Positions 1 through 64,000 of a DNA stretch of 64,000 nt are shown piece after piece (positions within the stretch are counted from its first letter, which is position 1; the number at the start of each line of letters is the position of its first letter). Both the position numbers and the translations under genes were made by a program. Source of the stretch: a virus; IMG/VR virus record IMGVR_UViG_3300025853_000058, positions 12,277-76,276 of that record; one strand, written 5' to 3'. The notes below the pieces were generated by a model. That model searched no databases. It worked only from the letters and a program-made list of their open reading frames with translations, and had not been told where the DNA came from.

Positions 1-2
1 CC

Positions 3-386
3 GCAGGTAATGATAATAGATTTACTACTACTATCGGAGCATCTGTCGCACATGATAATGATTTTTCAAATCCCTATATTGTAGCGGGATTAGCAGGTTC
101 TACTATTACTTTTGGATTTTATTCACAAGTTGTAGGAAATGTAAATACTTTTCAATGGTCTGTTTTGAATATTAACGACCCGCAAGGAGTTATTGCTTCA
201 TATAGTTCAACTCCAAGTAGCGGGAGTATTACAGGCCCAACAACTGTTAATTGGACAAATTTAGCAATTACCTTAGCCGGTTCTATAAGTGGTGGTTCTA
301 TGGCAGAATTTGAAGTTAGAGTCGTTGCTACCAATGATGGCGGCTCAGATACATCGAACTATACATTAACTTTCTTAAGTCCATGA
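3..386 (+). CDS. C-terminal part of a beta-rich (Ig/PKD-like) virion or tail protein, 5'-truncated by the window
   Basis: Frame 3 is open from the window start (AGNDNRFTTT...NTFQWSVLNINDPQG...FEVRVVATNDGGSDTSNYTLTF). Ser/Thr/Gly-rich, with an Ig-like terminal 'VVATNDGGSDT' strand pattern. Confidence 0.55.
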   Translation, partial: AGNDNRFTTTIGASVAHDNDFSNPYIVAGLAGSTITFGFYSQVVGNVNTFQWSVLNINDPQGVIASYSSTPSSGSITGPTTVNWTNLAITLAGSISGGSMAEFEVRVVATNDGGSDTSNYTLTFLSP

Positions 387-519
387 TAAAAAAAGAATTA
401 ATCATAAAGATGTTGCTATTTATAATTGCAATATCTTACTTCATTTTTCTTTGGATAGGCCCTACCTTAGTGGGCAATCGTTATGGTTAGTAAAGTAAGA
501 AGTTCAAAAATTTTTGCAT

Positions 520-556
520 AAAAAAAGGCGAGCCGACCCGTTAGGGCCGACCCGCT
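520..556 (-). terminator. GC-rich hairpin plus T7 tract ending the replication arm
   Basis: Minus strand GCGGGTCGGCCC-TAAC-GGGTCGGCTCGC then C and TTTTTTT, at the convergence of + and - transcription. Confidence 0.6.
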
Positions 557-699
557 ATTTCTGTTTTTACACTCCAAATACTCCTACACTCTCTACATTC
601 CCACAATTTTACTTGGTCACTTGAACCAACATAAAACCCTAAGATACGCTTCGCAAGCGTATTCTTTCCGCAATACTTACAAGTTTGTTTTAAACTCAT
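541..699 (-). CDS. 52-aa zinc-ribbon protein (not in ORF track)
   Basis: Manual translation MSLKQTCKYCGKNTLAKRILGFYVGSSDQVKLWECRECRSIWSVKTEIAGRP. Two CxxC motifs; ATGA-coupled to the upstream ORF. Confidence 0.65.
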   Translation of the reverse strand: MSLKQTCKYCGKNTLAKRILGFYVGSSDQVKLWECRECRSIWSVKTEIAGRP

Positions 700-851
700 T
701 TATTCTCGCCTTGTTTATCTTCACCAAGTAGTCTGCTAATGTACTCTTCCACGCTTTTTTCAGTGATATTAGAACCACCAAATGCTGCGAAGAATAGTAA
801 CGAAACTACTATCAAGAAGATAAACAAGCCAAACCATTCTGCTGTGGACAT
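696..851 (-). CDS. 51-aa single-TM membrane protein (not in ORF track)
   Basis: MSTAEWFGLFIFLIVVSLLFFAAFGGSNITEK...; TAATG overlap with the upstream exonuclease. Confidence 0.6.
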   Translation of the reverse strand: MSTAEWFGLFIFLIVVSLLFFAAFGGSNITEKSVEEYISRLLGEDKQGENK

Positions 852-1453
852 TACCAATCAACTCCTAAATCTATAAACTCTTCTTTTTCAATAGAGAATG
901 CTTTTACTATGCCGTTTTCTTTACCATAACTCCAAAGGTCATAAACTAATTGAGTATCTTTCATACAATACTCAACCACTTCATCGTATTTACCCATTTT
1001 CCATAACTTAGGAGCATCTGCACTATCCATCAGTTTGAAATCATCCATAGTACATTTGACTAAGTTCTTCAGTTGAAACCTTTCGCCATGACCCTTGAGT
1101 AAATCTTTGCTTGTGTCTATGTATTTATTTTCCTTTAAATATTTATGAATACAGTATATATCCATAGAATCCCTAAGTATAGGCAAATCAAATGCCGCTA
1201 AATTATGACCTAATAATTTACCACCCTTTTGAAGATGTTCGTCTAAGTCATACTTTAACTGTTGTAAAGACTTTACAATGTGACCGCTTTTGGCGAAAGA
1301 ATCAACAGGTTCATCAACATAAACAGTTCCTGTATTTCCATCCCAAGTGGCAACTGTTGAAACTTGAAACATATGAGTATTAGCAAATCCGCCAATCTCA
1401 TGTGACATATTCTTTGTTTCAATATCTAATGCTAAAACGGACATTGAAATCAC
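851..1453 (-). CDS. DnaQ/RNase H-fold 3'-5' exonuclease (YprB/RNase_H_2-like)
   Basis: DEDD motifs: LDIET, GHNLAAFDLP, YCMKD. Confidence 0.8.
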   Translation of the reverse strand: MISMSVLALDIETKNMSHEIGGFANTHMFQVSTVATWDGNTGTVYVDEPVDSFAKSGHIVKSLQQLKYDLDEHLQKGGKLLGHNLAAFDLPILRDSMDIYCIHKYLKENKYIDTSKDLLKGHGERFQLKNLVKCTMDDFKLMDSADAPKLWKMGKYDEVVEYCMKDTQLVYDLWSYGKENGIVKAFSIEKEEFIDLGVDW

Positions 1454-1671
1454 GAACCGTTAGTCCATAGTTTAGAAATCTTTGCGCTTTCTTCATCAAC
1501 GGGTTCTTCTACGCCAATTCTGCGTTTAAGGAATGCCACAATGTTTGTGTTTGCTACTGATAGCATACTGCAACATTCCCAACCCTCATCACCGTAAGTA
1601 TCTAATGTTTCTATAATAACTTTCGGTCCCTTCGTAATGTCAAAAACGACATATGTATTTTCGTATTTCAT
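1450..1671 (-). CDS. small conserved protein (DUF4177-like)
   Basis: MKYE...LDTYGDEGWE...FLKR pattern. Confidence 0.55.
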   Translation of the reverse strand: MKYENTYVVFDITKGPKVIIETLDTYGDEGWECCSMLSVANTNIVAFLKRRIGVEEPVDEESAKISKLWTNGS

Positions 1672-3179
1672 CTGCTTTCCTCCTTTAGTTTCAAATATGG
1701 TGAACGACCTATCTTTTTCATATCAAAGAACCTTTCATATTCATTCCATATCCTGTATATTTGAGCCTGTGATTTACCTATTGCAGTTTGAAGTTCCTGT
1801 AAGAATAAAGTCTTGTTGATGTATGGTTCCTTTACTGTTGCCATTTTGTCATAAACATTGATAAACTCTTCTTTATGGGAGATTACAGAAGACTTCGGCC
1901 CTTGCTGTCGTAGGCTTCGCTCAAGCCATTCAACCAATGTCTTATAACATTGTCGGGTAATGGCCCCTGCTTGCCTAACATTTTGACCTGTCACACGGTA
2001 TCTTAGGTCTTTATTTTTAATAGCCGGTGCTTGAGCAATACTACATAGCACTGACATTTTAATTAAAATTTTAAGTAGCCGAGTAATAAAATTGCTAGCG
2101 ACTTCTCTTACGAACAAACCGCTAGAATTAATAAAGTTCATCATGCTTTCATATTCTAACATTAGAACTTCTCTAAAATCATCTGTATAAACCATTGTGT
2201 CCATAGCAGTTCCTCCATCTTCAAGAACTTCCTTATAGTGCGCTTGTAGCGTATTATAAATGTTCATAATTGCCTTTGTAAAGTCTTCGATTGGCCCTTC
2301 AACATCTTCATAAATACCGGCTTTGAGTATCTGTTGCTTTCTCATTTTATCTAAAACGGCTTCGGGAACTTCCCAAATAAAGCATAGCATTCTTTGAAGG
2401 AGTCCCTTTTCAGTCATAATAGAATTTAGTTCCTTTGGTGGATAAGTCATAGCAAGAACACTTCTTTCAGAAAAGCACTCGATTAAGTTTCCATCCACTA
2501 AAATTTTACGCATAACCCAACTCTCACCGTGTAAAGTATTCATCATAGTATTCAATAAAACCACAGTATCTTGCTGGTGTTGGCTAGGGCTAAATACGCC
2601 GGAATATTCAAACTCATCGTAATGGACAAAACCATGCCCTTGTAAGGCTCCCGAAAAGAATTTCTCCACCCATCTTCCGGTAGGTCTTTCATTCCCTTCA
2701 TCGTCTTCGTCCATTACTTGTATGTTTTTCCATGTTCCTATTAAAGCCGCACTTGTAGCGACTTGAACGGAAAAGGTATCAAATTGCTTTGCTTTAGAAT
2801 TACCGTCTTCGTCAATAACATTTCTATCTATTGGATGAGTCCCTTGTTTATTTATTCTGGCAAATACATTTTTTGCAATAGGCCCAGTAAAATTATACAA
2901 TGTTGACTTACCTGAACCGGAAGTTTGTATTTGACACGAATGTATTCGTGTATCTTCAATATTTCTACCATTTGGTATCTTCACAAAGTCTTTACATATT
3001 TGTCCAAGCAAAGCAAAGAAATTAATCACTGCTGGTACTTCATTAAAGTGAGCAACCTTTACTGCTGACTCTTGATAAAGTCTAACAATTTCAGGTAGTT
3101 TCTCACTAAAAGATGCTGTATTTTCTTCGTGGTTTTTTAGGAAAGTTTCTTCCCATTCTTCATCATAATCTTCATTCAT
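1668..3179 (-). CDS. P-loop ATPase, probable replicative helicase (MCM/AAA+-related) with C-terminal wHTH
   Basis: Walker A SGSGKST, Walker B VHYDE, arginine-finger-like GLLQR; lies close to the primase in the replication cluster. Confidence 0.6.
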   Translation of the reverse strand: MNEDYDEEWEETFLKNHEENTASFSEKLPEIVRLYQESAVKVAHFNEVPAVINFFALLGQICKDFVKIPNGRNIEDTRIHSCQIQTSGSGKSTLYNFTGPIAKNVFARINKQGTHPIDRNVIDEDGNSKAKQFDTFSVQVATSAALIGTWKNIQVMDEDDEGNERPTGRWVEKFFSGALQGHGFVHYDEFEYSGVFSPSQHQQDTVVLLNTMMNTLHGESWVMRKILVDGNLIECFSERSVLAMTYPPKELNSIMTEKGLLQRMLCFIWEVPEAVLDKMRKQQILKAGIYEDVEGPIEDFTKAIMNIYNTLQAHYKEVLEDGGTAMDTMVYTDDFREVLMLEYESMMNFINSSGLFVREVASNFITRLLKILIKMSVLCSIAQAPAIKNKDLRYRVTGQNVRQAGAITRQCYKTLVEWLERSLRQQGPKSSVISHKEEFINVYDKMATVKEPYINKTLFLQELQTAIGKSQAQIYRIWNEYERFFDMKKIGRSPYLKLKEESR

Positions 3180-3871
3180 ATTTTCACCTTCTTTTCGGAA
3201 TTTAGAGTGTTTAAAATTCGTGAAGCCAATACTTGACCCACTCCATCGAGGTACTGCAATTCCTCTTCTGTTTGTTCTCCTATCTCCATGATAGAACCAT
3301 ATTCTTTAATTAAGATTTTGGCTTTTTTAATTGATACTCCTTTAATACTTGTGAGAACATCAAGTCTTAAGTCGTCTGTGCTGACCCGTTTGAATACTTC
3401 GGGTCGTATAACATCTCGCTGTATAGGTTTCATTTTACAAATTGCTGTAATAATCAAAGATGCTTCTTCTTCGGTTGGAACCCAAAACGCCTTTACATCA
3501 GTATCTAATGTTATTCTGCCTATTGCTCCTAGAAATTTATTATTTAACATAATACTTCTAGCAGGTTCCTGTATCTTAGCCTTGCTATATTTTTTAACAT
3601 TAAATATTGCTTCGGCAATATCACCATATATAATAACAATATTAGTTTTGTAATGTCTATCCATGTTATCTATTTGTGTCCACAATCTTTTACTTATTAC
3701 GGAACCCAAAAAATCAGTTGTTGATTTTGCTTCAAAACAAACATCGTCAAAAACATAATCTCCAATTTCTAACCATTTCTTTTCAGTTTGAATATTCAAA
3801 CCCTTCGCTTTACTCTCAACTAGTTTTACTAGTTTAGAACCTTCTTTTTCTCTACTGTCTATAATTAACAT
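3176..3871 (-). CDS. ERCC4/XPF-family structure-specific nuclease
   Basis: IIDSRE, GDYV, FEAKS..DFLGS motifs plus C-terminal HhH (IKGVSIKKA, GVGQVLA). Confidence 0.88.
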   Translation of the reverse strand: MLIIDSREKEGSKLVKLVESKAKGLNIQTEKKWLEIGDYVFDDVCFEAKSTTDFLGSVISKRLWTQIDNMDRHYKTNIVIIYGDIAEAIFNVKKYSKAKIQEPARSIMLNNKFLGAIGRITLDTDVKAFWVPTEEEASLIITAICKMKPIQRDVIRPEVFKRVSTDDLRLDVLTSIKGVSIKKAKILIKEYGSIMEIGEQTEEELQYLDGVGQVLASRILNTLNSEKKVKI

Positions 3872-4947
3872 ACTTGTTCCTCCTTATCTAAAAAGGTCGG
3901 GTATCGCCAACACTTCCCCACGCAATACCCATCGGGGATTAGCACTGTTTTACAGAATGGTGTTTTGTAATTACCAAACACTGTAAATCGTGCGTGTTTT
4001 CTTGTTTCATATTCATTCCAATCTAGCCAAATCTCTTCATTCTCTTGTACTAATTCTTTAATTTCTTTTACTATTATGTCTAATACTTTTTGTTTTTCTG
4101 CTATTGTTTGTAATGGTCTTCGTTGTGTTAGTAAATCTCTATACCAAGAAACTAAATATGCTCTCGCCATGTGCGATGGATTCTCAACCATAATAGCACT
4201 GTGCAAACAAGGCAGTATTGGCAATTTACCAGAATAATTAGGTACTGAAATCTCACCTTCAACCGCTTCGATAGGGGGTGCGATGGGAAACTTGGCCTTG
4301 ATTTTGCCACCCTTCTTGAAGGGTATAAGCCTCATACTTGATGCTAAAGAAAGAATGTGGCTTACATCGTTTGAAAGGTCTTCTTCGACTAGAGGAATAC
4401 AAAAATAAGGATTGCCTTCATTATCAGAAGAAGACATATTAACTGTATTTGGCACACGCCTTAATCGTGTTGTTTGTCCGACCCTATCATCAAGCGTTAT
4501 GTCCTCACCTACTTTTGAAATCAAGTATTTTTTAATTTGACGAAAAAAGGTTTGAATACTTCTCATATCTTCTGCGGGTTCTCCAAAAATAAACATATGA
4601 AAACCACGACCTGAGAAAAATAAAGTATATTCAAATTGTTGTTCTAATACTAATTCCATAACAATACACACATCACGGTAGGCTTTCTCAATCTTTTCTC
4701 CATGTGCATCAAAGTCTAAGAATATTCTATCTAGTATAACTGAGGAATCTATTTTTGCAGTTTCAGAAAAATGCTCAAAATCATAAACAGTAGTATAAAC
4801 ATTCGTCCTATTGTTTTGTGCATTCACAAAATTGATATACTCATTCTTCGAGAATACTATTTTTCTTTTCATCTGTGGTGCGTTCTTGATGTGGCTCCCC
4901 GCCCATACTTCCCTCGGATATTTCATTTTCATTACCTCCAAAATCAA
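3865..4947 (-). CDS. priS: archaeo-eukaryotic primase, PriS catalytic domain fused to a PriL-like C-terminal domain
   Basis: FLDFD, FSGRGFH, RLRRVPNT motifs; C-terminal LPC...H..R...C...C...C pattern like the PriL Fe-S domain. Start is probably ~4932/4926. Confidence 0.8.
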   Translation of the reverse strand: MILEVMKMKYPREVWAGSHIKNAPQMKRKIVFSKNEYINFVNAQNNRTNVYTTVYDFEHFSETAKIDSSVILDRIFLDFDAHGEKIEKAYRDVCIVMELVLEQQFEYTLFFSGRGFHMFIFGEPAEDMRSIQTFFRQIKKYLISKVGEDITLDDRVGQTTRLRRVPNTVNMSSSDNEGNPYFCIPLVEEDLSNDVSHILSLASSMRLIPFKKGGKIKAKFPIAPPIEAVEGEISVPNYSGKLPILPCLHSAIMVENPSHMARAYLVSWYRDLLTQRRPLQTIAEKQKVLDIIVKEIKELVQENEEIWLDWNEYETRKHARFTVFGNYKTPFCKTVLIPDGYCVGKCWRYPTFLDKEEQVC

Positions 4948-5230
4948 CTGTTGCTGTGTTCAGCATTATTCTAATTACTCCGGCAATTTCACCGGAGAGT
5001 TTTGTTTTTATTGCATTTCGCATAACATCTTCAAATGTATGTCCAACGAAACCTTCGTTTATTTTTATTTCTCTGATTAAGTCAAACCTCTCACTAAGTT
5101 TCGACTCGCTATAAATTTCATTAGCGAGCGAGTCGATAGTTTGTTTGAGATTAGATATTTCTGAGAATGTCCAAGACCTTGCCAATACCTTTAATTTGAT
5201 TATTTCATTGTTCATATTTAATCGCCTCAA
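4841..5230 (-). CDS. hypothetical protein
   Basis: ORF in operon; overlaps the primase 5' end. Confidence 0.5.
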   Translation of the reverse strand: MRRLNMNNEIIKLKVLARSWTFSEISNLKQTIDSLANEIYSESKLSERFDLIREIKINEGFVGHTFEDVMRNAIKTKLSGEIAGVIRIMLNTATVDFGGNENEISEGSMGGEPHQERTTDEKKNSILEE

Positions 5231-5343
5231 ATCTATTTAGAAGTGCCTCAGCATATCCTCTAATATCATCATCGTATCTTCCTAAGTGGGAAAGGATGGT
5301 TATTGCGTCTTCTGCTATTTTATACATATTATCAGACATAATA

Positions 5344-6273
5344 TCAAACCCATGTGTCTTCTTGTGCCGCTTCACAAATTCCAAAGAAACTACAAAAGGA
5401 ACAAGTCTTGTAATAGAATTTTGTAGGAAATTGCTTCATTTCATAGGCTCTTAGTAATTTTGCGATACTATACATAACCGAAGTCATTGACCGTTTCTTA
5501 ACAGGTTGTGCAAAGACATAGTTTGATACAGGATAATACCAACCCCAATGAGTCACCGGTATATTCGGGTCAAGTCCATTCTTAATTAAGACTTCGGGTT
5601 CTGCATTTTCAATAAGCAATTGATAAAATGCCATCTCTTTACGCATCATTCCCGCCTTATAATCTTTCCACGGACCTGTTTTAAATTCAAAAGGAACATA
5701 GCCACCGTTTTCTAGGAAGATTCTATCAATAATTCCTTGAATATGAATCTTATAATCCCTTTGTAAAGTGAATGGTTCATAACCAAGTGACGCATCTCCC
5801 TTATATGGGCCTTGAGGAATGGTTATTTCCGCATCGAATTTACCTTCATTACAAACAGGTAAATATTCTTCTGTCTTATTTTCAGTTCTCGATTCCAAGT
5901 ATCGGCTAGTTTCAAACGATGCTATGTTTAGAGAAATATCATAGTATTCATCAATGGGTGTTAATGCTGTAATGTATTCACCTACTTCATCAGCACTCAT
6001 ACCTTCTGCTTTTTTAACATCGAACTCATTAAAAAAGTCCTCTCTATGATTATGCAAGACCGTTCCTTTACGCATAGCCTCCGTTTGGTCTTGAGGCAAA
6101 CGCTGGATATAAGAAAAGTCATACTTTTTATTGCACCAATCAAAGGAGCCAAGAGAAGACTTGGTTATTTTTAAGATAGGCTTTGTCGGGTCACTGTAAT
6201 TTTCAGGTTTCCAATCGTATGTAAATTCATCCATTGATTTAATCACTGCTTCATATTTTTCATCATCGTTCAT
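5344..6273 (-). CDS. Cas4-like PD-(D/E)XK exonuclease with Fe-S cysteines
   Basis: N-terminal Cys (DWCNKK), G...H, GIIDRI, EFKTG, C-terminal CxxCxxxxxC. Confidence 0.8.
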   Translation of the reverse strand: MNDDEKYEAVIKSMDEFTYDWKPENYSDPTKPILKITKSSLGSFDWCNKKYDFSYIQRLPQDQTEAMRKGTVLHNHREDFFNEFDVKKAEGMSADEVGEYITALTPIDEYYDISLNIASFETSRYLESRTENKTEEYLPVCNEGKFDAEITIPQGPYKGDASLGYEPFTLQRDYKIHIQGIIDRIFLENGGYVPFEFKTGPWKDYKAGMMRKEMAFYQLLIENAEPEVLIKNGLDPNIPVTHWGWYYPVSNYVFAQPVKKRSMTSVMYSIAKLLRAYEMKQFPTKFYYKTCSFCSFFGICEAAQEDTWV

Positions 6274-7158
6274 TTAAAACCACTCATCCAATTTTTTTTG
6301 TATTTTTCCTGTTCTTATGCTAGATAAGTCCCAACCCATCGCTCGATAAATCGGCTCGGCCTTTTTCAAGACCTGTTGTGCATAGTGTTCCCAATCTGGT
6401 TCACAAGCACTAAAGTCTTCGTAAGTTATGCCTGAAATGTATTCAGCATTTCTTTTCTCCTTTGTTAAAGGATGGATGAAGGTGTCCATTGATTTAATTT
6501 TTAGATACAAATAAGTATCATCAAAATCAGTTTGATTTTTCTGCTGAACATATAGAACTCCAGCAATACCCGAACCTATGCTCGGTTTCTTTCCAGAAAA
6601 GGTCACAAAGTTTTTCGTGTCTTCTCCGCATTTTTTACACCACTTTAAATCTAAACATTCATTCAAGTGGTATTTACTACCACATTCATTACATTTAACA
6701 TTAAAGCGTTCCTTTCTCAATCGGCTTCTTTTTATAACTGATTCTATTTCTAATTGTCCAGAAATTACTGACGAATAAACTGCATTTAACTTAGCATTAA
6801 TCTTAGAAAGGGGTTCTTGATTGACCCACATTTTAAGAACATCTGTTTGAACTGACTTAGATAATTTTGTTTCGCTCACTCTTTTAGCAGTGAAGCCGGT
6901 CATTGTAAATTTAGGCTTTTCTAACCATTCTCCATCATCCCAAGCAACCATTCCTGCATTTCTGTTTTTCGTAGTTCCTACACCTAAAGCAGAATAATAC
7001 TTCTCGAACTCCAATACAACAGGGTGTTGCTCTAATCCCATTACATTAGGAAAGTGTTCCCTAACAGACGATTCAATTTCTTTGATGGCAACTTTAGCCG
7101 ACTCAACAGAATCTATTTGAACATAGATTGAATCCGTATGTCCATAAACCACTTTCAT
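6274..7158 (-). CDS. polB: family B DNA polymerase, C-terminal half (palm motif C/thumb), split gene
   Basis: Starts MKVVYGHTDSIYV (motif C variant); LEFEK, KNRNAG; GGTGA SD upstream; CxxC...CxxC insertion. Confidence 0.88.
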   Translation of the reverse strand: MKVVYGHTDSIYVQIDSVESAKVAIKEIESSVREHFPNVMGLEQHPVVLEFEKYYSALGVGTTKNRNAGMVAWDDGEWLEKPKFTMTGFTAKRVSETKLSKSVQTDVLKMWVNQEPLSKINAKLNAVYSSVISGQLEIESVIKRSRLRKERFNVKCNECGSKYHLNECLDLKWCKKCGEDTKNFVTFSGKKPSIGSGIAGVLYVQQKNQTDFDDTYLYLKIKSMDTFIHPLTKEKRNAEYISGITYEDFSACEPDWEHYAQQVLKKAEPIYRAMGWDLSSIRTGKIQKKLDEWF

Positions 7159-7551
7159 TTTACTCACCAATTAAAGATAACATAGCCCCTATTGGGGCCA
7201 CTATTGTAATAATAATAATTGCAAAAATAATTTCAATAAACTTACCTATCATTTAATCACCTCAAGTAATATGCGAACTTAGAAGCAGGAGCCTCATGTT
7301 CTTGTTGTAGTTCTTGAATTGCTTTATACATCTTAACAAGATGTTCGTTCTCTTTATAGAGAACCTCCAATTCTTCTTCAAGCCTCTTAAGTTTCTTTTC
7401 TATTTCTTTTATTCCTATTTCTTTCATATTATCACCGTCATTATGGTTATAATGGTTGCTATATTTACGATATTTACCATCATCAATATCTTATTGCTTT
7501 TAGCAATCATTAGAAGAAGTTCTTCTAGTAATTCGTTGGTTTTATCCATCA

Positions 7552-7743
7552 TCATACATCTTCCTCCTTGAGAATTATAGCGTTCCTCTTTAAGTTGTTC
7601 ATCATCTTAAGAATGTCACGAATTTCTTCTTTCGTGATTTCCCAAGTTTCATCAGTATCATACGATACTTTTACTGTAATTAATTTAGTCTTCATCCGTT
7701 TTCCTCCAATACCTATTTGCTTTTCCAATTCTCTTCTTGACAC
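7552..7743 (-). CDS. small hypothetical protein within the polB split
   Basis: ORF; probable start at MKTKLITV. Confidence 0.5.
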   Translation of the reverse strand: MSRRELEKQIGIGGKRMKTKLITVKVSYDTDETWEITKEEIRDILKMMNNLKRNAIILKEEDV

Positions 7744-7909
7744 AGATTTGGTTTAGGTAGTAAGCAACAGACCACGGACTAGAAACATAATTCGTATTTT
7801 TACGATTATCTAAAATTATTCCATGAATTTCTTTTGCTGTAAAAGGCTCAGGTACATCGACAATTGCCTGTTCAATCCAAACTTTCATTCTATTGTTAAT
7901 CTTTGTCAT
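7685..7909 (-). CDS. small wHTH-like protein
   Basis: MTKINNRMKVWIEQAIVDVPEPFTAKEIH...; paralogous to the 7911-8102 ORF (WI..A....FT..E). Confidence 0.55.
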   Translation of the reverse strand: MTKINNRMKVWIEQAIVDVPEPFTAKEIHGIILDNRKNTNYVSSPWSVAYYLNQICVKKRIGKANRYWRKTDED

Positions 7910-7910
7910 T

Positions 7911-8102
7911 TTACTTCCTCCTATAAACTCCATCATCAACTTTTCTTGCGTGTCTTTTACAATAGTGTGCCAACTGTGTTCTATTTCCAATATAGATACT
8001 CTTGCCTTTCTTGTTAATAATAGCACCCCTAAGTTCATCAAGGGTAAATGAACCACTAAATGTGTCCATCGCTTCTAATATCCATCGTTCTATTAATTTC
8101 AT
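7911..8102 (-). CDS. small wHTH-like protein
   Basis: MKLIERWILEAMDTFSGSFTLDELRGAI...GVYRRK. Confidence 0.55.
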   Translation of the reverse strand: MKLIERWILEAMDTFSGSFTLDELRGAIINKKGKSIYIGNRTQLAHYCKRHARKVDDGVYRRK

Positions 8103-8205
8103 TCTTCTTCACCCGTTATTTCTTTTATTATTCTTTCGGCTTCACATAATTTACAGTGAATCCTTGCCTCGAATTGAGGATTGTGTTTTAATGGTTTTTT
8201 ACATT

Positions 8206-8472
8206 TCATACTTTCATCTCCTTTATGTTCTCTATTGTTTTATAGAAAGGGGCTAACAATTTATCATCTGCAAAATGAATAGTTGCTAATGTCGTAAAAA
8301 TAAAATCCCAATGAGGATTTAACTCCCATTTACTCTCAACTGTTTTGTATTCTGTCCACTTAGGTTCTAGTAGTTTATGAACTTCTTCTCCTAAAAGATT
8401 CTTCCAATCAGTTTCGGGAGAGTGTGTTAATTCACACATAGTTGCTAAAAAACTGTAAATGTCACTTCTCAT
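8206..8472 (-). CDS. hypothetical protein within the polB split
   Basis: ATGA-coupled to the PolB N-half stop. Confidence 0.55.
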   Translation of the reverse strand: MRSDIYSFLATMCELTHSPETDWKNLLGEEVHKLLEPKWTEYKTVESKWELNPHWDFIFTTLATIHFADDKLLAPFYKTIENIKEMKV

Positions 8473-10118
8473 CCTTCCATCTCCTTTGCTTTAAATGCCG
8501 CTAATCTAATTGCTTCTCTAGCACTAGCAGTAATACTAGCGGCTAAATCTACATCAGCCCAACCAAATCCTTGATAGGCTACAATTCCGTAAAATGAAGC
8601 CATTAGGCGTTTTACTGCCATTTGATTGTTATGCCACTTTACTTCTTCCTTAGAATCTCCGGCCTCTCTTGCCTGTCGCATGAGCCGCTTATATTCATTC
8701 CGCAAAGTCTTCAATTCAAGAACGGCTCTTGGCAATAAACCAAGTTTATCTGTTTTGTAATAAAGTGTGTGTTCTCTTGTTGTTTCTGAGAAATCTCTTG
8801 GTGTTAGAATATTAACACCAAATTCAGTAGGTTCGTTTGATTTAGTTTCCCATGAAATATTGCGAGCAATCATCATTGATGGGTACAATCCTGCAAAATC
8901 AAAAGCCGCTACATTAAGATGTAGTCCGTTCGTTCCTTCACTAAGAGGGTCATAAATCATAGCACCTTCATAATCCTGTCTTTCAATATTTTTATCACCC
9001 GTTGGTGCTTTCCAAGTAGCATTCCTCATAAAATATATCGAACCCATATTACTTGCATAGAAACAAGATTCAAACGGAGCGCACAGTAATCGCTGTAATG
9101 AGATAATTGCTTCGCTACAAAAGTTTGTTTCATCAATTTCAACCATTAACTCAACATCAACTAAAGCATATTTAAGATATGTTTCTGTATCTTCGAGCCA
9201 AGCCCTGCGATAAAATTCATTTGGGTCTGGGAATTTCTTAGACACTAACTTAGTTTTACCAAGAACTTCTTCAGAAATATAGTTTAAAGACATTGATGGT
9301 AATGTTCCTCTTTGTGAATCATTCCACTGTCGCTCAAAAGCAAGGTCTAAATTGAGGGTTATGCGGCCCCCTATGGGCTGTTGGACCGGACTGAACCCAC
9401 TTTCACCTTTAGTGAAAACAAGGCCGTTAGGGGTCTTCTTTACCCCTTCTATGCGGTTAATTGGTGACATGAGCATGGGGTTAATTCCCAAAGCACAGCA
9501 CCTTTCAAGCAATTTTGGAATATCTGCAAAATTACCAAACCATGCAATTAACATATCGGGGTCTTTATTTACCATAACTCGAATAAAGGATTCAATCATT
9601 TCCTTTTCATCATCAAAGAACAACGGTTGCTCTCCTTCATAATTAGGGAACCAAGCCCATTGATAGTATTCTTTATCATAATTATCGTACATTACAATAG
9701 TAGTAATTTCATCATGGTGTTCTCCACCTTGTTGCCATTCCATATCCCAATACCATTTACGAAGTTCGTATTCCGGCATTTCGTGAATCTTATCAACAGC
9801 ATATCTGTTAGTAATAGAAACATCTGCTTCAAAGGTCTTGTTCCATTTTTTACGGGCTTTGTAAATATCACTAGCCTTTTCAACAACAACCTTTTGTAAA
9901 GGCTTACCTTGCAAAGAAACCCAATCGCCTTTAATATACTTAAATGGTCGGGTAATGTGACGGCTTGCTGAATAATCATCAAACCTAAACTCTCCGTCTT
10001 CTATAAAGAAGTAAGGGTCGAAAGCCTCAAGTTTAAATTTACGCTCGCCATTTTCTCGCCATGCTGTGTATATGTGTTTTTCGTCTAAGCATTTACTAAT
10101 TATCATTTTAATTACCAC
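8469..10118 (-). CDS. polB: family B DNA polymerase, N-terminal half (3'-5' exonuclease, motifs A and B)
   Basis: ExoI WDME, ExoIII YALVD, motif A DFAGLYPS, motif B KRLMASFYG. Confidence 0.92.
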   Translation of the reverse strand: MVIKMIISKCLDEKHIYTAWRENGERKFKLEAFDPYFFIEDGEFRFDDYSASRHITRPFKYIKGDWVSLQGKPLQKVVVEKASDIYKARKKWNKTFEADVSITNRYAVDKIHEMPEYELRKWYWDMEWQQGGEHHDEITTIVMYDNYDKEYYQWAWFPNYEGEQPLFFDDEKEMIESFIRVMVNKDPDMLIAWFGNFADIPKLLERCCALGINPMLMSPINRIEGVKKTPNGLVFTKGESGFSPVQQPIGGRITLNLDLAFERQWNDSQRGTLPSMSLNYISEEVLGKTKLVSKKFPDPNEFYRRAWLEDTETYLKYALVDVELMVEIDETNFCSEAIISLQRLLCAPFESCFYASNMGSIYFMRNATWKAPTGDKNIERQDYEGAMIYDPLSEGTNGLHLNVAAFDFAGLYPSMMIARNISWETKSNEPTEFGVNILTPRDFSETTREHTLYYKTDKLGLLPRAVLELKTLRNEYKRLMRQAREAGDSKEEVKWHNNQMAVKRLMASFYGIVAYQGFGWADVDLAASITASAREAIRLAAFKAKEMEG

Positions 10119-10875
10119 CGGTATAGGGTGCTTTTAATATCTTTCTGTTGTTGGCTACAATGAGCAAAGGAAACTCATCTTTTACATAAAAGTTAAGTTC
10201 TTGTCCTTTCTCAAAGAATCTGTGTAATGGGCCGGAATATTCCAATGTTGCCGCATCTCCAATATGTGATTCTAATTCGAATTTTTCTTCGTATTTGTTA
10301 GAAACACTAGTCGTGCTTGAGAAGGTTAATTCACCATTTTCAAAGTTCAATTTGAATACTCCACTCTTAACTAATTCACAAAGACTAATTGCTTCATTGA
10401 AATCATCTCTATTTAATTTAAAAGCACCTTCAAACTTTGAAGAACCAAAAGCCCAAAGTTTTTCTAGTTCCTCTTCATAAGAAATATGTTTTACCATTTC
10501 ACGAATACGGGTGATGGCTTCCATGTTTGGGTGATTAACAACCATAGGTAAAGAAGCAACTTTACTTCCAGAAGTTAATTTCAAAAAGTCACCGGTTTCA
10601 AAATGTACTGCTTCACCAAACTTTTTCAAATAAGGAATAATTAAATCTGCATTACCTATGAAAGAACCATTCTCAATACCAGCAACCGTTAAAGTGATAT
10701 TCATACCGAATGTCAAGTCACCATTCCACAAATCTAAATTGTTTCCTTCGAGTACCATATAAAAATAGTTTCCCATTTTAGATGAACTAAGACCACCATT
10801 ACCAAGATACTTTCCTTTACCCTGAATGTCTGTCAAAGCATTTTCCATCTGTTTGTTATCTACTGCAAATTTCAA
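10108..10875 (-). CDS. pcn: sliding clamp (PCNA-like)
   Basis: 255 aa, two-domain alpha/beta periodicity, C-terminal 'FPLLI..NRKILKAP', adjacent to polB and near RFC. Confidence 0.65.
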   Translation of the reverse strand: MKFAVDNKQMENALTDIQGKGKYLGNGGLSSSKMGNYFYMVLEGNNLDLWNGDLTFGMNITLTVAGIENGSFIGNADLIIPYLKKFGEAVHFETGDFLKLTSGSKVASLPMVVNHPNMEAITRIREMVKHISYEEELEKLWAFGSSKFEGAFKLNRDDFNEAISLCELVKSGVFKLNFENGELTFSSTTSVSNKYEEKFELESHIGDAATLEYSGPLHRFFEKGQELNFYVKDEFPLLIVANNRKILKAPYTGGN

Positions 10876-11645
10876 ATCTTTCCCTCCCTTAATTCAGGAA
10901 CACCGTTCCATTGAATATTAGGGGGAGTTCCTTCACGCACAGTCCATTTCTTTCCAACTAAATTACCGTTGGTTCTAGAAGCCATTAATTCAGCAGTAAA
11001 ATGCAACTCGTTCTTTACCTTCTTCTTTGAGCAGTAAATCTCTTGTTCCAACATTCCTCCCCAATTTCTCCAAACAGGTCGCACACCAACAGCAATATTA
11101 TCAATATACTTTTCTGCTTCATGGGTAATATAAACTACATCGCAATTCATATTGAAAATCATCCTCATTAAAGTATCGAATGTTTTATTCCTATTACCAT
11201 ACTGAAACGGCATAATCTTTGTCACCACTCTTGGGTTAGGATTAACTTTTAACATACAACTTTCAAACCAAGTATCGACGCCATCTATGACGAATACAAT
11301 ATCTTCACCTGCTTCCATTTGTTCTTTAGCAAAGGTAATAAAATCCTCGGAATTTTTTTCACTTTTATCAAAATCTATAATGTTATCTTTTCGCATTACA
11401 ATAGGGCAATATACATTGATTCGTTCTGTTGCATCATGACAGGTTTTATGTGTTGAATCTGCGCCATTATCCCAATCAAGAACATAAATGTTCTTATCGG
11501 GGAAGTCTAATGCAATTCCTGTTTTTCCGGTTTTGGGTTCTCCCCAAATACCTAATACCAATCGTGGTTTTCGTTGCGCTCTTTTTTGAGCCATCAATTC
11601 TTTAAAATTTGTTTTTTCTTTCTTATTCCCTAGCAAGCCAATCAC
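10872..11645 (-). CDS. RecA-fold ATPase (AAA_24/Sak4-like recombination protein)
   Basis: WGEPKTGKT, VLDWDNG, VIDGVD, YITHE. Confidence 0.7.
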   Translation of the reverse strand: MIGLLGNKKEKTNFKELMAQKRAQRKPRLVLGIWGEPKTGKTGIALDFPDKNIYVLDWDNGADSTHKTCHDATERINVYCPIVMRKDNIIDFDKSEKNSEDFITFAKEQMEAGEDIVFVIDGVDTWFESCMLKVNPNPRVVTKIMPFQYGNRNKTFDTLMRMIFNMNCDVVYITHEAEKYIDNIAVGVRPVWRNWGGMLEQEIYCSKKKVKNELHFTAELMASRTNGNLVGKKWTVREGTPPNIQWNGVPELREGKI

Positions 11646-11889
11646 CTATATCATTTTCATCTATATCTACATCTTTACCATTAGCGGCACACCAAGATTT
11701 GATAATACCAAGTAGTTCATTCTTCGATGAGCAAATAAACCTTGTTTCCTTAGTTCCAATGTGGAACTTCATAAAGTATTCACCCTTCCTTTTATCATTT
11801 TCATTCCAAGTTAAAAAGTCAACCTTTTGCAAATCTGCAATATAACTTTCTCCCTTTAGAATGAATTTATTTTCTATTACATCATTCAT
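11623..11889 (-). CDS. hypothetical protein
   Basis: ORF with GGAGG SD in operon. Confidence 0.55.
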   Translation of the reverse strand: MNDVIENKFILKGESYIADLQKVDFLTWNENDKRKGEYFMKFHIGTKETRFICSSKNELLGIIKSWCAANGKDVDIDENDIGDWLARE

Positions 11890-11986
11890 TTATTTTTCCT
11901 CCTTAGAGAGTAGGCATCGCACCTACCCGAATGTCATTCATTGGAATACACTTACACACGCACTTAAGAATATTAGTTTAACTTAC

Positions 11987-13210
11987 TCAAAACCAATCGT
12001 AAGATTCTTCAACCGGAGAATTGACTTCAACCGGAGAACCTCGCTTTTCAGTCACAAGAACTGCTGATACATTGATAGTCACAGGTTCTGCAACGCCATC
12101 AATCATTCTTTGAGAAGTTCTACCAACAACAATAACTGAAGAACCAATACCAAAATCAATATCAATGTGTTCAGGAATCCAACAAGTAGTCATGTTAGAT
12201 TCATTCTCGTAGTCAAATTCAGCATTCAAATCAGTAATATTCAAAATACGATTGCCGTTTGAAGTAGGCATCATATTCATATTACACACAGTACCATCGG
12301 TGACGACAAAGCGTTCCTTTGAAGGAAGAGTTTGCATTGTGATATGCGCCCTATCAATTTCAACTAATGGTGATAGATGCTTTTCATACGCTTGAGCAAG
12401 CGTACTAACAAAGTCAAATTCAGAAACATCTCGATAGTCTGAGTTTTCTGGGTCCAATTCAGAATTGGCAATTAGACTGTTCTTTGTTGTCATAGTCATT
12501 CCGTAGAGATTAGTTCCGTCATCGGAAGGAATTGCAACAAAGTGCATGAACTCATAACAATTAGGAGTAAATTCAACTCCGCCTTGATTCTTGTATGAGA
12601 ATTGATATGACTTCATTTCGCCACCATCAACACTTCCATAGAAGATACCACTTCGTCGCATTTGTTCCAAAGGCAAAGGCTTACCATAATTACGGTTTTC
12701 TCCACCATTCATGTATGCTTTGGTATTATCCAAAGGAATGACCATTACACCATCTGGCATTTCTTCCGCACCTTCCGGTAAATCAGCAACCATTCGTTCT
12801 TGATATTCACCATTATGATAACGGCTAATCATCCACTTACCCAAAGCATTTTGAGTAGCAATTGCTACATGGCCTTCATTCAAAGCATTATCCGAATCAC
12901 GGTTGTATTCTTCCTTTGCTCTATTACGGTTCCAACTCATCATATCTCTTGGTGCTTCCAAAGCAACAAAGAAACCAAAGCACTGCTTAGTTAGAGAATT
13001 ACTTCCAGAACTTTGCGTTGTTTGACCTTGTTTTGAGCGACGAATAACTTGTGCGGCAAAATTTCGCCAAAGGCCCAAACCTAAGTTATCATTTACCTCA
13101 ATGTTATTCTCAGCACAAATGCTGGTGTATTTTTCAGTTGCTTCCTCCACAGTCATATTCATGTGTTGTGCGCTCTTTTCTATTTCGTTTTGCATTATTT
13201 CGCTTAACAT
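11987..13210 (-). CDS. putative OB-fold ssDNA-binding (RPA-like) protein
   Basis: C-terminal OB-like 'VVTDGTV...ILNITD...GSSVIVVGRT', acidic tail ending WF; replication cluster context. Confidence 0.5.
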   Translation of the reverse strand: MLSEIMQNEIEKSAQHMNMTVEEATEKYTSICAENNIEVNDNLGLGLWRNFAAQVIRRSKQGQTTQSSGSNSLTKQCFGFFVALEAPRDMMSWNRNRAKEEYNRDSDNALNEGHVAIATQNALGKWMISRYHNGEYQERMVADLPEGAEEMPDGVMVIPLDNTKAYMNGGENRNYGKPLPLEQMRRSGIFYGSVDGGEMKSYQFSYKNQGGVEFTPNCYEFMHFVAIPSDDGTNLYGMTMTTKNSLIANSELDPENSDYRDVSEFDFVSTLAQAYEKHLSPLVEIDRAHITMQTLPSKERFVVTDGTVCNMNMMPTSNGNRILNITDLNAEFDYENESNMTTCWIPEHIDIDFGIGSSVIVVGRTSQRMIDGVAEPVTINVSAVLVTEKRGSPVEVNSPVEESYDWF

Positions 13211-13229
13211 ATTTTCACTTCCTTTTTTT

Positions 13230-14150
13230 TCAGATTAGTTGTCCAACCATCCATGATAGTAATACTTTCGGAGTCATGGTAGTTGAACGATATTCGCTTT
13301 CTCCGACTGTTCTTAACAGTTTATACTTGGTAGTATTATCCAAGCCATCCGAAGCAATTACAGCATTATGCAAACCTAAACAGATTTGTTTAACGCTACG
13401 ACCTTCATAAATAATTTTATGAAGGTCTGCAAGTGCTTTGTTTGGATTCTTATTTAAGATTTCAATTAGTATTTCATTGTATTCCTGATGAGATGTTTCG
13501 ATTTGTTTTGATAACGAGAAGCCCGATGATTTGGCCGCTTGTATCTCAGTAATCGCCCTGCGTAAGTCACCATCCACCTCATATATGAAGGTTGCCAACT
13601 CATCATCAGCAAAGACATTTATTTGCTCTTTTTGAAGTATTGATTTGATTACTTCAAAAATGACTTCATTAGTGAGTGGCTTAAAATGATAGTTAGCACA
13701 CCTGCTTTGTAATGCGTGGATGATTTTACTTCTATCATTACAAGTGATAATGAATCTAATATTAGACGCATAACGCTCCATGATTCTTTTCAGTGCGTTC
13801 TGTGCATCATTAGTCATACCATCCATCTCATCTAATAACATTATTCTAAATGCTACATCTCCTATTGTTCCACTTTGTGCAACATTTTTAATCATAGTTC
13901 TAACTGTTTCAAGTCGTCTATCATCGGAAGCATTTACTTCTACATAGTTATCTTTGAATCTATCCTTCAAGAAATCCTTCGCTAACGCAATTGCCGCACC
14001 TGTTTTACCATTTCCGGGATTTCCGTATAATAAAACATTAGGCATATTATTTTCTTCAACCCAACTTTGGGCATCCATAACAAAGTGTTCTTGTCCTACA
14101 ATTTCTCCAATCTTATTGGGCCGGTATTTTTCTGTCCATAACATTTTCAT
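13230..14150 (-). CDS. rfcS: replication factor C small subunit (clamp loader)
   Basis: WTEKYRP, GNPGNGKT, NASDDR, LDEMD, QNALKR, SRC. Confidence 0.95.
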   Translation of the reverse strand: MKMLWTEKYRPNKIGEIVGQEHFVMDAQSWVEENNMPNVLLYGNPGNGKTGAAIALAKDFLKDRFKDNYVEVNASDDRRLETVRTMIKNVAQSGTIGDVAFRIMLLDEMDGMTNDAQNALKRIMERYASNIRFIITCNDRSKIIHALQSRCANYHFKPLTNEVIFEVIKSILQKEQINVFADDELATFIYEVDGDLRRAITEIQAAKSSGFSLSKQIETSHQEYNEILIEILNKNPNKALADLHKIIYEGRSVKQICLGLHNAVIASDGLDNTTKYKLLRTVGESEYRSTTMTPKVLLSWMVGQLI

Positions 14151-14409
14151 CTTCCTCTTTTAATTTCCATATTGTTTGTTTGGTTTCATTACAGAAACCG
14201 TTTTTAGTTGCCATACCTCTAAGAAGCATAGCAAGTTGTGTGATAGTCGGGTTATCATGCCTTGTGTTAGTTTTCAATTTTTTTCTTCCCTTTCTATATC
14301 CTGTAATAGAAGGTCTAGTTTCTAACTCAAACATAACTTCCGATGTTGTTAGTTCTCTATTTTCTTCTAAAATAATTTTTATTCTTTCTTTAAGTCTTTT
14401 TTGTTTCAT
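14113..14409 (-). CDS. wHTH-like DNA-binding protein
   Basis: Basic protein; 'LTTSEVM..L...PTITQLAMLL...IWKL'. Confidence 0.5.
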   Translation of the reverse strand: MKQKRLKERIKIILEENRELTTSEVMFELETRPSITGYRKGRKKLKTNTRHDNPTITQLAMLLRGMATKNGFCNETKQTIWKLKEEDENVMDRKIPAQ

Positions 14410-15260
14410 AGGTAATCCCCCAATGTTGTTTGCTGAACCTTAATAGGGTCAGTCTTTTTTCTTCTTCTCTTTTCTCCTAATTTTAGGATACGACATTCGC
14501 CGTTATTTAACTTAGATTTTGCATACGCTACAAATTCTTCGTCCTTAACAAATTGCTTAAGCAATCTTTCTTCCCCTGTTTTAATACCCACTCTCTTAAT
14601 TAGTTTGGGTTTCTGTGAATACTTCCCACGCTTAGGCATTTTTACCTGTCCTAAAGTTTTACCTCCATGACAGTATGCCAACATTTCGTAAAAGTAAATC
14701 TGTGACCATCTTCGTTTAACTACACCATCAACAAATAATAATTTGTTTGGGTGCATATTCTCAACTAACCAAGACAACACTTGAGTATCGGAAGGTTTGT
14801 TGTGTTTTAATATCTTTGCCACTAAATCTCTATCTGATTCTTTTAGAAACATAGAAACCAATGAATAGGTGTCTTGGTCAAGAGTTAGAGGTTCTTGTGA
14901 GCGAGGTGCTATATCTAATACTTTCTCTCTAAGAAACTTATTAGAACCTGCTCTTTTAATCTGACACATTGCTTTAATGTCTTTAGGTACAGACTTCTCA
15001 TTCAAAGAAGTGATTATAACTTGACCTCTAAACTTTCTAAGAACATTGAGAATAGCATCCTTCTTTGGTTTAATATGAATATCTTCAATAATGATACCGT
15101 TATCTATTGGTAGAGAGCCTAAATCTTTAATGTCCATTTCATCAGCATAGCAAAGAAAAGCATCGGGTAGCATACTTCTTGCCTTTGTAGTTTTACCTGT
15201 GCCTGTCTTTCCGGTTAAGAGTATTGGTCTTTTTAAATCCATTGTTGTAAATCCCAACAT
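14406..15260 (-). CDS. rfcL: replication factor C large-subunit-like protein
   Basis: PILLTGKTGTGKTT, WLVEN, C-terminal PIP box QTTLGDYL. Confidence 0.75.
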   Translation of the reverse strand: MLGFTTMDLKRPILLTGKTGTGKTTKARSMLPDAFLCYADEMDIKDLGSLPIDNGIIIEDIHIKPKKDAILNVLRKFRGQVIITSLNEKSVPKDIKAMCQIKRAGSNKFLREKVLDIAPRSQEPLTLDQDTYSLVSMFLKESDRDLVAKILKHNKPSDTQVLSWLVENMHPNKLLFVDGVVKRRWSQIYFYEMLAYCHGGKTLGQVKMPKRGKYSQKPKLIKRVGIKTGEERLLKQFVKDEEFVAYAKSKLNNGECRILKLGEKRRRKKTDPIKVQQTTLGDYL

Positions 15261-15661
15261 TAAACCCCCTTCAACTCAAAAAGTCTTTCAAGACCTTCTA
15301 ATTGCAAGTGGCGACCATTGGAAACAATGTCCACACATTCTCTAAATGTAGTCCACTCATTGTTAGCATCAGGTAGTTCTTCGGGTACTAACTGCATCAA
15401 CTTAAACAATGTCTTTATTCCCCCTATTCTAAGGATAGGTCTTGGCCTACCTTTATGTTCTGCTTCTTTATACTTAGAATCAATTTGATGTTGTTCAAGA
15501 CTTCTCTTTATAGCAAGAAGAAAATCACTGTCTGCTCTCAAGTTAATTCTAAGTCTTACTCTATACCCTATTTGAGAAGTATCATTTTTTTCTAGGTAAA
15601 TGTCAGTTTTAGACATTCCTAACATAATTCCTATTAACATATCTTTACTATACATATTCAT
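15260..15661 (-). CDS. degenerate LAGLIDADG-fold protein
   Basis: GYRVRLRINL..DSDFLLAIKRSL...H..LEGL resembles single-domain LAGLIDADG; acidic catalytic motif not evident. Confidence 0.5.
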   Translation of the reverse strand: MNMYSKDMLIGIMLGMSKTDIYLEKNDTSQIGYRVRLRINLRADSDFLLAIKRSLEQHQIDSKYKEAEHKGRPRPILRIGGIKTLFKLMQLVPEELPDANNEWTTFRECVDIVSNGRHLQLEGLERLFELKGV

Positions 15662-16107
15662 TCCTCTTTCTTTGCATAATCATTATGGTCGGGCCAATAG
15701 CCTTCAACTTGCATATTAGTTTCCAACCAAAAGAAGTGAGCCGCTTCAATGGTATCTTTACCACGAATTACAGCATTTCTTTCAGCATTAGCAACCATGT
15801 TTCGTATGGCGGTATCTGTCCATTCCTTCAATAGCCTAATTGCACCATGACTGATTGATAAATCAGTTTCACTCGTAGCAATCTTACGAAGACTGAAAGT
15901 AGTATTCATCTTGTATTTTTCAGCAGGTTCCGGTTCGGGTGTAATAAACTCTTTATCTTTGAAATAAGGAACAAGCGTTGCCTTCATCTTTTTTGGCCTA
16001 CCTTGTGTTGTAGTCACATCTTTTAAATGAGCATACCCGTCTTTATCAATATCAATACATGAGTATGTCTTAAAGTCAATTACTGTTAATCCTCCTACTT
16101 CAATCAT
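15658..16107 (-). CDS. protein with C-terminal archaeal histone fold
   Basis: LRKIA...ISHGAIRLLKEW...AERNAVIRGKDTIEAAH aligns by eye with HMf-type 'RII...VSDDA..L......A..LA.HAGRKTIKAED'. Confidence 0.6.
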   Translation of the reverse strand: MIEVGGLTVIDFKTYSCIDIDKDGYAHLKDVTTTQGRPKKMKATLVPYFKDKEFITPEPEPAEKYKMNTTFSLRKIATSETDLSISHGAIRLLKEWTDTAIRNMVANAERNAVIRGKDTIEAAHFFWLETNMQVEGYWPDHNDYAKKEE

Positions 16108-17633
16108 TTCAATCTCTCCACATCTTCAATAGTGTTAATGTCTGCTACGAACTTATCGTCACGGATTCTTTTCATCCGAGGGAAACGCAAACCAATATTT
16201 CCCTTTGCATCAGTGCTAACCAAATCGGCCTTTACTTCCAAAACAATTCTTGGAAGGAACTCATATCGTCCATCAGAAAAGTTTTCCACAATCTTTCTAA
16301 GTTGTCCGGTTAATGTAATTAGTTGTAAATCGGAAAAGCCCGTACCAATTGAACCTATGTTTGTAAAACCATTATCAGACTTTACTCCGATTTCAAATGT
16401 ACCAAATACATTTGACCTACGACCTTCCCCATAAGATGCCGCAAGAATAACCACATCTAATTCAATTTGTGGCGGTTTGTATTTTGCCCAACCTGTGCTT
16501 CTTTTGCCCGCTTCGTATGGCATAGAAGCATCCTTTACAATAATACCTTCAAACCCATCATTTATTGCTTGATGGTAAAAAGCCATAACATCTCCTTCTT
16601 TATCCATACGGTGCGCTTGGTCTGGGTTTGATTTAAAAATCTCTAATCGTTCAAAATAAGATAAGTCCATAAGGGTGCGCTCTCCCCACTTCAAACAGTC
16701 GAAGATAACCCACCGTACCGGCACTCTATTCATGGCCTCGGTATGGTCTTTAGAATGCACTCTCGTACCCATTTTCTTATGCTCATCGGGCGTTCCGTCC
16801 TCTTTGATTGGGTAGATTTCACCGTCGAAAATCGCTTGCATAACTTCGTAATTACTTATGAGTTCTGCAACATCAGCGAATTGAGGGGTCACGATATTAC
16901 CTTTACGATTAAAGATAATTACATCTTCTCCATCTTTGTGGATTTGATACCTATTACCATCATACTTATAATCAACGATTCTGTTTTTAGGCCACTTATT
17001 CATAGGCACTTCTTTTGCTAGCATAGGTTTAATGAACTTACCATGAGTTAAATTACACGGAGGTTCTTCTCCACGCTCATAGTGAGATACTACGCTTTCG
17101 ATTGAATTAAAATTACAATGCTTCTTAACGATAGCCTGTTTCTTATTAAAGTGCTTTGCAATAATTTTCTTTACTACTCCATCCCGCAAACCATTTCTTG
17201 TTGTTTTCAACCAATAGCGAATGAACCATTTTGCTTCTAAGGCAGATAAGTCTGCTAAGAAAGAATCAACTGTTCTATACGCCTCGGAATCTACACCTGC
17301 ACAATCTAATGAAAGAATCCTGTAAAATGTAGCAAGACTGTGTTCTGTTTGAGTCACTGCTGATGGGTCAAGATAATAAATAGCATCGCCTAAATCATCA
17401 TGGACATTATATTCTTGTTCGATTTCATCATCAAAACAGTTATACATTTTAGTTAGCCACTTCTTTGCTTTCGCAAGCCCAATATTATTGGATGGGTATT
17501 CTTGCGAAAGAATAGCAAAGAATGTTGCTTTGTCTTCAAAATTCTCCAGTTCCCTCGAAATTAGCGTTGCTTGTTGTGTTGGAGTCAATAACTCCGTCGC
17601 TTCTAATAATCTCGTAAATTTTTTCATTGTCAT
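16104..17633 (-). CDS. lig: ATP-dependent DNA ligase
   Basis: PMLA, KYDGNR, FDGEI, EGIIVK, WAKYK, LRFPR...R.DK. Confidence 0.95.
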   Translation of the reverse strand: MTMKKFTRLLEATELLTPTQQATLISRELENFEDKATFFAILSQEYPSNNIGLAKAKKWLTKMYNCFDDEIEQEYNVHDDLGDAIYYLDPSAVTQTEHSLATFYRILSLDCAGVDSEAYRTVDSFLADLSALEAKWFIRYWLKTTRNGLRDGVVKKIIAKHFNKKQAIVKKHCNFNSIESVVSHYERGEEPPCNLTHGKFIKPMLAKEVPMNKWPKNRIVDYKYDGNRYQIHKDGEDVIIFNRKGNIVTPQFADVAELISNYEVMQAIFDGEIYPIKEDGTPDEHKKMGTRVHSKDHTEAMNRVPVRWVIFDCLKWGERTLMDLSYFERLEIFKSNPDQAHRMDKEGDVMAFYHQAINDGFEGIIVKDASMPYEAGKRSTGWAKYKPPQIELDVVILAASYGEGRRSNVFGTFEIGVKSDNGFTNIGSIGTGFSDLQLITLTGQLRKIVENFSDGRYEFLPRIVLEVKADLVSTDAKGNIGLRFPRMKRIRDDKFVADINTIEDVERLK

Positions 17634-17746
17634 CTATAATCACTTCTCCTTTGTTTATTTTTATAATTAATTCTTTTAGAAGGTTGCTTATCTTTCCTTC
17701 GTTCTTTTCTGAATAAGACCACATAGCGTTTGCTAAGTATTCCCAA

Positions 17747-18082
17747 TCACTCTTCTTCACTAAGACCACCTATTAATCTTGTGAAATTAACATTCATCAT
17801 GTGAACAGCATTTGCTTCTTGGACTTTATTAAGTGTTAGAAACTTATCTGCCATTGTCATTAGTGTTGCTTGACTGATAAAAATCGCATACTTAGAAAGT
17901 TCTTCGTCTGTTTGTATTTCCCAATACATAACATATGTTGATTTGGTGTATTGGTTAGATTTACTCATTGTAGCAAATTGCTGATTGAATAAATCAAGCC
18001 ATCTACCTTCAAGTTTCTTTCTCATTCCTTTAGCCCAAATGTTCATGGACTTATCTGTTTGCCAATGTTCTTCATAATTCAT
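17747..18082 (-). CDS. hypothetical protein
   Basis: ORF, ATGA-coupled. Confidence 0.55.
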   Translation of the reverse strand: MNYEEHWQTDKSMNIWAKGMRKKLEGRWLDLFNQQFATMSKSNQYTKSTYVMYWEIQTDEELSKYAIFISQATLMTMADKFLTLNKVQEANAVHMMNVNFTRLIGGLSEEE

Positions 18083-18405
18083 TCTTCTTCCTCCTTATTT
18101 TGATTTAGTGCTTGCTTCACAAGAGCCACATTTGTTCTTTCCTGTTCCATGAACAAATTTATGACATTCATAAATTTAATTGAACAACTCTCAATGTGAT
18201 GCTTTTGAACTCTACAACCCTTGCCTGTGTTTGTTTCGTAAAGCATTTGTTCTTCAACATACTGAGCAAATAAATCTACAATAGCACTTGCCTTTGAAGC
18301 AAATCTAGGAACAGCACCGTTTCCATATTGCCTATTTTGATTTGCCTTGCGAACACTTTTTCTTGCCTGTGATTCTGCTATTCTTTTTTCTTGAAATTCA
18401 CTCAT
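18079..18405 (-). CDS. hypothetical protein
   Basis: ORF ending NQNKEEEE. Confidence 0.55.
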   Translation of the reverse strand: MSEFQEKRIAESQARKSVRKANQNRQYGNGAVPRFASKASAIVDLFAQYVEEQMLYETNTGKGCRVQKHHIESCSIKFMNVINLFMEQERTNVALVKQALNQNKEEEE

Positions 18406-18601
18406 CTAAAACCCTCTTTAGTACACTTAATAGTTTCTTTGCTTCTTCCATATTCAAACGAATACCTTTCCTTGTTGGCTTGTTGTTAGAGTGCCAACGA
18501 ATATCCAAGACTTTGATATTGTAATACTCTCCTGTTTTAACAAGAATCTCATCTGTTGAGTTTCTTGCTATTGTTCCTTTGGTTTCAAAATCATCACTCA
18601 T
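18398..18601 (-). CDS. PC4/Sub1-like ssDNA-binding protein
   Basis: VLDIRW...KPTRKGIRL..EE signature. Confidence 0.8.
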   Translation of the reverse strand: MSDDFETKGTIARNSTDEILVKTGEYYNIKVLDIRWHSNNKPTRKGIRLNMEEAKKLLSVLKRVLDE

Positions 18602-18995
18602 TAAACCACCCCTGTTTGAATTTATCTAATTCCTTTCTTGAAGTAAAGTATCTTGGTGTATCTAAATCATCAAGTCTATTAACAATCCAACAAGCACCAC
18701 CTAAAGAAGATACTTGAACTACCTCATATTGCCCATCATTTACATTAATTACTTCAATAGTATTCATTTCTGGAACTAAACCATAAGTCTTTGTGATTTC
18801 ACTTGCTACTTCATGGATATTATCAACAACATACTTAATGATGTGCGCTCGCTGAATAGGAATCTTAGGAGCAACCTTGATTGATAACTTACCTTTCATT
18901 CCACAAACCTTACATTTGTTTCCTTCACAAATAGGACAAGGTATTTCAGCATTATGAGGTGCTGGTAATGTCACTGTCACTGCTCTCTTTTTCAT
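18594..18995 (-). CDS. protein with DnaJ-type zinc-finger fragment
   Basis: CPICEG..CKVCGMKG; directly downstream of groEL. Confidence 0.55.
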   Translation of the reverse strand: MKKRAVTVTLPAPHNAEIPCPICEGNKCKVCGMKGKLSIKVAPKIPIQRAHIIKYVVDNIHEVASEITKTYGLVPEMNTIEVINVNDGQYEVVQVSSLGGACWIVNRLDDLDTPRYFTSRKELDKFKQGWFNE

Positions 18996-18996
18996 A

Positions 18997-20508
18997 TTAT
19001 TCCTCCAAAAGAACAGCAACTTCAGTAGTTAAGAACAATGAAGCAATTGAAATAGCCGCATTAAAACTTCCCTTAGTCACCTTTACAGGGTCAATAACTC
19101 CCGCTTCAAACAAATCTTCATACTTTTCAGTAAGAGCATTATAACCATAGTGCGGGTTTCCATTTTGGAATACAGGAAAAGGTACATCACCATGACCACC
19201 ATTTTGCAGTAAAACTTCGGCAGGTTCAGACAGTGCATCATAAACAATCTTATGTCCGGTCTTTTCAATTGCTAGGTTCTTTCTAGCATTTAGCAAACCA
19301 TATCCACCACCAACAATAATGCCTTCAGCAAGTGCGGCCTTAGTTGCATTTAGAGCATCATCCAACCGTTCTTTCTTTTCACGCATTTCAAGAGATGAAG
19401 ATGCACCAATTTGAATTGTAGCGATACCTCCACTCAATCGAGAGATTCGCTTCTTCAAACGCTTCTTATCAAAATCATCATCAATTGTATCGAATACTGA
19501 CTTAAGAGTATTGATTCTCTCATCAGCAGAATTACCTCCAATAATAGTAGTGGATTCTTTTGTAATGATAATCTTCTCACAACTACCAAGTTCATCAAGA
19601 GTCACCAATTCGGGGTCGTCTTTGCTTTCATCAGTATAAAGTCTACCACCAACAATAGAAACAATGTCACCAAGTTCATCTAATTGAGCATCACCAAAAT
19701 TAGGTGCGGTGACAACAGCAACTTCAATTGTCTTTTGTAGAATATTCATAATGATATTGTTTAATGCTGTACCATCCATTCCTTTAACGAATAGAACAAT
19801 TGGTCGCTTTTCTACTGCGGCCATTTCCAACATTGGCAATACTTCTGAAAAATTCTTCATAGCCAAATTAGAAGTAAAGATAAGAGGGTTAGTGAATGTT
19901 GTTTTACCATCTTCACCATTAGCCATTAAATGACTTAAGTACCCTTCATCAATCTCCAAACCTTTACGAATAACCATACTCGTTCTATGGCTATTTGATT
20001 CTTCAACAGTAATAATTCCATCACGCCCGACTCCTTCCAAAGCAGTGCTAATTAGACCACCAAGATATGCGTCATTGTTTGCGGCAATAGTAGCGACATT
20101 CATAATATCAGCATCACCAATATCACAAGCCATCATTTCAAGGTGTTCAATAACAATGTTCTGTGCTTCTTTCAATTCCCTAGAAAGAGTATGAAGGTTC
20201 GCAACATCAGCATTATTGATTTGTTCACACAATGCTCTCGCAATAACACAAGCAGTTGTTGTTCCATCACCGGAATTGTCTTGTGCTTTATTTGCCAAGT
20301 TTTGAACCATTTGAACACCCATTTGAACATAAGGGTCTTCATGTGAAACATACTTCGTAATAGTCACACCATCGTTAATAATGACAGGCGGACTACCTTG
20401 AAGAATTACTGTCTTTGCTTGTGGCCCAAGTGTAGGTAATACTGTATCAGCAACCAAATTAATTCCTTGTAGTAGTTTTTCTTTAACTTTTTCTCCATGT
20501 ATAATCAT
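18997..20508 (-). CDS. groEL: group I chaperonin GroEL
   Basis: TLGP, NDGVTI, GDGTTT, APNFGD, KKERLDDALNATKAA, GGG, GVIDPVKV. Confidence 0.96.
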   Translation of the reverse strand: MIIHGEKVKEKLLQGINLVADTVLPTLGPQAKTVILQGSPPVIINDGVTITKYVSHEDPYVQMGVQMVQNLANKAQDNSGDGTTTACVIARALCEQINNADVANLHTLSRELKEAQNIVIEHLEMMACDIGDADIMNVATIAANNDAYLGGLISTALEGVGRDGIITVEESNSHRTSMVIRKGLEIDEGYLSHLMANGEDGKTTFTNPLIFTSNLAMKNFSEVLPMLEMAAVEKRPIVLFVKGMDGTALNNIIMNILQKTIEVAVVTAPNFGDAQLDELGDIVSIVGGRLYTDESKDDPELVTLDELGSCEKIIITKESTTIIGGNSADERINTLKSVFDTIDDDFDKKRLKKRISRLSGGIATIQIGASSSLEMREKKERLDDALNATKAALAEGIIVGGGYGLLNARKNLAIEKTGHKIVYDALSEPAEVLLQNGGHGDVPFPVFQNGNPHYGYNALTEKYEDLFEAGVIDPVKVTKGSFNAAISIASLFLTTEVAVLLEE

Positions 20509-20521
20509 ATCTTATTCCTCC

Positions 20522-20854
20522 TTAAAACGATTTGCCATGCATATATTCACGGCTTTGATTGTATTCAATCTTAGCGAGAATCGCACCCGCTATATCCAAA
20601 TCCATACCAAACGAATAATCCATAATACGAATTACAGCGTCGGCTAATTCTTCTTCAAGAGAAGAAAACTCAATAATCTTACTTGATGAAGGGTTTCCAT
20701 CTCTAAGAGCCTCAAGTGCTTCACTAATTTCAGCATGGATTAAAGCCATGCGTTCACCATCATTAGGTTCTTCTTTCCAAAAACCATGATTAACGGCATT
20801 CATATAGACTTTCTTTGATACACTATTCCAATGTCTTTCAAAATGACTCATCAT
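20522..20854 (-). CDS. MazG-like NTP pyrophosphohydrolase
   Basis: LIHAEISEALEA...EELADAVIR...K..YN..R. Confidence 0.85.
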   Translation of the reverse strand: MMSHFERHWNSVSKKVYMNAVNHGFWKEEPNDGERMALIHAEISEALEALRDGNPSSSKIIEFSSLEEELADAVIRIMDYSFGMDLDIAGAILAKIEYNQSREYMHGKSF

Positions 20855-21087
20855 TCATCACCTTCATAGGCATAAATCTTAGTAAAGGGTACAACAGTTA
20901 AAGAACCAATCATTTGATACTTAGTTCCTGTATTATCAAAATACACTGTTTTACCTACCAAGTATTCGTATTCCTTGCTAGTGCTTAGACACTTACCTTT
21001 ATTATCGGCTTTGCTAATAATACCACTACTTCGACTTGTTTGTTCTGTTTCAACAAGAATCCAATCTCCGCAACCTCTTAAAATCAT
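20851..21087 (-). CDS. groES: co-chaperonin GroES-like
   Basis: LRGCGDWILVE...SSGII...VGKTVYF; near groEL. Confidence 0.7.
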   Translation of the reverse strand: MILRGCGDWILVETEQTSRSSGIISKADNKGKCLSTSKEYEYLVGKTVYFDNTGTKYQMIGSLTVVPFTKIYAYEGDE

Positions 21088-21336
21088 TCAATCCATCCCC
21101 CGTCGTTGAGGCCAAGAAGATGCTAAGTTTGTTTCAGCGATTACTCGAAGCGATGCAAATAACTTTTTACGCTTATCTTCTGCTTTCTCAGAATTATCTG
21201 ACAAAGTGCTTTCTAATTCATCTACAATCCTATGGATAATTGTCGCAGTTTCTTCATCTATATCATCATAGCCATTTTCTTCTACGGTATTAATCCAATT
21301 AAATAATTGTGCAATTCTTTCTTCCCAATTAATCAT
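21088..21336 (-). CDS. hypothetical protein
   Basis: Probable start MINWEER after a GGAGGAAGAAGAATGA junction. Confidence 0.5.
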   Translation of the reverse strand: MINWEERIAQLFNWINTVEENGYDDIDEETATIIHRIVDELESTLSDNSEKAEDKRKKLFASLRVIAETNLASSWPQRRGMD

Positions 21337-21605
21337 TCTTCTTCCTCCTTTCCAGCAATTCGAACCCAAGCCTTATTCATGTCTTTATCAACAAATGTAT
21401 AAACATGGGTCTTATAGAACTTTTTGAGTTCTGCTGTCCTTTTGCCAGCCTTTCCCCAAGTCACCCCACGCTCGGTTTTGGGAACATTGGAATCTGAGGG
21501 ATGCCGACTCGAATGTTTTTCTGCCCTTTCAGTTAAGGTAATAAATTCATATTCCTGCATTGGCCTATCTTGATTTTTGTACATTGTGCTAATTCCTTCT
21601 TTCAT
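21333..21605 (-). CDS. hypothetical protein
   Basis: ATGA-coupled ORF. Confidence 0.55.
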   Translation of the reverse strand: MKEGISTMYKNQDRPMQEYEFITLTERAEKHSSRHPSDSNVPKTERGVTWGKAGKRTAELKKFYKTHVYTFVDKDMNKAWVRIAGKEEEE

Positions 21606-22138
21606 TCTTCTTCACTTCCATTCTTGTATTGTGTTGTGTATAATCCATTTTTATGAATACATAATTCATTTGGGGTGGATTGTTCCCAATGTCCGAAATG
21701 TTCGGGACCACCTAAAACATAGGCACTTTCCATCAATGGTTCCCAAATAGAAACAGTTCTCCAATCAGTACCACTGAAATATGCGGCTCCAAAAGGATGA
21801 GTATGAATCCAGCACTTTACAGGTAGTTTCATACCAACAGGGTCAATCTTAAAATCAACAAAACCTGCTGTTCCGTAAGAGATATGTAGTTTATCTCCAC
21901 CATCAACAACTACTTGAACTTCAAGCCCATTTAGAATAACAGTTGATGCTTTCCAAATAGAAAGGTGAAAGAACTCATTCGTAAAGTCCTTGTCTGCTCT
22001 AATGTATTCTTCCATAATAGAAGATTCAATAGCATCTTGAAAGAATGCTCGTTCTTCCACCATATCCTCAAATGCTTGAATACTTTGCTTATCCATCTCT
22101 TCCAAATAATCAGGGTCATAACTACTCATTTTAAACAC
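21602..22138 (-). CDS. JAB/MPN+ (JAMM) metalloprotease, Ubl deconjugase-like
   Basis: Upstream Glu (GLEVQ) and WIHTHPFGAAYFSGTD (HxH...SxxD JAMM motif). Confidence 0.85.
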   Translation of the reverse strand: MFKMSSYDPDYLEEMDKQSIQAFEDMVEERAFFQDAIESSIMEEYIRADKDFTNEFFHLSIWKASTVILNGLEVQVVVDGGDKLHISYGTAGFVDFKIDPVGMKLPVKCWIHTHPFGAAYFSGTDWRTVSIWEPLMESAYVLGGPEHFGHWEQSTPNELCIHKNGLYTTQYKNGSEEE

Positions 22139-23270
22139 CTCGCAACTTGTTCAACTTCTTCTCCAACTTGGCCGCCTTCTTAGCCTTTCGTGCTATTCTA
22201 CGACGCTTCCAACGGCTCATATTGGTATTCTTAGCCTCTTCCTTCTTTCGCTTTGAAATGACTTTAGCGGCCTTCTTAAGCATAGCAATATGTTCAGGTT
22301 GTTCACTATCAACAATCATTTCTAACCTTTGAGCAAGTGAAGCATAACTTCGACCAAATTGATTTCTTGCTTCATCAATTGACAATTCATAGAAATTACA
22401 CAAGAGTTCAAATTCCTCTTCATTTTTCCAATGCTTTTGGCTTCTTTCGTGCTTTCGTTCTGGAAGTGCTTCCAATACTTCATTTACTTCCCTAAACATT
22501 TTCTTCTCAGCGTTTGAAAGATGGCGAGTGGTTGGATTACCATGCTTTTCAACAAAGACTTCAATCTTTTCAGGTAGTGTTTCCGCCTTTGGCCTAATCT
22601 CATTTTTCTTAACTAGAATATCCTTAATCATTTGACGCTTAAAAGAAATATACTTTGAAGTTTGTCCACCTTTCTTAAGTTTAGACCATCGAGCAGAAAT
22701 CGAAAACTTAGTCCTGTTATCGAATGAATCAACGAGTTCTTCGCAAACAGACTTTTTCATTCCGTTTGTGATTTCACAATCATACATTTTTTGAAGCAAA
22801 ATTTTGTCTTCTGCGGCACTCCATCTTTTTTGATTTCTTGGTGTGTGTTTACTAACAACCTTTACAGTAGATTTTTTCGTTTGTTGGTTTTCACCAACAA
22901 GTTCGGAAATTGCGTTTCGCAGGAATGATTTACTCAACTGTCCTTTAAGTGAACTAGAGTACAATGTGTTAGTAATAGTATTAATATCCTTCTTGGTAGT
23001 ATTATCGTCAGTTGTTAGGTTGGCGTAGTATCTACACTGTTTCTTTGTTGCTGGCTCATAATTTTCTGGTATTTTCATTTCTTCTTCCTCCTTATTTTGA
23101 TTTTGTTTTTCGACGAACCATACTATTTTATTACGGATATTCGCCCCTGTTTTCTTAACAGAATATGTTTGTTCTAACCTCCTTGCAATAGCGTTCCAAG
23201 TTAATCCTTCTTCTCTTAATTTTAAAACAAATTCAATTTGTTCGTCTGTCCATTTATTATATTTATTCAT
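22131..23270 (-). CDS. Myb/SANT-like HTH repeat protein
   Basis: Three W-[TSK]-x-x-[EQ] repeats: KWTDEQIEF, RWSAAEDKIL, HWKNEEEFEL...GRSYASL..RL. Confidence 0.6.
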   Translation of the reverse strand: MNKYNKWTDEQIEFVLKLREEGLTWNAIARRLEQTYSVKKTGANIRNKIVWFVEKQNQNKEEEEMKIPENYEPATKKQCRYYANLTTDDNTTKKDINTITNTLYSSSLKGQLSKSFLRNAISELVGENQQTKKSTVKVVSKHTPRNQKRWSAAEDKILLQKMYDCEITNGMKKSVCEELVDSFDNRTKFSISARWSKLKKGGQTSKYISFKRQMIKDILVKKNEIRPKAETLPEKIEVFVEKHGNPTTRHLSNAEKKMFREVNEVLEALPERKHERSQKHWKNEEEFELLCNFYELSIDEARNQFGRSYASLAQRLEMIVDSEQPEHIAMLKKAAKVISKRKKEEAKNTNMSRWKRRRIARKAKKAAKLEKKLNKLRGV

Positions 23271-23824
23271 ACATTCACAACCTTATATTGGCATACTTCT
23301 TCTTGATTCATATATCTTTGAATCCATTGTGCGCCCATTCCTGCAATAACAATTTGCATAAAATGAACGGCTTTGTTTGTTCCATCCCAAGAATCTCCTT
23401 GACAACTAAATGACCCATCTTTACCTGCTAAAAGCGTATCGTACATTTTGGGGTCGGCTTGATAACTAACAAGGGCGGCGTTCCTACCTTGCGCCCGTAA
23501 GTCTAACCACTTAATACTTGTGTTGTAAAGGGTTCGTCTAACCGACAAATTATCCACACAACAGATAACCAAGTCATAACCAGACATTTGCTTTTCAGTC
23601 AGTATTGGGAACTTTGAGTAGTGGTTCACTGATTCATATTCATTCATCATAACACTAGCCTTATTCTGCCCAACATGACCTCTCTTAAAGTTTTGATATG
23701 TTAAGTTCTTTGTTTCTACAATATCGGGGTCTGCAACAGTAATGTTGTATAGTCCGACTTTATCTAAGTATTGAGTCAAGAATGACCCAATGCCGCCTGT
23801 TCCAATTATTAGTATTTTTCTCAT
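23267..23824 (-). CDS. ThiF/MoeB/E1-like Ubl-activating enzyme
   Basis: IIGTGGIGS, DPDIVETKNLTYQ, GQNKA, CCVDN..R, candidate catalytic Cys in FSCQ. Confidence 0.88.
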   Translation of the reverse strand: MRKILIIGTGGIGSFLTQYLDKVGLYNITVADPDIVETKNLTYQNFKRGHVGQNKASVMMNEYESVNHYSKFPILTEKQMSGYDLVICCVDNLSVRRTLYNTSIKWLDLRAQGRNAALVSYQADPKMYDTLLAGKDGSFSCQGDSWDGTNKAVHFMQIVIAGMGAQWIQRYMNQEEVCQYKVVNV

Positions 23825-23826
23825 AT

Positions 23827-24318
23827 TTATTCCTCCTTATATTTCATTCTTTGTTCTCTCATTTTTTTGTCGTAGTTTTCTTCCCACTTCAAATAGTCCT
23901 CTTCCCACAATATGTGCATATGCCAATCAGCAGAATGTTCTTTCAAACCTTTCCAATCAACTTCCATTGAACAATATTCACAATTTTTATCATCACATAG
24001 TTCGCCGCTTCTTTCTTCTGTGTCAAAACAAAGATAAGAGTCATATTTGAAATAGTATTCAACATGATACCCCTGCTCTCTCCTTTCTTTTACCCACTTA
24101 CTTTCAGGAGTAAGAGGCAAAACATCATATTCAGCAACTATGTGAATTTCACAAACAGGACAATCCCATTCAGTTTCTGCCAAATGCCATTCTTCAATAG
24201 GCATAGTGTGGGTTCTTAGAAGAACTTCTGCCTTTTCACGACAATATGGGCAATCACTTTGTAGGTTTTTCATAGTCTCAACTATGTTGTTTTCCCTTTC
24301 AATCTCAAATTCATTCAT
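23827..24318 (-). CDS. Cys-rich zinc-binding protein
   Basis: CPYC, CPVC, CDDKNCEYC. Confidence 0.55.
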   Translation of the reverse strand: MNEFEIERENNIVETMKNLQSDCPYCREKAEVLLRTHTMPIEEWHLAETEWDCPVCEIHIVAEYDVLPLTPESKWVKERREQGYHVEYYFKYDSYLCFDTEERSGELCDDKNCEYCSMEVDWKGLKEHSADWHMHILWEEDYLKWEENYDKKMREQRMKYKEE

Positions 24319-25177
24319 TCTTATTCTCTCCTAATTCACTAAATTGTTTGCCTTTTACTTGGGCACAAGTTGAAAGACCTATTAATCCTAAAAGGTCTTT
24401 CGTTTGTTGTTGTATTGCTGACCTTGAAACTTCTGTCTTTTCAGAAATAATAGTCAGTGTTATTTTTGGATAAACAAAGATATTCTTTGAAATCCAACAA
24501 ATGCTTTCATAGTAAGCATTTCTTTTATTATATTCTCGCTTTATAACAATAGACTCAAAGAACTCTAAAGTTTCCAGACATTGTGAAACGAATACTAAAT
24601 CGCTACTTATTTGATTAGCCGATTTCTTTAGAAGAAACATAGGGTCTGGTTGCATATGCTTGGCATTACCACCATAATGTTTCTTGATTCTTCTAATCAA
24701 TCGGTTTATGCTTTTTCCGCCACAGTTAAATTCTTCACACGCCGCTTTCAACTTAACAGGTGTTCTATTCTCAAATAAAACAAACCAAGCCACAGCAGTT
24801 CCTCTTACTTCCAAAGAAGCAGAAGAAAAGATATTCTTAGCGTGTAATTCACGATACAGAATACCGGCTCTATCTCTTAGAGATGTTTCAGTCACACCTA
24901 AAGAAGAAAGAACTATTTGTGAAAATACAACACCTTTTCTTAGGTGTCCATCCTTTGATACAAAACGGTTTTGAGTATTTGCTAACTTGCTATATCCTTT
25001 AATGTTGCTTCCTAAGATACCTTTGTCTGGTGAGCGTGTCACTTCTTCATTGGTTTGTATTCTTACAGACTGTTCAAACAACTCGGTTGCTACTATCAGC
25101 CCACAGTATTGACAGGCAGTTTCGCCTATAATTTCATCATACTCAAAATCATTCCCTTTGCATTCTACACATCTCAT
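24311..25177 (-). CDS. tfb: transcription factor B (TFB/TFIIB)-like
   Basis: N-terminal Zn ribbon CVEC...GETACQYCGLIV followed by two cyclin-like repeats. Confidence 0.8.
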   Translation of the reverse strand: MRCVECKGNDFEYDEIIGETACQYCGLIVATELFEQSVRIQTNEEVTRSPDKGILGSNIKGYSKLANTQNRFVSKDGHLRKGVVFSQIVLSSLGVTETSLRDRAGILYRELHAKNIFSSASLEVRGTAVAWFVLFENRTPVKLKAACEEFNCGGKSINRLIRRIKKHYGGNAKHMQPDPMFLLKKSANQISSDLVFVSQCLETLEFFESIVIKREYNKRNAYYESICWISKNIFVYPKITLTIISEKTEVSRSAIQQQTKDLLGLIGLSTCAQVKGKQFSELGENKNE

Positions 25178-26312
25178 TAAAATCCTTCCTATTTTTATTT
25201 GGTTCCGATACTATGTATCGCTTAATTGTATTTACAATCTGTATTGTCATATTGTCATTTAATAGAGCCATCGCTCTTGCGGCAAATTGGTCGCCAAGAG
25301 ATGAACCCCTTGACATATTATCAATACATATTGGTCCCTTCCAAACCCACTTACATAAGTCTATGGGTATTGGTTGGTTGCCTTCATCTAATTCCATTTT
25401 AGGTTGCGAAACAAAAGTTGAAACCTTTTGTATATCGCTTTTAAATTGGTTGTCTGAAATAAGCCAATCATAATGATTACCTTTAATATACAAAGCAGTA
25501 GGGTTTTTACCGTCTTCCATAATCAATTTTAGCCTTTCGCTGTATTGTTCTGCCATTTCAGTTAGAAGTTGAACGGCTCTTTCTTCAACAATATCTTGCT
25601 GTCTGTTTTGCTTAAGAAATTCCCTCATCAAATGAAGTTCATTTTCAGTAGGTTCCCTACCAATAACGAAAGTATAAAGTTTCTTTATACCGAAATAGGC
25701 AAATTTTGATTTTTTCCTACCATCAATAAAGAACTTGCACATATTATCCAAATCTCGATTTTTGATAGTACCCCAAACACCATCGGATATTTCAATCGCA
25801 CATTCTTTATCCGAAATTTGTTGAACTGCTAACCTAACCTCAATCTTTTTGAAGTCACTAAAGAAGTGATAAGGCATTCTGTTTTCAAGACAATACTTAG
25901 TACGCTCGCTCAAAGATAGAACAGTCATTAAAGACTTCATTAATTTAACACTATCTGTTTCTCTAATAGCAGAAAAGGTCACTCTTGCTAAAGCATTTGT
26001 GATAGTGCTTAGTGCTTCACCTTTACCGTTCAAATAATATCTATTTCCTTTCAATTCTAAAGCCACAGGCAACGAACCAATGTATATTAGAAATGGCCCT
26101 TTTGACCAACGAACATTATTCCTTTGGTCTTTTCTAGATAATATCTTTCTCCACCAACCAACTAGTCCTGAATGAACAGGGTCTTTATCGTTTCTGTTAT
26201 ATGTGACAAACTGTTCTTTTGAGTACCAATGTATATTTTCGGAGGAAATTTCAACAGGGTTAAAATAATCTCTACTATCATCGGGTTTTTTAATTTTTAA
26301 TTTTATTGTCAT
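25149..26312 (-). CDS. hypothetical protein with C-terminal GPICID...GDQ...ALLND motif (candidate Ubl-system partner)
   Basis: 387-aa ORF upstream of TFB and E1; function inferred from context only. Confidence 0.5.
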   Translation of the reverse strand: MTIKLKIKKPDDSRDYFNPVEISSENIHWYSKEQFVTYNRNDKDPVHSGLVGWWRKILSRKDQRNNVRWSKGPFLIYIGSLPVALELKGNRYYLNGKGEALSTITNALARVTFSAIRETDSVKLMKSLMTVLSLSERTKYCLENRMPYHFFSDFKKIEVRLAVQQISDKECAIEISDGVWGTIKNRDLDNMCKFFIDGRKKSKFAYFGIKKLYTFVIGREPTENELHLMREFLKQNRQQDIVEERAVQLLTEMAEQYSERLKLIMEDGKNPTALYIKGNHYDWLISDNQFKSDIQKVSTFVSQPKMELDEGNQPIPIDLCKWVWKGPICIDNMSRGSSLGDQFAARAMALLNDNMTIQIVNTIKRYIVSEPNKNRKDFNEMCRMQRE

Positions 26313-26483
26313 GTAATCACATCATATATATATTGTCAATTTTATTATTACTCGCACATTCTATGTGCATTTCTTTTTTAATTTCTTCTGGTAATAACAA
26401 CTGCCCACCACAAATGCGGCAAGAGGTCGCTATTCTTTTTTTGTAGGCTCTATGGCTTGTGGTGTATTTAGGGTCTTTTTCTT

Positions 26484-26819
26484 TCATCTATTCCACCTGT
26501 AATTTCCTTTACACAATTTGCATTCGTGTCCACATTCGCCTTCATTTGAGGAATGATACATAATAGCATGGTGTCTTACCAAGAGGTTATCATTTAACCA
26601 TGTGTCAAATCCAATTTTTACAGCATCTTCAAATTCCCAAAGAGCCGTATATAGGGTTTGTCTTAGTCTAAATTTTCTATCATCCTCATCATCTAGTTCA
26701 TCACATACTTCTAATGCTAGCAGAAGTTTAATTCGTGAAACATGGGAAAAGTCATCCATTACAGTTAGCAGGCTATTTTTTTGATGGGTGTATGGAAGTT
26801 TAATCCATCTTTCTTCCAT
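26484..26819 (-). CDS. hypothetical protein
   Basis: ORF with C-terminal C/H cluster. Confidence 0.55.
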   Translation of the reverse strand: MEERWIKLPYTHQKNSLLTVMDDFSHVSRIKLLLALEVCDELDDEDDRKFRLRQTLYTALWEFEDAVKIGFDTWLNDNLLVRHHAIMYHSSNEGECGHECKLCKGNYRWNR

Positions 26820-26828
26820 AAGCCCACC

Positions 26829-28703
26829 TCAAATTTCACAAAGCCCGCCAGCGCAAGCAAGTTCACCGGATAAATCAGTATTATCTTCCGACTCAATCAC
26901 TTTAGTCAAATCAATATCTTCCAAAAGGTTATACATTTCTTCGTATTGTTCTTTAGTAATTGTTTCAAATGGTGCTTGTTTATAAGTTCCACCATCATAA
27001 GGAAGAACAGCAAGACCGTTGTAGTAATGTCGATTAAACCACATCCATTCTGCAACATCATCCCATTCATCATCTTTGATTGAGATAGTAGCAGAAACAT
27101 TATGAGTGTTCATACCATCAACATGACCGTTGCGAACCCAACGAATGCTAAATTGTTTTACTCTTTCAAGTAATTCAAATACACTTTCACTTCGAGTAGT
27201 GGCTCCTTCCGGTGCTTTTTGTGGAATGCTAATCACTGCTTGTTCAGTAGGGTTAAAGTATTCATCTTCTACTAATTCAGGATGATTGTTAAGTAGATAA
27301 CCATAAATTGCTTCGTTTTTACCTACACGAATACGACGAATATAGTTTTCGTCATGCCAAGCATGAATACCACTACTTGTTCCAAGAACAAGAGAAGTCG
27401 TTCCTGCCGGTTTAACGCAAGTAATTCGGCTTGCTTCATTAATTCCAATTATCTTAGCGATTCTATGATTTTCAAGTTTTGCTTGAAGTGACGCAGATTC
27501 AATATCTAACTTTTCAACAACATTAGAAGCAATACCTGTCATAGATACACCAAGCAAAGAATCTTTTTCAGTAGTCTTTCGCCAAATATCACGAAGGTAG
27601 TGGAAGTCTGTATATCCAGCCTGTAATGTTCCTAAGAAAGCGGCGGCTTTAACACGGTCTTCTAAATCCTTTTGTCCTTCAACAGTAGAAGCATTTACTT
27701 CTGTTAGATTACAGAATTGGAAAGGTCTTAGTGCAATTTCACAACAAGGATTAGTTCCCCAATCTTTATCATTACTAAAATAAATTCCGGGTTCTCCAGA
27801 ACCACTTAATTGAATCCTTTCCCAAACTTGCATAAAAAATTCTTTATTAATTCTATGTCGTAGTAATACTGCTGAGTTGTTTGCTCTACCCCGTTGTGGA
27901 TTATTAACATACCATTCACCTGCTTTACAAGCAAGCATTTTAGAATCATCAGCACTAAACAGGCTAATCATAGCGGCACGACGAATACCTCCTGCGAGGA
28001 CAGCATCAGCCAAATGGCACATAATATCATGTGCTTGAAGCGAATCAAGTTTAGAACCATTAGGTAGGTTTTGTAAAATACCTTCGACCTTTACTAAACA
28101 TTCACGCAAAGGTTGAGGGCCGGGTGCTTTTCCACCAGAAGTCTTTAATAAAGAACCTTTAGGTCTAATATCAGAATAGTCAAACTTAGGACTATCTTTC
28201 TTTACACCCATATAACATTCCATAAGAACCTTTACTGCGTCAGCCCAACCTTCAATTGAATCATTAATTAAATAGCGGCGTTGTCGAGTATTGTTAGGTT
28301 GTCTTATTTCGGGTAATTGCTCAATATGGTGACGCTGGACAGAATACCCAACCCCCGTTCCACCGAGAAGTAAAAACATAGATTCACTAAAAGCAATATA
28401 GGAGTCAATAGGCAAATAAGCGCAGTTATAAACCCTATTTGGGCTAATCTCCACAGGCTTTCCGCCAAATTGCATAGAACGCATGGACGGTAGAATCTTC
28501 CTTGTTCTAACATAATTTTTGTATATCTCATTTATTTCCTCTCCTAGTTCGGGATATGTTTTGATGTGCATATTTTTATTTCGGGTGACTATCTCATCCC
28601 ATGTTTCTCTTCGTTCACTTTCCGGTAAAAACCTTGCATATTTCATATGTACGGTAATATCGGAGAGTATCTGTATTGCTTTGTTTTCAGTCATAATTAA
28701 CAC
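26829..28703 (-). CDS. nrdJ: class II (adenosylcobalamin-dependent) ribonucleotide reductase
   Basis: YNCAY, GTGVG, GGIRRAA, TNPCCEI, CNLTE, TCVKPAGT, C-terminal ACAGGLCEI; no NrdB in window. Confidence 0.92.
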   Translation of the reverse strand: MLIMTENKAIQILSDITVHMKYARFLPESERRETWDEIVTRNKNMHIKTYPELGEEINEIYKNYVRTRKILPSMRSMQFGGKPVEISPNRVYNCAYLPIDSYIAFSESMFLLLGGTGVGYSVQRHHIEQLPEIRQPNNTRQRRYLINDSIEGWADAVKVLMECYMGVKKDSPKFDYSDIRPKGSLLKTSGGKAPGPQPLRECLVKVEGILQNLPNGSKLDSLQAHDIMCHLADAVLAGGIRRAAMISLFSADDSKMLACKAGEWYVNNPQRGRANNSAVLLRHRINKEFFMQVWERIQLSGSGEPGIYFSNDKDWGTNPCCEIALRPFQFCNLTEVNASTVEGQKDLEDRVKAAAFLGTLQAGYTDFHYLRDIWRKTTEKDSLLGVSMTGIASNVVEKLDIESASLQAKLENHRIAKIIGINEASRITCVKPAGTTSLVLGTSSGIHAWHDENYIRRIRVGKNEAIYGYLLNNHPELVEDEYFNPTEQAVISIPQKAPEGATTRSESVFELLERVKQFSIRWVRNGHVDGMNTHNVSATISIKDDEWDDVAEWMWFNRHYYNGLAVLPYDGGTYKQAPFETITKEQYEEMYNLLEDIDLTKVIESEDNTDLSGELACAGGLCEI

Positions 28704-29071
28704 CTATATTTACTTGCTTTTGGTAATTCTAGAAGAGAAGAAAAAGAATGGAGCCATTCACCATTTTTGTAAATGACCCACTCTTTTTCTTCTATAAACT
28801 TCCATTCATCAAAGTCTTCGATTGCTGAATTACCATGCTTAGAGAAAAGCATTTCAACACTCTCGAAGATATTACCCCGATAATTTATTTTTGATTGGCC
28901 CTTAGCGCAAATTTTCCCGTGTTTGCCTTGCGCTATCATATACATCTCTTCATAAAAATCTGGCTTAAATAAAGCCAATTCTTCATATATGATTGGTTGA
29001 AGCATTTTCCAGCCTTTTGTTTCCAAAAAGAGTTTCAATGCTTCTGCTGATACAAAGTTGCGAATGTCCAT
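28697..29071 (-). CDS. hypothetical protein
   Basis: Probable start MDIRNF. Confidence 0.55.
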   Translation of the reverse strand: MDIRNFVSAEALKLFLETKGWKMLQPIIYEELALFKPDFYEEMYMIAQGKHGKICAKGQSKINYRGNIFESVEMLFSKHGNSAIEDFDEWKFIEEKEWVIYKNGEWLHSFSSLLELPKASKYRC

Positions 29072-29084
29072 AGTTGCCACACCC

Positions 29085-29124
29085 AAAAAAGGGTAGGGTA
29101 CAGCCTAACGGCCATACCCCACCC
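29085..29124 (-). terminator. hairpin plus T6 downstream of the Ubl gene
   Basis: GGGTGGGGTATGGCCGTTAGGCTGTACCCTACCC-TTTTTT on the minus strand. Confidence 0.65.
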
Positions 29125-29160
29125 AAATTTTGCAACTTGCAAACGGTTTAAGAACCTTGC

Positions 29161-29361
29161 TTATCCGCCGACGATGGCAGGTACTAAATCAACATTTTGA
29201 ACAGTTTCCCAATTAATATCAGTGATTGATTCCCTTGCTACCATATCACCGTCAATAAAGACCCAATGGGTAGGGTGTGTGTCAATTTGTTCAATAACCG
29301 ACTCACTAACTAAAGTGAGGTCGGTGTGGCCTGTTTCGTTCAAAATTCGTAGTTTAATCAT
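29161..29361 (-). CDS. ubiquitin-like (SAMP/MoaD/ThiS beta-grasp) protein with C-terminal GG
   Basis: 66 aa, 'WVFIDG.MV...VDLVPAIVGG*', matching the ThiS/MoaD/SAMP C-terminal pattern; GGAGG SD. Confidence 0.78.
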   Translation of the reverse strand: MIKLRILNETGHTDLTLVSESVIEQIDTHPTHWVFIDGDMVARESITDINWETVQNVDLVPAIVGG

Positions 29362-29381
29362 TGTGATTCCTCCGTTGTGTT

Positions 29382-29408
29382 CTCTCCACTGTCTGTACCC
29401 TTATAAAC
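29382..29408 (-). promoter_or_regulatory. archaeal TATA promoter GTTTATA-N5-ACAGACA-N-TGGAGAG upstream of the Ubl gene
   Basis: 21/27 identical to the element at 36519-36545. Confidence 0.65.
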
Positions 29409-29472
29409 CGATGCGGTTCGGGCTGTCTTTTCATTTTTCTTCATTTTCTTGTTATTCATTTTTTTCACTTCC

Positions 29473-29739
29473 TTAAAAGTTATCCTCATATTCTCTATCT
29501 TCTTTCTCAAACTTTCGCTGTTCTTCAAGATAGCCGGTAAGAATCATGTCCATCTTATCCTGCATATCATGTATAATTCCAGCAATAGTTCGTCGTTTTA
29601 GGCTAATCCAAATGCGGTGATAAGTATTGATAATCACCACAGGTAAATCGTCTTCATTTGCTTTGATAATAATAGGGGGTAATTCCCTATCATCAACAAA
29701 TCTCATCTCAACCTTTGTTTCTCTTTCTAATGTATTCAT
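29473..29739 (-). CDS. hypothetical protein
   Basis: ORF in operon. Confidence 0.55.
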   Translation of the reverse strand: MNTLERETKVEMRFVDDRELPPIIIKANEDDLPVVIINTYHRIWISLKRRTIAGIIHDMQDKMDMILTGYLEEQRKFEKEDREYEDNF

Positions 29740-30104
29740 TCGTATTCCTCCATATCAAAATTTGGTAGCACTAAGGCAACTACCTCTCCGTTTTCGTCGT
29801 ATTCCTTTTGCATAATCTGGTCAAATACCCACTTAGCATCATCACTGATAACTAATCGAGTTTCATCGGACCTTGCTGAGAATAATGCACATTCTACATT
29901 CTTAAGGAATCGTTCTTGTAAAAGCCTTACACAGTTCTCACTGTATATAATAAGACTTTCATCATCTAAATATAACTCACTTTCTTTGACAACTTCAATA
30001 ACTTGGTCCAAAGTAAGGTAGCCTTGATTATACAGCAAGTTTAGCAGGTTTCTGTCAATTAGGCCCATCATGTCATATTCCTCATTTGTAATTTTGATGG
30101 TCAT
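29736..30104 (-). CDS. hypothetical protein
   Basis: Probable start MTIKIT. Confidence 0.55.
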   Translation of the reverse strand: MTIKITNEEYDMMGLIDRNLLNLLYNQGYLTLDQVIEVVKESELYLDDESLIIYSENCVRLLQERFLKNVECALFSARSDETRLVISDDAKWVFDQIMQKEYDENGEVVALVLPNFDMEEYE

Positions 30105-30400
30105 GCCAACACCTGCAACCATGCTACGAGGTAGTCTTTGTTCTTTGCGCCTACAAGTGACTCAAGCCTACCATAATTAGGATATTCTTCTTTATCCAAT
30201 ATAGCAATCATAGTGTCAGCAAGCAATTTAGCCATAAATGTCGGACTTAATTCAACAAAGACCTTTGAAAGTTCCCTGCTTATTTCCATCTTCATATTCT
30301 CATGTGCCAAACATTGAACACATTGAACACGCATCATCACATCATGTTGATAATCGGCTTTCATAATGTGTCCTACATTATTACATTCTTCACAAATCAT
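30101..30400 (-). CDS. zinc-finger protein
   Basis: CEEC...CVQC. Confidence 0.55.
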   Translation of the reverse strand: MICEECNNVGHIMKADYQHDVMMRVQCVQCLAHENMKMEISRELSKVFVELSPTFMAKLLADTMIAILDKEEYPNYGRLESLVGAKNKDYLVAWLQVLA

Positions 30401-30563
30401 TCTTCTTCACCTTTCCAATACCAAGTTTGTTGACCAAGTTCATCAACTGTCATTCCCAATTGTTTAGCAATAACATCCATTGGTACACACATATACCAAC
30501 CGATTTCACGACTTTGGCCGTTGTAGCCTTTGTAGTGCTTTCTCATAAATTCAATAATTTCAT

Positions 30564-30782
30564 TCATTCTTCCTCATCTCCAAATAAGTCAGCATAAGAA
30601 CCGTCTTCTTCGTGCGCTTCACGGAGTACGCTTTCATAATCGCTCATTCCAACTTCGTATGCGATTCTGTCCATTCTATACAAGGTTAATGAAGCACTGC
30701 ATTCAATACCACATACATCAATTGTGCCATATAGTTCATCGAGCATATCATCATAGTATTCTCTCATAATATTCATATTCAT
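30564..30782 (-). CDS. small acidic hypothetical protein
   Basis: YDDMLDELYG...L...D.IAY..G..DY pattern. Confidence 0.6.
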   Translation of the reverse strand: MNMNIMREYYDDMLDELYGTIDVCGIECSASLTLYRMDRIAYEVGMSDYESVLREAHEEDGSYADLFGDEEE

Positions 30783-30861
30783 TCTTCTTCACCTGCTCCA
30801 AGATGGTCTTTCAATTCTCGCAGTTCTTGTAAAATCAAGTATAGTATTTGTTCCATTGTGT

Positions 30862-31014
30862 TCATTCTTCTTCCTCCTTTTTTGTTTTTAACCCATAAGT
30901 TTTAACTACTGCACAAAACTCTTGATGGGCATATAATAAATCCCAATCAATGTCTTCTTGGTAATCAACAAGTGGTGTTTCATAACCACAAATACATTCT
31001 GCACTAAGTTTCAT
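30862..31014 (-). CDS. small zinc-binding protein
   Basis: MKLSAECICG...HQEFC. Confidence 0.5.
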   Translation of the reverse strand: MKLSAECICGYETPLVDYQEDIDWDLLYAHQEFCAVVKTYGLKTKKEEEE

Positions 31015-31147
31015 TCTTCTTCCTCCATTTTCACAAAAGCCCATTCAAGACCTTCATCTGTGTTTAGATTCATTGTAGTATCGTGCATTAGTTCAAAAAA
31101 CCAACCCATGTCACTTGTTCTTAATTCAATTGTAATTTTATATTTAT

Positions 31148-31786
31148 TCATTCTTCTTCCTCCAATTTGGCATTATATGTTTGGTTGAATGCTGCAACCT
31201 TTTTTGCCATCATATTATCATAATGGTCTTTAGGCCACCATTCAGGTGACTTTGTTTTCCAAGTGGCAAATTCCCACTTTCCTTCGAGATAGTAATGTCG
31301 ATAAGACCGAATAACAAAATCCCAAGTATGTTTTTCTTGGGGTAGTCGGTATTTATCAAGCATAGCAATAGTCACAGGGGTTAAGCCTTTGACGGGATAT
31401 TTGTGTTGTAATACAATATCATCATAGATATAACAATCTTTAATCCTTATATGAGAGCCATGTTCTTTACCGTAGCGACGAGTATATTCTTCACAAAGAT
31501 GTAATCCATGTTCAAATAACCATTGAAGATTCTCAAAAGATTGCCTCGCCCAAATGGTTGAGGGGTGGTTTAACATGGCTGGCTTCATCAATGGCGAGTC
31601 ATTATACCAATGAAATGCCTTAAGTCCGCTAAGGGTCGGCGAAAAACCATATTTTTCAATGTATTCCATGTAAAGAATGTTAGTATGCAACATTTGACAG
31701 GTTTCAGTAGGCATTTTGACAATATGTTTGTCAAGCATTTCTATTGCTGATTGACTTGGGCTTTCTGATAGTGCAAAGATATTCAT
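31148..31786 (-). CDS. pyrimidine-dimer DNA glycosylase-like (DenV-related) protein
   Basis: MNIF.L...A...DKHIVKM..E..QML, NHPSTIWAR, EY..RYGK.H, YR.YY...K..FA.W. Confidence 0.8.
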   Translation of the reverse strand: MNIFALSESPSQSAIEMLDKHIVKMPTETCQMLHTNILYMEYIEKYGFSPTLSGLKAFHWYNDSPLMKPAMLNHPSTIWARQSFENLQWLFEHGLHLCEEYTRRYGKEHGSHIRIKDCYIYDDIVLQHKYPVKGLTPVTIAMLDKYRLPQEKHTWDFVIRSYRHYYLEGKWEFATWKTKSPEWWPKDHYDNMMAKKVAAFNQTYNAKLEEEE

Positions 31787-32049
31787 TCTTCTTCCTCACA
31801 GTGAATATCAAGCAATTTGTTCATTATGTCTACAATCATATCGTTTACTTCGTAATCCATACCATTCACTCGTTCTCTTGCTACTTCTTTAATGTAGCAA
31901 AGTAGAGAAAATTCGGCATCTGTTATTTTTATTAATTCTTTCATAATTTTAATCTCCTTATTGATTTTTGGTATGCTTCATAGTGGCGCATACCATTAGC
32001 CACATATTGTTTGAACAGTATTACTCGCTGTTCTTCGAGGGCTATTAGC

Positions 32050-32289
32050 CTATTCAAGAACTTTTGCTTGAACAGGCGGTGGGAGCCAATTGGGATTATA
32101 TCTTTCATATATTTCTTCATAACAACCATCACATATTTTTATCATTATTTTTTCTTCTATTTCAATTAGTTCAAGAGTCTGGAACTCTATAAACATATAT
32201 TTTGTTGCCCCAAGTCCACAAGATGAACATTTAGGGCGTTTATTTGATTTGCCTTCTATTACGAAGAACTTCTTTATCCAATTTATCAT
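32050..32289 (-). CDS. zinc-finger protein
   Basis: CSSC...CDGC. Confidence 0.5.
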   Translation of the reverse strand: MINWIKKFFVIEGKSNKRPKCSSCGLGATKYMFIEFQTLELIEIEEKIMIKICDGCYEEIYERYNPNWLPPPVQAKVLE

Positions 32290-32410
32290 ATTAAAACCTC
32301 AAGTATTTTGGGGGAAGGATTGGACGAACCACCACCCGTCAAGAACCACATAAAGTGTGGAGTGAAAACTTTTCCTTCATTACCCTATAAAACCCAAATA
32401 CCTGCCAGAA

Positions 32411-33550
32411 TTAACCGGCTGGATTACTCTTGTTAAATATTCGCCTAAGCGTAGCCAAATGTCCTGCACTTAACTCCGTTCCTACGGCTAACATATCTTT
32501 AATCGTCGCTAAACTCCGAATTTCGTGACTTTGCAGTTTATCAATATCATAGTCAGGAAATCCATAATAGTCTTTCATGTCTTCAAATGTTTCATCTACC
32601 CTTTCTAAGATAGCCAATGCTTGCTTTTGTTTTCTTTCTAAGCGAATCAGTCGAAGTTTTTCGTTTTCGGCTTGCTGTATTTTAGCAAGTCGCTCTCTTT
32701 CTTCACGACCTGCTTCCCATGCAAGGTTCTGCAAACGACGCTTTTCACGGTATTCTTCTGCTTTCTTGGCTTCTCTTTCCATTTGAACCCTACGCATATC
32801 ATCGTGTCTTTTTATCATTTCATTCTCTTTATCAACAACTGCTTGGTGAACTGCACGAAGAGCATAGAACAAGTTCAAATCTGCCCAAAGTCGGTCATTA
32901 GGATAACCATACTTTGTCACTTGATTCTTTGGATTATCGACATGATTCCATCGCCAAACAATAGATGCCATTTTATATCCATGGTCACCAAACTTGCCCT
33001 TTGCTCTTGTCATTAATCTTGAATACATATAATATCCCGCATTATTCCTTGCCAAATTTTTATCCTTGACATTGATTCGTGCGTCAAGGTCTTGAATTGC
33101 TGTGAACATCTCATTAAAATGCTCACCGTTTTCTTCCCACCAAGCATCGCTTTTCATTGTTTGAATGCGGTTTTTAAGCCAATCCTCAACCATAGCATCG
33201 GTAATATCCTCTTGCTTTAGATTCGTATTTTTCATAATTTGACGAATGATGAGGTATGAACCGATGTGGTCGGAACCAACTACTTCTTTAACGCCGGTCA
33301 CAGTATTCTCAACTTGGAAATGATATGCAATATTACGACCACATAGGCAATAGCCCAAATGCCCTGTATCTTGAACCCAATCAGGTTCTTGACCATAATG
33401 AGTATGCTTATACACTTTACCGGTAGTTTCCCACTCATCCTTTGCTTCTTCATAATTGTCTGCGAATGATAGTTCAACCATCTTTCGTTTTAGGATTTTA
33501 TCCCATCGACCATTACCTAGACTTCTTTTTGCTTCAATAATTTCTTCCAT
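32411..33550 (-). CDS. hypothetical protein (CxC/H motif, coiled coil)
   Basis: YCLCGRNI...VGSDHI; long charged helix. Confidence 0.6.
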   Translation of the reverse strand: MEEIIEAKRSLGNGRWDKILKRKMVELSFADNYEEAKDEWETTGKVYKHTHYGQEPDWVQDTGHLGYCLCGRNIAYHFQVENTVTGVKEVVGSDHIGSYLIIRQIMKNTNLKQEDITDAMVEDWLKNRIQTMKSDAWWEENGEHFNEMFTAIQDLDARINVKDKNLARNNAGYYMYSRLMTRAKGKFGDHGYKMASIVWRWNHVDNPKNQVTKYGYPNDRLWADLNLFYALRAVHQAVVDKENEMIKRHDDMRRVQMEREAKKAEEYREKRRLQNLAWEAGREERERLAKIQQAENEKLRLIRLERKQKQALAILERVDETFEDMKDYYGFPDYDIDKLQSHEIRSLATIKDMLAVGTELSAGHLATLRRIFNKSNPAG

Positions 33551-33559
33551 TTTAATTCC

Positions 33560-35008
33560 TCAATTCTTTGGTCTTGGACCAACATAGTATAGATTCTTTT
33601 TAGCCCTTGTAATTGCAACATAACAAATATTGCGTTCTTCTTGCATATTGGTTGCCTTCGGGTGTGGCATCCTTTCAGTAGCAAGGATATAAACATTGTC
33701 TGCTTCTAATCCTTTTGCTTTATGAACAGTAGAGAGCATAATATCTCCCTTTTGATTACCGTTGAATACTCGCTTAATTTCAGCGATGATTCCACGAACG
33801 GTATCGGCACGACTAGCAAAAATCATAATACATTTCTGTTTGTCTTCCAAGTTGTTTGCTTGGTTTTGCTTCTTTGCCTTGAGAAGTCGTTGCTTTTGCG
33901 TATTAAAATGCGTTTCAGCAAGTTCAACAAATTCATTTGTAGGCATTCCTTCCTTTTTTGTGATGTTATGTATTGCTGTAATCAATCCTTTGTGCATATC
34001 TCTTCCGAGAACATACGCTGATTTGCCTTGAGTTAGCATCTCATAGAAAGCACTCACCAATGGAGCATTGTATCTACAAAGAACAATGTCATTCTTCTTT
34101 GGATTAAAGTGCGAATTAACATGAACCGCACCATCTTCGGCAGTATCAAGGCAATTAAATTCCTTGACATATCGGTTTGCTTCAGCAACAACAGACTTTG
34201 GGCATCTCCATGTAAGAGTCATTGGGAAATACTTCACTGTTTTACCCATCTCCTCCAATCGCTTGGAAAAAATAGTCATTGAATTAGAATCTGCTCCACG
34301 GAATCCGTAAATCGCTTGATTTTTATCACCCACAATGATACATCTTCCACTTTTAGTGCATCGAACAATGAGTTCTCTTTGCATTTCATTGAAGTCTTGT
34401 GCTTCATCAACGAATAGCACATCAAATTGAGGCCAAGCCCAATCAAGGACAAGAGGCATCCAAATCATATCATCAAAATCAATTTGACGAGTATCACTCT
34501 TACACTCATCAAGAATGTTGCAAATGTTCTCAACTGACAAATCTTCATCAAGTGTTGTTTGGAACTTAATATCATAATAATCAATAATATTGCGGATAGC
34601 ATCTTCATTAGTACAGTCAATCATAGAACCTTTCACAAGGCTGACTAACTTAACAAGTTGGCTAACACTTTTGAAATCTCTTCCTAGTGCTGGCATTTCG
34701 TCGATAATGTTCTTTACCTTCCACTTATTAACTTTAGGCTTAATTCCTTGCTTAAAGAAAGCACCAAAACCTAGTGCATGGAAAGTTTTTGCTTCTACTC
34801 CTTCGGGTAGTCGCTCTTGTAGTTCTGTTTGAATAGACTTGTTAAAACAAAGAAATCCTCGCTTTAGGTAAGTTGGTAGTCTTCCTGATGCTTCTACAAT
34901 AGTAAATGTTTTACCGGTTCCTGCACCAGCACCTACTACAATATCATCATTTGTGTTTTCAATGGCATTCCAAATCGCTTCTTGTTCTGTGGTTCCTGTT
35001 ATATTCAT
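33560..35008 (-). CDS. UvrD/Rep-family SF1 helicase
   Basis: AGAGTGKT, TFHALG, VDEAQD, VGDKNQAIYGFRG, STVHKAKGLE, YVAITRAK. Confidence 0.93.
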   Translation of the reverse strand: MNITGTTEQEAIWNAIENTNDDIVVGAGAGTGKTFTIVEASGRLPTYLKRGFLCFNKSIQTELQERLPEGVEAKTFHALGFGAFFKQGIKPKVNKWKVKNIIDEMPALGRDFKSVSQLVKLVSLVKGSMIDCTNEDAIRNIIDYYDIKFQTTLDEDLSVENICNILDECKSDTRQIDFDDMIWMPLVLDWAWPQFDVLFVDEAQDFNEMQRELIVRCTKSGRCIIVGDKNQAIYGFRGADSNSMTIFSKRLEEMGKTVKYFPMTLTWRCPKSVVAEANRYVKEFNCLDTAEDGAVHVNSHFNPKKNDIVLCRYNAPLVSAFYEMLTQGKSAYVLGRDMHKGLITAIHNITKKEGMPTNEFVELAETHFNTQKQRLLKAKKQNQANNLEDKQKCIMIFASRADTVRGIIAEIKRVFNGNQKGDIMLSTVHKAKGLEADNVYILATERMPHPKATNMQEERNICYVAITRAKKNLYYVGPRPKN

Positions 35009-35010
35009 TT

Positions 35011-35367
35011 TTATTCCTCCTCGTTTGTGAATGGTGGGAATTGGTATAATTGACCAATCATTTCTCCCATCTCATCATATTGTGGTACTGCGTAATTAAA
35101 CCCAATGTACCTAATTGCTTCTTCTGTAATTCCATAGTCGGTTCCTGCTGGACCGCCAATGTTGATTGTGTATAGTTCAAAGCCCAAATGCTTACATTTA
35201 ATCTTCAAAGCAATCATTCCTGCTCTAACTGCATTCTTTACAGGCAAAGGGTCTATTTCACAATGACCGTTTGCAATCAACGCATCTGCTAACATTTGCT
35301 TAGATACAGATTGCTTGTTCATTAATTCATTTATTAGTATTCGTTGTTCAATTTGTGGTATGTTCAT
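35011..35367 (-). CDS. hypothetical protein
   Basis: ORF with SD. Confidence 0.55.
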   Translation of the reverse strand: MNIPQIEQRILINELMNKQSVSKQMLADALIANGHCEIDPLPVKNAVRAGMIALKIKCKHLGFELYTINIGGPAGTDYGITEEAIRYIGFNYAVPQYDEMGEMIGQLYQFPPFTNEEE

Positions 35368-35437
35368 ATTTATTCCTCTTGTTTAACAGTTTGTTTCTTT
35401 ATAGTCTTGGGAACTGTTAGTCCCAATGTGATGAGGA

Positions 35438-35519
35438 GGGCGTAGGAGATACGAATTAAATTGATTAACAATAACTGCTTCAATAGTCGCCCCGTTTCGT
35501 GTAGTTCTCAACTACGCCC
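35438..35519 (-). ncRNA. candidate structured ncRNA downstream of the tRNAs
   Basis: Ends pair as GGGCGTAG/CTACGCCC, GAGA/TCTC, ACGAA/TTCGT. Confidence 0.35.
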
Positions 35520-35524
35520 ATGAA

Positions 35525-35602
35525 TGGTGGAACTTATCGGATTTGAACCGATGGTCGCTTGGTTATGAGCCAAGTGCATTAACCAAACTATGCTAAAGTT
35601 CC
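35525..35602 (-). tRNA. tRNA with CAT anticodon (Met-e or Ile2), CCA encoded
   Basis: Complete cloverleaf GGAACTT...CTTGG-CTCATAA-CCAAG...ATCGG-TTCAAAT-CCGAT-AAGTTCC-ACCA. Confidence 0.92.
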
Positions 35603-35609
35603 ATAAAGG

Positions 35610-35693
35610 TGTCGGGTGCAGGATTTGAACCTGCGAACACAATTGTGACAGGAGTTTAAGCCCTGCGCCTTTGACCAACTCAGCCAACCCGAC
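35610..35693 (-). tRNA. tRNA-Leu(TAA)
   Basis: GTCGGGT acceptor, CAGGG-CTTAAAC-TCCTG anticodon arm, long variable arm, GCAGG-TTCAAAT-CCTGC. Confidence 0.9.
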
Positions 35694-35925
35694 TTTTTGT
35701 TTAATTACTGTTTTATTGCTCAAAATGGTTCGATTGATGCAACAATGCCAAACAGCACTTATAGGGGTCCAATGGGTACTTAAAGGTGTGGCCCCTTCTG
35801 GAGTGGTGACTTTTGAGCGTTCAATAGAATGAACAATGCTACGACTAGGAACTTCACAGGCGGAAAGAAAACCTTACCGGAGATGGATGCTGGTTTTTTT
35901 ACTGGTCGCAAACTTTCCATTTGTG

Positions 35926-35965
35926 AAAAAAAAGAAACAAAGGGGGGCGAACCCCCCAATGTTTC
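35926..35965 (-). terminator. hairpin (TTCG loop) plus T8
   Basis: GAAACATTGGGGGG-TTCG-CCCCCCTTTGTTTC-TTTTTTTT downstream of the 36015 gene. Confidence 0.7.
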
Positions 35966-36014
35966 GGCTCTCTTAATCCTCAGATTAAGTGTTTAACTTC
36001 TAAGTGAATTAAAT

Positions 36015-36491
36015 TCACTCTTCGGTTGTTTCCGAAGAAAGGAGCGAATTAACGCTTCCGTCCCATGTACCATCACGGTATAAAGACGAAAGTTTGTTTC
36101 GCATCTTCTTAGTTTGAGCAGATGCAAATTCGTCTGCATCTTCGTAAAGGCCGCCACCGGACTTGGTGTGCTTAAACGACAATGAGGCGATAATGCCATC
36201 ATGGTTGTAATAAGCCATGTTTGCTTCATTCACAACACCGCAAATTCGGTCAATTGCGACACGAACGCTTGCTGGCACACTGCTTTTTTGTCCACGGCGG
36301 AACGGAGTTCCGTCACGACCCTTAAGGAGAGCCTTTAGCGCATTTTGCGCCGCTTCTCGCTCGTTGGGGTTTTCCTGTCCTACTTGGAGGTGCAATTCAA
36401 CAACTTGTCGAAGTGCGGCATCCAATGTTTCATCTGCTTCTAAATAATCGTTAATCTCTATAACTAGAGAGTCCCACTTTACTTGTTCCAT
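36015..36491 (-). CDS. hypothetical protein, paralog of 37695-38210
   Basis: Start MEQVKW; shared P.RRG..SS and K.......WDG..NS motifs. Confidence 0.7.
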   Translation of the reverse strand: MEQVKWDSLVIEINDYLEADETLDAALRQVVELHLQVGQENPNEREAAQNALKALLKGRDGTPFRRGQKSSVPASVRVAIDRICGVVNEANMAYYNHDGIIASLSFKHTKSGGGLYEDADEFASAQTKKMRNKLSSLYRDGTWDGSVNSLLSSETTEE

Positions 36492-36518
36492 ATTTTTTAT
36501 CCTGCCCTGTTGGGCAAA

Positions 36519-36545
36519 CTCTCCAATGTCTGTGGGTATATAAAC
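36519..36545 (-). promoter_or_regulatory. TATA promoter, same element as upstream of the Ubl gene
   Basis: GTTTATATACCCACAGACATTGGAGAG. Confidence 0.65.
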
Positions 36546-36819
36546 AAAGGCACTTTGAACCATTGGAATGAATACTACATCACAATGAATCAAATATTAT
36601 CCTTTGACAGCAGGTTGATTGTGACGAAAGCAAAAACGCCTCGTTTTTCTTGACTCAAGCATTAACAGCATCAAGTAAAGGCGTTTAATCACATATCTTC
36701 ATATTTGATTTTGCGAAGTTGATATTGTTCTCATCCGATATTCGCACCATTTGATAACAATAAACGGGGTACTGCGAGCCTATTTCTCAAATTCTCATTA
36801 TTCTCATGGGGGTCCGGTA

Positions 36820-36896
36820 GGGGGGGGGGTAAGAGAGAGAGAACCCCCCCCCCAATGATATGATATGATAATAATGATAATATGATAATAATATAA
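36820..36896. repeat. G10-(AG)n-C10 inverted repeat followed by a low-complexity ATGAT/ATAAT tract
   Basis: Seen directly in sequence. Confidence 0.7.
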
Positions 36897-37157
36897 TTTC
36901 TTAGACTATCCTCCTTGCTTGTGGTCATAACCCTCTGTATTTTTTGAGGTTAGGATTCTCATGCTTGAGAAAGATAGTGAGAATTTGAAATTTTGCTAAT
37001 ATAGTATAGTATAGTTATATGATATACAGTATAAGGGCAATAGGAATCAATACTATGAAATCAATACGATTACTGGGTTAAATATATTGTACCCAAATGC
37101 TGCTTACTAAAGACTATGTAATTTGGTCGTGCTTTGATTCATGCGACCCCAAAAACC

Positions 37158-37200
37158 AAAAAAAATAGGAGAAAACCGGCCCGAAAGCCGATTTCCTCCT
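37158..37200 (-). terminator. hairpin plus T-tract after the 37227 gene
   Basis: AGGAGGAAATCGGC-TTTCG-GGCCGGTTTTCTCCT-ATTTTTTT. Confidence 0.65.
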
Positions 37201-37226
37201 TTATCCACGCTTTTTGACGGTTAATT

Positions 37227-37529
37227 TCACCACTCCACCTTGATTAGTGAGCCATCCCACAATTCGCCATTCAAATACCACTCAAAGTCTTTTTGAACAA
37301 TGTTCACCATATTGAAACCGTTCAAGCGTTCCTTAGTTGTCACGGTTTGCCATCCAGCATCGCAAATCCACAATTCGCCGTGTGGGGTCATTTCAGCAAT
37401 AACATTACCATGCAAATGAAGGAATCTTCGCCCATGTGTAATTTGAACCCAAGTATTTCCGCGCTTGAATGGTTGATTGTTCCTAAAGGCTCTAATTGCA
37501 TCTTCTGTTATCTTTCGCATTGTTTCCAC
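37227..37529 (-). CDS. hypothetical early-type protein
   Basis: LHGNVIA...DAGWQTVTTKERLN...QKDFEWY; monocistronic, with TATA and terminator. Confidence 0.7.
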   Translation of the reverse strand: METMRKITEDAIRAFRNNQPFKRGNTWVQITHGRRFLHLHGNVIAEMTPHGELWICDAGWQTVTTKERLNGFNMVNIVQKDFEWYLNGELWDGSLIKVEW

Positions 37530-37564
37530 TACTCCAATATTAACCTAATAATAAGGTTAAAACT

Positions 37565-37600
37565 GGGGTTTCCAAAGTATTACCATATGGTACTGCTTTG
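37565..37600. promoter_or_regulatory. CCATATGG palindromic element, copy 1
   Basis: GGGGTTTC-CAAAGTATTA-CCATATGG-TACTGCTTTG. Confidence 0.65.
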
Positions 37601-37623
37601 CGCCGCAGGTGTACCCCAAATCG

Positions 37624-37664
37624 AAAAAAAAACCCCTTCCAGCCCGTTTGGGCCGGAAAGGGGG
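37624..37664 (-). terminator. hairpin plus T9 after the 37695 gene
   Basis: CCCCTTTCCGGCCC-AAAC-GGGCTGGAAGGGG-TTTTTTTTT. Confidence 0.7.
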
Positions 37665-37694
37665 CGACACCGGCGAAAGCATCAATCACTCAAT

Positions 37695-38210
37695 TCACTC
37701 GGAGTCGGAAACCTCCGAGTTGTCGGTCTTTGGGGCAGGAAGAGCCATTCCTGTGAGATTGTCGCTGTTAAGCAACCCGTCCCAACGGTTGTCCTTGATT
37801 GCGGCCATCAACTTTCTTTTGACGGAAGCCGCTTGGTCTGCGGCCCATGATTCAATTGAATCATAGTGGCCGATTGAGTCACCTCGCTGGCGAGGGTGCA
37901 TTACATCAAGAATGAGGTCTGCTTCACCAATTGAAGCAAAGGCATTCTCGATACGATTGATGACAGAATCCACACAGGCATTCATCTCCGCCGTGAGGCT
38001 GGATTGGATGCCTCGGCGAATCGGCGATTTTGGGAGTGTACCACACAATGAACGAACGGAAGCCCAAAACTTATCTCGGTCTTCATCGGTCGTCGCTGTC
38101 ATTCCTGCTTGAAGTGTTGCTTCGATAACCGGCCCAAGTGCGCCAGCATCATTATGTTCAAGCCAAGTTAAAATCTCGTTTGCTTTTGTTGCGTATTTTT
38201 GTTGTTCCAT
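37695..38210 (-). CDS. hypothetical protein, paralog of 36015-36491
   Basis: MEQQKY...PIRRGIQSS...RWDGLLNS; GGTGA SD. Confidence 0.7.
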   Translation of the reverse strand: MEQQKYATKANEILTWLEHNDAGALGPVIEATLQAGMTATTDEDRDKFWASVRSLCGTLPKSPIRRGIQSSLTAEMNACVDSVINRIENAFASIGEADLILDVMHPRQRGDSIGHYDSIESWAADQAASVKRKLMAAIKDNRWDGLLNSDNLTGMALPAPKTDNSEVSDSE

Positions 38211-38297
38211 GTTTTTTCACCTGTCCTATTCGTTTGTGAACGAATGAGTGATGCTTCGCCGGTGAAGCACTCCTATGGTTGTAATAGGACTATAAAT

Positions 38298-38341
38298 GGG
38301 GTTACCAAAGTACAACCATATGGTTTAACTTTGAATACCCC
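38298..38341. promoter_or_regulatory. full CCATATGG palindrome between divergent promoters, copy 2
   Basis: GGGGTTAC-CAAAGT-ACAA-CCATATGG-TTTA-ACTTTG-AATACCCC with TATA-like boxes on both sides. Confidence 0.7.
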
Positions 38342-38378
38342 GACTTTAACCCTATTGTAATTATATGATTGAACAGGA

Positions 38379-38603
38379 GTGAAACCTATGATAGAAGCCC
38401 TACAAAGATACCTAAGCCAAGCAATCAGCAACCTTCACATTATGAAGGCTGTTGAATTTGAATACGAAGATGAATACAACCCCGAACCGCCCATTTGGTA
38501 CACGGATGAGTATTCGATGGAATACTTCAAGATTGCCATGCAATTGGTCACTGATGAAGCATCTCGCCAATACCTTGAACACTACTACGGGGTGGAACAA
38601 TGA
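38379..38603 (+). CDS. small acidic hypothetical protein
   Basis: First ORF of a short + operon. Confidence 0.55.
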   Translation: MKPMIEALQRYLSQAISNLHIMKAVEFEYEDEYNPEPPIWYTDEYSMEYFKIAMQLVTDEASRQYLEHYYGVEQ

Positions 38604-38800
38604 GGACGAAGTATTCAATTAGTCACTTTGGCGTTGAATTGTCAATCTTTGAAAGATTGATTGAATTTCATCCCAAAGGTGAATACCGTGACTTAGGAGA
38701 CTCTTGCATTGTATTCAAACTTGACCATACAGATGAATTTCAAGAAAGTTGGTTCATTGAAGATGTTGATGTTAAGGCATGGCGAGGTGAAGAAGAATGA
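38600..38800 (+). CDS. small hypothetical protein
   Basis: ATGA-coupled; ends GEEE. Confidence 0.55.
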   Translation: MRTKYSISHFGVELSIFERLIEFHPKGEYRDLGDSCIVFKLDHTDEFQESWFIEDVDVKAWRGEEE

Positions 38801-38915
38801 AGGAATGGATAACATGCAAAAGCGGAGAATGCTCAACTTGGTTCAATGGTTCATCAGTGGCCTTTGTTGACTCTTGGAGGAAACTCCAAACATTCTGCAA
38901 ATGCGAGGTGAGCGA

Positions 38916-39128
38916 ATGACTAAAATTTGCGTTGAACATAACGGTGAATTTGACGATAACGACGGAAAGGACATTTGTAAGACTTGCGAAGATTGGTTGA
39001 GTGTGCCGGAGAAGTGTGCAATCTGCGAACTTGACGATTATCACGATTCGGAGCAATACATTTGCGATGATTGTTTTCGAGAGTTGGAGTCGTTGAAAGC
39101 CGACCAATTAGCATCGAGGTGGGATTGA
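38916..39128 (+). CDS. small zinc-finger protein
   Basis: MTKICVEH...CKTC...CAIC...CDDC after a GGTGA SD. Confidence 0.55.
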   Translation: MTKICVEHNGEFDDNDGKDICKTCEDWLSVPEKCAICELDDYHDSEQYICDDCFRELESLKADQLASRWD

Positions 39129-39129
39129 A

Positions 39130-39348
39130 ATGGATTTTGGAACAGCAAAAGCATGGAAACAAATTAATTTGGCTCATGGTGAACACAAATACGAAAAGGT
39201 GTGGGTTGGAGGCCAGCGCACTGATGATGCAATGATTATGTTTAGCGACTCCTATGGGGACATTTTGGTTGAAATCGTGTTCACTAACACAAGGGGTCCA
39301 AAATTCTTCACGATACCAATTGTGCATCAATTGATTGAGTTGGTTTGA
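39130..39348 (+). CDS. hypothetical protein
   Basis: Last ORF before the + terminator. Confidence 0.55.
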   Translation: MDFGTAKAWKQINLAHGEHKYEKVWVGGQRTDDAMIMFSDSYGDILVEIVFTNTRGPKFFTIPIVHQLIELV

Positions 39349-39376
39349 GTTGGTTTAGGGCGTTTGATTGGGTAAT

Positions 39377-39411
39377 GGGGGTGGGGCTACGGCTCCGCCC
39401 CTATTTTTTTT
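39377..39411 (+). terminator. hairpin plus T-tract
   Basis: GGGGGTGGGGC-TACG-GCTCCGCCCC-TATTTTTTTT. Confidence 0.7.
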
Positions 39412-39434
39412 ACTGTTTCGAGGTTCATAAATAC

Positions 39435-39471
39435 CCAAAGTTGAACCATATGGTTGTAATACGGGGCTTTG
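39435..39471. promoter_or_regulatory. CCATATGG element, copy 3
   Basis: CCAAAGTTGAA-CCATATGG-TTGTAATACGGGGCTTTG, between convergent terminators. Confidence 0.55.
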
Positions 39472-39503
39472 CTGACATTCTTTACAAACTCAAAAAATGA
39501 CAT

Positions 39504-39542
39504 AAAAAAAGACCCACACCCCGCCGAGGCGGGATGCAGGTC
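39504..39542 (-). terminator. hairpin plus T7 after the 39591 gene
   Basis: GACC...CCCGC-CTCG-GCGGG...GGTC-TTTTTTT. Confidence 0.55.
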
Positions 39543-39590
39543 GGCTCTCGACCCCGCAGGGTCGTGTTTTCGTCAATTCGTCGAATTGAT

Positions 39591-39857
39591 TCACCAAGAG
39601 GTGTTCAACCGAGTCGTTTCGATGATGTATCGAGGGTTGGCGACGGATTCAACTGCTTCGTTGAATTTATCTTTGTTTTTGCCACGAACGGTTCCGGTCA
39701 TCTTTTGAACGGTTCTCATGATTTGGCGAACATGGGCCTTCATCATTCGATTGACTTCCTTTTGCGCTCCACTACGATTTTGGTAGGGGGTGGTTGAACA
39801 GTAGGCATCTTTGTTTTGTGTGTCAATTATCGTGTAAATTTCTCTCATCGGTTTCAC
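39591..39857 (-). CDS. small basic hypothetical protein
   Basis: Monocistronic unit with promoter element and terminator. Confidence 0.6.
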   Translation of the reverse strand: MKPMREIYTIIDTQNKDAYCSTTPYQNRSGAQKEVNRMMKAHVRQIMRTVQKMTGTVRGKNKDKFNEAVESVANPRYIIETTRLNTSW

Positions 39858-39890
39858 TCCAACACTATGACAACAATACGGTTAAGTATT

Positions 39891-40260
39891 GGGGTTATCA
39901 AAGCATACCATATGGTTGTGGAATAGATTATCTATATAGTTCTATGTAATGGAGTATATTAGCATTTGTTTTGATTATAATTCATTGATTCTATTGAAGT
40001 TTATCCTCTTCGTTTGGATAGTTTTGACTCATATTGAGTCTATTGCTATTTATATTTAGATAAACTATAGTATCTATATATATCTATGATATTGAGTCTA
40101 TTGTCATATACTCCATCTACAACCATATGGCTTTGCATAAATTTTTTATTTTTAATTAAGTTAATTGTTTTAGTTAATTTAATGCTTATTTAATGATAAT
40201 AACTATCAATTAGAGTTAATTGAACCATTAATACTAGCATAGATTAACTTGTAGCCCTCA
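39891..40260. other. AT-rich non-coding segment containing inverted CCATATGG copies 4 and 5; candidate replication origin or control region
   Basis: Copies at 39891-39918 and 40118-40135; ATATTGAGTCTATTG direct repeat at ~40031 and ~40089; located at the coding-strand switch. Confidence 0.45.
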
Positions 40261-40311
40261 AAAACGATACACTTAATACCTCACAGCAATAGCAATAGGC
40301 AGGGGAGTCCT

Positions 40312-40536
40312 ATGAGTAGTGAAGATAGTGTATTAGAACAACTATCGTCCATTGTTGAATCTATTAACCCTATACTCGAAGATATACGAGCAAACTCATC
40401 AAAGCGTAATATACAGACTACTGAAGAGAATAAGGTTATATTGAGAGAAATAGCATACAAACTACGGTTATTAAAGAATGATGTTATTACTATCATGCAC
40501 CCTAATAAAACAACACAAACAAAACTATTCAATTAA
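40312..40536 (+). CDS. hypothetical protein with PIP-box-like C-terminus (QTKLFN)
   Basis: GGGGAG SD; ORF. Confidence 0.5.
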   Translation: MSSEDSVLEQLSSIVESINPILEDIRANSSKRNIQTTEENKVILREIAYKLRLLKNDVITIMHPNKTTQTKLFN

Positions 40537-40667
40537 GTATTATTAAAATAACTATTTTTAAACTGGGAATAGATAATAAAACAATTAAAAAAAAACGCTA
40601 GTCCCACAAAAATTCCGCCACAATTTTTCAAAAACGACTTTTCATTAAATTTAATAGGGGATATAGC

Positions 40668-40919
40668 ATGAGTTGGAAAGATATACTTAAAGATGAAGGA
40701 AAAAGATATAGAACTCTTAATTCAGCCGAAACTCCTGACCCTGATGAAAAAGATAGATTTGAAATTGATGAAGGGGATTTTTGTATTAACTGTGGTAATG
40801 AATTAAAAGAAGATGAAGGATTTACTAATACTAGACTTGGGCGAAAGTATGATGATATTTGTGATGCTTGTAAGCGTCTTTCCCCACATGACCCAAATTC
40901 GCCTTATCACGGGAGTTGA
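40668..40919 (+). CDS. WxxILK-leader protein with zinc finger
   Basis: MSWKDILK; CINC...CDAC. Confidence 0.7.
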   Translation: MSWKDILKDEGKRYRTLNSAETPDPDEKDRFEIDEGDFCINCGNELKEDEGFTNTRLGRKYDDICDACKRLSPHDPNSPYHGS

Positions 40920-40924
40920 GCAAT

Positions 40925-41185
40925 ATGACTTGGCAAAACATACTAAAAGAACTTACCCCTAAGCAGAAGAAATTAGACCGTAATAAAAACGGTGAAATTG
41001 ATGGTGAGGACTTTGCCATGCTTAGAGAAGAAGGGGTTAATAAAGAAATGAAAACATTCGAGAAGGATAAGAACGAGGCTGCATCAGCAGCAAGTTTGTC
41101 CGATTTAAAGGAGCAATTAAAAGATGCTCCTAAATACATTAAGACAGCATTAAACGAAATTGAAAGATATTTACAAGGTGAATGA
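40925..41185 (+). CDS. WxxILK-leader protein with EF-hand-like loop
   Basis: MTWQNILK; DRNKNGEIDGEDF. Confidence 0.7.
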   Translation: MTWQNILKELTPKQKKLDRNKNGEIDGEDFAMLREEGVNKEMKTFEKDKNEAASAASLSDLKEQLKDAPKYIKTALNEIERYLQGE

Positions 41186-41186
41186 T

Positions 41187-41504
41187 ATGACTTGGGATTA
41201 TTACAACGAAGATACAGTAGAAAAAGGAATGAAAGATAAAGTAAAGGCATTAATCAAAAGAATGAAAGATGCTTCCTTTAAGAGAAAAATGAAGAAGTTC
41301 TTAAGAAATAATTTAATTGTAGATTATAAGGGTGAGGGCTATAAGCACCCCGAAGGATATGTATTTAATAGAACTACTGATAGAGAACAGTCACTAACAG
41401 AAGCAAAGCAACTTCTTTTAAAAATAGTAGAAGAATCATGGGATGAAACTTTTCCTGAAAGGAAAGTAGTCCAGCCCTATGATGATTCCGGCGGAGAACT
41501 CTAA
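41187..41504 (+). CDS. MTW-leader hypothetical protein
   Basis: MTWDYYNEDTVEKG. Confidence 0.6.
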   Translation: MTWDYYNEDTVEKGMKDKVKALIKRMKDASFKRKMKKFLRNNLIVDYKGEGYKHPEGYVFNRTTDREQSLTEAKQLLLKIVEESWDETFPERKVVQPYDDSGGEL

Positions 41505-41517
41505 GGAAGTGAATGAT

Positions 41518-41952
41518 ATGACTTGGGAAGATATATTAAAAGTTAAAGACATGAATACCGGCGAAATGCTAAAGGTTGATATTGCAGAATTTGTTGCTGA
41601 ATTAAAGTCTAATTTAAAAGATGCAGCGTTAGGATTTGAAGGATTAGTTGAATCTGGTAGAAAAGCCAGATTTGAAGTAAGAAAGGTTAATGGTAGTCAA
41701 ACAAGACCACGACTTGACAATGATGTTGGTTGTGGTGTTAGGATTATTGCAAGAAACTTAGGTGAAGAATTGATTAGGTATGATATACAAATTCGATTTG
41801 ACCCTAGAGATACAACCAAAGGTACTGTTGCATTAGTTAATGGTAATGAACTTAAATTGCTTATGAATGATGAAGTTAATGGAACCGGTGGTTTAACAAA
41901 CAGAATTAAAGAAGCCATTAAGGATTCAGTAAATAAAAGCCGGAGAGTTTAA
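41518..41952 (+). CDS. WxxILK-leader protein
   Basis: MTWEDILK. Confidence 0.7.
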   Translation: MTWEDILKVKDMNTGEMLKVDIAEFVAELKSNLKDAALGFEGLVESGRKARFEVRKVNGSQTRPRLDNDVGCGVRIIARNLGEELIRYDIQIRFDPRDTTKGTVALVNGNELKLLMNDEVNGTGGLTNRIKEAIKDSVNKSRRV

Positions 41953-41953
41953 T

Positions 41954-42655
41954 ATGACTTGGGAAGATATACTAAAAGCAGACTTCTCTTTTAGAGATGT
42001 AATTAAAAATTCAAGAGGCGTATATGCTGGTATTTTTGACCGTATTCAAATGACACCCGACCTTAGCAAATTAGGCGGTGCGGTTTTAGGAGATGCTCTT
42101 AAAGTGCTTGAAGATATTGAAGGTATGACTGTCGCTGATAAAAGAAAAGCGGCTGAAGTTGTTTTAATAGAACCTATGCTCATAGGTCTTGATATGATGA
42201 ATGACCCTTCAATGGATAAAGAACTTGACAATTTGATGGAAATGAGAGTGACACAAATAGTTGAAGATAAAGATAGTGAAGAAGAAGATGAAGCATTATC
42301 TCCAGAACAAATAGATACTATTCAACAAATTGCTGATAAATCAGTAAATGCTGTTCGTGATGAAATGAAAGCATCTATTGATGAAACTCTTAGCAAAAAA
42401 TTTGGAGAAGAATTACTTGGGGCCGAGAAACAAGAAGTGATGCAAGGTCTTACGGAAATAGTTTCAAGTAAAGAATTTGTAGGATATATCGCAGTATTGT
42501 TAAACGCTTTAATTATTAAAGTTGCTAACGAGTCAAGAGAAAAGGCAAAGGAATCGGATGATGAAGTTGAAGTTAATCCTGATGAAGACTTCCCACCATC
42601 TTTCTATGAAAGAGAAAGTACAATGAAATCTTGGTTTGATAGTGTTAAGCGGTGA
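41954..42655 (+). CDS. WxxILK-leader acidic helical protein
   Basis: MTWEDILK; second motif-like copy at the C-terminus (KSWFDSVK). Confidence 0.7.
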   Translation: MTWEDILKADFSFRDVIKNSRGVYAGIFDRIQMTPDLSKLGGAVLGDALKVLEDIEGMTVADKRKAAEVVLIEPMLIGLDMMNDPSMDKELDNLMEMRVTQIVEDKDSEEEDEALSPEQIDTIQQIADKSVNAVRDEMKASIDETLSKKFGEELLGAEKQEVMQGLTEIVSSKEFVGYIAVLLNALIIKVANESREKAKESDDEVEVNPDEDFPPSFYERESTMKSWFDSVKR

Positions 42656-43350
42656 TTTCCTTGTGGTGGGAGATTCTTAAAAATGCTAAGATTAGTGGTA
42701 AAGCCACTGGTCAAGGCAAATCTTTGGATGCTTCTAAAATTAAAATCAATATAGATAAAGAAGATTGCAATAAGAAATTAAAGGAACTTCAAAGGTTCTT
42801 AAAGTCTTATGGTACAAAAATTGAATCTGTGTTAAAAAGAACAATAGAAAAAATTAACAAGGATAACCCCCCAACAAATAAAGAAACTAAAGAGGATAAT
42901 ATTTCTGGAACCGCCCCTCTAAGATTTCATAAAGAGGTGGGGGAACATTATAAGGGAATGGTAGAATACAGAATTGCAACAAGAATTAATCGAAGTACTT
43001 TGCGTATTTTGGTATATTATGAATATAAGCCTATACCTGAAGAAATGGCTTGTAAATTAATAGACCTGTACAATTCGCCAGAATCAGATGATTTGAATAT
43101 GAATTCAGATTATGAAAATGACCCCCACTTACACGCTCATCGTAAAAAAGGTAATTCAAGATTAAAGTATGATGCGCCTAGAGTGTTTTTGTCTGCCGGA
43201 GCATACTTTCCAGCAATACTGAAATTAGGTGTTGAAATGAGTAATGGATATTTTTCAAATTATGATAATCAAGATGAACATCTTAAAGAAATATATGATG
43301 CTATTCGACTATTAGATGCTAGTAATAAGATTGAGGCTATTCTTAGGTGA
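42652..43350 (+). CDS. DASKIKINID-family variable protein 1
   Basis: WWEILKNAKISGK...DASKIKINID..DC. Confidence 0.75.
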   Translation: MISLWWEILKNAKISGKATGQGKSLDASKIKINIDKEDCNKKLKELQRFLKSYGTKIESVLKRTIEKINKDNPPTNKETKEDNISGTAPLRFHKEVGEHYKGMVEYRIATRINRSTLRILVYYEYKPIPEEMACKLIDLYNSPESDDLNMNSDYENDPHLHAHRKKGNSRLKYDAPRVFLSAGAYFPAILKLGVEMSNGYFSNYDNQDEHLKEIYDAIRLLDASNKIEAILR

Positions 43351-43841
43351 TTTACTTGTGGTGGGAGATTCTTAAGAATGCCAAGTTGTCTGGAAAGGCA
43401 AAAGGTAAATCTTTTGATGCTTCTAAAATTAAGATTAATATTGATAAAAATGATTGTAAGGAAAGATTAAGAAAACTAATTTGGTTTAATACAACAGAAC
43501 CAGCACCTAATAAATGGTTTCAATCAGTTGGTAAAGCACCCTCACAGGGAAGTTATATGGTTAACACTCCATCATTTAATAAAATTCCTGAAAAAACAGC
43601 CTGCAATATATTACAAGCAATGAAATCCATTGATTTAAATAATATAGAAGATAGTGAATTTGTAAGACAAGGGGAAGTATTACATAAAGATTTTAATGTA
43701 GGGGAAGGTTATGCGGTACATCTTGAAGTAGATGAAGAAGATAATGTTATTAGGTATTTCATTGGAGAAATTGGAATTACAGATGCCGCTTGGATTATGT
43801 TTTCTTTTTCCGACATTAAAAAATGGATGGCTGCATTATGA
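43347..43841 (+). CDS. DASKIKINID-family variable protein 2
   Basis: WWEILKNAKLSGKAKGKSFDASKIKINID. Confidence 0.75.
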   Translation: MIYLWWEILKNAKLSGKAKGKSFDASKIKINIDKNDCKERLRKLIWFNTTEPAPNKWFQSVGKAPSQGSYMVNTPSFNKIPEKTACNILQAMKSIDLNNIEDSEFVRQGEVLHKDFNVGEGYAVHLEVDEEDNVIRYFIGEIGITDAAWIMFSFSDIKKWMAAL

Positions 43842-44515
43842 ATTGGTGGGACATACTCAAGAACGCCAAACTTAGCGGTAAGGCTAAGGGTAAAGGTACT
43901 TCTTTCGATGCTTCTAAGATTAAGATTAATATTGATGAAGATGATAAATGTAATAAGAAACTTCAAGAGTGGGCAAATAAATTAAAGAATTATACTTTGT
44001 TAATGGAAATGCGCTTTAAAAGAATGAAACTTCTTCAAAAACATTTTGAAATTGTGGAAGACACATCTTCATCCTTGAAAGGAGTTGAATTAAAACAAAA
44101 AAAGACTAGTCAAAAATATATCTATGAAGGTATAATGGTGGGCTTACATGAGAGTGTTAGGTTTCTCTACAATCCTGTACCTGAAGAGGTCGCTTGTAAA
44201 GCAATTGATATGCTTAAAAAATCTACAACAATTGATGACTACGATGTAGACAATAGTTCGATTGATGCTAAAGGATTGCCTTATTTAATTAGTGTAGTAA
44301 ATAGGCAGACATATGCAAGCAATCTGTGTGGATTGTCTATTAGTGTTCAAGGAAAGATATTAGTTTCGCTTTCTTGGAGTAATGGAAAAAATCTTGTTAC
44401 TGGAACTAATGAATTTAATAGGGACTTAAAGAGTGATAGTGATAAGAATAAGAATGTCTATCATTTATCTGGATATTATGAAGCAGGGAAATTTGGATAT
44501 AGTTGGTGGAAGTAA
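43838..44515 (+). CDS. DASKIKINID-family variable protein 3
   Basis: MNWWDILKNAKLSGKAKGKGTSFDASKIKINID. Confidence 0.75.
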   Translation: MNWWDILKNAKLSGKAKGKGTSFDASKIKINIDEDDKCNKKLQEWANKLKNYTLLMEMRFKRMKLLQKHFEIVEDTSSSLKGVELKQKKTSQKYIYEGIMVGLHESVRFLYNPVPEEVACKAIDMLKKSTTIDDYDVDNSSIDAKGLPYLISVVNRQTYASNLCGLSISVQGKILVSLSWSNGKNLVTGTNEFNRDLKSDSDKNKNVYHLSGYYEAGKFGYSWWK

Positions 44516-45096
44516 TGTGGTGGGATATTCTTAAAGCCGCCAAGGTTAGCGGTAAAGCGAAGGGGAAGGGAACTTCATTTGATGCCTCCAAGATTAAGAT
44601 TAACATAGATAAACCCGATGATTGCATAAAAAGAATGAAAGATATATTAGAAGGGACTTATGCTAATTTTCTTGATAATAGAATCGAAATTTATGATGAT
44701 TTATTCTCGTTTGAACCTACGGAACTTAAAAAACGAATATATAAGTTCATAGAGGATGCAGGGGAATCTACTATTTGTAAGATTCTTCGGTTTATAGATA
44801 GTTATGATTTGGAAGGCGGTTTGAAAAAATATTTAGACATGAGCCAAGATGAATTGAAAAAGGTGAGTGAAGGTGATGGCAAGTGGCAAGAAACATCTAT
44901 TAAAAAGGAAAAAATAGATGGCTACGATGTTGAAATTAATCTTACGGCAGGGATGAATGTAAGTAGAAGTATTGATATTAGTTTTAATTGTACAATTAAC
45001 AATTCAATGGCCCGTGAAGCGCTTATTTTTAACCAATGGGCTACAATGAAACTAAATCCTAATAGAATGTTGACTAATAATGATTGGAGGAAATGA
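44515..45096 (+). CDS. DASKIKINID-family variable protein 4
   Basis: MWWDILKAAKVSGKAKGKGTSFDASKIKINID. Confidence 0.75.
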   Translation: MWWDILKAAKVSGKAKGKGTSFDASKIKINIDKPDDCIKRMKDILEGTYANFLDNRIEIYDDLFSFEPTELKKRIYKFIEDAGESTICKILRFIDSYDLEGGLKKYLDMSQDELKKVSEGDGKWQETSIKKEKIDGYDVEINLTAGMNVSRSIDISFNCTINNSMAREALIFNQWATMKLNPNRMLTNNDWRK

Positions 45097-45097
45097 T

Positions 45098-45262
45098 ATG
45101 AAATGGTGGAATATAATTAAAGGCTCATGTTGCGATGCTTGCGGCAACTTGAATAAGGAGAGCGGGGGTGTAGCGTTTGGTGGTCATGGCAACGACCCAT
45201 CCAAGTTCAACATAAAGTACGGAGGTGACAAAGATGCCGAAGACGAAGAAAGCGACGATTAA
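45098..45262 (+). CDS. small WxxIIK-leader protein
   Basis: MKWWNIIKGSCCDAC. Confidence 0.6.
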   Translation: MKWWNIIKGSCCDACGNLNKESGGVAFGGHGNDPSKFNIKYGGDKDAEDEESDD

Positions 45263-46370
45263 CCTTAATGGTAGTAGTATTGAAATAGATGAATATAACT
45301 TTAAAAAGGACTACTTAATATGGAAAAAACAGTGTGAATCTGTTAGTAGCGAAGTTATGGCTAGCACCGGTAGTCCTCACATGAGAGGCGCATCTAAAAG
45401 AGGAAAATATCCTAAAAATTTATATCTTCAAATGAAAGCCCATGTTGTAAAGTATTTAAGGTCAACTTCTAAAAATCCGGGAAATACCGGAACTTCTACA
45501 GTAATTGACCAGATAGATGAAAGCATTTTAAATGTAGAAGTTTATACTCTTAAGCAACTAGATTTTCTAGAAGATTTATCTGTGGAGTTAGATGAAATAT
45601 TAGATGTTGACAACATAAATCCCAGAAATACTTTATTTACTAGTATGAAGGGAGCAAAGCGTGGAGAAAAAATAAAATCTAAAGATGGCGAATCTGTTAG
45701 AGCCAAGTATAAAATGGAAGGTGGTGAAGAAGTACCCATTTATGGTCATTACCGTGACCCTTACTTTGAATTGAAATATGGGGAACCTGAAAAGAAAGGC
45801 TGGTGGTCTTATGAAAAAAATACTGCTAATCCACCATTAGCACAGGCTATTTATGGTAGCGGTGGTAAAGGAGAAAGTGTAGGAATCACCAAAGGGCTTG
45901 TTCAAATTTTAGAAGAAGCCTTAGAAGAAATACCTAAAAAGGGAAGCAACATAAACTTATCAGTTCAAAGAAAGTCGGGTTCTTTAGCGGCAATACCATC
46001 CGTTAGAAAAGCAGTATTTTCTTTATTAGGTCGTGCTGATTTATTTTCAGGAGGAAAACCTAAACTAAAGCAAATGTCTTCTATATTACAAGGCATGGAT
46101 TTTGTTGTGGGTGATAAATCTTACGGCAGAAGAACTGCTAGTCCTTCTAATATCGTGACTTATGTTGGTAATTTACCAAAATTAGCAGGACCGGTAGATA
46201 CCTTTAGACTTAATAGATTCGGTGCAACTGCTATGGCTTCTTTAATTTTGGCTGTTATAGGAAAGAAAACCTATCGCCTAAAAAATAATAACTACTTGGA
46301 TATTAAAGGAAAAACTATTGTACCTAAAGAAGTAAAGAAGTCTTGGTCGGAAATGCTTTGGAGAGATTGA
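45225..46370 (+). CDS. basic hypothetical protein (possible virion protein)
   Basis: 381-aa ORF; C-terminal KSWSEML motif-like copy. Confidence 0.6.
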   Translation: MTKMPKTKKATINLNGSSIEIDEYNFKKDYLIWKKQCESVSSEVMASTGSPHMRGASKRGKYPKNLYLQMKAHVVKYLRSTSKNPGNTGTSTVIDQIDESILNVEVYTLKQLDFLEDLSVELDEILDVDNINPRNTLFTSMKGAKRGEKIKSKDGESVRAKYKMEGGEEVPIYGHYRDPYFELKYGEPEKKGWWSYEKNTANPPLAQAIYGSGGKGESVGITKGLVQILEEALEEIPKKGSNINLSVQRKSGSLAAIPSVRKAVFSLLGRADLFSGGKPKLKQMSSILQGMDFVVGDKSYGRRTASPSNIVTYVGNLPKLAGPVDTFRLNRFGATAMASLILAVIGKKTYRLKNNNYLDIKGKTIVPKEVKKSWSEMLWRD

Positions 46371-46371
46371 T

Positions 46372-47031
46372 ATGACTATAACCCGCAAACGATGTGCCTT
46401 TTGTCAGCACGAACAAAGAGAAGAACTTGAAGCGGCCATTGAGCAAGGCATGGCAAGTTGTGACGATTTAGATTCAAGAAACAATTGGAGAAGTGGTACT
46501 GCGGCCCAACATCAAAGAAATCACATGGGAGAATACACAAACAGTAGTAATCCAAAATGCAAGTTGTGTACCGACCCTATGAGAAAACACTACGAAGAAG
46601 CCCTTTCCAACGGTAATATTACAACTGAGGCTATTTCTTCCGTCCTAGACCTCTCAAAAACACAGGTGCAACGCCACATGAAGCACCACTTGGCCCCATT
46701 GGTACAGCAATCTGCGGCCACCATGATAGCGAAAAAGGAAGTAAATGAGATTGATTTGCTGAGTACGAATGTTCAACGATTAGATGACAAATTAAATGAA
46801 CTATTCCTTAATACAGAATTAGAACCAAGAGAGATTGATAGTCTTACTAAACTCGCAAAAGAAGTACGGGAGTCGCTAAAGTACCTTCTTGAGTTCAAAG
46901 GCAAACTTATTCACAAGCGACAAGATACAATTATTGTCGCACAAATGCAGGTTGTTCAAGAAGTGTTAGCACAGAACAATCCTGAGATTTGGCTCGATAT
47001 TAAGAAAAAGATGCAGGAGAGATTACAATGA
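46372..47031 (+). CDS. duplicated CxxC/HTH protein, putative terminase small subunit
   Basis: CAFCQH..REELE.AI..G...H...H and CKLC..P.R...E.AL..G...RH..HH repeats plus coiled coil; late region. Confidence 0.5.
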   Translation: MTITRKRCAFCQHEQREELEAAIEQGMASCDDLDSRNNWRSGTAAQHQRNHMGEYTNSSNPKCKLCTDPMRKHYEEALSNGNITTEAISSVLDLSKTQVQRHMKHHLAPLVQQSAATMIAKKEVNEIDLLSTNVQRLDDKLNELFLNTELEPREIDSLTKLAKEVRESLKYLLEFKGKLIHKRQDTIIVAQMQVVQEVLAQNNPEIWLDIKKKMQERLQ

Positions 47032-47228
47032 GTTGGAAAGAAGAAATTAAGAAAGAAGATTCAAAGACGAGTTTAGAAAGTTTGTTGCGAGAGATAAATA
47101 GAGATATGCAAAACCTTGACTCAAATCCCGAAAAAGAATATAATTCAAGAATTATTAAAATTAAAATGTCAAGTTATAAGGAACAAGTAGAAAGAATTTT
47201 ACAAAAAATGCAGGAGAGATTACAATGA
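47028..47228 (+). CDS. cassette ORF 1 (MSWKEEIKK...MQERLQ)
   Basis: Lies between junction repeats. Confidence 0.7.
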   Translation: MSWKEEIKKEDSKTSLESLLREINRDMQNLDSNPEKEYNSRIIKIKMSSYKEQVERILQKMQERLQ

Positions 47229-47506
47229 GTTGGAAAGAAGAAATTAAAAAACAGCCCGAACCCAAACATAAGTTTAGAGGTGGAAGTGCAGAATGCAAAC
47301 AATGTAAAAACTTCTTTCCTTCTTCTACAAGAGAAAGTTCTCAAGAAGTCAAAGATAACTATAAATCTATGATGCAAACAGGAATGTGTAAGAAGTGTTT
47401 AGATAAGAGAATAGAGCGTAGCAAAGACACTACTACTGAATGGCCTATTGATAGGTTCGGTAATATGAAAGGACAGTGGCCTTCAAGAAGTAAGTTTAAC
47501 AACTAA
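47225..47506 (+). CDS. cassette ORF 2, zinc finger
   Basis: MSWKEEIKK; CKQC...CKKC. Confidence 0.7.
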   Translation: MSWKEEIKKQPEPKHKFRGGSAECKQCKNFFPSSTRESSQEVKDNYKSMMQTGMCKKCLDKRIERSKDTTTEWPIDRFGNMKGQWPSRSKFNN

Positions 47507-47518
47507 GGAGAGATTACA

Positions 47519-47821
47519 ATGAAATGGGAAGATATATTGAAAGAAGAAAAGAGAAGTGCAGAAGAAATTCTATCGGACTTAGCCGTAGATATGGCCTTTG
47601 GCGAGAATGATTTAGACGATGTGGCTAGAAATTTTAAAAGAAAGGGGTTCAAAACTTCTTTGGAATCTAATGAAATGATTAGTCTTTCCAAGAATGGAAA
47701 GTTGATTGGAACAATTGTGTTCAATATGCCTTTGGATGAAAAAGGCTACCATGACGACCCAATAGAGGATATTTTAATGGGCGAAGAGGAAAGAAAAAAT
47801 ACTCTTGAAATGTTAGGTTGA
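47519..47821 (+). CDS. cassette ORF 3
   Basis: MKWEDILKEE. Confidence 0.7.
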   Translation: MKWEDILKEEKRSAEEILSDLAVDMAFGENDLDDVARNFKRKGFKTSLESNEMISLSKNGKLIGTIVFNMPLDEKGYHDDPIEDILMGEEERKNTLEMLG

Positions 47822-47837
47822 TGCAGGAGAGATTACA

Positions 47838-48098
47838 ATGAGTTGGAAAGATATAATTAAAGAAGAAAGATATTTAAATCCAAAGGCTAAATCATTTGAA
47901 CGCCGTTTTGGTGCTGATAATAATATGAAATTTATTATACAACAAAGGAATTTTTTAGAAGATACTTCTGCATTAACAAAAGAGCAGAAATTAAAATTGT
48001 TTGATGCTCTTGATGCTATGCGGCCCTTTGTTGGAAGAGATGATTTTTACGCAAAATACATAAAACCTTATCTTGAGATGCAGGAGAGATTACAATGA
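47838..48098 (+). CDS. cassette ORF 4
   Basis: MSWKDIIKEE...MQERLQ. Confidence 0.7.
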   Translation: MSWKDIIKEERYLNPKAKSFERRFGADNNMKFIIQQRNFLEDTSALTKEQKLKLFDALDAMRPFVGRDDFYAKYIKPYLEMQERLQ

Positions 48099-48466
48099 GT
48101 TGGAAAAATATATTGAAAGAAGAAAGAAACGAATATTCACAAAAAGATATTCTATTTCAAATAAACGAAATACCTTATGGGCAAACCACCGAACACGGCC
48201 CATTAGTCAGTGCTACTATTGATAGAGATGAATTAAGATTCGGTGTAGAGCAATCGGTAATAGGTAAAGTCATTAAATTACTGAAAGAGAATAAAAACGC
48301 TTACGAGAGGTTTGATAAAAAAATGAGAGATAATTCTTATTCAATACTTGTTCGATATTCTAAGGATTTGGAAGAATCCGATGAACAATATGTTAAATTA
48401 GATAGGCTATTAAAACAAATAGTGGCTATTCTTAAAAGTTCTAAATACACTAAGAAGGTAATGTAA
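48095..48466 (+). CDS. cassette ORF 5
   Basis: MSWKNILKEE. Confidence 0.7.
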   Translation: MSWKNILKEERNEYSQKDILFQINEIPYGQTTEHGPLVSATIDRDELRFGVEQSVIGKVIKLLKENKNAYERFDKKMRDNSYSILVRYSKDLEESDEQYVKLDRLLKQIVAILKSSKYTKKVM

Positions 48467-48500
48467 TTATTTTGGAGAAATAATTACAGGAGAGATTACT

Positions 48501-50462
48501 ATGATTCCCGAACCTAGTATCTTTTTTACTTGGCTTTCAGAAGAAAGCACAGTGAAAATTATCCTTGCTGGTAAAAAGGATGAAACACTTGGAACAAAAA
48601 ACCAAGCATGGTTAAAAAAAATAATAAATGAATTTGAATATGTTAATACTGTTAGTCAATTTTTTAATGAGTTAAAGAATTCATCAAACAATGATGCTCA
48701 AAAGATGTGGTTAGACTATACAAAATTGAATAGTAAACTTTCTGGTAAAGACGCTAAGAAAAATTTAAGAAAAAAACTCTTTGATAATTTTAATAGAGTT
48801 GCTGATTCCATTTCAAGGACTCAATACAGAAAAACATTCCAAGAATCAAAAAAAATTACTTTAGAGAATCCAAATAAGTCTAACCTAGAACAATTTTTCA
48901 ATAAGATTGCCGAACAACTTAAATTATCTTCACCGACTATTAGATACCCTTATGGTGAAAGACTCTCTAGATTATTTAGTAATGCTAAAGGCTTTCCAAG
49001 AGAGCAAAGAACTAAGGTATATTCTGCTTTTGTGAAAGAATTTACCTCAGATAATTCTGTGGATAATTTTTTAAATGTAAAAAACCCTACATTTGGTCAT
49101 GTTTTGTTCTCTTTTTTTCTAAGTGAAGAATCTGGTATTAATAGCATAAGTGGATTTACTAAAGGAAGAGGTAAAGTTTTAACAGAAACAGGAACAAGTT
49201 CTTTAGAACTAGAAGTTTGGAGAAAAGTAGAGAGTTCTAGAGTAAAAAGTATAGAACTCCCTAAAAAATTAAAAGATGTTATTCGTAAAAAAGATATAAC
49301 TTTGAGAACTTTTAGGCAAGAGTCTTTATTAGATAGACTTTTGCTAGATAGAGATACAAAATCTGCAAAATTAGATGAAGTTTCTGCTCAAGAATTGGAA
49401 ACTAAGGAATATGATGCTAAAACAGGTTTAACTTCTCAAGATTTAGACAATTATTTTCACATTATGATGCACTATGTTGATAAAAAGGCAAAAGTTAGGC
49501 GTTTAGCACTGGTTCCTCGCTTAAATTCAGTAAATATGGATAAAGTCGTAACATTTGGCAATAATAAATCCATTAGAACTTTACCTTTTATTAAATCTTT
49601 ATTAGTTTTGCCAAATACTAACAGATTATTTGAAAATTCAGCGAAGGATTTGTTGTCAAGTGGCTCTTTTAGTGTAGAACAGTTTGAAAACTACTTTAAA
49701 ACTAAAAACCCTAAATATAATAAGTTTAACGATACTGAAAGGGACGGTATGCTTAGAGAATTTAGAACAATAAGACAGGAATCCGAGCAAAAATTAAAAA
49801 TTCAACAGAATTTGATTATACCCAAAGAATATTTATTGGGTGAAACCTTAGATGAAGAAGAACAAGAACTGCTTAATAGCATGGATAAGATAGGTGACTC
49901 TTACTTAGCCACCACTAGAGAACAAAAAGAACTATATAGTGACTTAAAAGCAGACTTCGACAGAAAACAATCTAAGAACTCTTTCGCAATTGACTACAAT
50001 ACTGACCAAATTACAGAACTTTCCATTGTTTCTATGATAGAACTTGCTAGAAAAAAGACCTCTAGCCTCAAAGATTTATTAAATATTAGAGATTTAAGGC
50101 AGTTTGAAGGTAAATCAGTGTCTAAGGCAGAAGCCATGATTATATCATTGTTTATAATTAATAAGATATTAGGGGTAAATATTGATAAAGAGGTGCAAAA
50201 AATTGACTCTTTGCTACCGGACTCCGCACAACCCTTAAGCGGTGGTACTCAATCCTTAGAACAAGCCGTTAATTCGTTAGCGAACAAGGTCGAAACTAAC
50301 TTAAAACTGTTTCAAACTCAATATATTAAAGCATTAGAACAGCATTTGGTTAGTATTGTTCAAAATAAAGACAAATATGCAGGTATTTTAACAGGTAAAA
50401 CCGCAGAACAACTAATAAAAGAAGGGCTATTAATAGAAAAAGGGGGTGAAAATGATGTATGA
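48501..50462 (+). CDS. large helical hypothetical protein (possible internal virion protein)
   Basis: 653-aa ORF in the late arm. Confidence 0.6.
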   Translation: MIPEPSIFFTWLSEESTVKIILAGKKDETLGTKNQAWLKKIINEFEYVNTVSQFFNELKNSSNNDAQKMWLDYTKLNSKLSGKDAKKNLRKKLFDNFNRVADSISRTQYRKTFQESKKITLENPNKSNLEQFFNKIAEQLKLSSPTIRYPYGERLSRLFSNAKGFPREQRTKVYSAFVKEFTSDNSVDNFLNVKNPTFGHVLFSFFLSEESGINSISGFTKGRGKVLTETGTSSLELEVWRKVESSRVKSIELPKKLKDVIRKKDITLRTFRQESLLDRLLLDRDTKSAKLDEVSAQELETKEYDAKTGLTSQDLDNYFHIMMHYVDKKAKVRRLALVPRLNSVNMDKVVTFGNNKSIRTLPFIKSLLVLPNTNRLFENSAKDLLSSGSFSVEQFENYFKTKNPKYNKFNDTERDGMLREFRTIRQESEQKLKIQQNLIIPKEYLLGETLDEEEQELLNSMDKIGDSYLATTREQKELYSDLKADFDRKQSKNSFAIDYNTDQITELSIVSMIELARKKTSSLKDLLNIRDLRQFEGKSVSKAEAMIISLFIINKILGVNIDKEVQKIDSLLPDSAQPLSGGTQSLEQAVNSLANKVETNLKLFQTQYIKALEQHLVSIVQNKDKYAGILTGKTAEQLIKEGLLIEKGGENDV

Positions 50463-53040
50463 GAACCTAGAAAAGTACCTAAATGACTATGAAAAGACAC
50501 TAAAAAGTCGAAAATATAAGGCTTTATATACAAAATATGCATCAAATCTTTCCACTCTTAACGCCAATCTTAGTGAATTTGTCAGTGATTTGAGAGAAGA
50601 AGACTTAATGAATGATGATTTTAATAATCTAAGCAGGTCAGAAAAAAGAAGTATTATGAATAAAATGAAGTCTGAGATAAAAAGATTTTATTCTAAAGAA
50701 TCCCCTGTTAAACCAGCCCAATCAACTGCAACTGCATCAATAAATGTACTAAATGAGTTTTTAAGAAAAAACCCTATAAGGACTTTGCTCAGTAGTTCTA
50801 TTGTTAAATACAGTGGTAAAAAAATAGATGCTAACTCTTTAGCAAGTCCTGATTTTAACCCTAATAATTTATCCGTTAGAAAGCCAAAGGAATTAGAAGT
50901 TCCTGAAATTAAAGAAGCAATTAATAACTTTTTGAAAAATCCAGCGACTAAAGAATCACTTTTGAATATTAATGATTATGTTGAAGATAATTTAAGAAAA
51001 CTAATTAGAGAGTTATCTGATTTAGTTAAGGATAACAAAATATTAATCCAAGATGTTGAAATTTTAGGAGATTTTGACCTTAATTTAAAAACAATATTTA
51101 ACGACAGAACATTAAGAAGTTTTGATAAAAGGTCAGAAACATATAATTATTGGCGAGGAATATTTGGTAGAATTGATAATAAACTAATTCCAACTCTCAA
51201 AAAATTATCAGCCGAGTTAGAAAAAACTAATTCTGAAGAAAAAGCATTAGTTGATATGAAAAGGTTTCTCGATGGCGACATTAGTGATTTAAATTATGTT
51301 TCTAAATATGAATACTCTATGGTGGGAGTTAAAGACTTAGATGTTTTGGCTTGGGAATTATTTTCAAGGTATTTAACTTTGATTGGTGGAATAATGGAAT
51401 CCACCAAAAATAGAAATCCTACTGAAGCCATAAGAGGTTTTGTTCGTGATGCAAATAGGGCCGCAGTTGCAAGTGGCGACCAACGAGAAGATGAAGATTA
51501 TGATGAAGCAACGGGTGAAAGGTTAGAAGACATTGCTAATGACCGAGTTAAGGAGTTTAGAAATGATATGGAACAGCAACCTATGGACCCATTAGCAATA
51601 ATTTACTTGGATGAAGTTTTAGAAGGAGTAGGTACGGTTTCTGGAAATGTGGTTTCATTAAAAAACAAAATGCGAAAATATTTTGACGACCTCTATGAAA
51701 ATAATGATAAGCCTAAATTAGAAGAAGACGATGCTGAGGCTTTCTTTGAAGACTTCTTGAAAAGGATAGAAAACATTGACAGTGACATAGATGTAAATAA
51801 AATTTATCTTCCTTTAGAAATGGCTTCAAGGCAGTCACTTGAAATACATTACAAAAATATGCAAGATAAGTTAAGCAGAAGCAAAGACACTATTGATGAT
51901 TTTTTAAGATTGTTTAAGTCTTTTATAGAACTAAACCCTATTACCTTTGATTCTAATATTTCATTAGATATGTTAGGAGCAGGTACAGGTGGAAAAAAAT
52001 TACCGAGTGAACAATCAGGAAGATGGTTTAATTATAGTAAATACAAATCTGGTAAAACGGGTTCTTTAAGAACAGCATTTTCTGGAAATGATAAAGAAGC
52101 CGATAAAATTAATGAAAACATTAACAATTTAATTAATGAAATTTCTGAAATTTTAGCGGAAGTTTTTATTGCACCTCAATTCACAAGACACCGAGTAGGT
52201 ACAACTCTACACTTTCAAGGGGATGCTACATTAAGAACTGTGGTTGCATATAAAGTTAGTTCACCTAAATTTGATACTGTTAGAACAATCAACAAAAGAT
52301 TTATCGAACAGAAGTTTTTCTTGGAAAGTGAAGACATAGATGAGATTATTGATTTCTTAGAACAGTTATCAGGTTCTAAGGCTATTAATCAATATAGTGA
52401 GTTATATACTGCCGCAGAAAATTTTGCAAGTACCTTAAGAGATTCTTTTGGAAATAAAGAAAGCATCAATGAACAAATAAATAAAGATGTTGCTTCTATA
52501 TTAGGTTCTGTTTATCGCTATGTTTCTAAAGAATACAAAGACAAATATCCAGACTTAGATGAATTTGAGGGTATTGATGTAAGTAAGTCATTTGAATCAA
52601 GAAAAACAGACGACCCTTTGGATATGTACCCTGTTCAAGCCTTTACTGAATTAATACGAAGTAGGGGAAAAAACCTACCTTTTAGAACTGAAACATCTCA
52701 AGGCGAAAAATTCTATAATGCTAAGGATAATAAAGGTGTGGTTAGAATGCTCAGTTTAATGGACCGTTTAGTTAAAAGTGATTTCCAACAAAAGCAATTA
52801 GAAGCACATGACACTATAAGAATATTAAAATCACAACCGATTCACTATGCTCTTAAGAGATTAAATGATTTTGACCATGTAAATGACATGATTGAAAAGA
52901 TGGAAAAAGAACATAATATTGATATGAGTGCTAGTGAAATAATTTCAATTGTAAATAAAATAGATTCTTATGAAAGTATTGCTAATGATTACGGAATTAG
53001 TTCAGACCATGTATATGTCTTAAAAGCCAACTTTAGGTGA
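50446..53040 (+). CDS. large hypothetical protein with C-terminal HTH-like segment
   Basis: 864 aa; SYESIANDYGISSDHVY. Confidence 0.6.
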   Translation: MKMMYENLEKYLNDYEKTLKSRKYKALYTKYASNLSTLNANLSEFVSDLREEDLMNDDFNNLSRSEKRSIMNKMKSEIKRFYSKESPVKPAQSTATASINVLNEFLRKNPIRTLLSSSIVKYSGKKIDANSLASPDFNPNNLSVRKPKELEVPEIKEAINNFLKNPATKESLLNINDYVEDNLRKLIRELSDLVKDNKILIQDVEILGDFDLNLKTIFNDRTLRSFDKRSETYNYWRGIFGRIDNKLIPTLKKLSAELEKTNSEEKALVDMKRFLDGDISDLNYVSKYEYSMVGVKDLDVLAWELFSRYLTLIGGIMESTKNRNPTEAIRGFVRDANRAAVASGDQREDEDYDEATGERLEDIANDRVKEFRNDMEQQPMDPLAIIYLDEVLEGVGTVSGNVVSLKNKMRKYFDDLYENNDKPKLEEDDAEAFFEDFLKRIENIDSDIDVNKIYLPLEMASRQSLEIHYKNMQDKLSRSKDTIDDFLRLFKSFIELNPITFDSNISLDMLGAGTGGKKLPSEQSGRWFNYSKYKSGKTGSLRTAFSGNDKEADKINENINNLINEISEILAEVFIAPQFTRHRVGTTLHFQGDATLRTVVAYKVSSPKFDTVRTINKRFIEQKFFLESEDIDEIIDFLEQLSGSKAINQYSELYTAAENFASTLRDSFGNKESINEQINKDVASILGSVYRYVSKEYKDKYPDLDEFEGIDVSKSFESRKTDDPLDMYPVQAFTELIRSRGKNLPFRTETSQGEKFYNAKDNKGVVRMLSLMDRLVKSDFQQKQLEAHDTIRILKSQPIHYALKRLNDFDHVNDMIEKMEKEHNIDMSASEIISIVNKIDSYESIANDYGISSDHVYVLKANFR

Positions 53041-53044
53041 TGAT

Positions 53045-53827
53045 ATGAAGAAGCAGGGTGCTAGGGTTTTAGACCAAGTATTTTCATATCAAGGTATGCA
53101 AAACCAATGGAACAGCGATAATCCCGAAGAAGAGTATGTTAGAAATATCCCGTCTTGGTATGAATTAGACAAATGGTTAATCCGTGTTGATGGTAATAAT
53201 AAAGTAATCGCAACAATTGGTTGGAAAGAATACGATACATACCTTGTTTTAGGTGGACTTAAATCCATACAAAAGAGAAAAATACCTAAAAGAAATGCAG
53301 ATGATTTATATGCTGCTAGAGATGCTAAATTACCAGATAAACCAAAAGTTATGGGATTCCGACCTAAAGGAAATATAAATTCTTGGATAGACAGATATAG
53401 AGGCAAAGGATTCACAGTTCAAAAAGATGTGGATGAAAATAACGAAGTAATAAACTTAATTCCTGAAAGTGTTCAAGAAGATTTCGAATCGAGATATGAA
53501 GGCAATTGGGCAGTAAAGAAGTGGTTTGATATGTTAAGAAAAACAAACCCCGATGCTGTTCTAAAAGCAAGGTCGAAGTCAGATATGGTATGGGTTAAAT
53601 TTGGTAATGCTATCATGCAAGATGAGATACCTTTTAGACAACCAAAAAAATATGTAAAGTATTCTAACTTAGGAAAAGATAACAAAAGAGCGATACGGTT
53701 CTATTTAGAAACAGGTTTAGCCAAACCTAAAAGAAGAAATAAATTCTACCAAAACATACAAGAAGAAATGCTTCGTGGAAGTAATGTTCGATACGATGTT
53801 GAAGACCAAAGTAAAGGTGATAGATAA
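53045..53827 (+). CDS. hypothetical protein, possible GNAT-like N-terminal domain
   Basis: WLIRVDG..VIATIGW...LVLGGL; internal KKWFDMLRK motif. Confidence 0.5.
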   Translation: MKKQGARVLDQVFSYQGMQNQWNSDNPEEEYVRNIPSWYELDKWLIRVDGNNKVIATIGWKEYDTYLVLGGLKSIQKRKIPKRNADDLYAARDAKLPDKPKVMGFRPKGNINSWIDRYRGKGFTVQKDVDENNEVINLIPESVQEDFESRYEGNWAVKKWFDMLRKTNPDAVLKARSKSDMVWVKFGNAIMQDEIPFRQPKKYVKYSNLGKDNKRAIRFYLETGLAKPKRRNKFYQNIQEEMLRGSNVRYDVEDQSKGDR

Positions 53828-54207
53828 TGACTGAACTTTGGTTTGAAGAACTTAAAAAGAAACAGGATGCCTGTTATCATAAAGTAAAGAGCCGATATAA
53901 GAAATGGCCTTCTGCTTATGCTTCTGGTGCTTTAGTTCGTTGCCGTAAAGTTGGTGCAAAGAATTGGGGCAATTCTGTAAAGAAAGGCGGAGATAATTTC
54001 AAAAGAGAAAAAGAATCGGGACTACACGGTTGGTTCTCAAGAAGAGGCGGAGATGGACAAAAGGGTTGGGTTTCTTGTCAATCATGTGAAGATGATAAGA
54101 AAGGAACAAAACCTTGTGGAAGACAAGATGCTTCTAAAGGAACTAAACAAAGATGTAGGCCGACTTGTTCCGCTTGTAAAACATACAAAAGGAGGAAAGG
54201 AGCATGA
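53827..54207 (+). CDS. basic Cys-containing protein with WFEELK leader
   Basis: DACYHKVKSRYKKWPSAYASGALVRCRK; L.GWF...WV...KPCGR. Confidence 0.7.
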   Translation: MTELWFEELKKKQDACYHKVKSRYKKWPSAYASGALVRCRKVGAKNWGNSVKKGGDNFKREKESGLHGWFSRRGGDGQKGWVSCQSCEDDKKGTKPCGRQDASKGTKQRCRPTCSACKTYKRRKGA

Positions 54208-54521
54208 ATTGGAAAGAAATATTAAAGGCAGAAGACGAGAAAGCCCATTGTGGTACTCATAAAGATGATGAGAAGATGATTAGCGGTGACGAAAAGAAAG
54301 CCGCAAAGAATGATTCTCAAATAGAAAAAGAGATACTTGCAGAAATTAAAAAAGAAGGTGGTGCTTTGGGTATGAAAAATCTTAAAAGTATTGCTGACCG
54401 TAGAACTCTTAATAGAGTGCTCGACGCATTAGTTAGAAGAAAAAAGATTTATATTCACGCTGATGGAGACATTTACACTCACAAACCAAGTAGTAAAAGA
54501 AGGGGGCCATTTACAGCATGA
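54204..54521 (+). CDS. WxxILK-leader protein with wHTH-like C-terminus
   Basis: MNWKEILKA. Confidence 0.7.
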   Translation: MNWKEILKAEDEKAHCGTHKDDEKMISGDEKKAAKNDSQIEKEILAEIKKEGGALGMKNLKSIADRRTLNRVLDALVRRKKIYIHADGDIYTHKPSSKRRGPFTA

Positions 54522-54778
54522 GTTGGAAAACAATATTAAAAGGACTTTCCGAAAAGGAAAAAAACGATACCTCAGCAAAACTTAGGCAAGAACTAATAAA
54601 TGCTAAAGATTTAACAAATCAACAAACAAAAGAAATTAAGAAAAGAATATTAAATTTAAAAAATAAAAGTGACAGTATGTTCCCTTTTGAAGTTCAATAT
54701 CTTAGAGCAAGAATAGCCGGTAAAACAGATATGCAAGCCCTAACTGAAATATATAACAAGAATAAAAGGGGTGACTGA
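54518..54778 (+). CDS. WxxILK-leader protein
   Basis: MSWKTILKG. Confidence 0.7.
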   Translation: MSWKTILKGLSEKEKNDTSAKLRQELINAKDLTNQQTKEIKKRILNLKNKSDSMFPFEVQYLRARIAGKTDMQALTEIYNKNKRGD

Positions 54779-55155
54779 TGGTGGGTTGGGAATATATTTT
54801 AAAGAAGGATTCTGATTATAAAAAAGGAAGAGGGTATAGAAATGCCAGCCCTGAAAAACAGAAAGAAATAGATAGAGTCATGGAAAGGGAGGCTAAAAAG
54901 GCAAAGGCTTTATTAGTACCCCAATTCAAAGCCATGCTAAGAATGACTTTTGGCAAACATGGTAAAGATTCTAAAGAGGTTCAAGAATTGGGTGAAAAGT
55001 TTATGGCTAGTAATCCAACAGAAGAGCAAATAGATGAGATTATGGATTACTTTGAAAAATTAGAGGATAAACCTAAGCCTCGAACTGCTATGGATGAACT
55101 TAGAGAAAAGCAAAAGAGAGCCAAAAAAGAATTAGATTCTAAGAGGGACAGATGA
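54778..55155 (+). CDS. WxxILK-leader protein
   Basis: MVGWEYILKK. Confidence 0.7.
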   Translation: MVGWEYILKKDSDYKKGRGYRNASPEKQKEIDRVMEREAKKAKALLVPQFKAMLRMTFGKHGKDSKEVQELGEKFMASNPTEEQIDEIMDYFEKLEDKPKPRTAMDELREKQKRAKKELDSKRDR

Positions 55156-55424
55156 TGGATGAATGGAAAGAGATTCTCAAATTCAAACGACGATTTAAAA
55201 AGGTCGTCACTAATAAAAGGACAGGTCGAAAGAAAACTGTTAAGTATGGTCAAGCAGGAAAGGCAAAGGATGGCGGAGATAGAATCCGACCGAACACTTC
55301 TAAAGGAGATGCTTACTGTGCAAGGTCGAATAAAATCAAAGGTAATTGGAGAAGTGACCCAAACAGCCCTAACAACTTAAGCCGTAAAAAGTGGAAGTGT
55401 CATGGAAATAAATCAAGTAGGTGA
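55152..55424 (+). CDS. very basic WxxILK-leader protein
   Basis: EWKEILK; TVKYGQAG...KGDAYCARS...SPNNLSRKKWKC. Confidence 0.7.
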   Translation: MMDEWKEILKFKRRFKKVVTNKRTGRKKTVKYGQAGKAKDGGDRIRPNTSKGDAYCARSNKIKGNWRSDPNSPNNLSRKKWKCHGNKSSR

Positions 55425-55429
55425 ATATT

Positions 55430-56116
55430 ATGAATTGGTGGGATATTCTAAAATCTGCTAAGGGTTCCTCTAAGGTTTCCTCTAAAGGAAAAGGTACTTC
55501 ATTTGACGCATCTAAGATTAAAGTCAATATAAAAGATGATGAATCTTGTGTAGAAAAGTTTAATAAAATTTATAAATACATTAATGATGAAATTAATAGA
55601 ATAATTAAAACAACAAACCTACGCTCAGATGTTAACGACTTTGATTACAATAATCACTCAAATGGTTGGATTTGGTTTGCCTTTACTGATAAAGAACTAA
55701 GAGATGCATCTGGTGATAATGAGGAAACTTACAAAGTCCTTGCGGAATTAGAATACATTAATTATGAAGCCGAAAACGAAGAGGCGGCTTGCAAGTCGTT
55801 GAAGAGGATTTCAGAATTAAATACTCGAATGGAAAAGGATAATTATGCAGAGGTAGATGGGTTTTATTTTACAAGAAACTTGAATAATTTGGATATTGCG
55901 AATCGTATGGAGCAACTCATCAACGACAACGACGGCGGCTTAATACAAATGCATTTTAGTATAATAAACCCAAAGGTTCACAAACACTACCGAAAATCAA
56001 TTCAAATGAAACCTTCTTTAAAAGCAGAACTTAAGAAGTTAGCAGATTCTTTTGATAAACTTTTCGATACCGCCATACAAATGGCTAAAGATGCTGTAAG
56101 AGAGAAAGGGTTGTGA
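55430..56116 (+). CDS. DASKIKINID-family variable protein 5
   Basis: MNWWDILKSAK...KGKGTSFDASKIKVNIKDDESC. Confidence 0.75.
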   Translation: MNWWDILKSAKGSSKVSSKGKGTSFDASKIKVNIKDDESCVEKFNKIYKYINDEINRIIKTTNLRSDVNDFDYNNHSNGWIWFAFTDKELRDASGDNEETYKVLAELEYINYEAENEEAACKSLKRISELNTRMEKDNYAEVDGFYFTRNLNNLDIANRMEQLINDNDGGLIQMHFSIINPKVHKHYRKSIQMKPSLKAELKKLADSFDKLFDTAIQMAKDAVREKGL

Positions 56117-56120
56117 TTTT

Positions 56121-56429
56121 GTGACTTGGAAAAACATATTAAAAGCCCCGACAGATAACCAAATTCTAGACTTATATCGTGAGATAGTAATGAGAGTTGG
56201 CATTCTTGTGAGTCTTAATGGTTTAGATGCTGGAGATAAAAAAGACCCAAAAAGTATAGAATATAGATTAGAAGGAATAAAAGAAAACATTTTAGATGAT
56301 GAAGGAATAAATATTAAACACTTCACAAGGCTTTTAGAAGCAGATGATTCTTTTTATAATGATGAACATTTAACTCGCTTAGTTATGGACCTTCAAAACA
56401 AATTACAGTGGCGTATTGACAATCTTTGA
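56121..56429 (+). CDS. WxxILK-leader protein
   Basis: MTWKNILKA (GTG start). Confidence 0.65.
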   Translation: MTWKNILKAPTDNQILDLYREIVMRVGILVSLNGLDAGDKKDPKSIEYRLEGIKENILDDEGINIKHFTRLLEADDSFYNDEHLTRLVMDLQNKLQWRIDNL

Positions 56430-56438
56430 GGTTATCAC

Positions 56439-57869
56439 ATGGAAGTCGAGTCTTTTAATTTTGAGCATCAAATGGATATGGAGTTATCCAAAAACTCTTT
56501 TCCATATTTCTTCCAGAATGTTTTAGGTTTTATGTTTCCTAAATATCAACAAGAGTGGTTAGAGTTAATGAATGATACACAAAGAACTGTCATTGTTTGT
56601 AGTCGTGACCACGGAAAATCTGTATTTATGCACAGTTGGGTTGTTTGGAATTTAGTATTCCAAGAGCCACCTTATCAAATGCTTTACATTTCATCTAACC
56701 AAAAGCAGACAATGGTTCACATGAGGGACATTGATAAGATGTTTAATCATCCCATGTTAAAGAAATTTAAACCGGCTAGAGGTTGGGCGATTGGAAATAT
56801 TACATTGACTAACGGCAATCAAATTCTTGAGCGTTCCGTTGGCTCACAGATTCGTGGTCTTCACCCTCAAGAGATTATTATTGACGACCCTTTGAAAGAG
56901 TTTAGTATGACGGGTATTCAAAAGGTCACAGATTGGTTTTATGGTGACATGATTCCAACACTTCACCACACCGCTTCATTGAGAGTTATTGGAACTCCCT
57001 TCAGTTATACAGATATTTATCAACAACTCGAAGAGAATCCTGCATATACAGTCCGAACATATCCTTGTTTCAATGCTCTCAATGAACCCCTTTGGCCTGA
57101 AAGATGGGACTATGATGCACTAATAGCAAGAAAGGCTGAAGTTGGTTCTTTAATGTTCACACGGGAATATTTATGTGTTCCTATATCAACAGGTACTTCT
57201 CTATTCAATCCTGACTATTTAGAATTAGCAAAGAGTAAAGAACATATTCTCAAGCCGCATCGTCGTGAAGGCTATAAGTATTATGTAGGTGTGGACCCTG
57301 CTATTTCAACAGATGGCGACTACAATGTTATTACAGTTCTAGAAGTTGATGAACACGATAATAAAACTATTGTATTCATTGACCGTTCTAAGAATGTTGA
57401 GTTTAGGGAGAATATAGAAAAGGTTAGGTTAATTGGAAAGATGTTCCATCCCGAAGTTGTTCTCTTTGAAACAAATACATTCGCTAAATCTTTTACACAA
57501 GAGTTAAGGAATGTTAGTGATTTAAATGTTCACGACTTCAATACTACTCGTAAGAAGAAAGAAGAGATTATTCTAAGTCTTCAAATGAATTTTGAAAATA
57601 AAAAGATTAATCTCCCTTATGGTAATGAAGAAAGTAGAAGGGTGTCTATGACACTACTTGAAGAATTGTCTATGTTTGCTATCACCGAGAAGGGAAAATT
57701 CGAGGGTATAGGGGCGCATGACGACATGGTAATGAGCCTTGCATTAGCAAATGCGGCCACGCATACCATGAGTGAAACCTTCATACTGCTTGACGATTTA
57801 GGACTGTTTGAGCCGCCCACCACGAACAAGTATAAGCGAAATAGTGGTGTAATAGGTATGAATTTTTGA
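56439..57869 (+). CDS. terL: terminase large subunit
   Basis: SRDHGKS Walker A, IIIDD Walker B, IGTP, LWPE, nuclease GVDPA...DY, E.N.F, HDDMVMSLA. Confidence 0.93.
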   Translation: MEVESFNFEHQMDMELSKNSFPYFFQNVLGFMFPKYQQEWLELMNDTQRTVIVCSRDHGKSVFMHSWVVWNLVFQEPPYQMLYISSNQKQTMVHMRDIDKMFNHPMLKKFKPARGWAIGNITLTNGNQILERSVGSQIRGLHPQEIIIDDPLKEFSMTGIQKVTDWFYGDMIPTLHHTASLRVIGTPFSYTDIYQQLEENPAYTVRTYPCFNALNEPLWPERWDYDALIARKAEVGSLMFTREYLCVPISTGTSLFNPDYLELAKSKEHILKPHRREGYKYYVGVDPAISTDGDYNVITVLEVDEHDNKTIVFIDRSKNVEFRENIEKVRLIGKMFHPEVVLFETNTFAKSFTQELRNVSDLNVHDFNTTRKKKEEIILSLQMNFENKKINLPYGNEESRRVSMTLLEELSMFAITEKGKFEGIGAHDDMVMSLALANAATHTMSETFILLDDLGLFEPPTTNKYKRNSGVIGMNF

Positions 57870-57878
57870 GGTGGTTAT

Positions 57879-59492
57879 ATGGTGACAGAACAAGATTTAA
57901 TTGATTCAAAGGATGAAATTGAAGAGTTAGAGGAACTACAAGAAGAAAGGAAGCCCGTTGTTCAAGCCCTTAATGATGTTGGTATTGAACTAAACAAAGG
58001 TATCACTGACTATGTTATGTCGGATTATGAAGCAGTTAATACTTTATCTAAAAACTTAAATATAAATGCTACCGAAGCAAGAAAACAACTCTCTTCATTT
58101 CCTAATCAATATTTAGTAGGTGAAGAAAGCATACCAGAATTAGTTAAGAAAATGCGTAAAGCAAGAAGACAGTTAAAGGGAGAAGACCGGTTAAGAATGT
58201 CGAAGGCGATTGACACTGTAATTGATGGGTACTCCGACCATATTTCAAAATGTATTGATTCTATTTATTGGCTAACTCCATATAGAGAACCGTTATTAAA
58301 AATGAGATTTAATGAAAAAGATTTAATGAAACTTCATAAAATAGGAGATGTTGATTCTAGAAGAAGAGTTGTAGATTCCTTGTGTAAGTTTTGGGAACAT
58401 GACTTAAAGAAAACTGATATGGTTTATTGTAAAGATTATTCAACTCTTGAGAAGGCTTGTCGATTAGCAAAGAAAGATTTTAGAGCAGAAATAAAAAAGA
58501 TTTCTGACCAATCTTTAGCCAAGTCTAAAAAAGAAAAAGTTTTAAGTTTTATTAACACTGAGATAAGAAAAAATCCCGGAATAGGCTTAAAACAAATTCA
58601 TGAAAGAATGCCCAATCAATTAAACAAAAGTACCACAACCAACATGATTTCCAAAATGATTAAAAAACTAGATGTGTCTTCTGTTAATGGTGGGTATTAC
58701 AGTATGCCTAGTGAAATAAAGAAAAACATATGGGCATACACAGCAGCCTTTATTGATTCAGATGGATATATCACAATGGATAGAAACCATAACCCAAGAG
58801 TAGGTTTAATTGCTACGGGAGATAGGGGTCGTGTATTTATGGAAGAAATGCATAAGTCTATTGGTTTTGGTAAATTACATTTGAATCAAAAGTCACCACA
58901 AGATACTAGACCGGTACAAAGATTGAATTTTTATTCTCAAAATGATGTTAATGATTTACTAATGAAGTGCCTACCCCACTTTAGACTTAAAAAAGGAAAT
59001 GCTGAATTGTTGTTAGAATTAATAAGAATGAAAAAATCTTATAAGAAACAGGAATGGTATAAGCCAAGATGCGATGAGATTTTTAAGTTAATGAAATGGG
59101 AAAATCACAGGGACCATGTTGGTTTTGATTGGGGCAAAGAGGGTATTGATTTAGATAATATCCAAAAGTACAAAGATAATTGTAAAATGAGTGCTATGGA
59201 TTCAATGGAACAAGTCGGTACTATTCTAAAAGAAAAAAGAAACCCTTCTAACTTCTATGCTAAATATATGAGAGAAACTAGAGAGGCTATGAATAAAACT
59301 AATATGCCTGATGAAATGGAACAACAAGTTCTTTCTTTCTTAGAAGCAGGTAAGAAATCAATTCAAGCAGAATTAGAAGGAAATGTACCTTTTATGACAC
59401 CTGCCTTTATTAAAGAAAGAATTGAAGAAATTTTGAGACAGTACGGAATAAGTGAAAGACAACGCTTTGAGCGGAAAAATGCGATGGAGTGA
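57879..59492 (+). CDS. multidomain protein with wHTH and a LAGLIDADG endonuclease domain
   Basis: YTAAFIDSDGYI LAGLIDADG helix, GFGKL, LPHFRLKK. Confidence 0.7.
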   Translation: MVTEQDLIDSKDEIEELEELQEERKPVVQALNDVGIELNKGITDYVMSDYEAVNTLSKNLNINATEARKQLSSFPNQYLVGEESIPELVKKMRKARRQLKGEDRLRMSKAIDTVIDGYSDHISKCIDSIYWLTPYREPLLKMRFNEKDLMKLHKIGDVDSRRRVVDSLCKFWEHDLKKTDMVYCKDYSTLEKACRLAKKDFRAEIKKISDQSLAKSKKEKVLSFINTEIRKNPGIGLKQIHERMPNQLNKSTTTNMISKMIKKLDVSSVNGGYYSMPSEIKKNIWAYTAAFIDSDGYITMDRNHNPRVGLIATGDRGRVFMEEMHKSIGFGKLHLNQKSPQDTRPVQRLNFYSQNDVNDLLMKCLPHFRLKKGNAELLLELIRMKKSYKKQEWYKPRCDEIFKLMKWENHRDHVGFDWGKEGIDLDNIQKYKDNCKMSAMDSMEQVGTILKEKRNPSNFYAKYMRETREAMNKTNMPDEMEQQVLSFLEAGKKSIQAELEGNVPFMTPAFIKERIEEILRQYGISERQRFERKNAME

Positions 59493-59649
59493 TATGATGA
59501 GATTTATGTATTGTGGACGATGCTATACTACATCTTCACGAAACTTAATGCCTTTTGGTTTTTGCAAACAATGTTGGTTAAAAAAAGGAAGACCTGTGAA
59601 AATGACCGTCGAAGAGTATATAGCAGAAGAGGAACCTGCGAACAAATAG
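59483..59649 (+). CDS. small zinc-finger protein
   Basis: MMRFMYCGRC...CKQC; start approximate (~59494). Confidence 0.45.
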
Positions 59650-59659
59650 GGGTGTAGTC

Positions 59660-61303
59660 ATGGCTGAAGAAAGGCGGAGATTTTCTTTTACTAACTTGTT
59701 TAGGCGTACAACTCCTAAACCTGCGGATAGACAGATATTCAATATGGGTATTCAAGAAAGGCAGAATAACTACATGATGACAGCACCCATCATTTATTCT
59801 ATGGTTCAACAGTCCGTTATTGTTAGAACTTGTATTACTCAATTAAAACAAGAAGTTTATCGTAGAGGGTATGTTTGGGAAAAATCATTTGAAGCCATTT
59901 GCAATAATTGTAATAAAAAACACAAAAGACCTGTTCAACAATGCTCTCGTTGTGAATCTGAGGATTTAAGAGTTCCTGATGTTAAGCAACTACAATTTGC
60001 TGAAAAGTTTTTGGAAGGATATGTTAATCCCTCGGAACAATTATTTATTGATGTTTTGAAAGAACTTGAAGATGATTTGAATACTATGGATGATGCCTAC
60101 ATTGTTCTAGTGAAAGAATACTTTTTGGATGGTAATGGTAAAATACGAATGCACCGCATTAAAGAAATCTATCGTGGCGACCCAGTGACTATGTTTATTT
60201 ATGCTGATGAGGATGGAGTTAAGGGAACAAAAGGATTTACTTGTGTCCACCATAGAAATATTTTGGCTACTGAACCCTATGCAAAATGTGAAGCCTGTGG
60301 TTCGGATATGAAACCCGTACACTTTGTAAATAGAGCAAATGGAGAAGACCAATATTTCTTAGAAGGAGAAGTGTTGCACTTTAGTAAATACAGCCCAAGT
60401 CGCCTTTATGGTTTCTCTCCAGTAATTACATTATATAACCATATTATGACTCTTATTGCTATGGAGAACTATGTTAATTCAGCATACACTAAGAGCAGAA
60501 TGCCAAGAGGTTTATTGGCGGTACAAACTAGAAACATGGATTCAATGAGAGCCTTTTGGAGAGGCGTTAAAGAAAAGATGGAAGCAGACCCTCACTTTAT
60601 TCCTGTCATGGGAATTGAAGCCGAGAATGGAAAGGGTGCTGTTGAATGGATAAAGTTCATGGACAGTCTTAAAGAGATGGATTACATTTCAGTAAAGGAT
60701 GATTTAAGAGATAGAATTTCTGCTTTCTATGGGGTTAGCAAAGTATTCATGGCTGATAGTACAGCAAGTGGTGGATTGAATAATGAAGGTATGCAAATTC
60801 TTGTGACAAATCGTGCTGTTCAAATGGCACAGAATGTCTACAATAATTATGTTTTCCCATATTTAACAAAGCAATTTGGTATTACAGATTGGGATTTAAA
60901 ATTACCACCATCGGAAGAAGAAGACGAAATTGCAGGTCTTCGTAAAAGAGAGATTGAAGTTAATATTGCTGCTTCAATTAAAAATCTAGGATTTGAAGTT
61001 GATATGGATGAGGACGGACAATTTACTTTTAAGAAGCCAGAACCGGAACAACCGGAACAAGGTGCAGAAGGAGAAGAAAGAATACAGAATGACCCATTAG
61101 CAGGTTCTAATTTAGACCAAAGAGATTTAGATGAAAATATGAGAGAAATGGCACAAGGGGGCGGCTCCAAGCCACAAGAAAATCCACCGGCCACAAGGAA
61201 TAAAGCGAGGAACGAAGTAGGACCGGATAAGCGCATGACCGGATTGCCAGCAGAAGCAGGTAATCAAAATGTTGATTCAAGAACAGAAAGAAGAGTTGGT
61301 TAA
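59660..61303 (+). CDS. portal protein with zinc-ribbon insertions
   Basis: Follows terL; DLNTMDDAY.., YGFSP, ISAFYGV; CxxC pairs inserted; acidic tail. Confidence 0.82.
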   Translation: MAEERRRFSFTNLFRRTTPKPADRQIFNMGIQERQNNYMMTAPIIYSMVQQSVIVRTCITQLKQEVYRRGYVWEKSFEAICNNCNKKHKRPVQQCSRCESEDLRVPDVKQLQFAEKFLEGYVNPSEQLFIDVLKELEDDLNTMDDAYIVLVKEYFLDGNGKIRMHRIKEIYRGDPVTMFIYADEDGVKGTKGFTCVHHRNILATEPYAKCEACGSDMKPVHFVNRANGEDQYFLEGEVLHFSKYSPSRLYGFSPVITLYNHIMTLIAMENYVNSAYTKSRMPRGLLAVQTRNMDSMRAFWRGVKEKMEADPHFIPVMGIEAENGKGAVEWIKFMDSLKEMDYISVKDDLRDRISAFYGVSKVFMADSTASGGLNNEGMQILVTNRAVQMAQNVYNNYVFPYLTKQFGITDWDLKLPPSEEEDEIAGLRKREIEVNIAASIKNLGFEVDMDEDGQFTFKKPEPEQPEQGAEGEERIQNDPLAGSNLDQRDLDENMREMAQGGGSKPQENPPATRNKARNEVGPDKRMTGLPAEAGNQNVDSRTERRVG

Positions 61304-61304
61304 T

Positions 61305-61532
61305 ATGACAGAAGATTTAAAACAAAAAGAAATACGATTGAAGAAGGAATTGGCTAGAGTTAGGTCACAAAATTCGGCTGAAAGAAGAACGACTACAAAG
61401 AACCGTGATTTTTCAGTTGGTGGATTACCACCAGATACTACTCATAAGGCAACAAGAACTTCAAATGATGTTCCTGATGTTATTCTACCGCCATCGAAGC
61501 GTCGTGGTAAGAAAGAAAATATCCCTTTTTGA
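61305..61532 (+). CDS. small basic hypothetical protein
   Basis: MTEDLKQKE... Confidence 0.55.
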   Translation: MTEDLKQKEIRLKKELARVRSQNSAERRTTTKNRDFSVGGLPPDTTHKATRTSNDVPDVILPPSKRRGKKENIPF

Positions 61533-61542
61533 GTTGATTTAA

Positions 61543-64000
61543 TTGGTGTTCATTAAAGCCTACATTCAAGGTCGTGGCGACGACCCTGAATATCTAATAA
61601 AGTGCTTGATAGAACATTTAGAAAATAATATTAAAAAAGAATGGAAGCCTGAAGTTCTGTCTACCAAGACAGAACAAAAGGATTTAGATAAATATAAAAA
61701 ATTAGTAGCAAGAAGGCGAAAGAAAGAAGGCCCAAAAACTGCAAAAATAATAGCAGACACAGGAAAATATAAAGGAAACCAATTTGTAGGCGTAGGTGCA
61801 TTAAGAGATAAAAAGGCTTTAGAAATTTATCTTTCCTTAACTGCTAAACTAGGTAGAAAGGCTTACGAGGAATATTTTAATAAATTACCTATGAAAATTA
61901 CATACGACGGTAAACCGATTAAAATTACTAAAGATATAGTAGAAGGCGATGATAAAGTTAGCGGCGAAATGAAATTAAATGTTTTATTTGGCATATTCGG
62001 AAAAGATGCGACGGCTAAAGTTTTTACATATAATGTTTCTGCAAAAGGCATAGATACAAAATTAACAGGTACTAAATTAATAGAATCTATGAGAGGTAAA
62101 AAATATGGCAAGTATAACCCTAAAACTAGAACTTTCTTTGATGCAAAAATGACAGATGCAGAAGCAGATAAACTAATTGCTGAGTTGGAAGAAGACCAAA
62201 AAGAAGTTAAAACAAAACCTAAGAAGGTAAAGAATACTGATATATTAAGAGTTCTTTCCTCCGATACCGGTGCTAATTATCAAGTTAAGCAACTTCAAAA
62301 GATTTTAAGAGGGCAATTTAAGGATAGTAAAGGTAAAAAAATACCTACTGACAAATATTTAAATAGACTAAATGAAGTTGCTATCAGGTATAATCAACCC
62401 GAAAGCGAAGACGCAGATAAATACTTAAAAGATTATTTGGAAAATAATCCTAGAGGAGTTGCGGCTACCAAAGAGGTCTTTGAGTTCATCATTACAACAC
62501 TTCAAAAATTACAAAATTCTTCAGAAGACGCTTCAATTAAAACAGCAATTAATAAAATATTAGTCGCCTTGCGAAAAAAGAATGAAGGCGTTATTGCATC
62601 AATGCAAAGATACGCTGATTCAAGAAGTAGTGAACAATCGAGTGAACCCACTATGTATAGTTCTTCCCAAGTCTTACCTAAGATAAATAAAACTACTAAA
62701 ACTTTTTGGTCAAAACTTAGCAAAGATGTTGAGTTGTTGCCGAGTGCTTTAAATAAAGTTAAAGGAGATACTGCAAAAATTTCTTCAGTGATTAACGATA
62801 AATTATTATATCGTGGTCCAGAGTTTATTATGGCAATACTTAATGTTATTGATAAAGAAGTTGGTATTAAAGAACTTGAAGAACAGGTTGTTCCAAAACT
62901 TAAACCATTTGAGTTATCAAGTCCGAGAAGTGTTCCCGAATGGATGAAAGATAGAAAGATTAGTGTTTCGGGTGCTACTGCACAAGAAGTACAGGATAAA
63001 CGATTCTTACAAGGTAAAAAAACAAAAGTACCTAGTTATAGAGAACAGGGTAAGAAAAACGAAGAAGAACGAAAAAGAAAGTTGAGAGAAAAACTCAACA
63101 AATTAAAAAAGGCAGAAGATGAATTTGTGAAAATAATACCTGCTTACTATTATTTTGATATTACTATGGAAGGAAATAAATTCGGTATTAAATATAGACA
63201 GGTTCCTTATTCAGAAGATAGTGAAGGCATCAAGGGAATAGATTCTATTGTTAGTAAAATTAAAGAAGATATGAACGAAAAGATAGGTAAAGACACTATA
63301 TTATCTTTGACTAAAAGATATGTTGATGTGTCTTTAGGAAAAGTTACTTCGAGAAAATCCGATAAGAAAGCAATTCAAGCCTATATGGAAAAAGAGTTTA
63401 AAAAGATACAAAGAGATTTAAACGAAAAGACTAGATTACCTAATATTCCCAAAAGACATATTAGAAAAGTTAAGAAATTAGCAAAGGAAAATTACATTAA
63501 TATAGATAGAGCCTTCAATGTTTTTGCTTCTGTAAAGGCAGATGGTTCTAGAAAAGGCAGGAATCCTCTTATGGGAGCAGATGGCGAATCTAATTTAAAC
63601 AGGATTCTTTTTGGAAAACTAGAAGATTTTAAAATTGACAAAGTTGATACCGCTTCTTTAGATAAATTAGTAGAAAACATAGTTTTTGCGAATGTTGGAG
63701 AAACCATGTCTGAGGAAAAAATAGGCGAGTTTGTTAAAGAGGCCGCAAAAAACTTAAACGAAACAGTACAATCCATAAAATCTAAGATAGGCGAACTTAA
63801 TGAGATTACAGGTCAATTAGATTCGGAAAGTTTCTTAAGCGACATAAAAAACTTTATACTTCTTGCTGAAAAAATAGAGAAGAGTGAAAGTAAATTAAAA
63901 CAGGCTTATGAACTTTTAGATGAGCAAATAGAAACAGTTGAGGCTGAAAAGGATTTGGGACAGTCGCAGAAGACTCCTAAAATAGATGAAATCCGTGTTG
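61543..64000 (+). CDS. large Lys-rich protein, 3'-truncated by the window (not in ORF track)
   Basis: Frame 1 appears open from TTG/GTG at 61543/61546 (FIKAYIQGRGDDPEY...) to the window end, >800 aa. Confidence 0.7.
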   Translation, partial: MVFIKAYIQGRGDDPEYLIKCLIEHLENNIKKEWKPEVLSTKTEQKDLDKYKKLVARRRKKEGPKTAKIIADTGKYKGNQFVGVGALRDKKALEIYLSLTAKLGRKAYEEYFNKLPMKITYDGKPIKITKDIVEGDDKVSGEMKLNVLFGIFGKDATAKVFTYNVSAKGIDTKLTGTKLIESMRGKKYGKYNPKTRTFFDAKMTDAEADKLIAELEEDQKEVKTKPKKVKNTDILRVLSSDTGANYQVKQLQKILRGQFKDSKGKKIPTDKYLNRLNEVAIRYNQPESEDADKYLKDYLENNPRGVAATKEVFEFIITTLQKLQNSSEDASIKTAINKILVALRKKNEGVIASMQRYADSRSSEQSSEPTMYSSSQVLPKINKTTKTFWSKLSKDVELLPSALNKVKGDTAKISSVINDKLLYRGPEFIMAILNVIDKEVGIKELEEQVVPKLKPFELSSPRSVPEWMKDRKISVSGATAQEVQDKRFLQGKKTKVPSYREQGKKNEEERKRKLREKLNKLKKAEDEFVKIIPAYYYFDITMEGNKFGIKYRQVPYSEDSEGIKGIDSIVSKIKEDMNEKIGKDTILSLTKRYVDVSLGKVTSRKSDKKAIQAYMEKEFKKIQRDLNEKTRLPNIPKRHIRKVKKLAKENYINIDRAFNVFASVKADGSRKGRNPLMGADGESNLNRILFGKLEDFKIDKVDTASLDKLVENIVFANVGETMSEEKIGEFVKEAAKNLNETVQSIKSKIGELNEITGQLDSESFLSDIKNFILLAEKIEKSESKLKQAYELLDEQIETVEAEKDLGQSQKTPKIDEIRV

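Follow-up and report, generated by a model that had tools for sequence, protein, structure and literature searches.

A magrovirus gene set predicted to encode a ubiquitin-like modifier, a minimal E1, a JAB protease and a cysteine-bearing partner

Genes and signals at the locus

The 64,000-nucleotide stretch of DNA analyzed here (the window) comes from a magrovirus, an oceanic virus whose hosts are Marine Group II archaea (Poseidoniales); its 76-kb record is 81% complete. As read from its genes, this virus carries its own ubiquitin-like (Ubl) tag, a miniature E1, a trimming protease (JAB) and a conserved one-cysteine partner. The original prediction had placed the first three as open reading frames on a single strand, and all of them are present there. 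They are listed with the fourth component and with three signals that were read directly from the nucleotides around the Ubl gene.

21602..22138, minus strand: JAB, a JAMM/MPN+ metalloprotease with a variable helical N-terminal extension (motif and model)
23267..23824, minus strand: E1, 185 aa, a single ThiF-type adenylation domain (PF00899)
25149..26312, minus strand: fourth component, 387 aa, a candidate E2-like carrier with a conserved Cys, between the Ubl and E1 genes
29085..29124, minus strand: G+C-rich hairpin plus T6, terminator-like, after the Ubl gene
29161..29361, minus strand: Ubl, a 66-aa beta-grasp protein ending PAIVGG-stop (AlphaFold2, Foldseek, VIA-align, conservation)
29369..29373, minus strand: GGAGG ribosome-binding site, 7 nt before the Ubl ATG
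29401..29407, minus strand: TATA-like box TTTATAA, ~43 nt upstream of the Ubl ATG

Within the genome, the set occupies the replication and expression arm and not the region of the tail genes. Each of its four genes evolves under purifying selection (dN/dS 0.07-0.43; 0.07-0.18 for the Ubl). A GroEL-type chaperonin gene adjoins it, and the virus also carries tRNA genes. The TFB and Myb-like regulator said to be interleaved with the set received weak support, as the matches to the TFIIB zinc ribbon (E 4e-6) and to Myb (E 1.5e-3) both fall below the Pfam cut-offs.

The Ubl has no match in Pfam, PHROG or NCBIfam. Its AlphaFold2 model (pLDDT 90) shows the strand-strand-helix-strand-strand-helix-strand order of a beta-grasp; the best Foldseek matches belong without exception to ubiquitin, NEDD8 or SUMO (prob 0.97-0.99), and VIA-align placed MoaD, ubiquitin variants, Fubi, BilA and ISG15 at Z 5.4-5.0. 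PAIVGG is invariant across 26 aligned relatives, in which the stop codon shifts 0 to 4 codons downstream to leave 0-4 extra residues after GG; about two thirds of the viral homologues carry 1-4 of them. Both the beta-grasp fold and the conserved GG end proposed for this protein are thus borne out. The TATA-like box is a putative promoter, and in each of 24 related loci compared, TTTATA(A/T) or TTTAAAT recurs with unchanged spacing, despite diverged flanks. A hairpin and T-run follow the gene in 24/24 relatives examined, with stems that differ yet pair (-24 to -38 kcal/mol). The GGAGG site is likewise retained in these 24 relatives. The promoter and terminator originally ascribed to the Ubl gene therefore exist as conserved signals, and their presence suggests separate, perhaps strong, expression.

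The E1 matches ThiF (PF00899) with an E-value of 2e-20 and 73 bits (cut-off 28), in agreement with its description as a minimal E1/ThiF enzyme. Its GxGGIGS and DxDxVE motifs, K55, D91 and R96 are invariant, as is Cys141 (SCQ), even in host forms of 30% identity. ThiF and MoeB are the best named profiles, and MccB is among the PDB sequence matches. Since the usual Arg of the NLxRQ motif is replaced by Tyr in the viral E1 (His in host forms), and both CxxC zinc pairs and the N-terminal helices of MoeB/ThiF are absent, we treat E1 activity as an assumption.

The JAB (178 aa) hits Pfam Prok-JAB below the cut-off (E 3e-3). E73 and H112-x-H114-x7-S122-x2-D125 (HTHPFGxAYFSGTD; residues 112-125, encoded at 21764-21805) are invariant, and the AlphaFold2 model (pLDDT 85) adopts an MPN fold whose first Foldseek matches are AfJAMM (1oi0), Rpn11 and PfJAMM1. 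Motif and modelled fold together uphold its identification as a JAMM protease.

The 387-aa protein carries Cys329 (codon 25326-25328) in a C-terminal domain (residues ~250-370) with the motif GPICID...LGDQ...ALLND, and this cysteine is conserved in at least 95% of 68 distinct viral members. Searches of Pfam, PDB, NCBIfam and PADLOC yielded no sequence match to the protein, nor did those against UQ_con and the Prok-E2 families; hhalign related it to a host family (Prob 95.7%, E 1e-8). The cysteine domain is fused behind a Ubl in P0129, P0167, P0160 and P0148. Such features make the protein a candidate E2-like carrier. The analogy first drawn to E2-less SAMPylation is not supported for a set with a fourth conserved, invariant-Cys protein whose host homologues are fused to a Ubl or encoded beside Ubl, E1 and JAB.

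Co-occurrence and host homologues

Among viral contigs reaching far enough, all of which belong to a single virus lineage whose gene order is conserved, the E1 is present in 60/60 loci and the Ubl in 44/44, while RNR, MazG and Myb-like genes come and go between the genes of the set. The proposed co-occurrence of Ubl, E1 and JAB is hence strict across related viral contigs, and these data support the three genes as real and functionally linked. A profile search of 1.8 billion representatives recovered 132 relatives, including tandem 2x and 3x Ubl proteins, each unit ending in xxVGG, and the Ubl-E1 fusions P0131 and P0161, to whose E1 part the viral E1 is 31% identical. Like the Ubl-cysteine-domain fusions, all of these would need endoproteolytic release after GG.

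Chromosomes of the Poseidoniales hosts carry distant homologues of all four parts (~30% identity for the E1). In ~55 Poseidoniales genomes the E1 is followed by the JAB, either adjacent or fused as E1-JAB, and a Ubl or di-Ubl and a cysteine-domain protein are encoded either next to them or at another site in the genome; 51 of the 81 sampled host genomes hold 1-4 cysteine-domain paralogues. Between them, the Ubl-E1, E1-JAB and Ubl-cysteine-domain fusions tie all four parts to one another. The viral Ubl tail PAIVGG is mostly PGLVGG in hosts, and a quick tree separates viral E1s from host minimal E1s by a long branch (SH-aLRT 96). Judged from sequence comparison, the viral genes are distant copies of a host gene set of which we found no published description in the literature. 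The gene order around the host locus is that of the conserved core and not of a variable island, so a defence role is not indicated. The same hosts keep a separate MoeB plus rhodanese E1 of 387-406 aa, which means that sulfur transfer in these hosts is not the task of the minimal E1.

These relatives also bear on the role of the JAB, to which the original prediction had assigned deconjugation rather than maturation. Tails of 1-4 residues and tandem or fused host precursors indicate that maturation is part of the family's job, which argues against its exclusion. A second role is suggested by viruses that retain the full active site although their Ubl ends directly in GG and needs no trimming.

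A possible viral conjugation cascade and its alternatives

We consider it moderately likely that the virus encodes a self-contained, four-protein cascade for ubiquitin-like conjugation and deconjugation. The Ubl would expose its C-terminal Gly-Gly, directly here and after removal of a 1-4 residue tail by the JAB in most relatives. The minimal, probably homodimeric E1 would adenylate the terminal glycine, and the activated Ubl would pass, possibly via E1 Cys141 first, to Cys329 of the 387-aa protein as a thioester. From there it would be transferred through isopeptide bonds onto lysines of host or viral proteins, and the JAB would also reverse the modification. The virus thereby probably tags proteins itself. 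A protein-modifier system explains the genes better than a known sulfur-carrier pathway, a preference already expressed in the original prediction, whose overall interpretation is partly supported.

The homologous system in the host lineage, missed in the first reading of the window, opens hijack or antagonism readings. The viral JAB could strip host Ubl conjugates, or the viral Ubl and E1 could compete with the host E1, cysteine-domain paralogues or Ubl as decoy, inhibitor or hijacker, so that the genes would interfere with the host pathway and not form an autonomous cascade. We find this unlikely, even though hosts provide homologues of all four parts and frequent cysteine-domain paralogues, Ubl tails differ between virus and host, and the split between viral and host E1s is as expected of an old, diverging counterpart. 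Four parts under purifying selection exceed the needs of a decoy or lone deconjugase, and the core gene order of the host locus gives no indication of a host defence role.

Distinctly unlikely, in our view, is that the Ubl is a sulfur carrier, adenylated by the E1, converted to a thiocarboxylate by a host persulfide donor and used by host enzymes to make a thionucleoside, cofactor or small molecule; the JAB would then only trim tails or release adducts, like QbsD and Mec+. Known sulfur carriers such as QbsE/QbsD, CysO/Mec+ and MoaX likewise include fused precursors and GG tails trimmed by a JAMM enzyme (Iyer et al. 2006). The folds allow such a role, with MoaD, MOCS2A, ThiS, TtuB and CysO at Z 4.2-5.4 (VIA-align), no lower than ubiquitin, and the ThiF and MoeB profiles of the E1, a faint ThiS match (E 0.03) in one relative and the viral tRNA genes lean the same way. 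Nevertheless, profiles for ThiG, MoaE, rhodanese, a desulfurase-type partner, PP-loop thiolase (TtuA/NcsA) and ThiS found no match in the 76-kb record, which extends to the whole record the absence of ThiG, MoaE and tRNA-thiolase genes first noted for the window. The hosts' MoeB-rhodanese E1 stands apart from this system, tandem 2-3x Ubl precursors and a Ubl-fused invariant-cysteine partner suit modifiers better, and the JAB is kept where trimming is unneeded.

Very unlikely is a function without conjugation, either MccB- or RiPP-like chemistry on the adenylated Ubl C-terminus, which the MccB match of the E1 recalls, or a JAB-released factor that aids assembly or acts as a chaperone non-covalently, as has been suggested for lambda TAPI/TAPK (PMC1779556), in line with described phage Ubl and JAB pairs that lack conjugation (Iyer et al. 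2006) and with the adjoining GroEL-type gene: the set lies away from the tail genes, a folded 66-aa beta-grasp that also occurs in tandem repeats does not resemble RiPP precursors, and the conserved cysteine partner would be left without a role.

Relation to known systems

MoeB/ThiF-type genes have been noted as frequent in archaeal viruses, with a suggested connection to ubiquitination (RaFAH survey, PMC8276007; Asgard virus Nidhogg, 10.1101/2021.07.29.454249); the portions of these two sources considered here name the E1 alone and leave a viral Ubl, JAB, cysteine partner and host counterpart undescribed. The cascade proposed above is best read, by analogy, as closest in architecture to bacterial Bub/Bil systems and not as a copy of E2-less SAMPylation. 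In bacterial Bub, which performs conjugation with a minimal homodimeric E1, a Ubl-E2 fusion is cut after Gly by a JAB-E1 fusion; Type I Bub (6E.1) comprises BubAB (Ubl-E2), BubCD (JAB-E1) and BubE (PMC11601596). Host homologues of the viral set similarly show 1-3 beta-grasp domains, a Ubl fused to the carrier and a fused JAB and E1, with a predicted cut by the JAB after a conserved Gly and an E1 made of one adenylation domain without a CYS domain. The viral set differs in that each of the four proteins has a gene of its own, the invariant residue of the candidate carrier is Cys and not Ser, the E1 keeps the invariant Cys141, and the JAB is C-terminal to the E1 in the host fusions. Its setting is archaeal and viral, ThiF is the sole common sequence family, and DUF6527 (BubE) had no match in Pfam scans of the ORFs tested.

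BilABCD comprises the same four roles (Ubl, E2, JAB, E1), its DUB pre-processes the Ubl to expose Gly (PMC10557695), and BilA (8tyz_B, Z 5.2) is among the structural matches of the viral Ubl model. However, BilD is a large IAD-AAD-CYS E1 compared with 185 aa in the virus, and Bil is a bacterial defence system (PMC10557695), whereas the present set is carried by a virus; its JAB, Ubl and cysteine protein have no PADLOC or NCBIfam match. SAMP/UbaA/HvJAMM1 is likewise archaeal and combines a beta-grasp GG protein, a ThiF-type E1 and a JAMM protease (PMC2948915, PMC4443979, PMC4895103). The UbaA equivalog model, however, scores 34 bits against a cut-off of 450, and Poseidoniales hosts have their separate MoeB-rhodanese E1. 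SAMPylation is E2-independent, and the present set has in addition a conserved cysteine partner as well as Ubl precursors in tandem or fused form.

Of the named models, the PRTRC-system ThiF (TIGR03736) scores highest with the host Ubl-E1 fusion (73 bits, E 2e-20) and ranks near the top with the viral E1 (44 bits), but both scores are far under the cut-off of 144.75, and other PRTRC proteins were not detected. QbsE/QbsD/QbsC, CysO/Mec+/MoeZ and MoaX resemble the viral set in their JAMM enzyme, their E1 and a GG end from which a short tail can be removed. They are not known to work without an acceptor enzyme and a rhodanese or persulfide donor, for which the virus record gave no match, nor are they known to combine tandem repeats with a dedicated cysteine partner. 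The TAPI (Ubl) and TAPK (JAB-NlpC/P60) proteins of lambda and T1 also form a virus-encoded Ubl and JAB pair (PMC1779556), but they come without an E1, belong to a tail module and represent a different Ubl family.

The viral ubiquitin-like protein and its C-terminus

All four genes of the set are encoded on the minus strand, within the replication and expression arm of the virus, and specify a ubiquitin-like protein (Ubl), a ThiF-type E1 enzyme, a protease of the JAB (JAMM/MPN+) type and a larger cysteine-containing protein. The original prediction had placed the first three of these at the positions at which we find their ORFs.

Genes of the viral set
21602-22138, minus strand, 178-aa JAB protease
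23267-23824, minus strand, 185-aa E1
25149-26312, minus strand, 387-aa protein with Cys329
29161-29361, minus strand, 66-aa Ubl ending in PAIVGG

The 76,276-bp record, of which the window represents bases 12277-76276, has an estimated completeness of 81% and a magrovirus-like gene content, i.e., a split family-B DNA polymerase, an RFC-like ATPase, an ATP-dependent ligase and a GroEL-type chaperonin. Further genes of the magrovirus type are those for a class II RNR, terminase, portal, tRNA-Leu and tRNA-Met, and a close homologue of the 66-aa protein is annotated as a protein of 'Poseidoniales virus YSH_150918'. Magroviruses are viruses of Marine Group II archaea (PMC5434244). A megablast search of window positions 21000-30000 against GenBank phages returned no match. 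All genes of the set are under purifying selection (dN/dS 0.07-0.43).

The beta-grasp fold anticipated for the 66-aa protein was borne out by its AF2 model (pLDDT 90; alignment of 26 relatives), for which the best 50 Foldseek rows were all ubiquitin, NEDD8 or SUMO (prob about 0.97-0.99, E 2e-3 to 1e-2). VIA, which is independent of Foldseek, returned MoaD, ubiquitin variants, Fubi, MOCS2A, BilA and ISG15 as top matches (Z 5.4-5.0 over 58-64 of the 66 residues), the range widening to Z 5.4-4.2 with ThiS included; these Z values are modest because the domain is only 66 aa long, and the match list is uniform. The protein has no match in Pfam, PHROGs, NCBIfam or PADLOC, and the ThiS profile (PF02597) finds nothing across the whole record. 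As judged from these sequence comparisons, the Ubl is a family not filed in curated sequence databases.

The conservation of the terminal diglycine, on which the original prediction had laid weight, is complete in the viral Ubls. The PAIVGG end is unchanging among the aligned viral relatives, Gly-Gly is kept by 120/120 viral proteins listed and by the 70 loci that have the Ubl motif, and 132 distant relatives end in xVGG with a few AG variants. A stop codon directly follows GG in only about one-third of 117 distinct viral homologues, and the others carry tails of 1-4 residues (NY, NL, SY, CY, Q, SL and others). Such a constant GG with a shifting stop codon marks the second glycine as the functional end of the protein.

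The Ubl gene had also been credited with its own promoter and terminator; as an observation, these signals recur in 24 related loci.

Signals flanking the Ubl gene
43 nt before the Ubl ATG, minus strand, TATA-like TTTATAA, kept in 24/24 related loci examined
7 nt before the Ubl ATG, minus strand, GGAGG, kept in 24/24 related loci examined
29085-29124, after the Ubl stop, minus strand, G+C-rich hairpin followed by a T-run, in 24/24 related loci, with stem sequences that vary and pairing that is retained

The hairpin with its T-run is of bacterial style in an archaeal virus, and it is found at the same place in the viral relatives L002-L030 despite changes on both stem arms. Within the protein, the viral Ubls share three unchanging histidines (H12, H29 and H32, in NETGHT and HPTHW), of which the wider family keeps only the first, in the TGH hairpin, plus Trp33.

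Partners of the Ubl in magroviruses and Poseidoniales

The E1 matches the ThiF profile PF00899 with 73.4 bits (gathering cut-off 28.1; profile positions 22-205 of 238), and its nucleotide-site residues (G8-G10-G11-I-G13-S, D32/D34, K55, D91 and R96) are unchanging even when host forms of 30% identity are included. MoeB and ThiF enzymes have as standard the Arg of the NLxRQ motif and two CxxC zinc pairs. In the E1 family described here, this Arg is replaced (NLTYQ in viruses, NLGHQ in hosts), and the sequence of the C-terminal half has a single Cys (C141), no C-terminal CxxC and no zinc site. Cys141, in SCQ, is constant across the aligned viral and host forms. The best PDB sequence match of the E1 is a ThiF-type protein without a name, and an accession search of papers for 9EGB/9EGC found nothing relevant.

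In the JAB protein, residues E73 and H112-x-H114-x7-S122-x2-D125 are unchanging, and the motif HTHPFGxAYFSGTD was found in 92 loci. Its model (pLDDT 85) retrieves 1oi0 AfJAMM, Rpn11, a Caldiarchaeum Rpn11-like protein and PfJAMM1 as top Foldseek matches (prob 0.85-0.99, E 8e-3 to 3e-2); Pfam Prok-JAB stays below its cut-off and covers the motif region only (17.7 bits vs. 25, E 3e-3). The JAMM site is intact in viruses with and without a Ubl tail. Therefore, trimming cannot be the sole job of the protease.

The scan of related viral loci covered 29 that were retrieved with the E1 and 80 that were retrieved with a JAB alignment. Wherever the flank is sufficient, E1 is present in 60/60 and Ubl in 44/44 viral loci. 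E1 and JAB are directly adjacent in many viruses, and the genes between set members vary by group, with RNR, a 129-aa ORF, MazG and a Myb-like gene present or absent. The expected co-occurrence thus holds in every viral locus with enough flank, but all these loci represent one virus lineage with conserved gene order, so that viral co-occurrence alone is weak evidence of a functional link.

An E1 alignment was run against one genome per prokaryotic species and yielded 67 loci. Three of these share 52-55% identity with the viral E1; nearly all others, at 27-35%, belong to Poseidoniales (Poseidoniaceae, Thalassarchaeaceae), several on contigs of 170-780 kb. A JAB homologue immediately follows the host E1 gene, often overlapping it, and the two form a single E1-JAB ORF in seven loci. 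The Ubl gene lies just upstream in MGIIb-type loci, four loci show Ubl-E1 fusions, and in Poseidoniaceae the Ubl is a di-Ubl gene elsewhere in the genome. The flanks of the host loci are ordinary conserved chromosomal genes rather than a variable island. The same genomes encode a separate E1 of 387-406 aa with a rhodanese-like C-terminal end (ThiF match, E 1e-79). In an E1 tree from a quick search, drawn with midpoint rooting for display only and subject to long-branch caveats, a long branch (SH-aLRT 96) splits viral E1s from host minimal E1s, and the MoeB-rhodanese enzymes are far from both. Recent capture of host genes was rejected as the origin of the viral set, because the E1s are only ~30% identical and the viral E1s lie beyond this long, well-supported branch.

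In MGIIa as well as MGIIb loci from the prokaryotic genome scan, the gene directly behind that of the host JAB encodes a conserved, probably helical protein of ~79 aa. It may be a fifth host component, with no obvious viral counterpart seen.

Genes for the ~79-aa protein in host loci
L114, 11181-11420
L129, 11178-11417
L132, 11115-11390
L122, 11056-11292
L126, 11154-11393

A profile of the viral Ubl retrieved 132 relatives from 1.84 billion representative proteins. The family signature comprises TGH in the first hairpin, W-V-F-V-D in strand 3 and P-x-L-V-G-G at the end. Some members are head-to-tail proteins of two or three units (P0121, P0125 and P0126, plus six two-unit proteins), in which each unit has a VGG end followed by a short linker. 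P0131 and P0161 are fusions with the Ubl in front of an E1 part that passes PF00899 and has 31% identity to the window E1 over its full length. In others, the Ubl precedes either of two kinds of 250-300-aa domain without assignment (P0129, P0167 and P0137; P0148 and P0160). Such tandem and fused forms imply that a protease is needed to free the GG end. A search of viral contigs for loci related to P0131 and P0121 found nothing. In hhalign, the C-terminal domain of P0129 shows no relation to the JAB family and is therefore not a JAB.

The 387-aa ORF sits between the Ubl and E1 genes, and all related viruses retain it. Its 68 distinct viral sequences conserve Cys329 and the surrounding motif, GPICID with LGDQ...ALLND...T behind it, to at least 95%, and the Cys is aligned in the host members. 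To us, this motif resembles the GxICLD loop of E2 enzymes and the helix that comes after it. Database searches assign no such identity: in Pfam, no family was reached at E ≤ 0.1 by the 387-aa protein or at E ≤ 1 by 20 family members; the UQ_con and Prok-E2_B profiles find nothing in the record; the cysteine domain gives only chance-level matches, and no E2, against PDB and Pfam profiles; NCBIfam and PADLOC return no defence-system match for the 387-aa protein; and the Protein Atlas holds no model and no named relatives for it or for a host homologue. The viral profile matches, weakly but repeatedly, host ORFs that adjoin the host Ubl, E1 and JAB genes, and profile-profile comparison (hhalign) relates the viral and host cysteine-domain families with Prob 95.7% and E 1e-8 over 142 columns, the Cys motif being aligned. 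A joint profile recognizes the C-terminal domains of the Ubl fusions P0167, P0129, P0160 and P0148 (within that small set, E 8e-7 to 2e-4). Only profile methods reveal this link: in BLASTP, the 387-aa protein has no significant match to P0160 or P0129. One to four cysteine-domain paralogues occur in 51 of 81 sampled Poseidoniales genomes. The 387-aa protein is, on this evidence, a conserved cysteine partner and a candidate carrier enzyme.

Proposed conjugation, its alternatives and known systems

Since the E1 is joined by fusion or adjacency to both Ubl and JAB, and the Ubl likewise to the cysteine domain, a cascade is the most economical reading. JAB would free or trim the Ubl, the minimal E1 would adenylate its terminal glycine, and the Ubl would then be handed to a cysteine (Cys329 of the partner, or E1 Cys141 first) before its transfer to a target; JAB would also reverse the modification. 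We are largely confident of a narrower point, namely that the parts act jointly on the GG end. That the set performs covalent protein conjugation is the answer we favor, with distinctly less assurance. More tentative still, and in our view somewhat doubtful, is the possibility of two homologous, long-diverged four-part cascades (tag, minimal E1, cysteine carrier, JAMM), one in magroviruses and one in their Marine Group II hosts, as an archaeal counterpart of Bub/Bil. The viral copy would then be the first complete protein-tagging cascade known from a prokaryotic virus, tagging or untagging host or viral proteins during infection in competition with the host system.

A sulfur-carrier role of the set is possible: MoaD, ThiS, TtuB and CysO match the Ubl model as well as ubiquitin does, and JAMM-trimmed carriers exist. 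Against it stand the MoeB-rhodanese enzyme that hosts retain apart from the set and the combination of tandem Ubls with a dedicated cysteine partner, which does not characterize carriers. The original prediction had recognized no sulfur-partner gene, and profile searches agree with it, as MoaE, ThiG, rhodanese, ATP_bind_3 and ThiS profiles match nothing in the 76-kb record, which is an estimated 81% complete; host enzymes could substitute for those not encoded there. Alternatively, given the host homologues, the viral parts may target or counteract the host pathway instead of working by themselves, which is compatible with conjugation. A nonconjugating use, whether RiPP-like adenylation or an assembly factor such as lambda TAPI/TAPK, fits the data least.

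Among prokaryotes, Ubl conjugation is currently known for the SAMPs of haloarchaea and other archaea, for a few archaea that have eukaryote-like operons, and for the bacterial anti-phage systems CBASS Cap2/3, Bil and Bub. The viral E1 stays below the cut-off of the UbaA equivalog model of the archaeal SAMP/UbaA system (NF047750, 34 bits vs. 450). In Bub Type I, experiments have demonstrated a Ubl-E2 fusion, with 1-3 beta-grasp domains, that is cut after Gly by a JAB-E1 fusion, the E1 being minimal, homodimeric and devoid of a CYS domain (PMC11601596). The same cascade logic has been shown for Bil (PMC10557695), and such systems were predicted from gene neighborhoods in 2006 (PMC1779556). The likeness of our set to Bub/Bil is one of architecture only, i.e., co-occurrence of the four viral genes and, in hosts, adjacency plus fusions that join E1 to either Ubl or JAB and the cysteine domain to Ubl; homology is shown only at the E1, JAB and Ubl superfamily level. 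In contrast to Bub, where the carrier residue is Ser, it would here be Cys. The set further differs from Bub/Bil in the E1-JAB order of the host fusions, in E1s that have Tyr or His for the NLxRQ Arg and are without a zinc site, and in its setting, a virus and an archaeal order.

The RaFAH survey describes MoeB/ThiF genes as common in archaeal viruses and mentions ubiquitination (PMC8276007), and an Asgard-virus preprint reports viral E1-like genes (10.1101/2021.07.29.454249). Neither the main text of the magrovirus paper (PMC5434244) nor a second magrovirus paper mentions ubiquitin, ThiF or JAB, and our literature search found no paper coupling magroviruses or Poseidoniales with a Ubl system.

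The set would add a conjugation-type system carried by a virus and not by the defending cell, and an undescribed system of Ubl, E1, JAB and cysteine domain in an archaeal order that ranks among the most abundant of the surface ocean. The eukaryotic ubiquitin system is thought to derive from archaea. The viral set is built of very small proteins, with a tag of 66 aa and an E1 of 185 aa, and could serve as a minimal model of E1 chemistry; it also makes testable whether virus and host fight via parallel tagging systems in archaea. Magroviruses are reported among the most abundant marine viruses (PMC5434244), which makes the set ecologically widespread.

Variation and gene organization around the viral set

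The Zn-finger (23827-24318), TFB-like and Myb-like genes were discarded as members of the set, because many relatives retain all four core genes while lacking these or having others in their place. The first of these (minus strand), which abuts the E1 start, encodes a 163-aa protein with CxxC pairs and a weak zf-Di19 match (E 2e-5); it occurs in only some related viruses and is therefore probably not a core part.

Synonymous divergence between window positions 21602-29361 and the viral relative L003 is mosaic, with dS of 0.38-0.48 for E1 and JAB, 1.2 for the Ubl and 2.3 for the 387-aa gene, which suggests recombination between parts of the set among closely related viruses.

Three contigs of 12-43 kb from the prokaryotic scan (L111, L112 and L113), binned as Maricaulis and Altibacter MAGs, carry a magrovirus-type E1 (52-55% identity), a JAB and a 387-aa family protein. 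Their E1s group with viral E1s in the tree, and they are probably viral contigs mis-binned into bacterial MAGs. On the 95-kb contig of a Thermoplasmatota MAG (L153, 8192-10654), the order is Ubl, JAB, two small ORFs and E1, and the match of its JAB to the viral family (E 3e-36) is much closer than that of other host JABs (E 1e-12 to 1e-20). This locus possibly belongs to another virus or provirus type in which the genes of the set are arranged differently.

The family-B DNA polymerase is split into two minus-strand pieces, one with the exonuclease domain and Pfam DNA_pol_B positions 36-193 (8469-10118) and one with DNA_pol_B positions 221-370 and a HypA-like zinc region (6274-7170). The ~1.3 kb separating them contains a 123-aa ORF of no assigned function (7685-8056). 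Across window positions 20000-31100 (minus strand), many ORFs end in ...EEE or ...GEEE directly before the next start (e.g., ends at 21602, 21333, 30397, 30564 and 30862), and these ends recur in all JAB homologues from related viruses. It seems that the C-terminal Glu codons of the upstream protein double as the GGAGG-type ribosome-binding site for the gene downstream.
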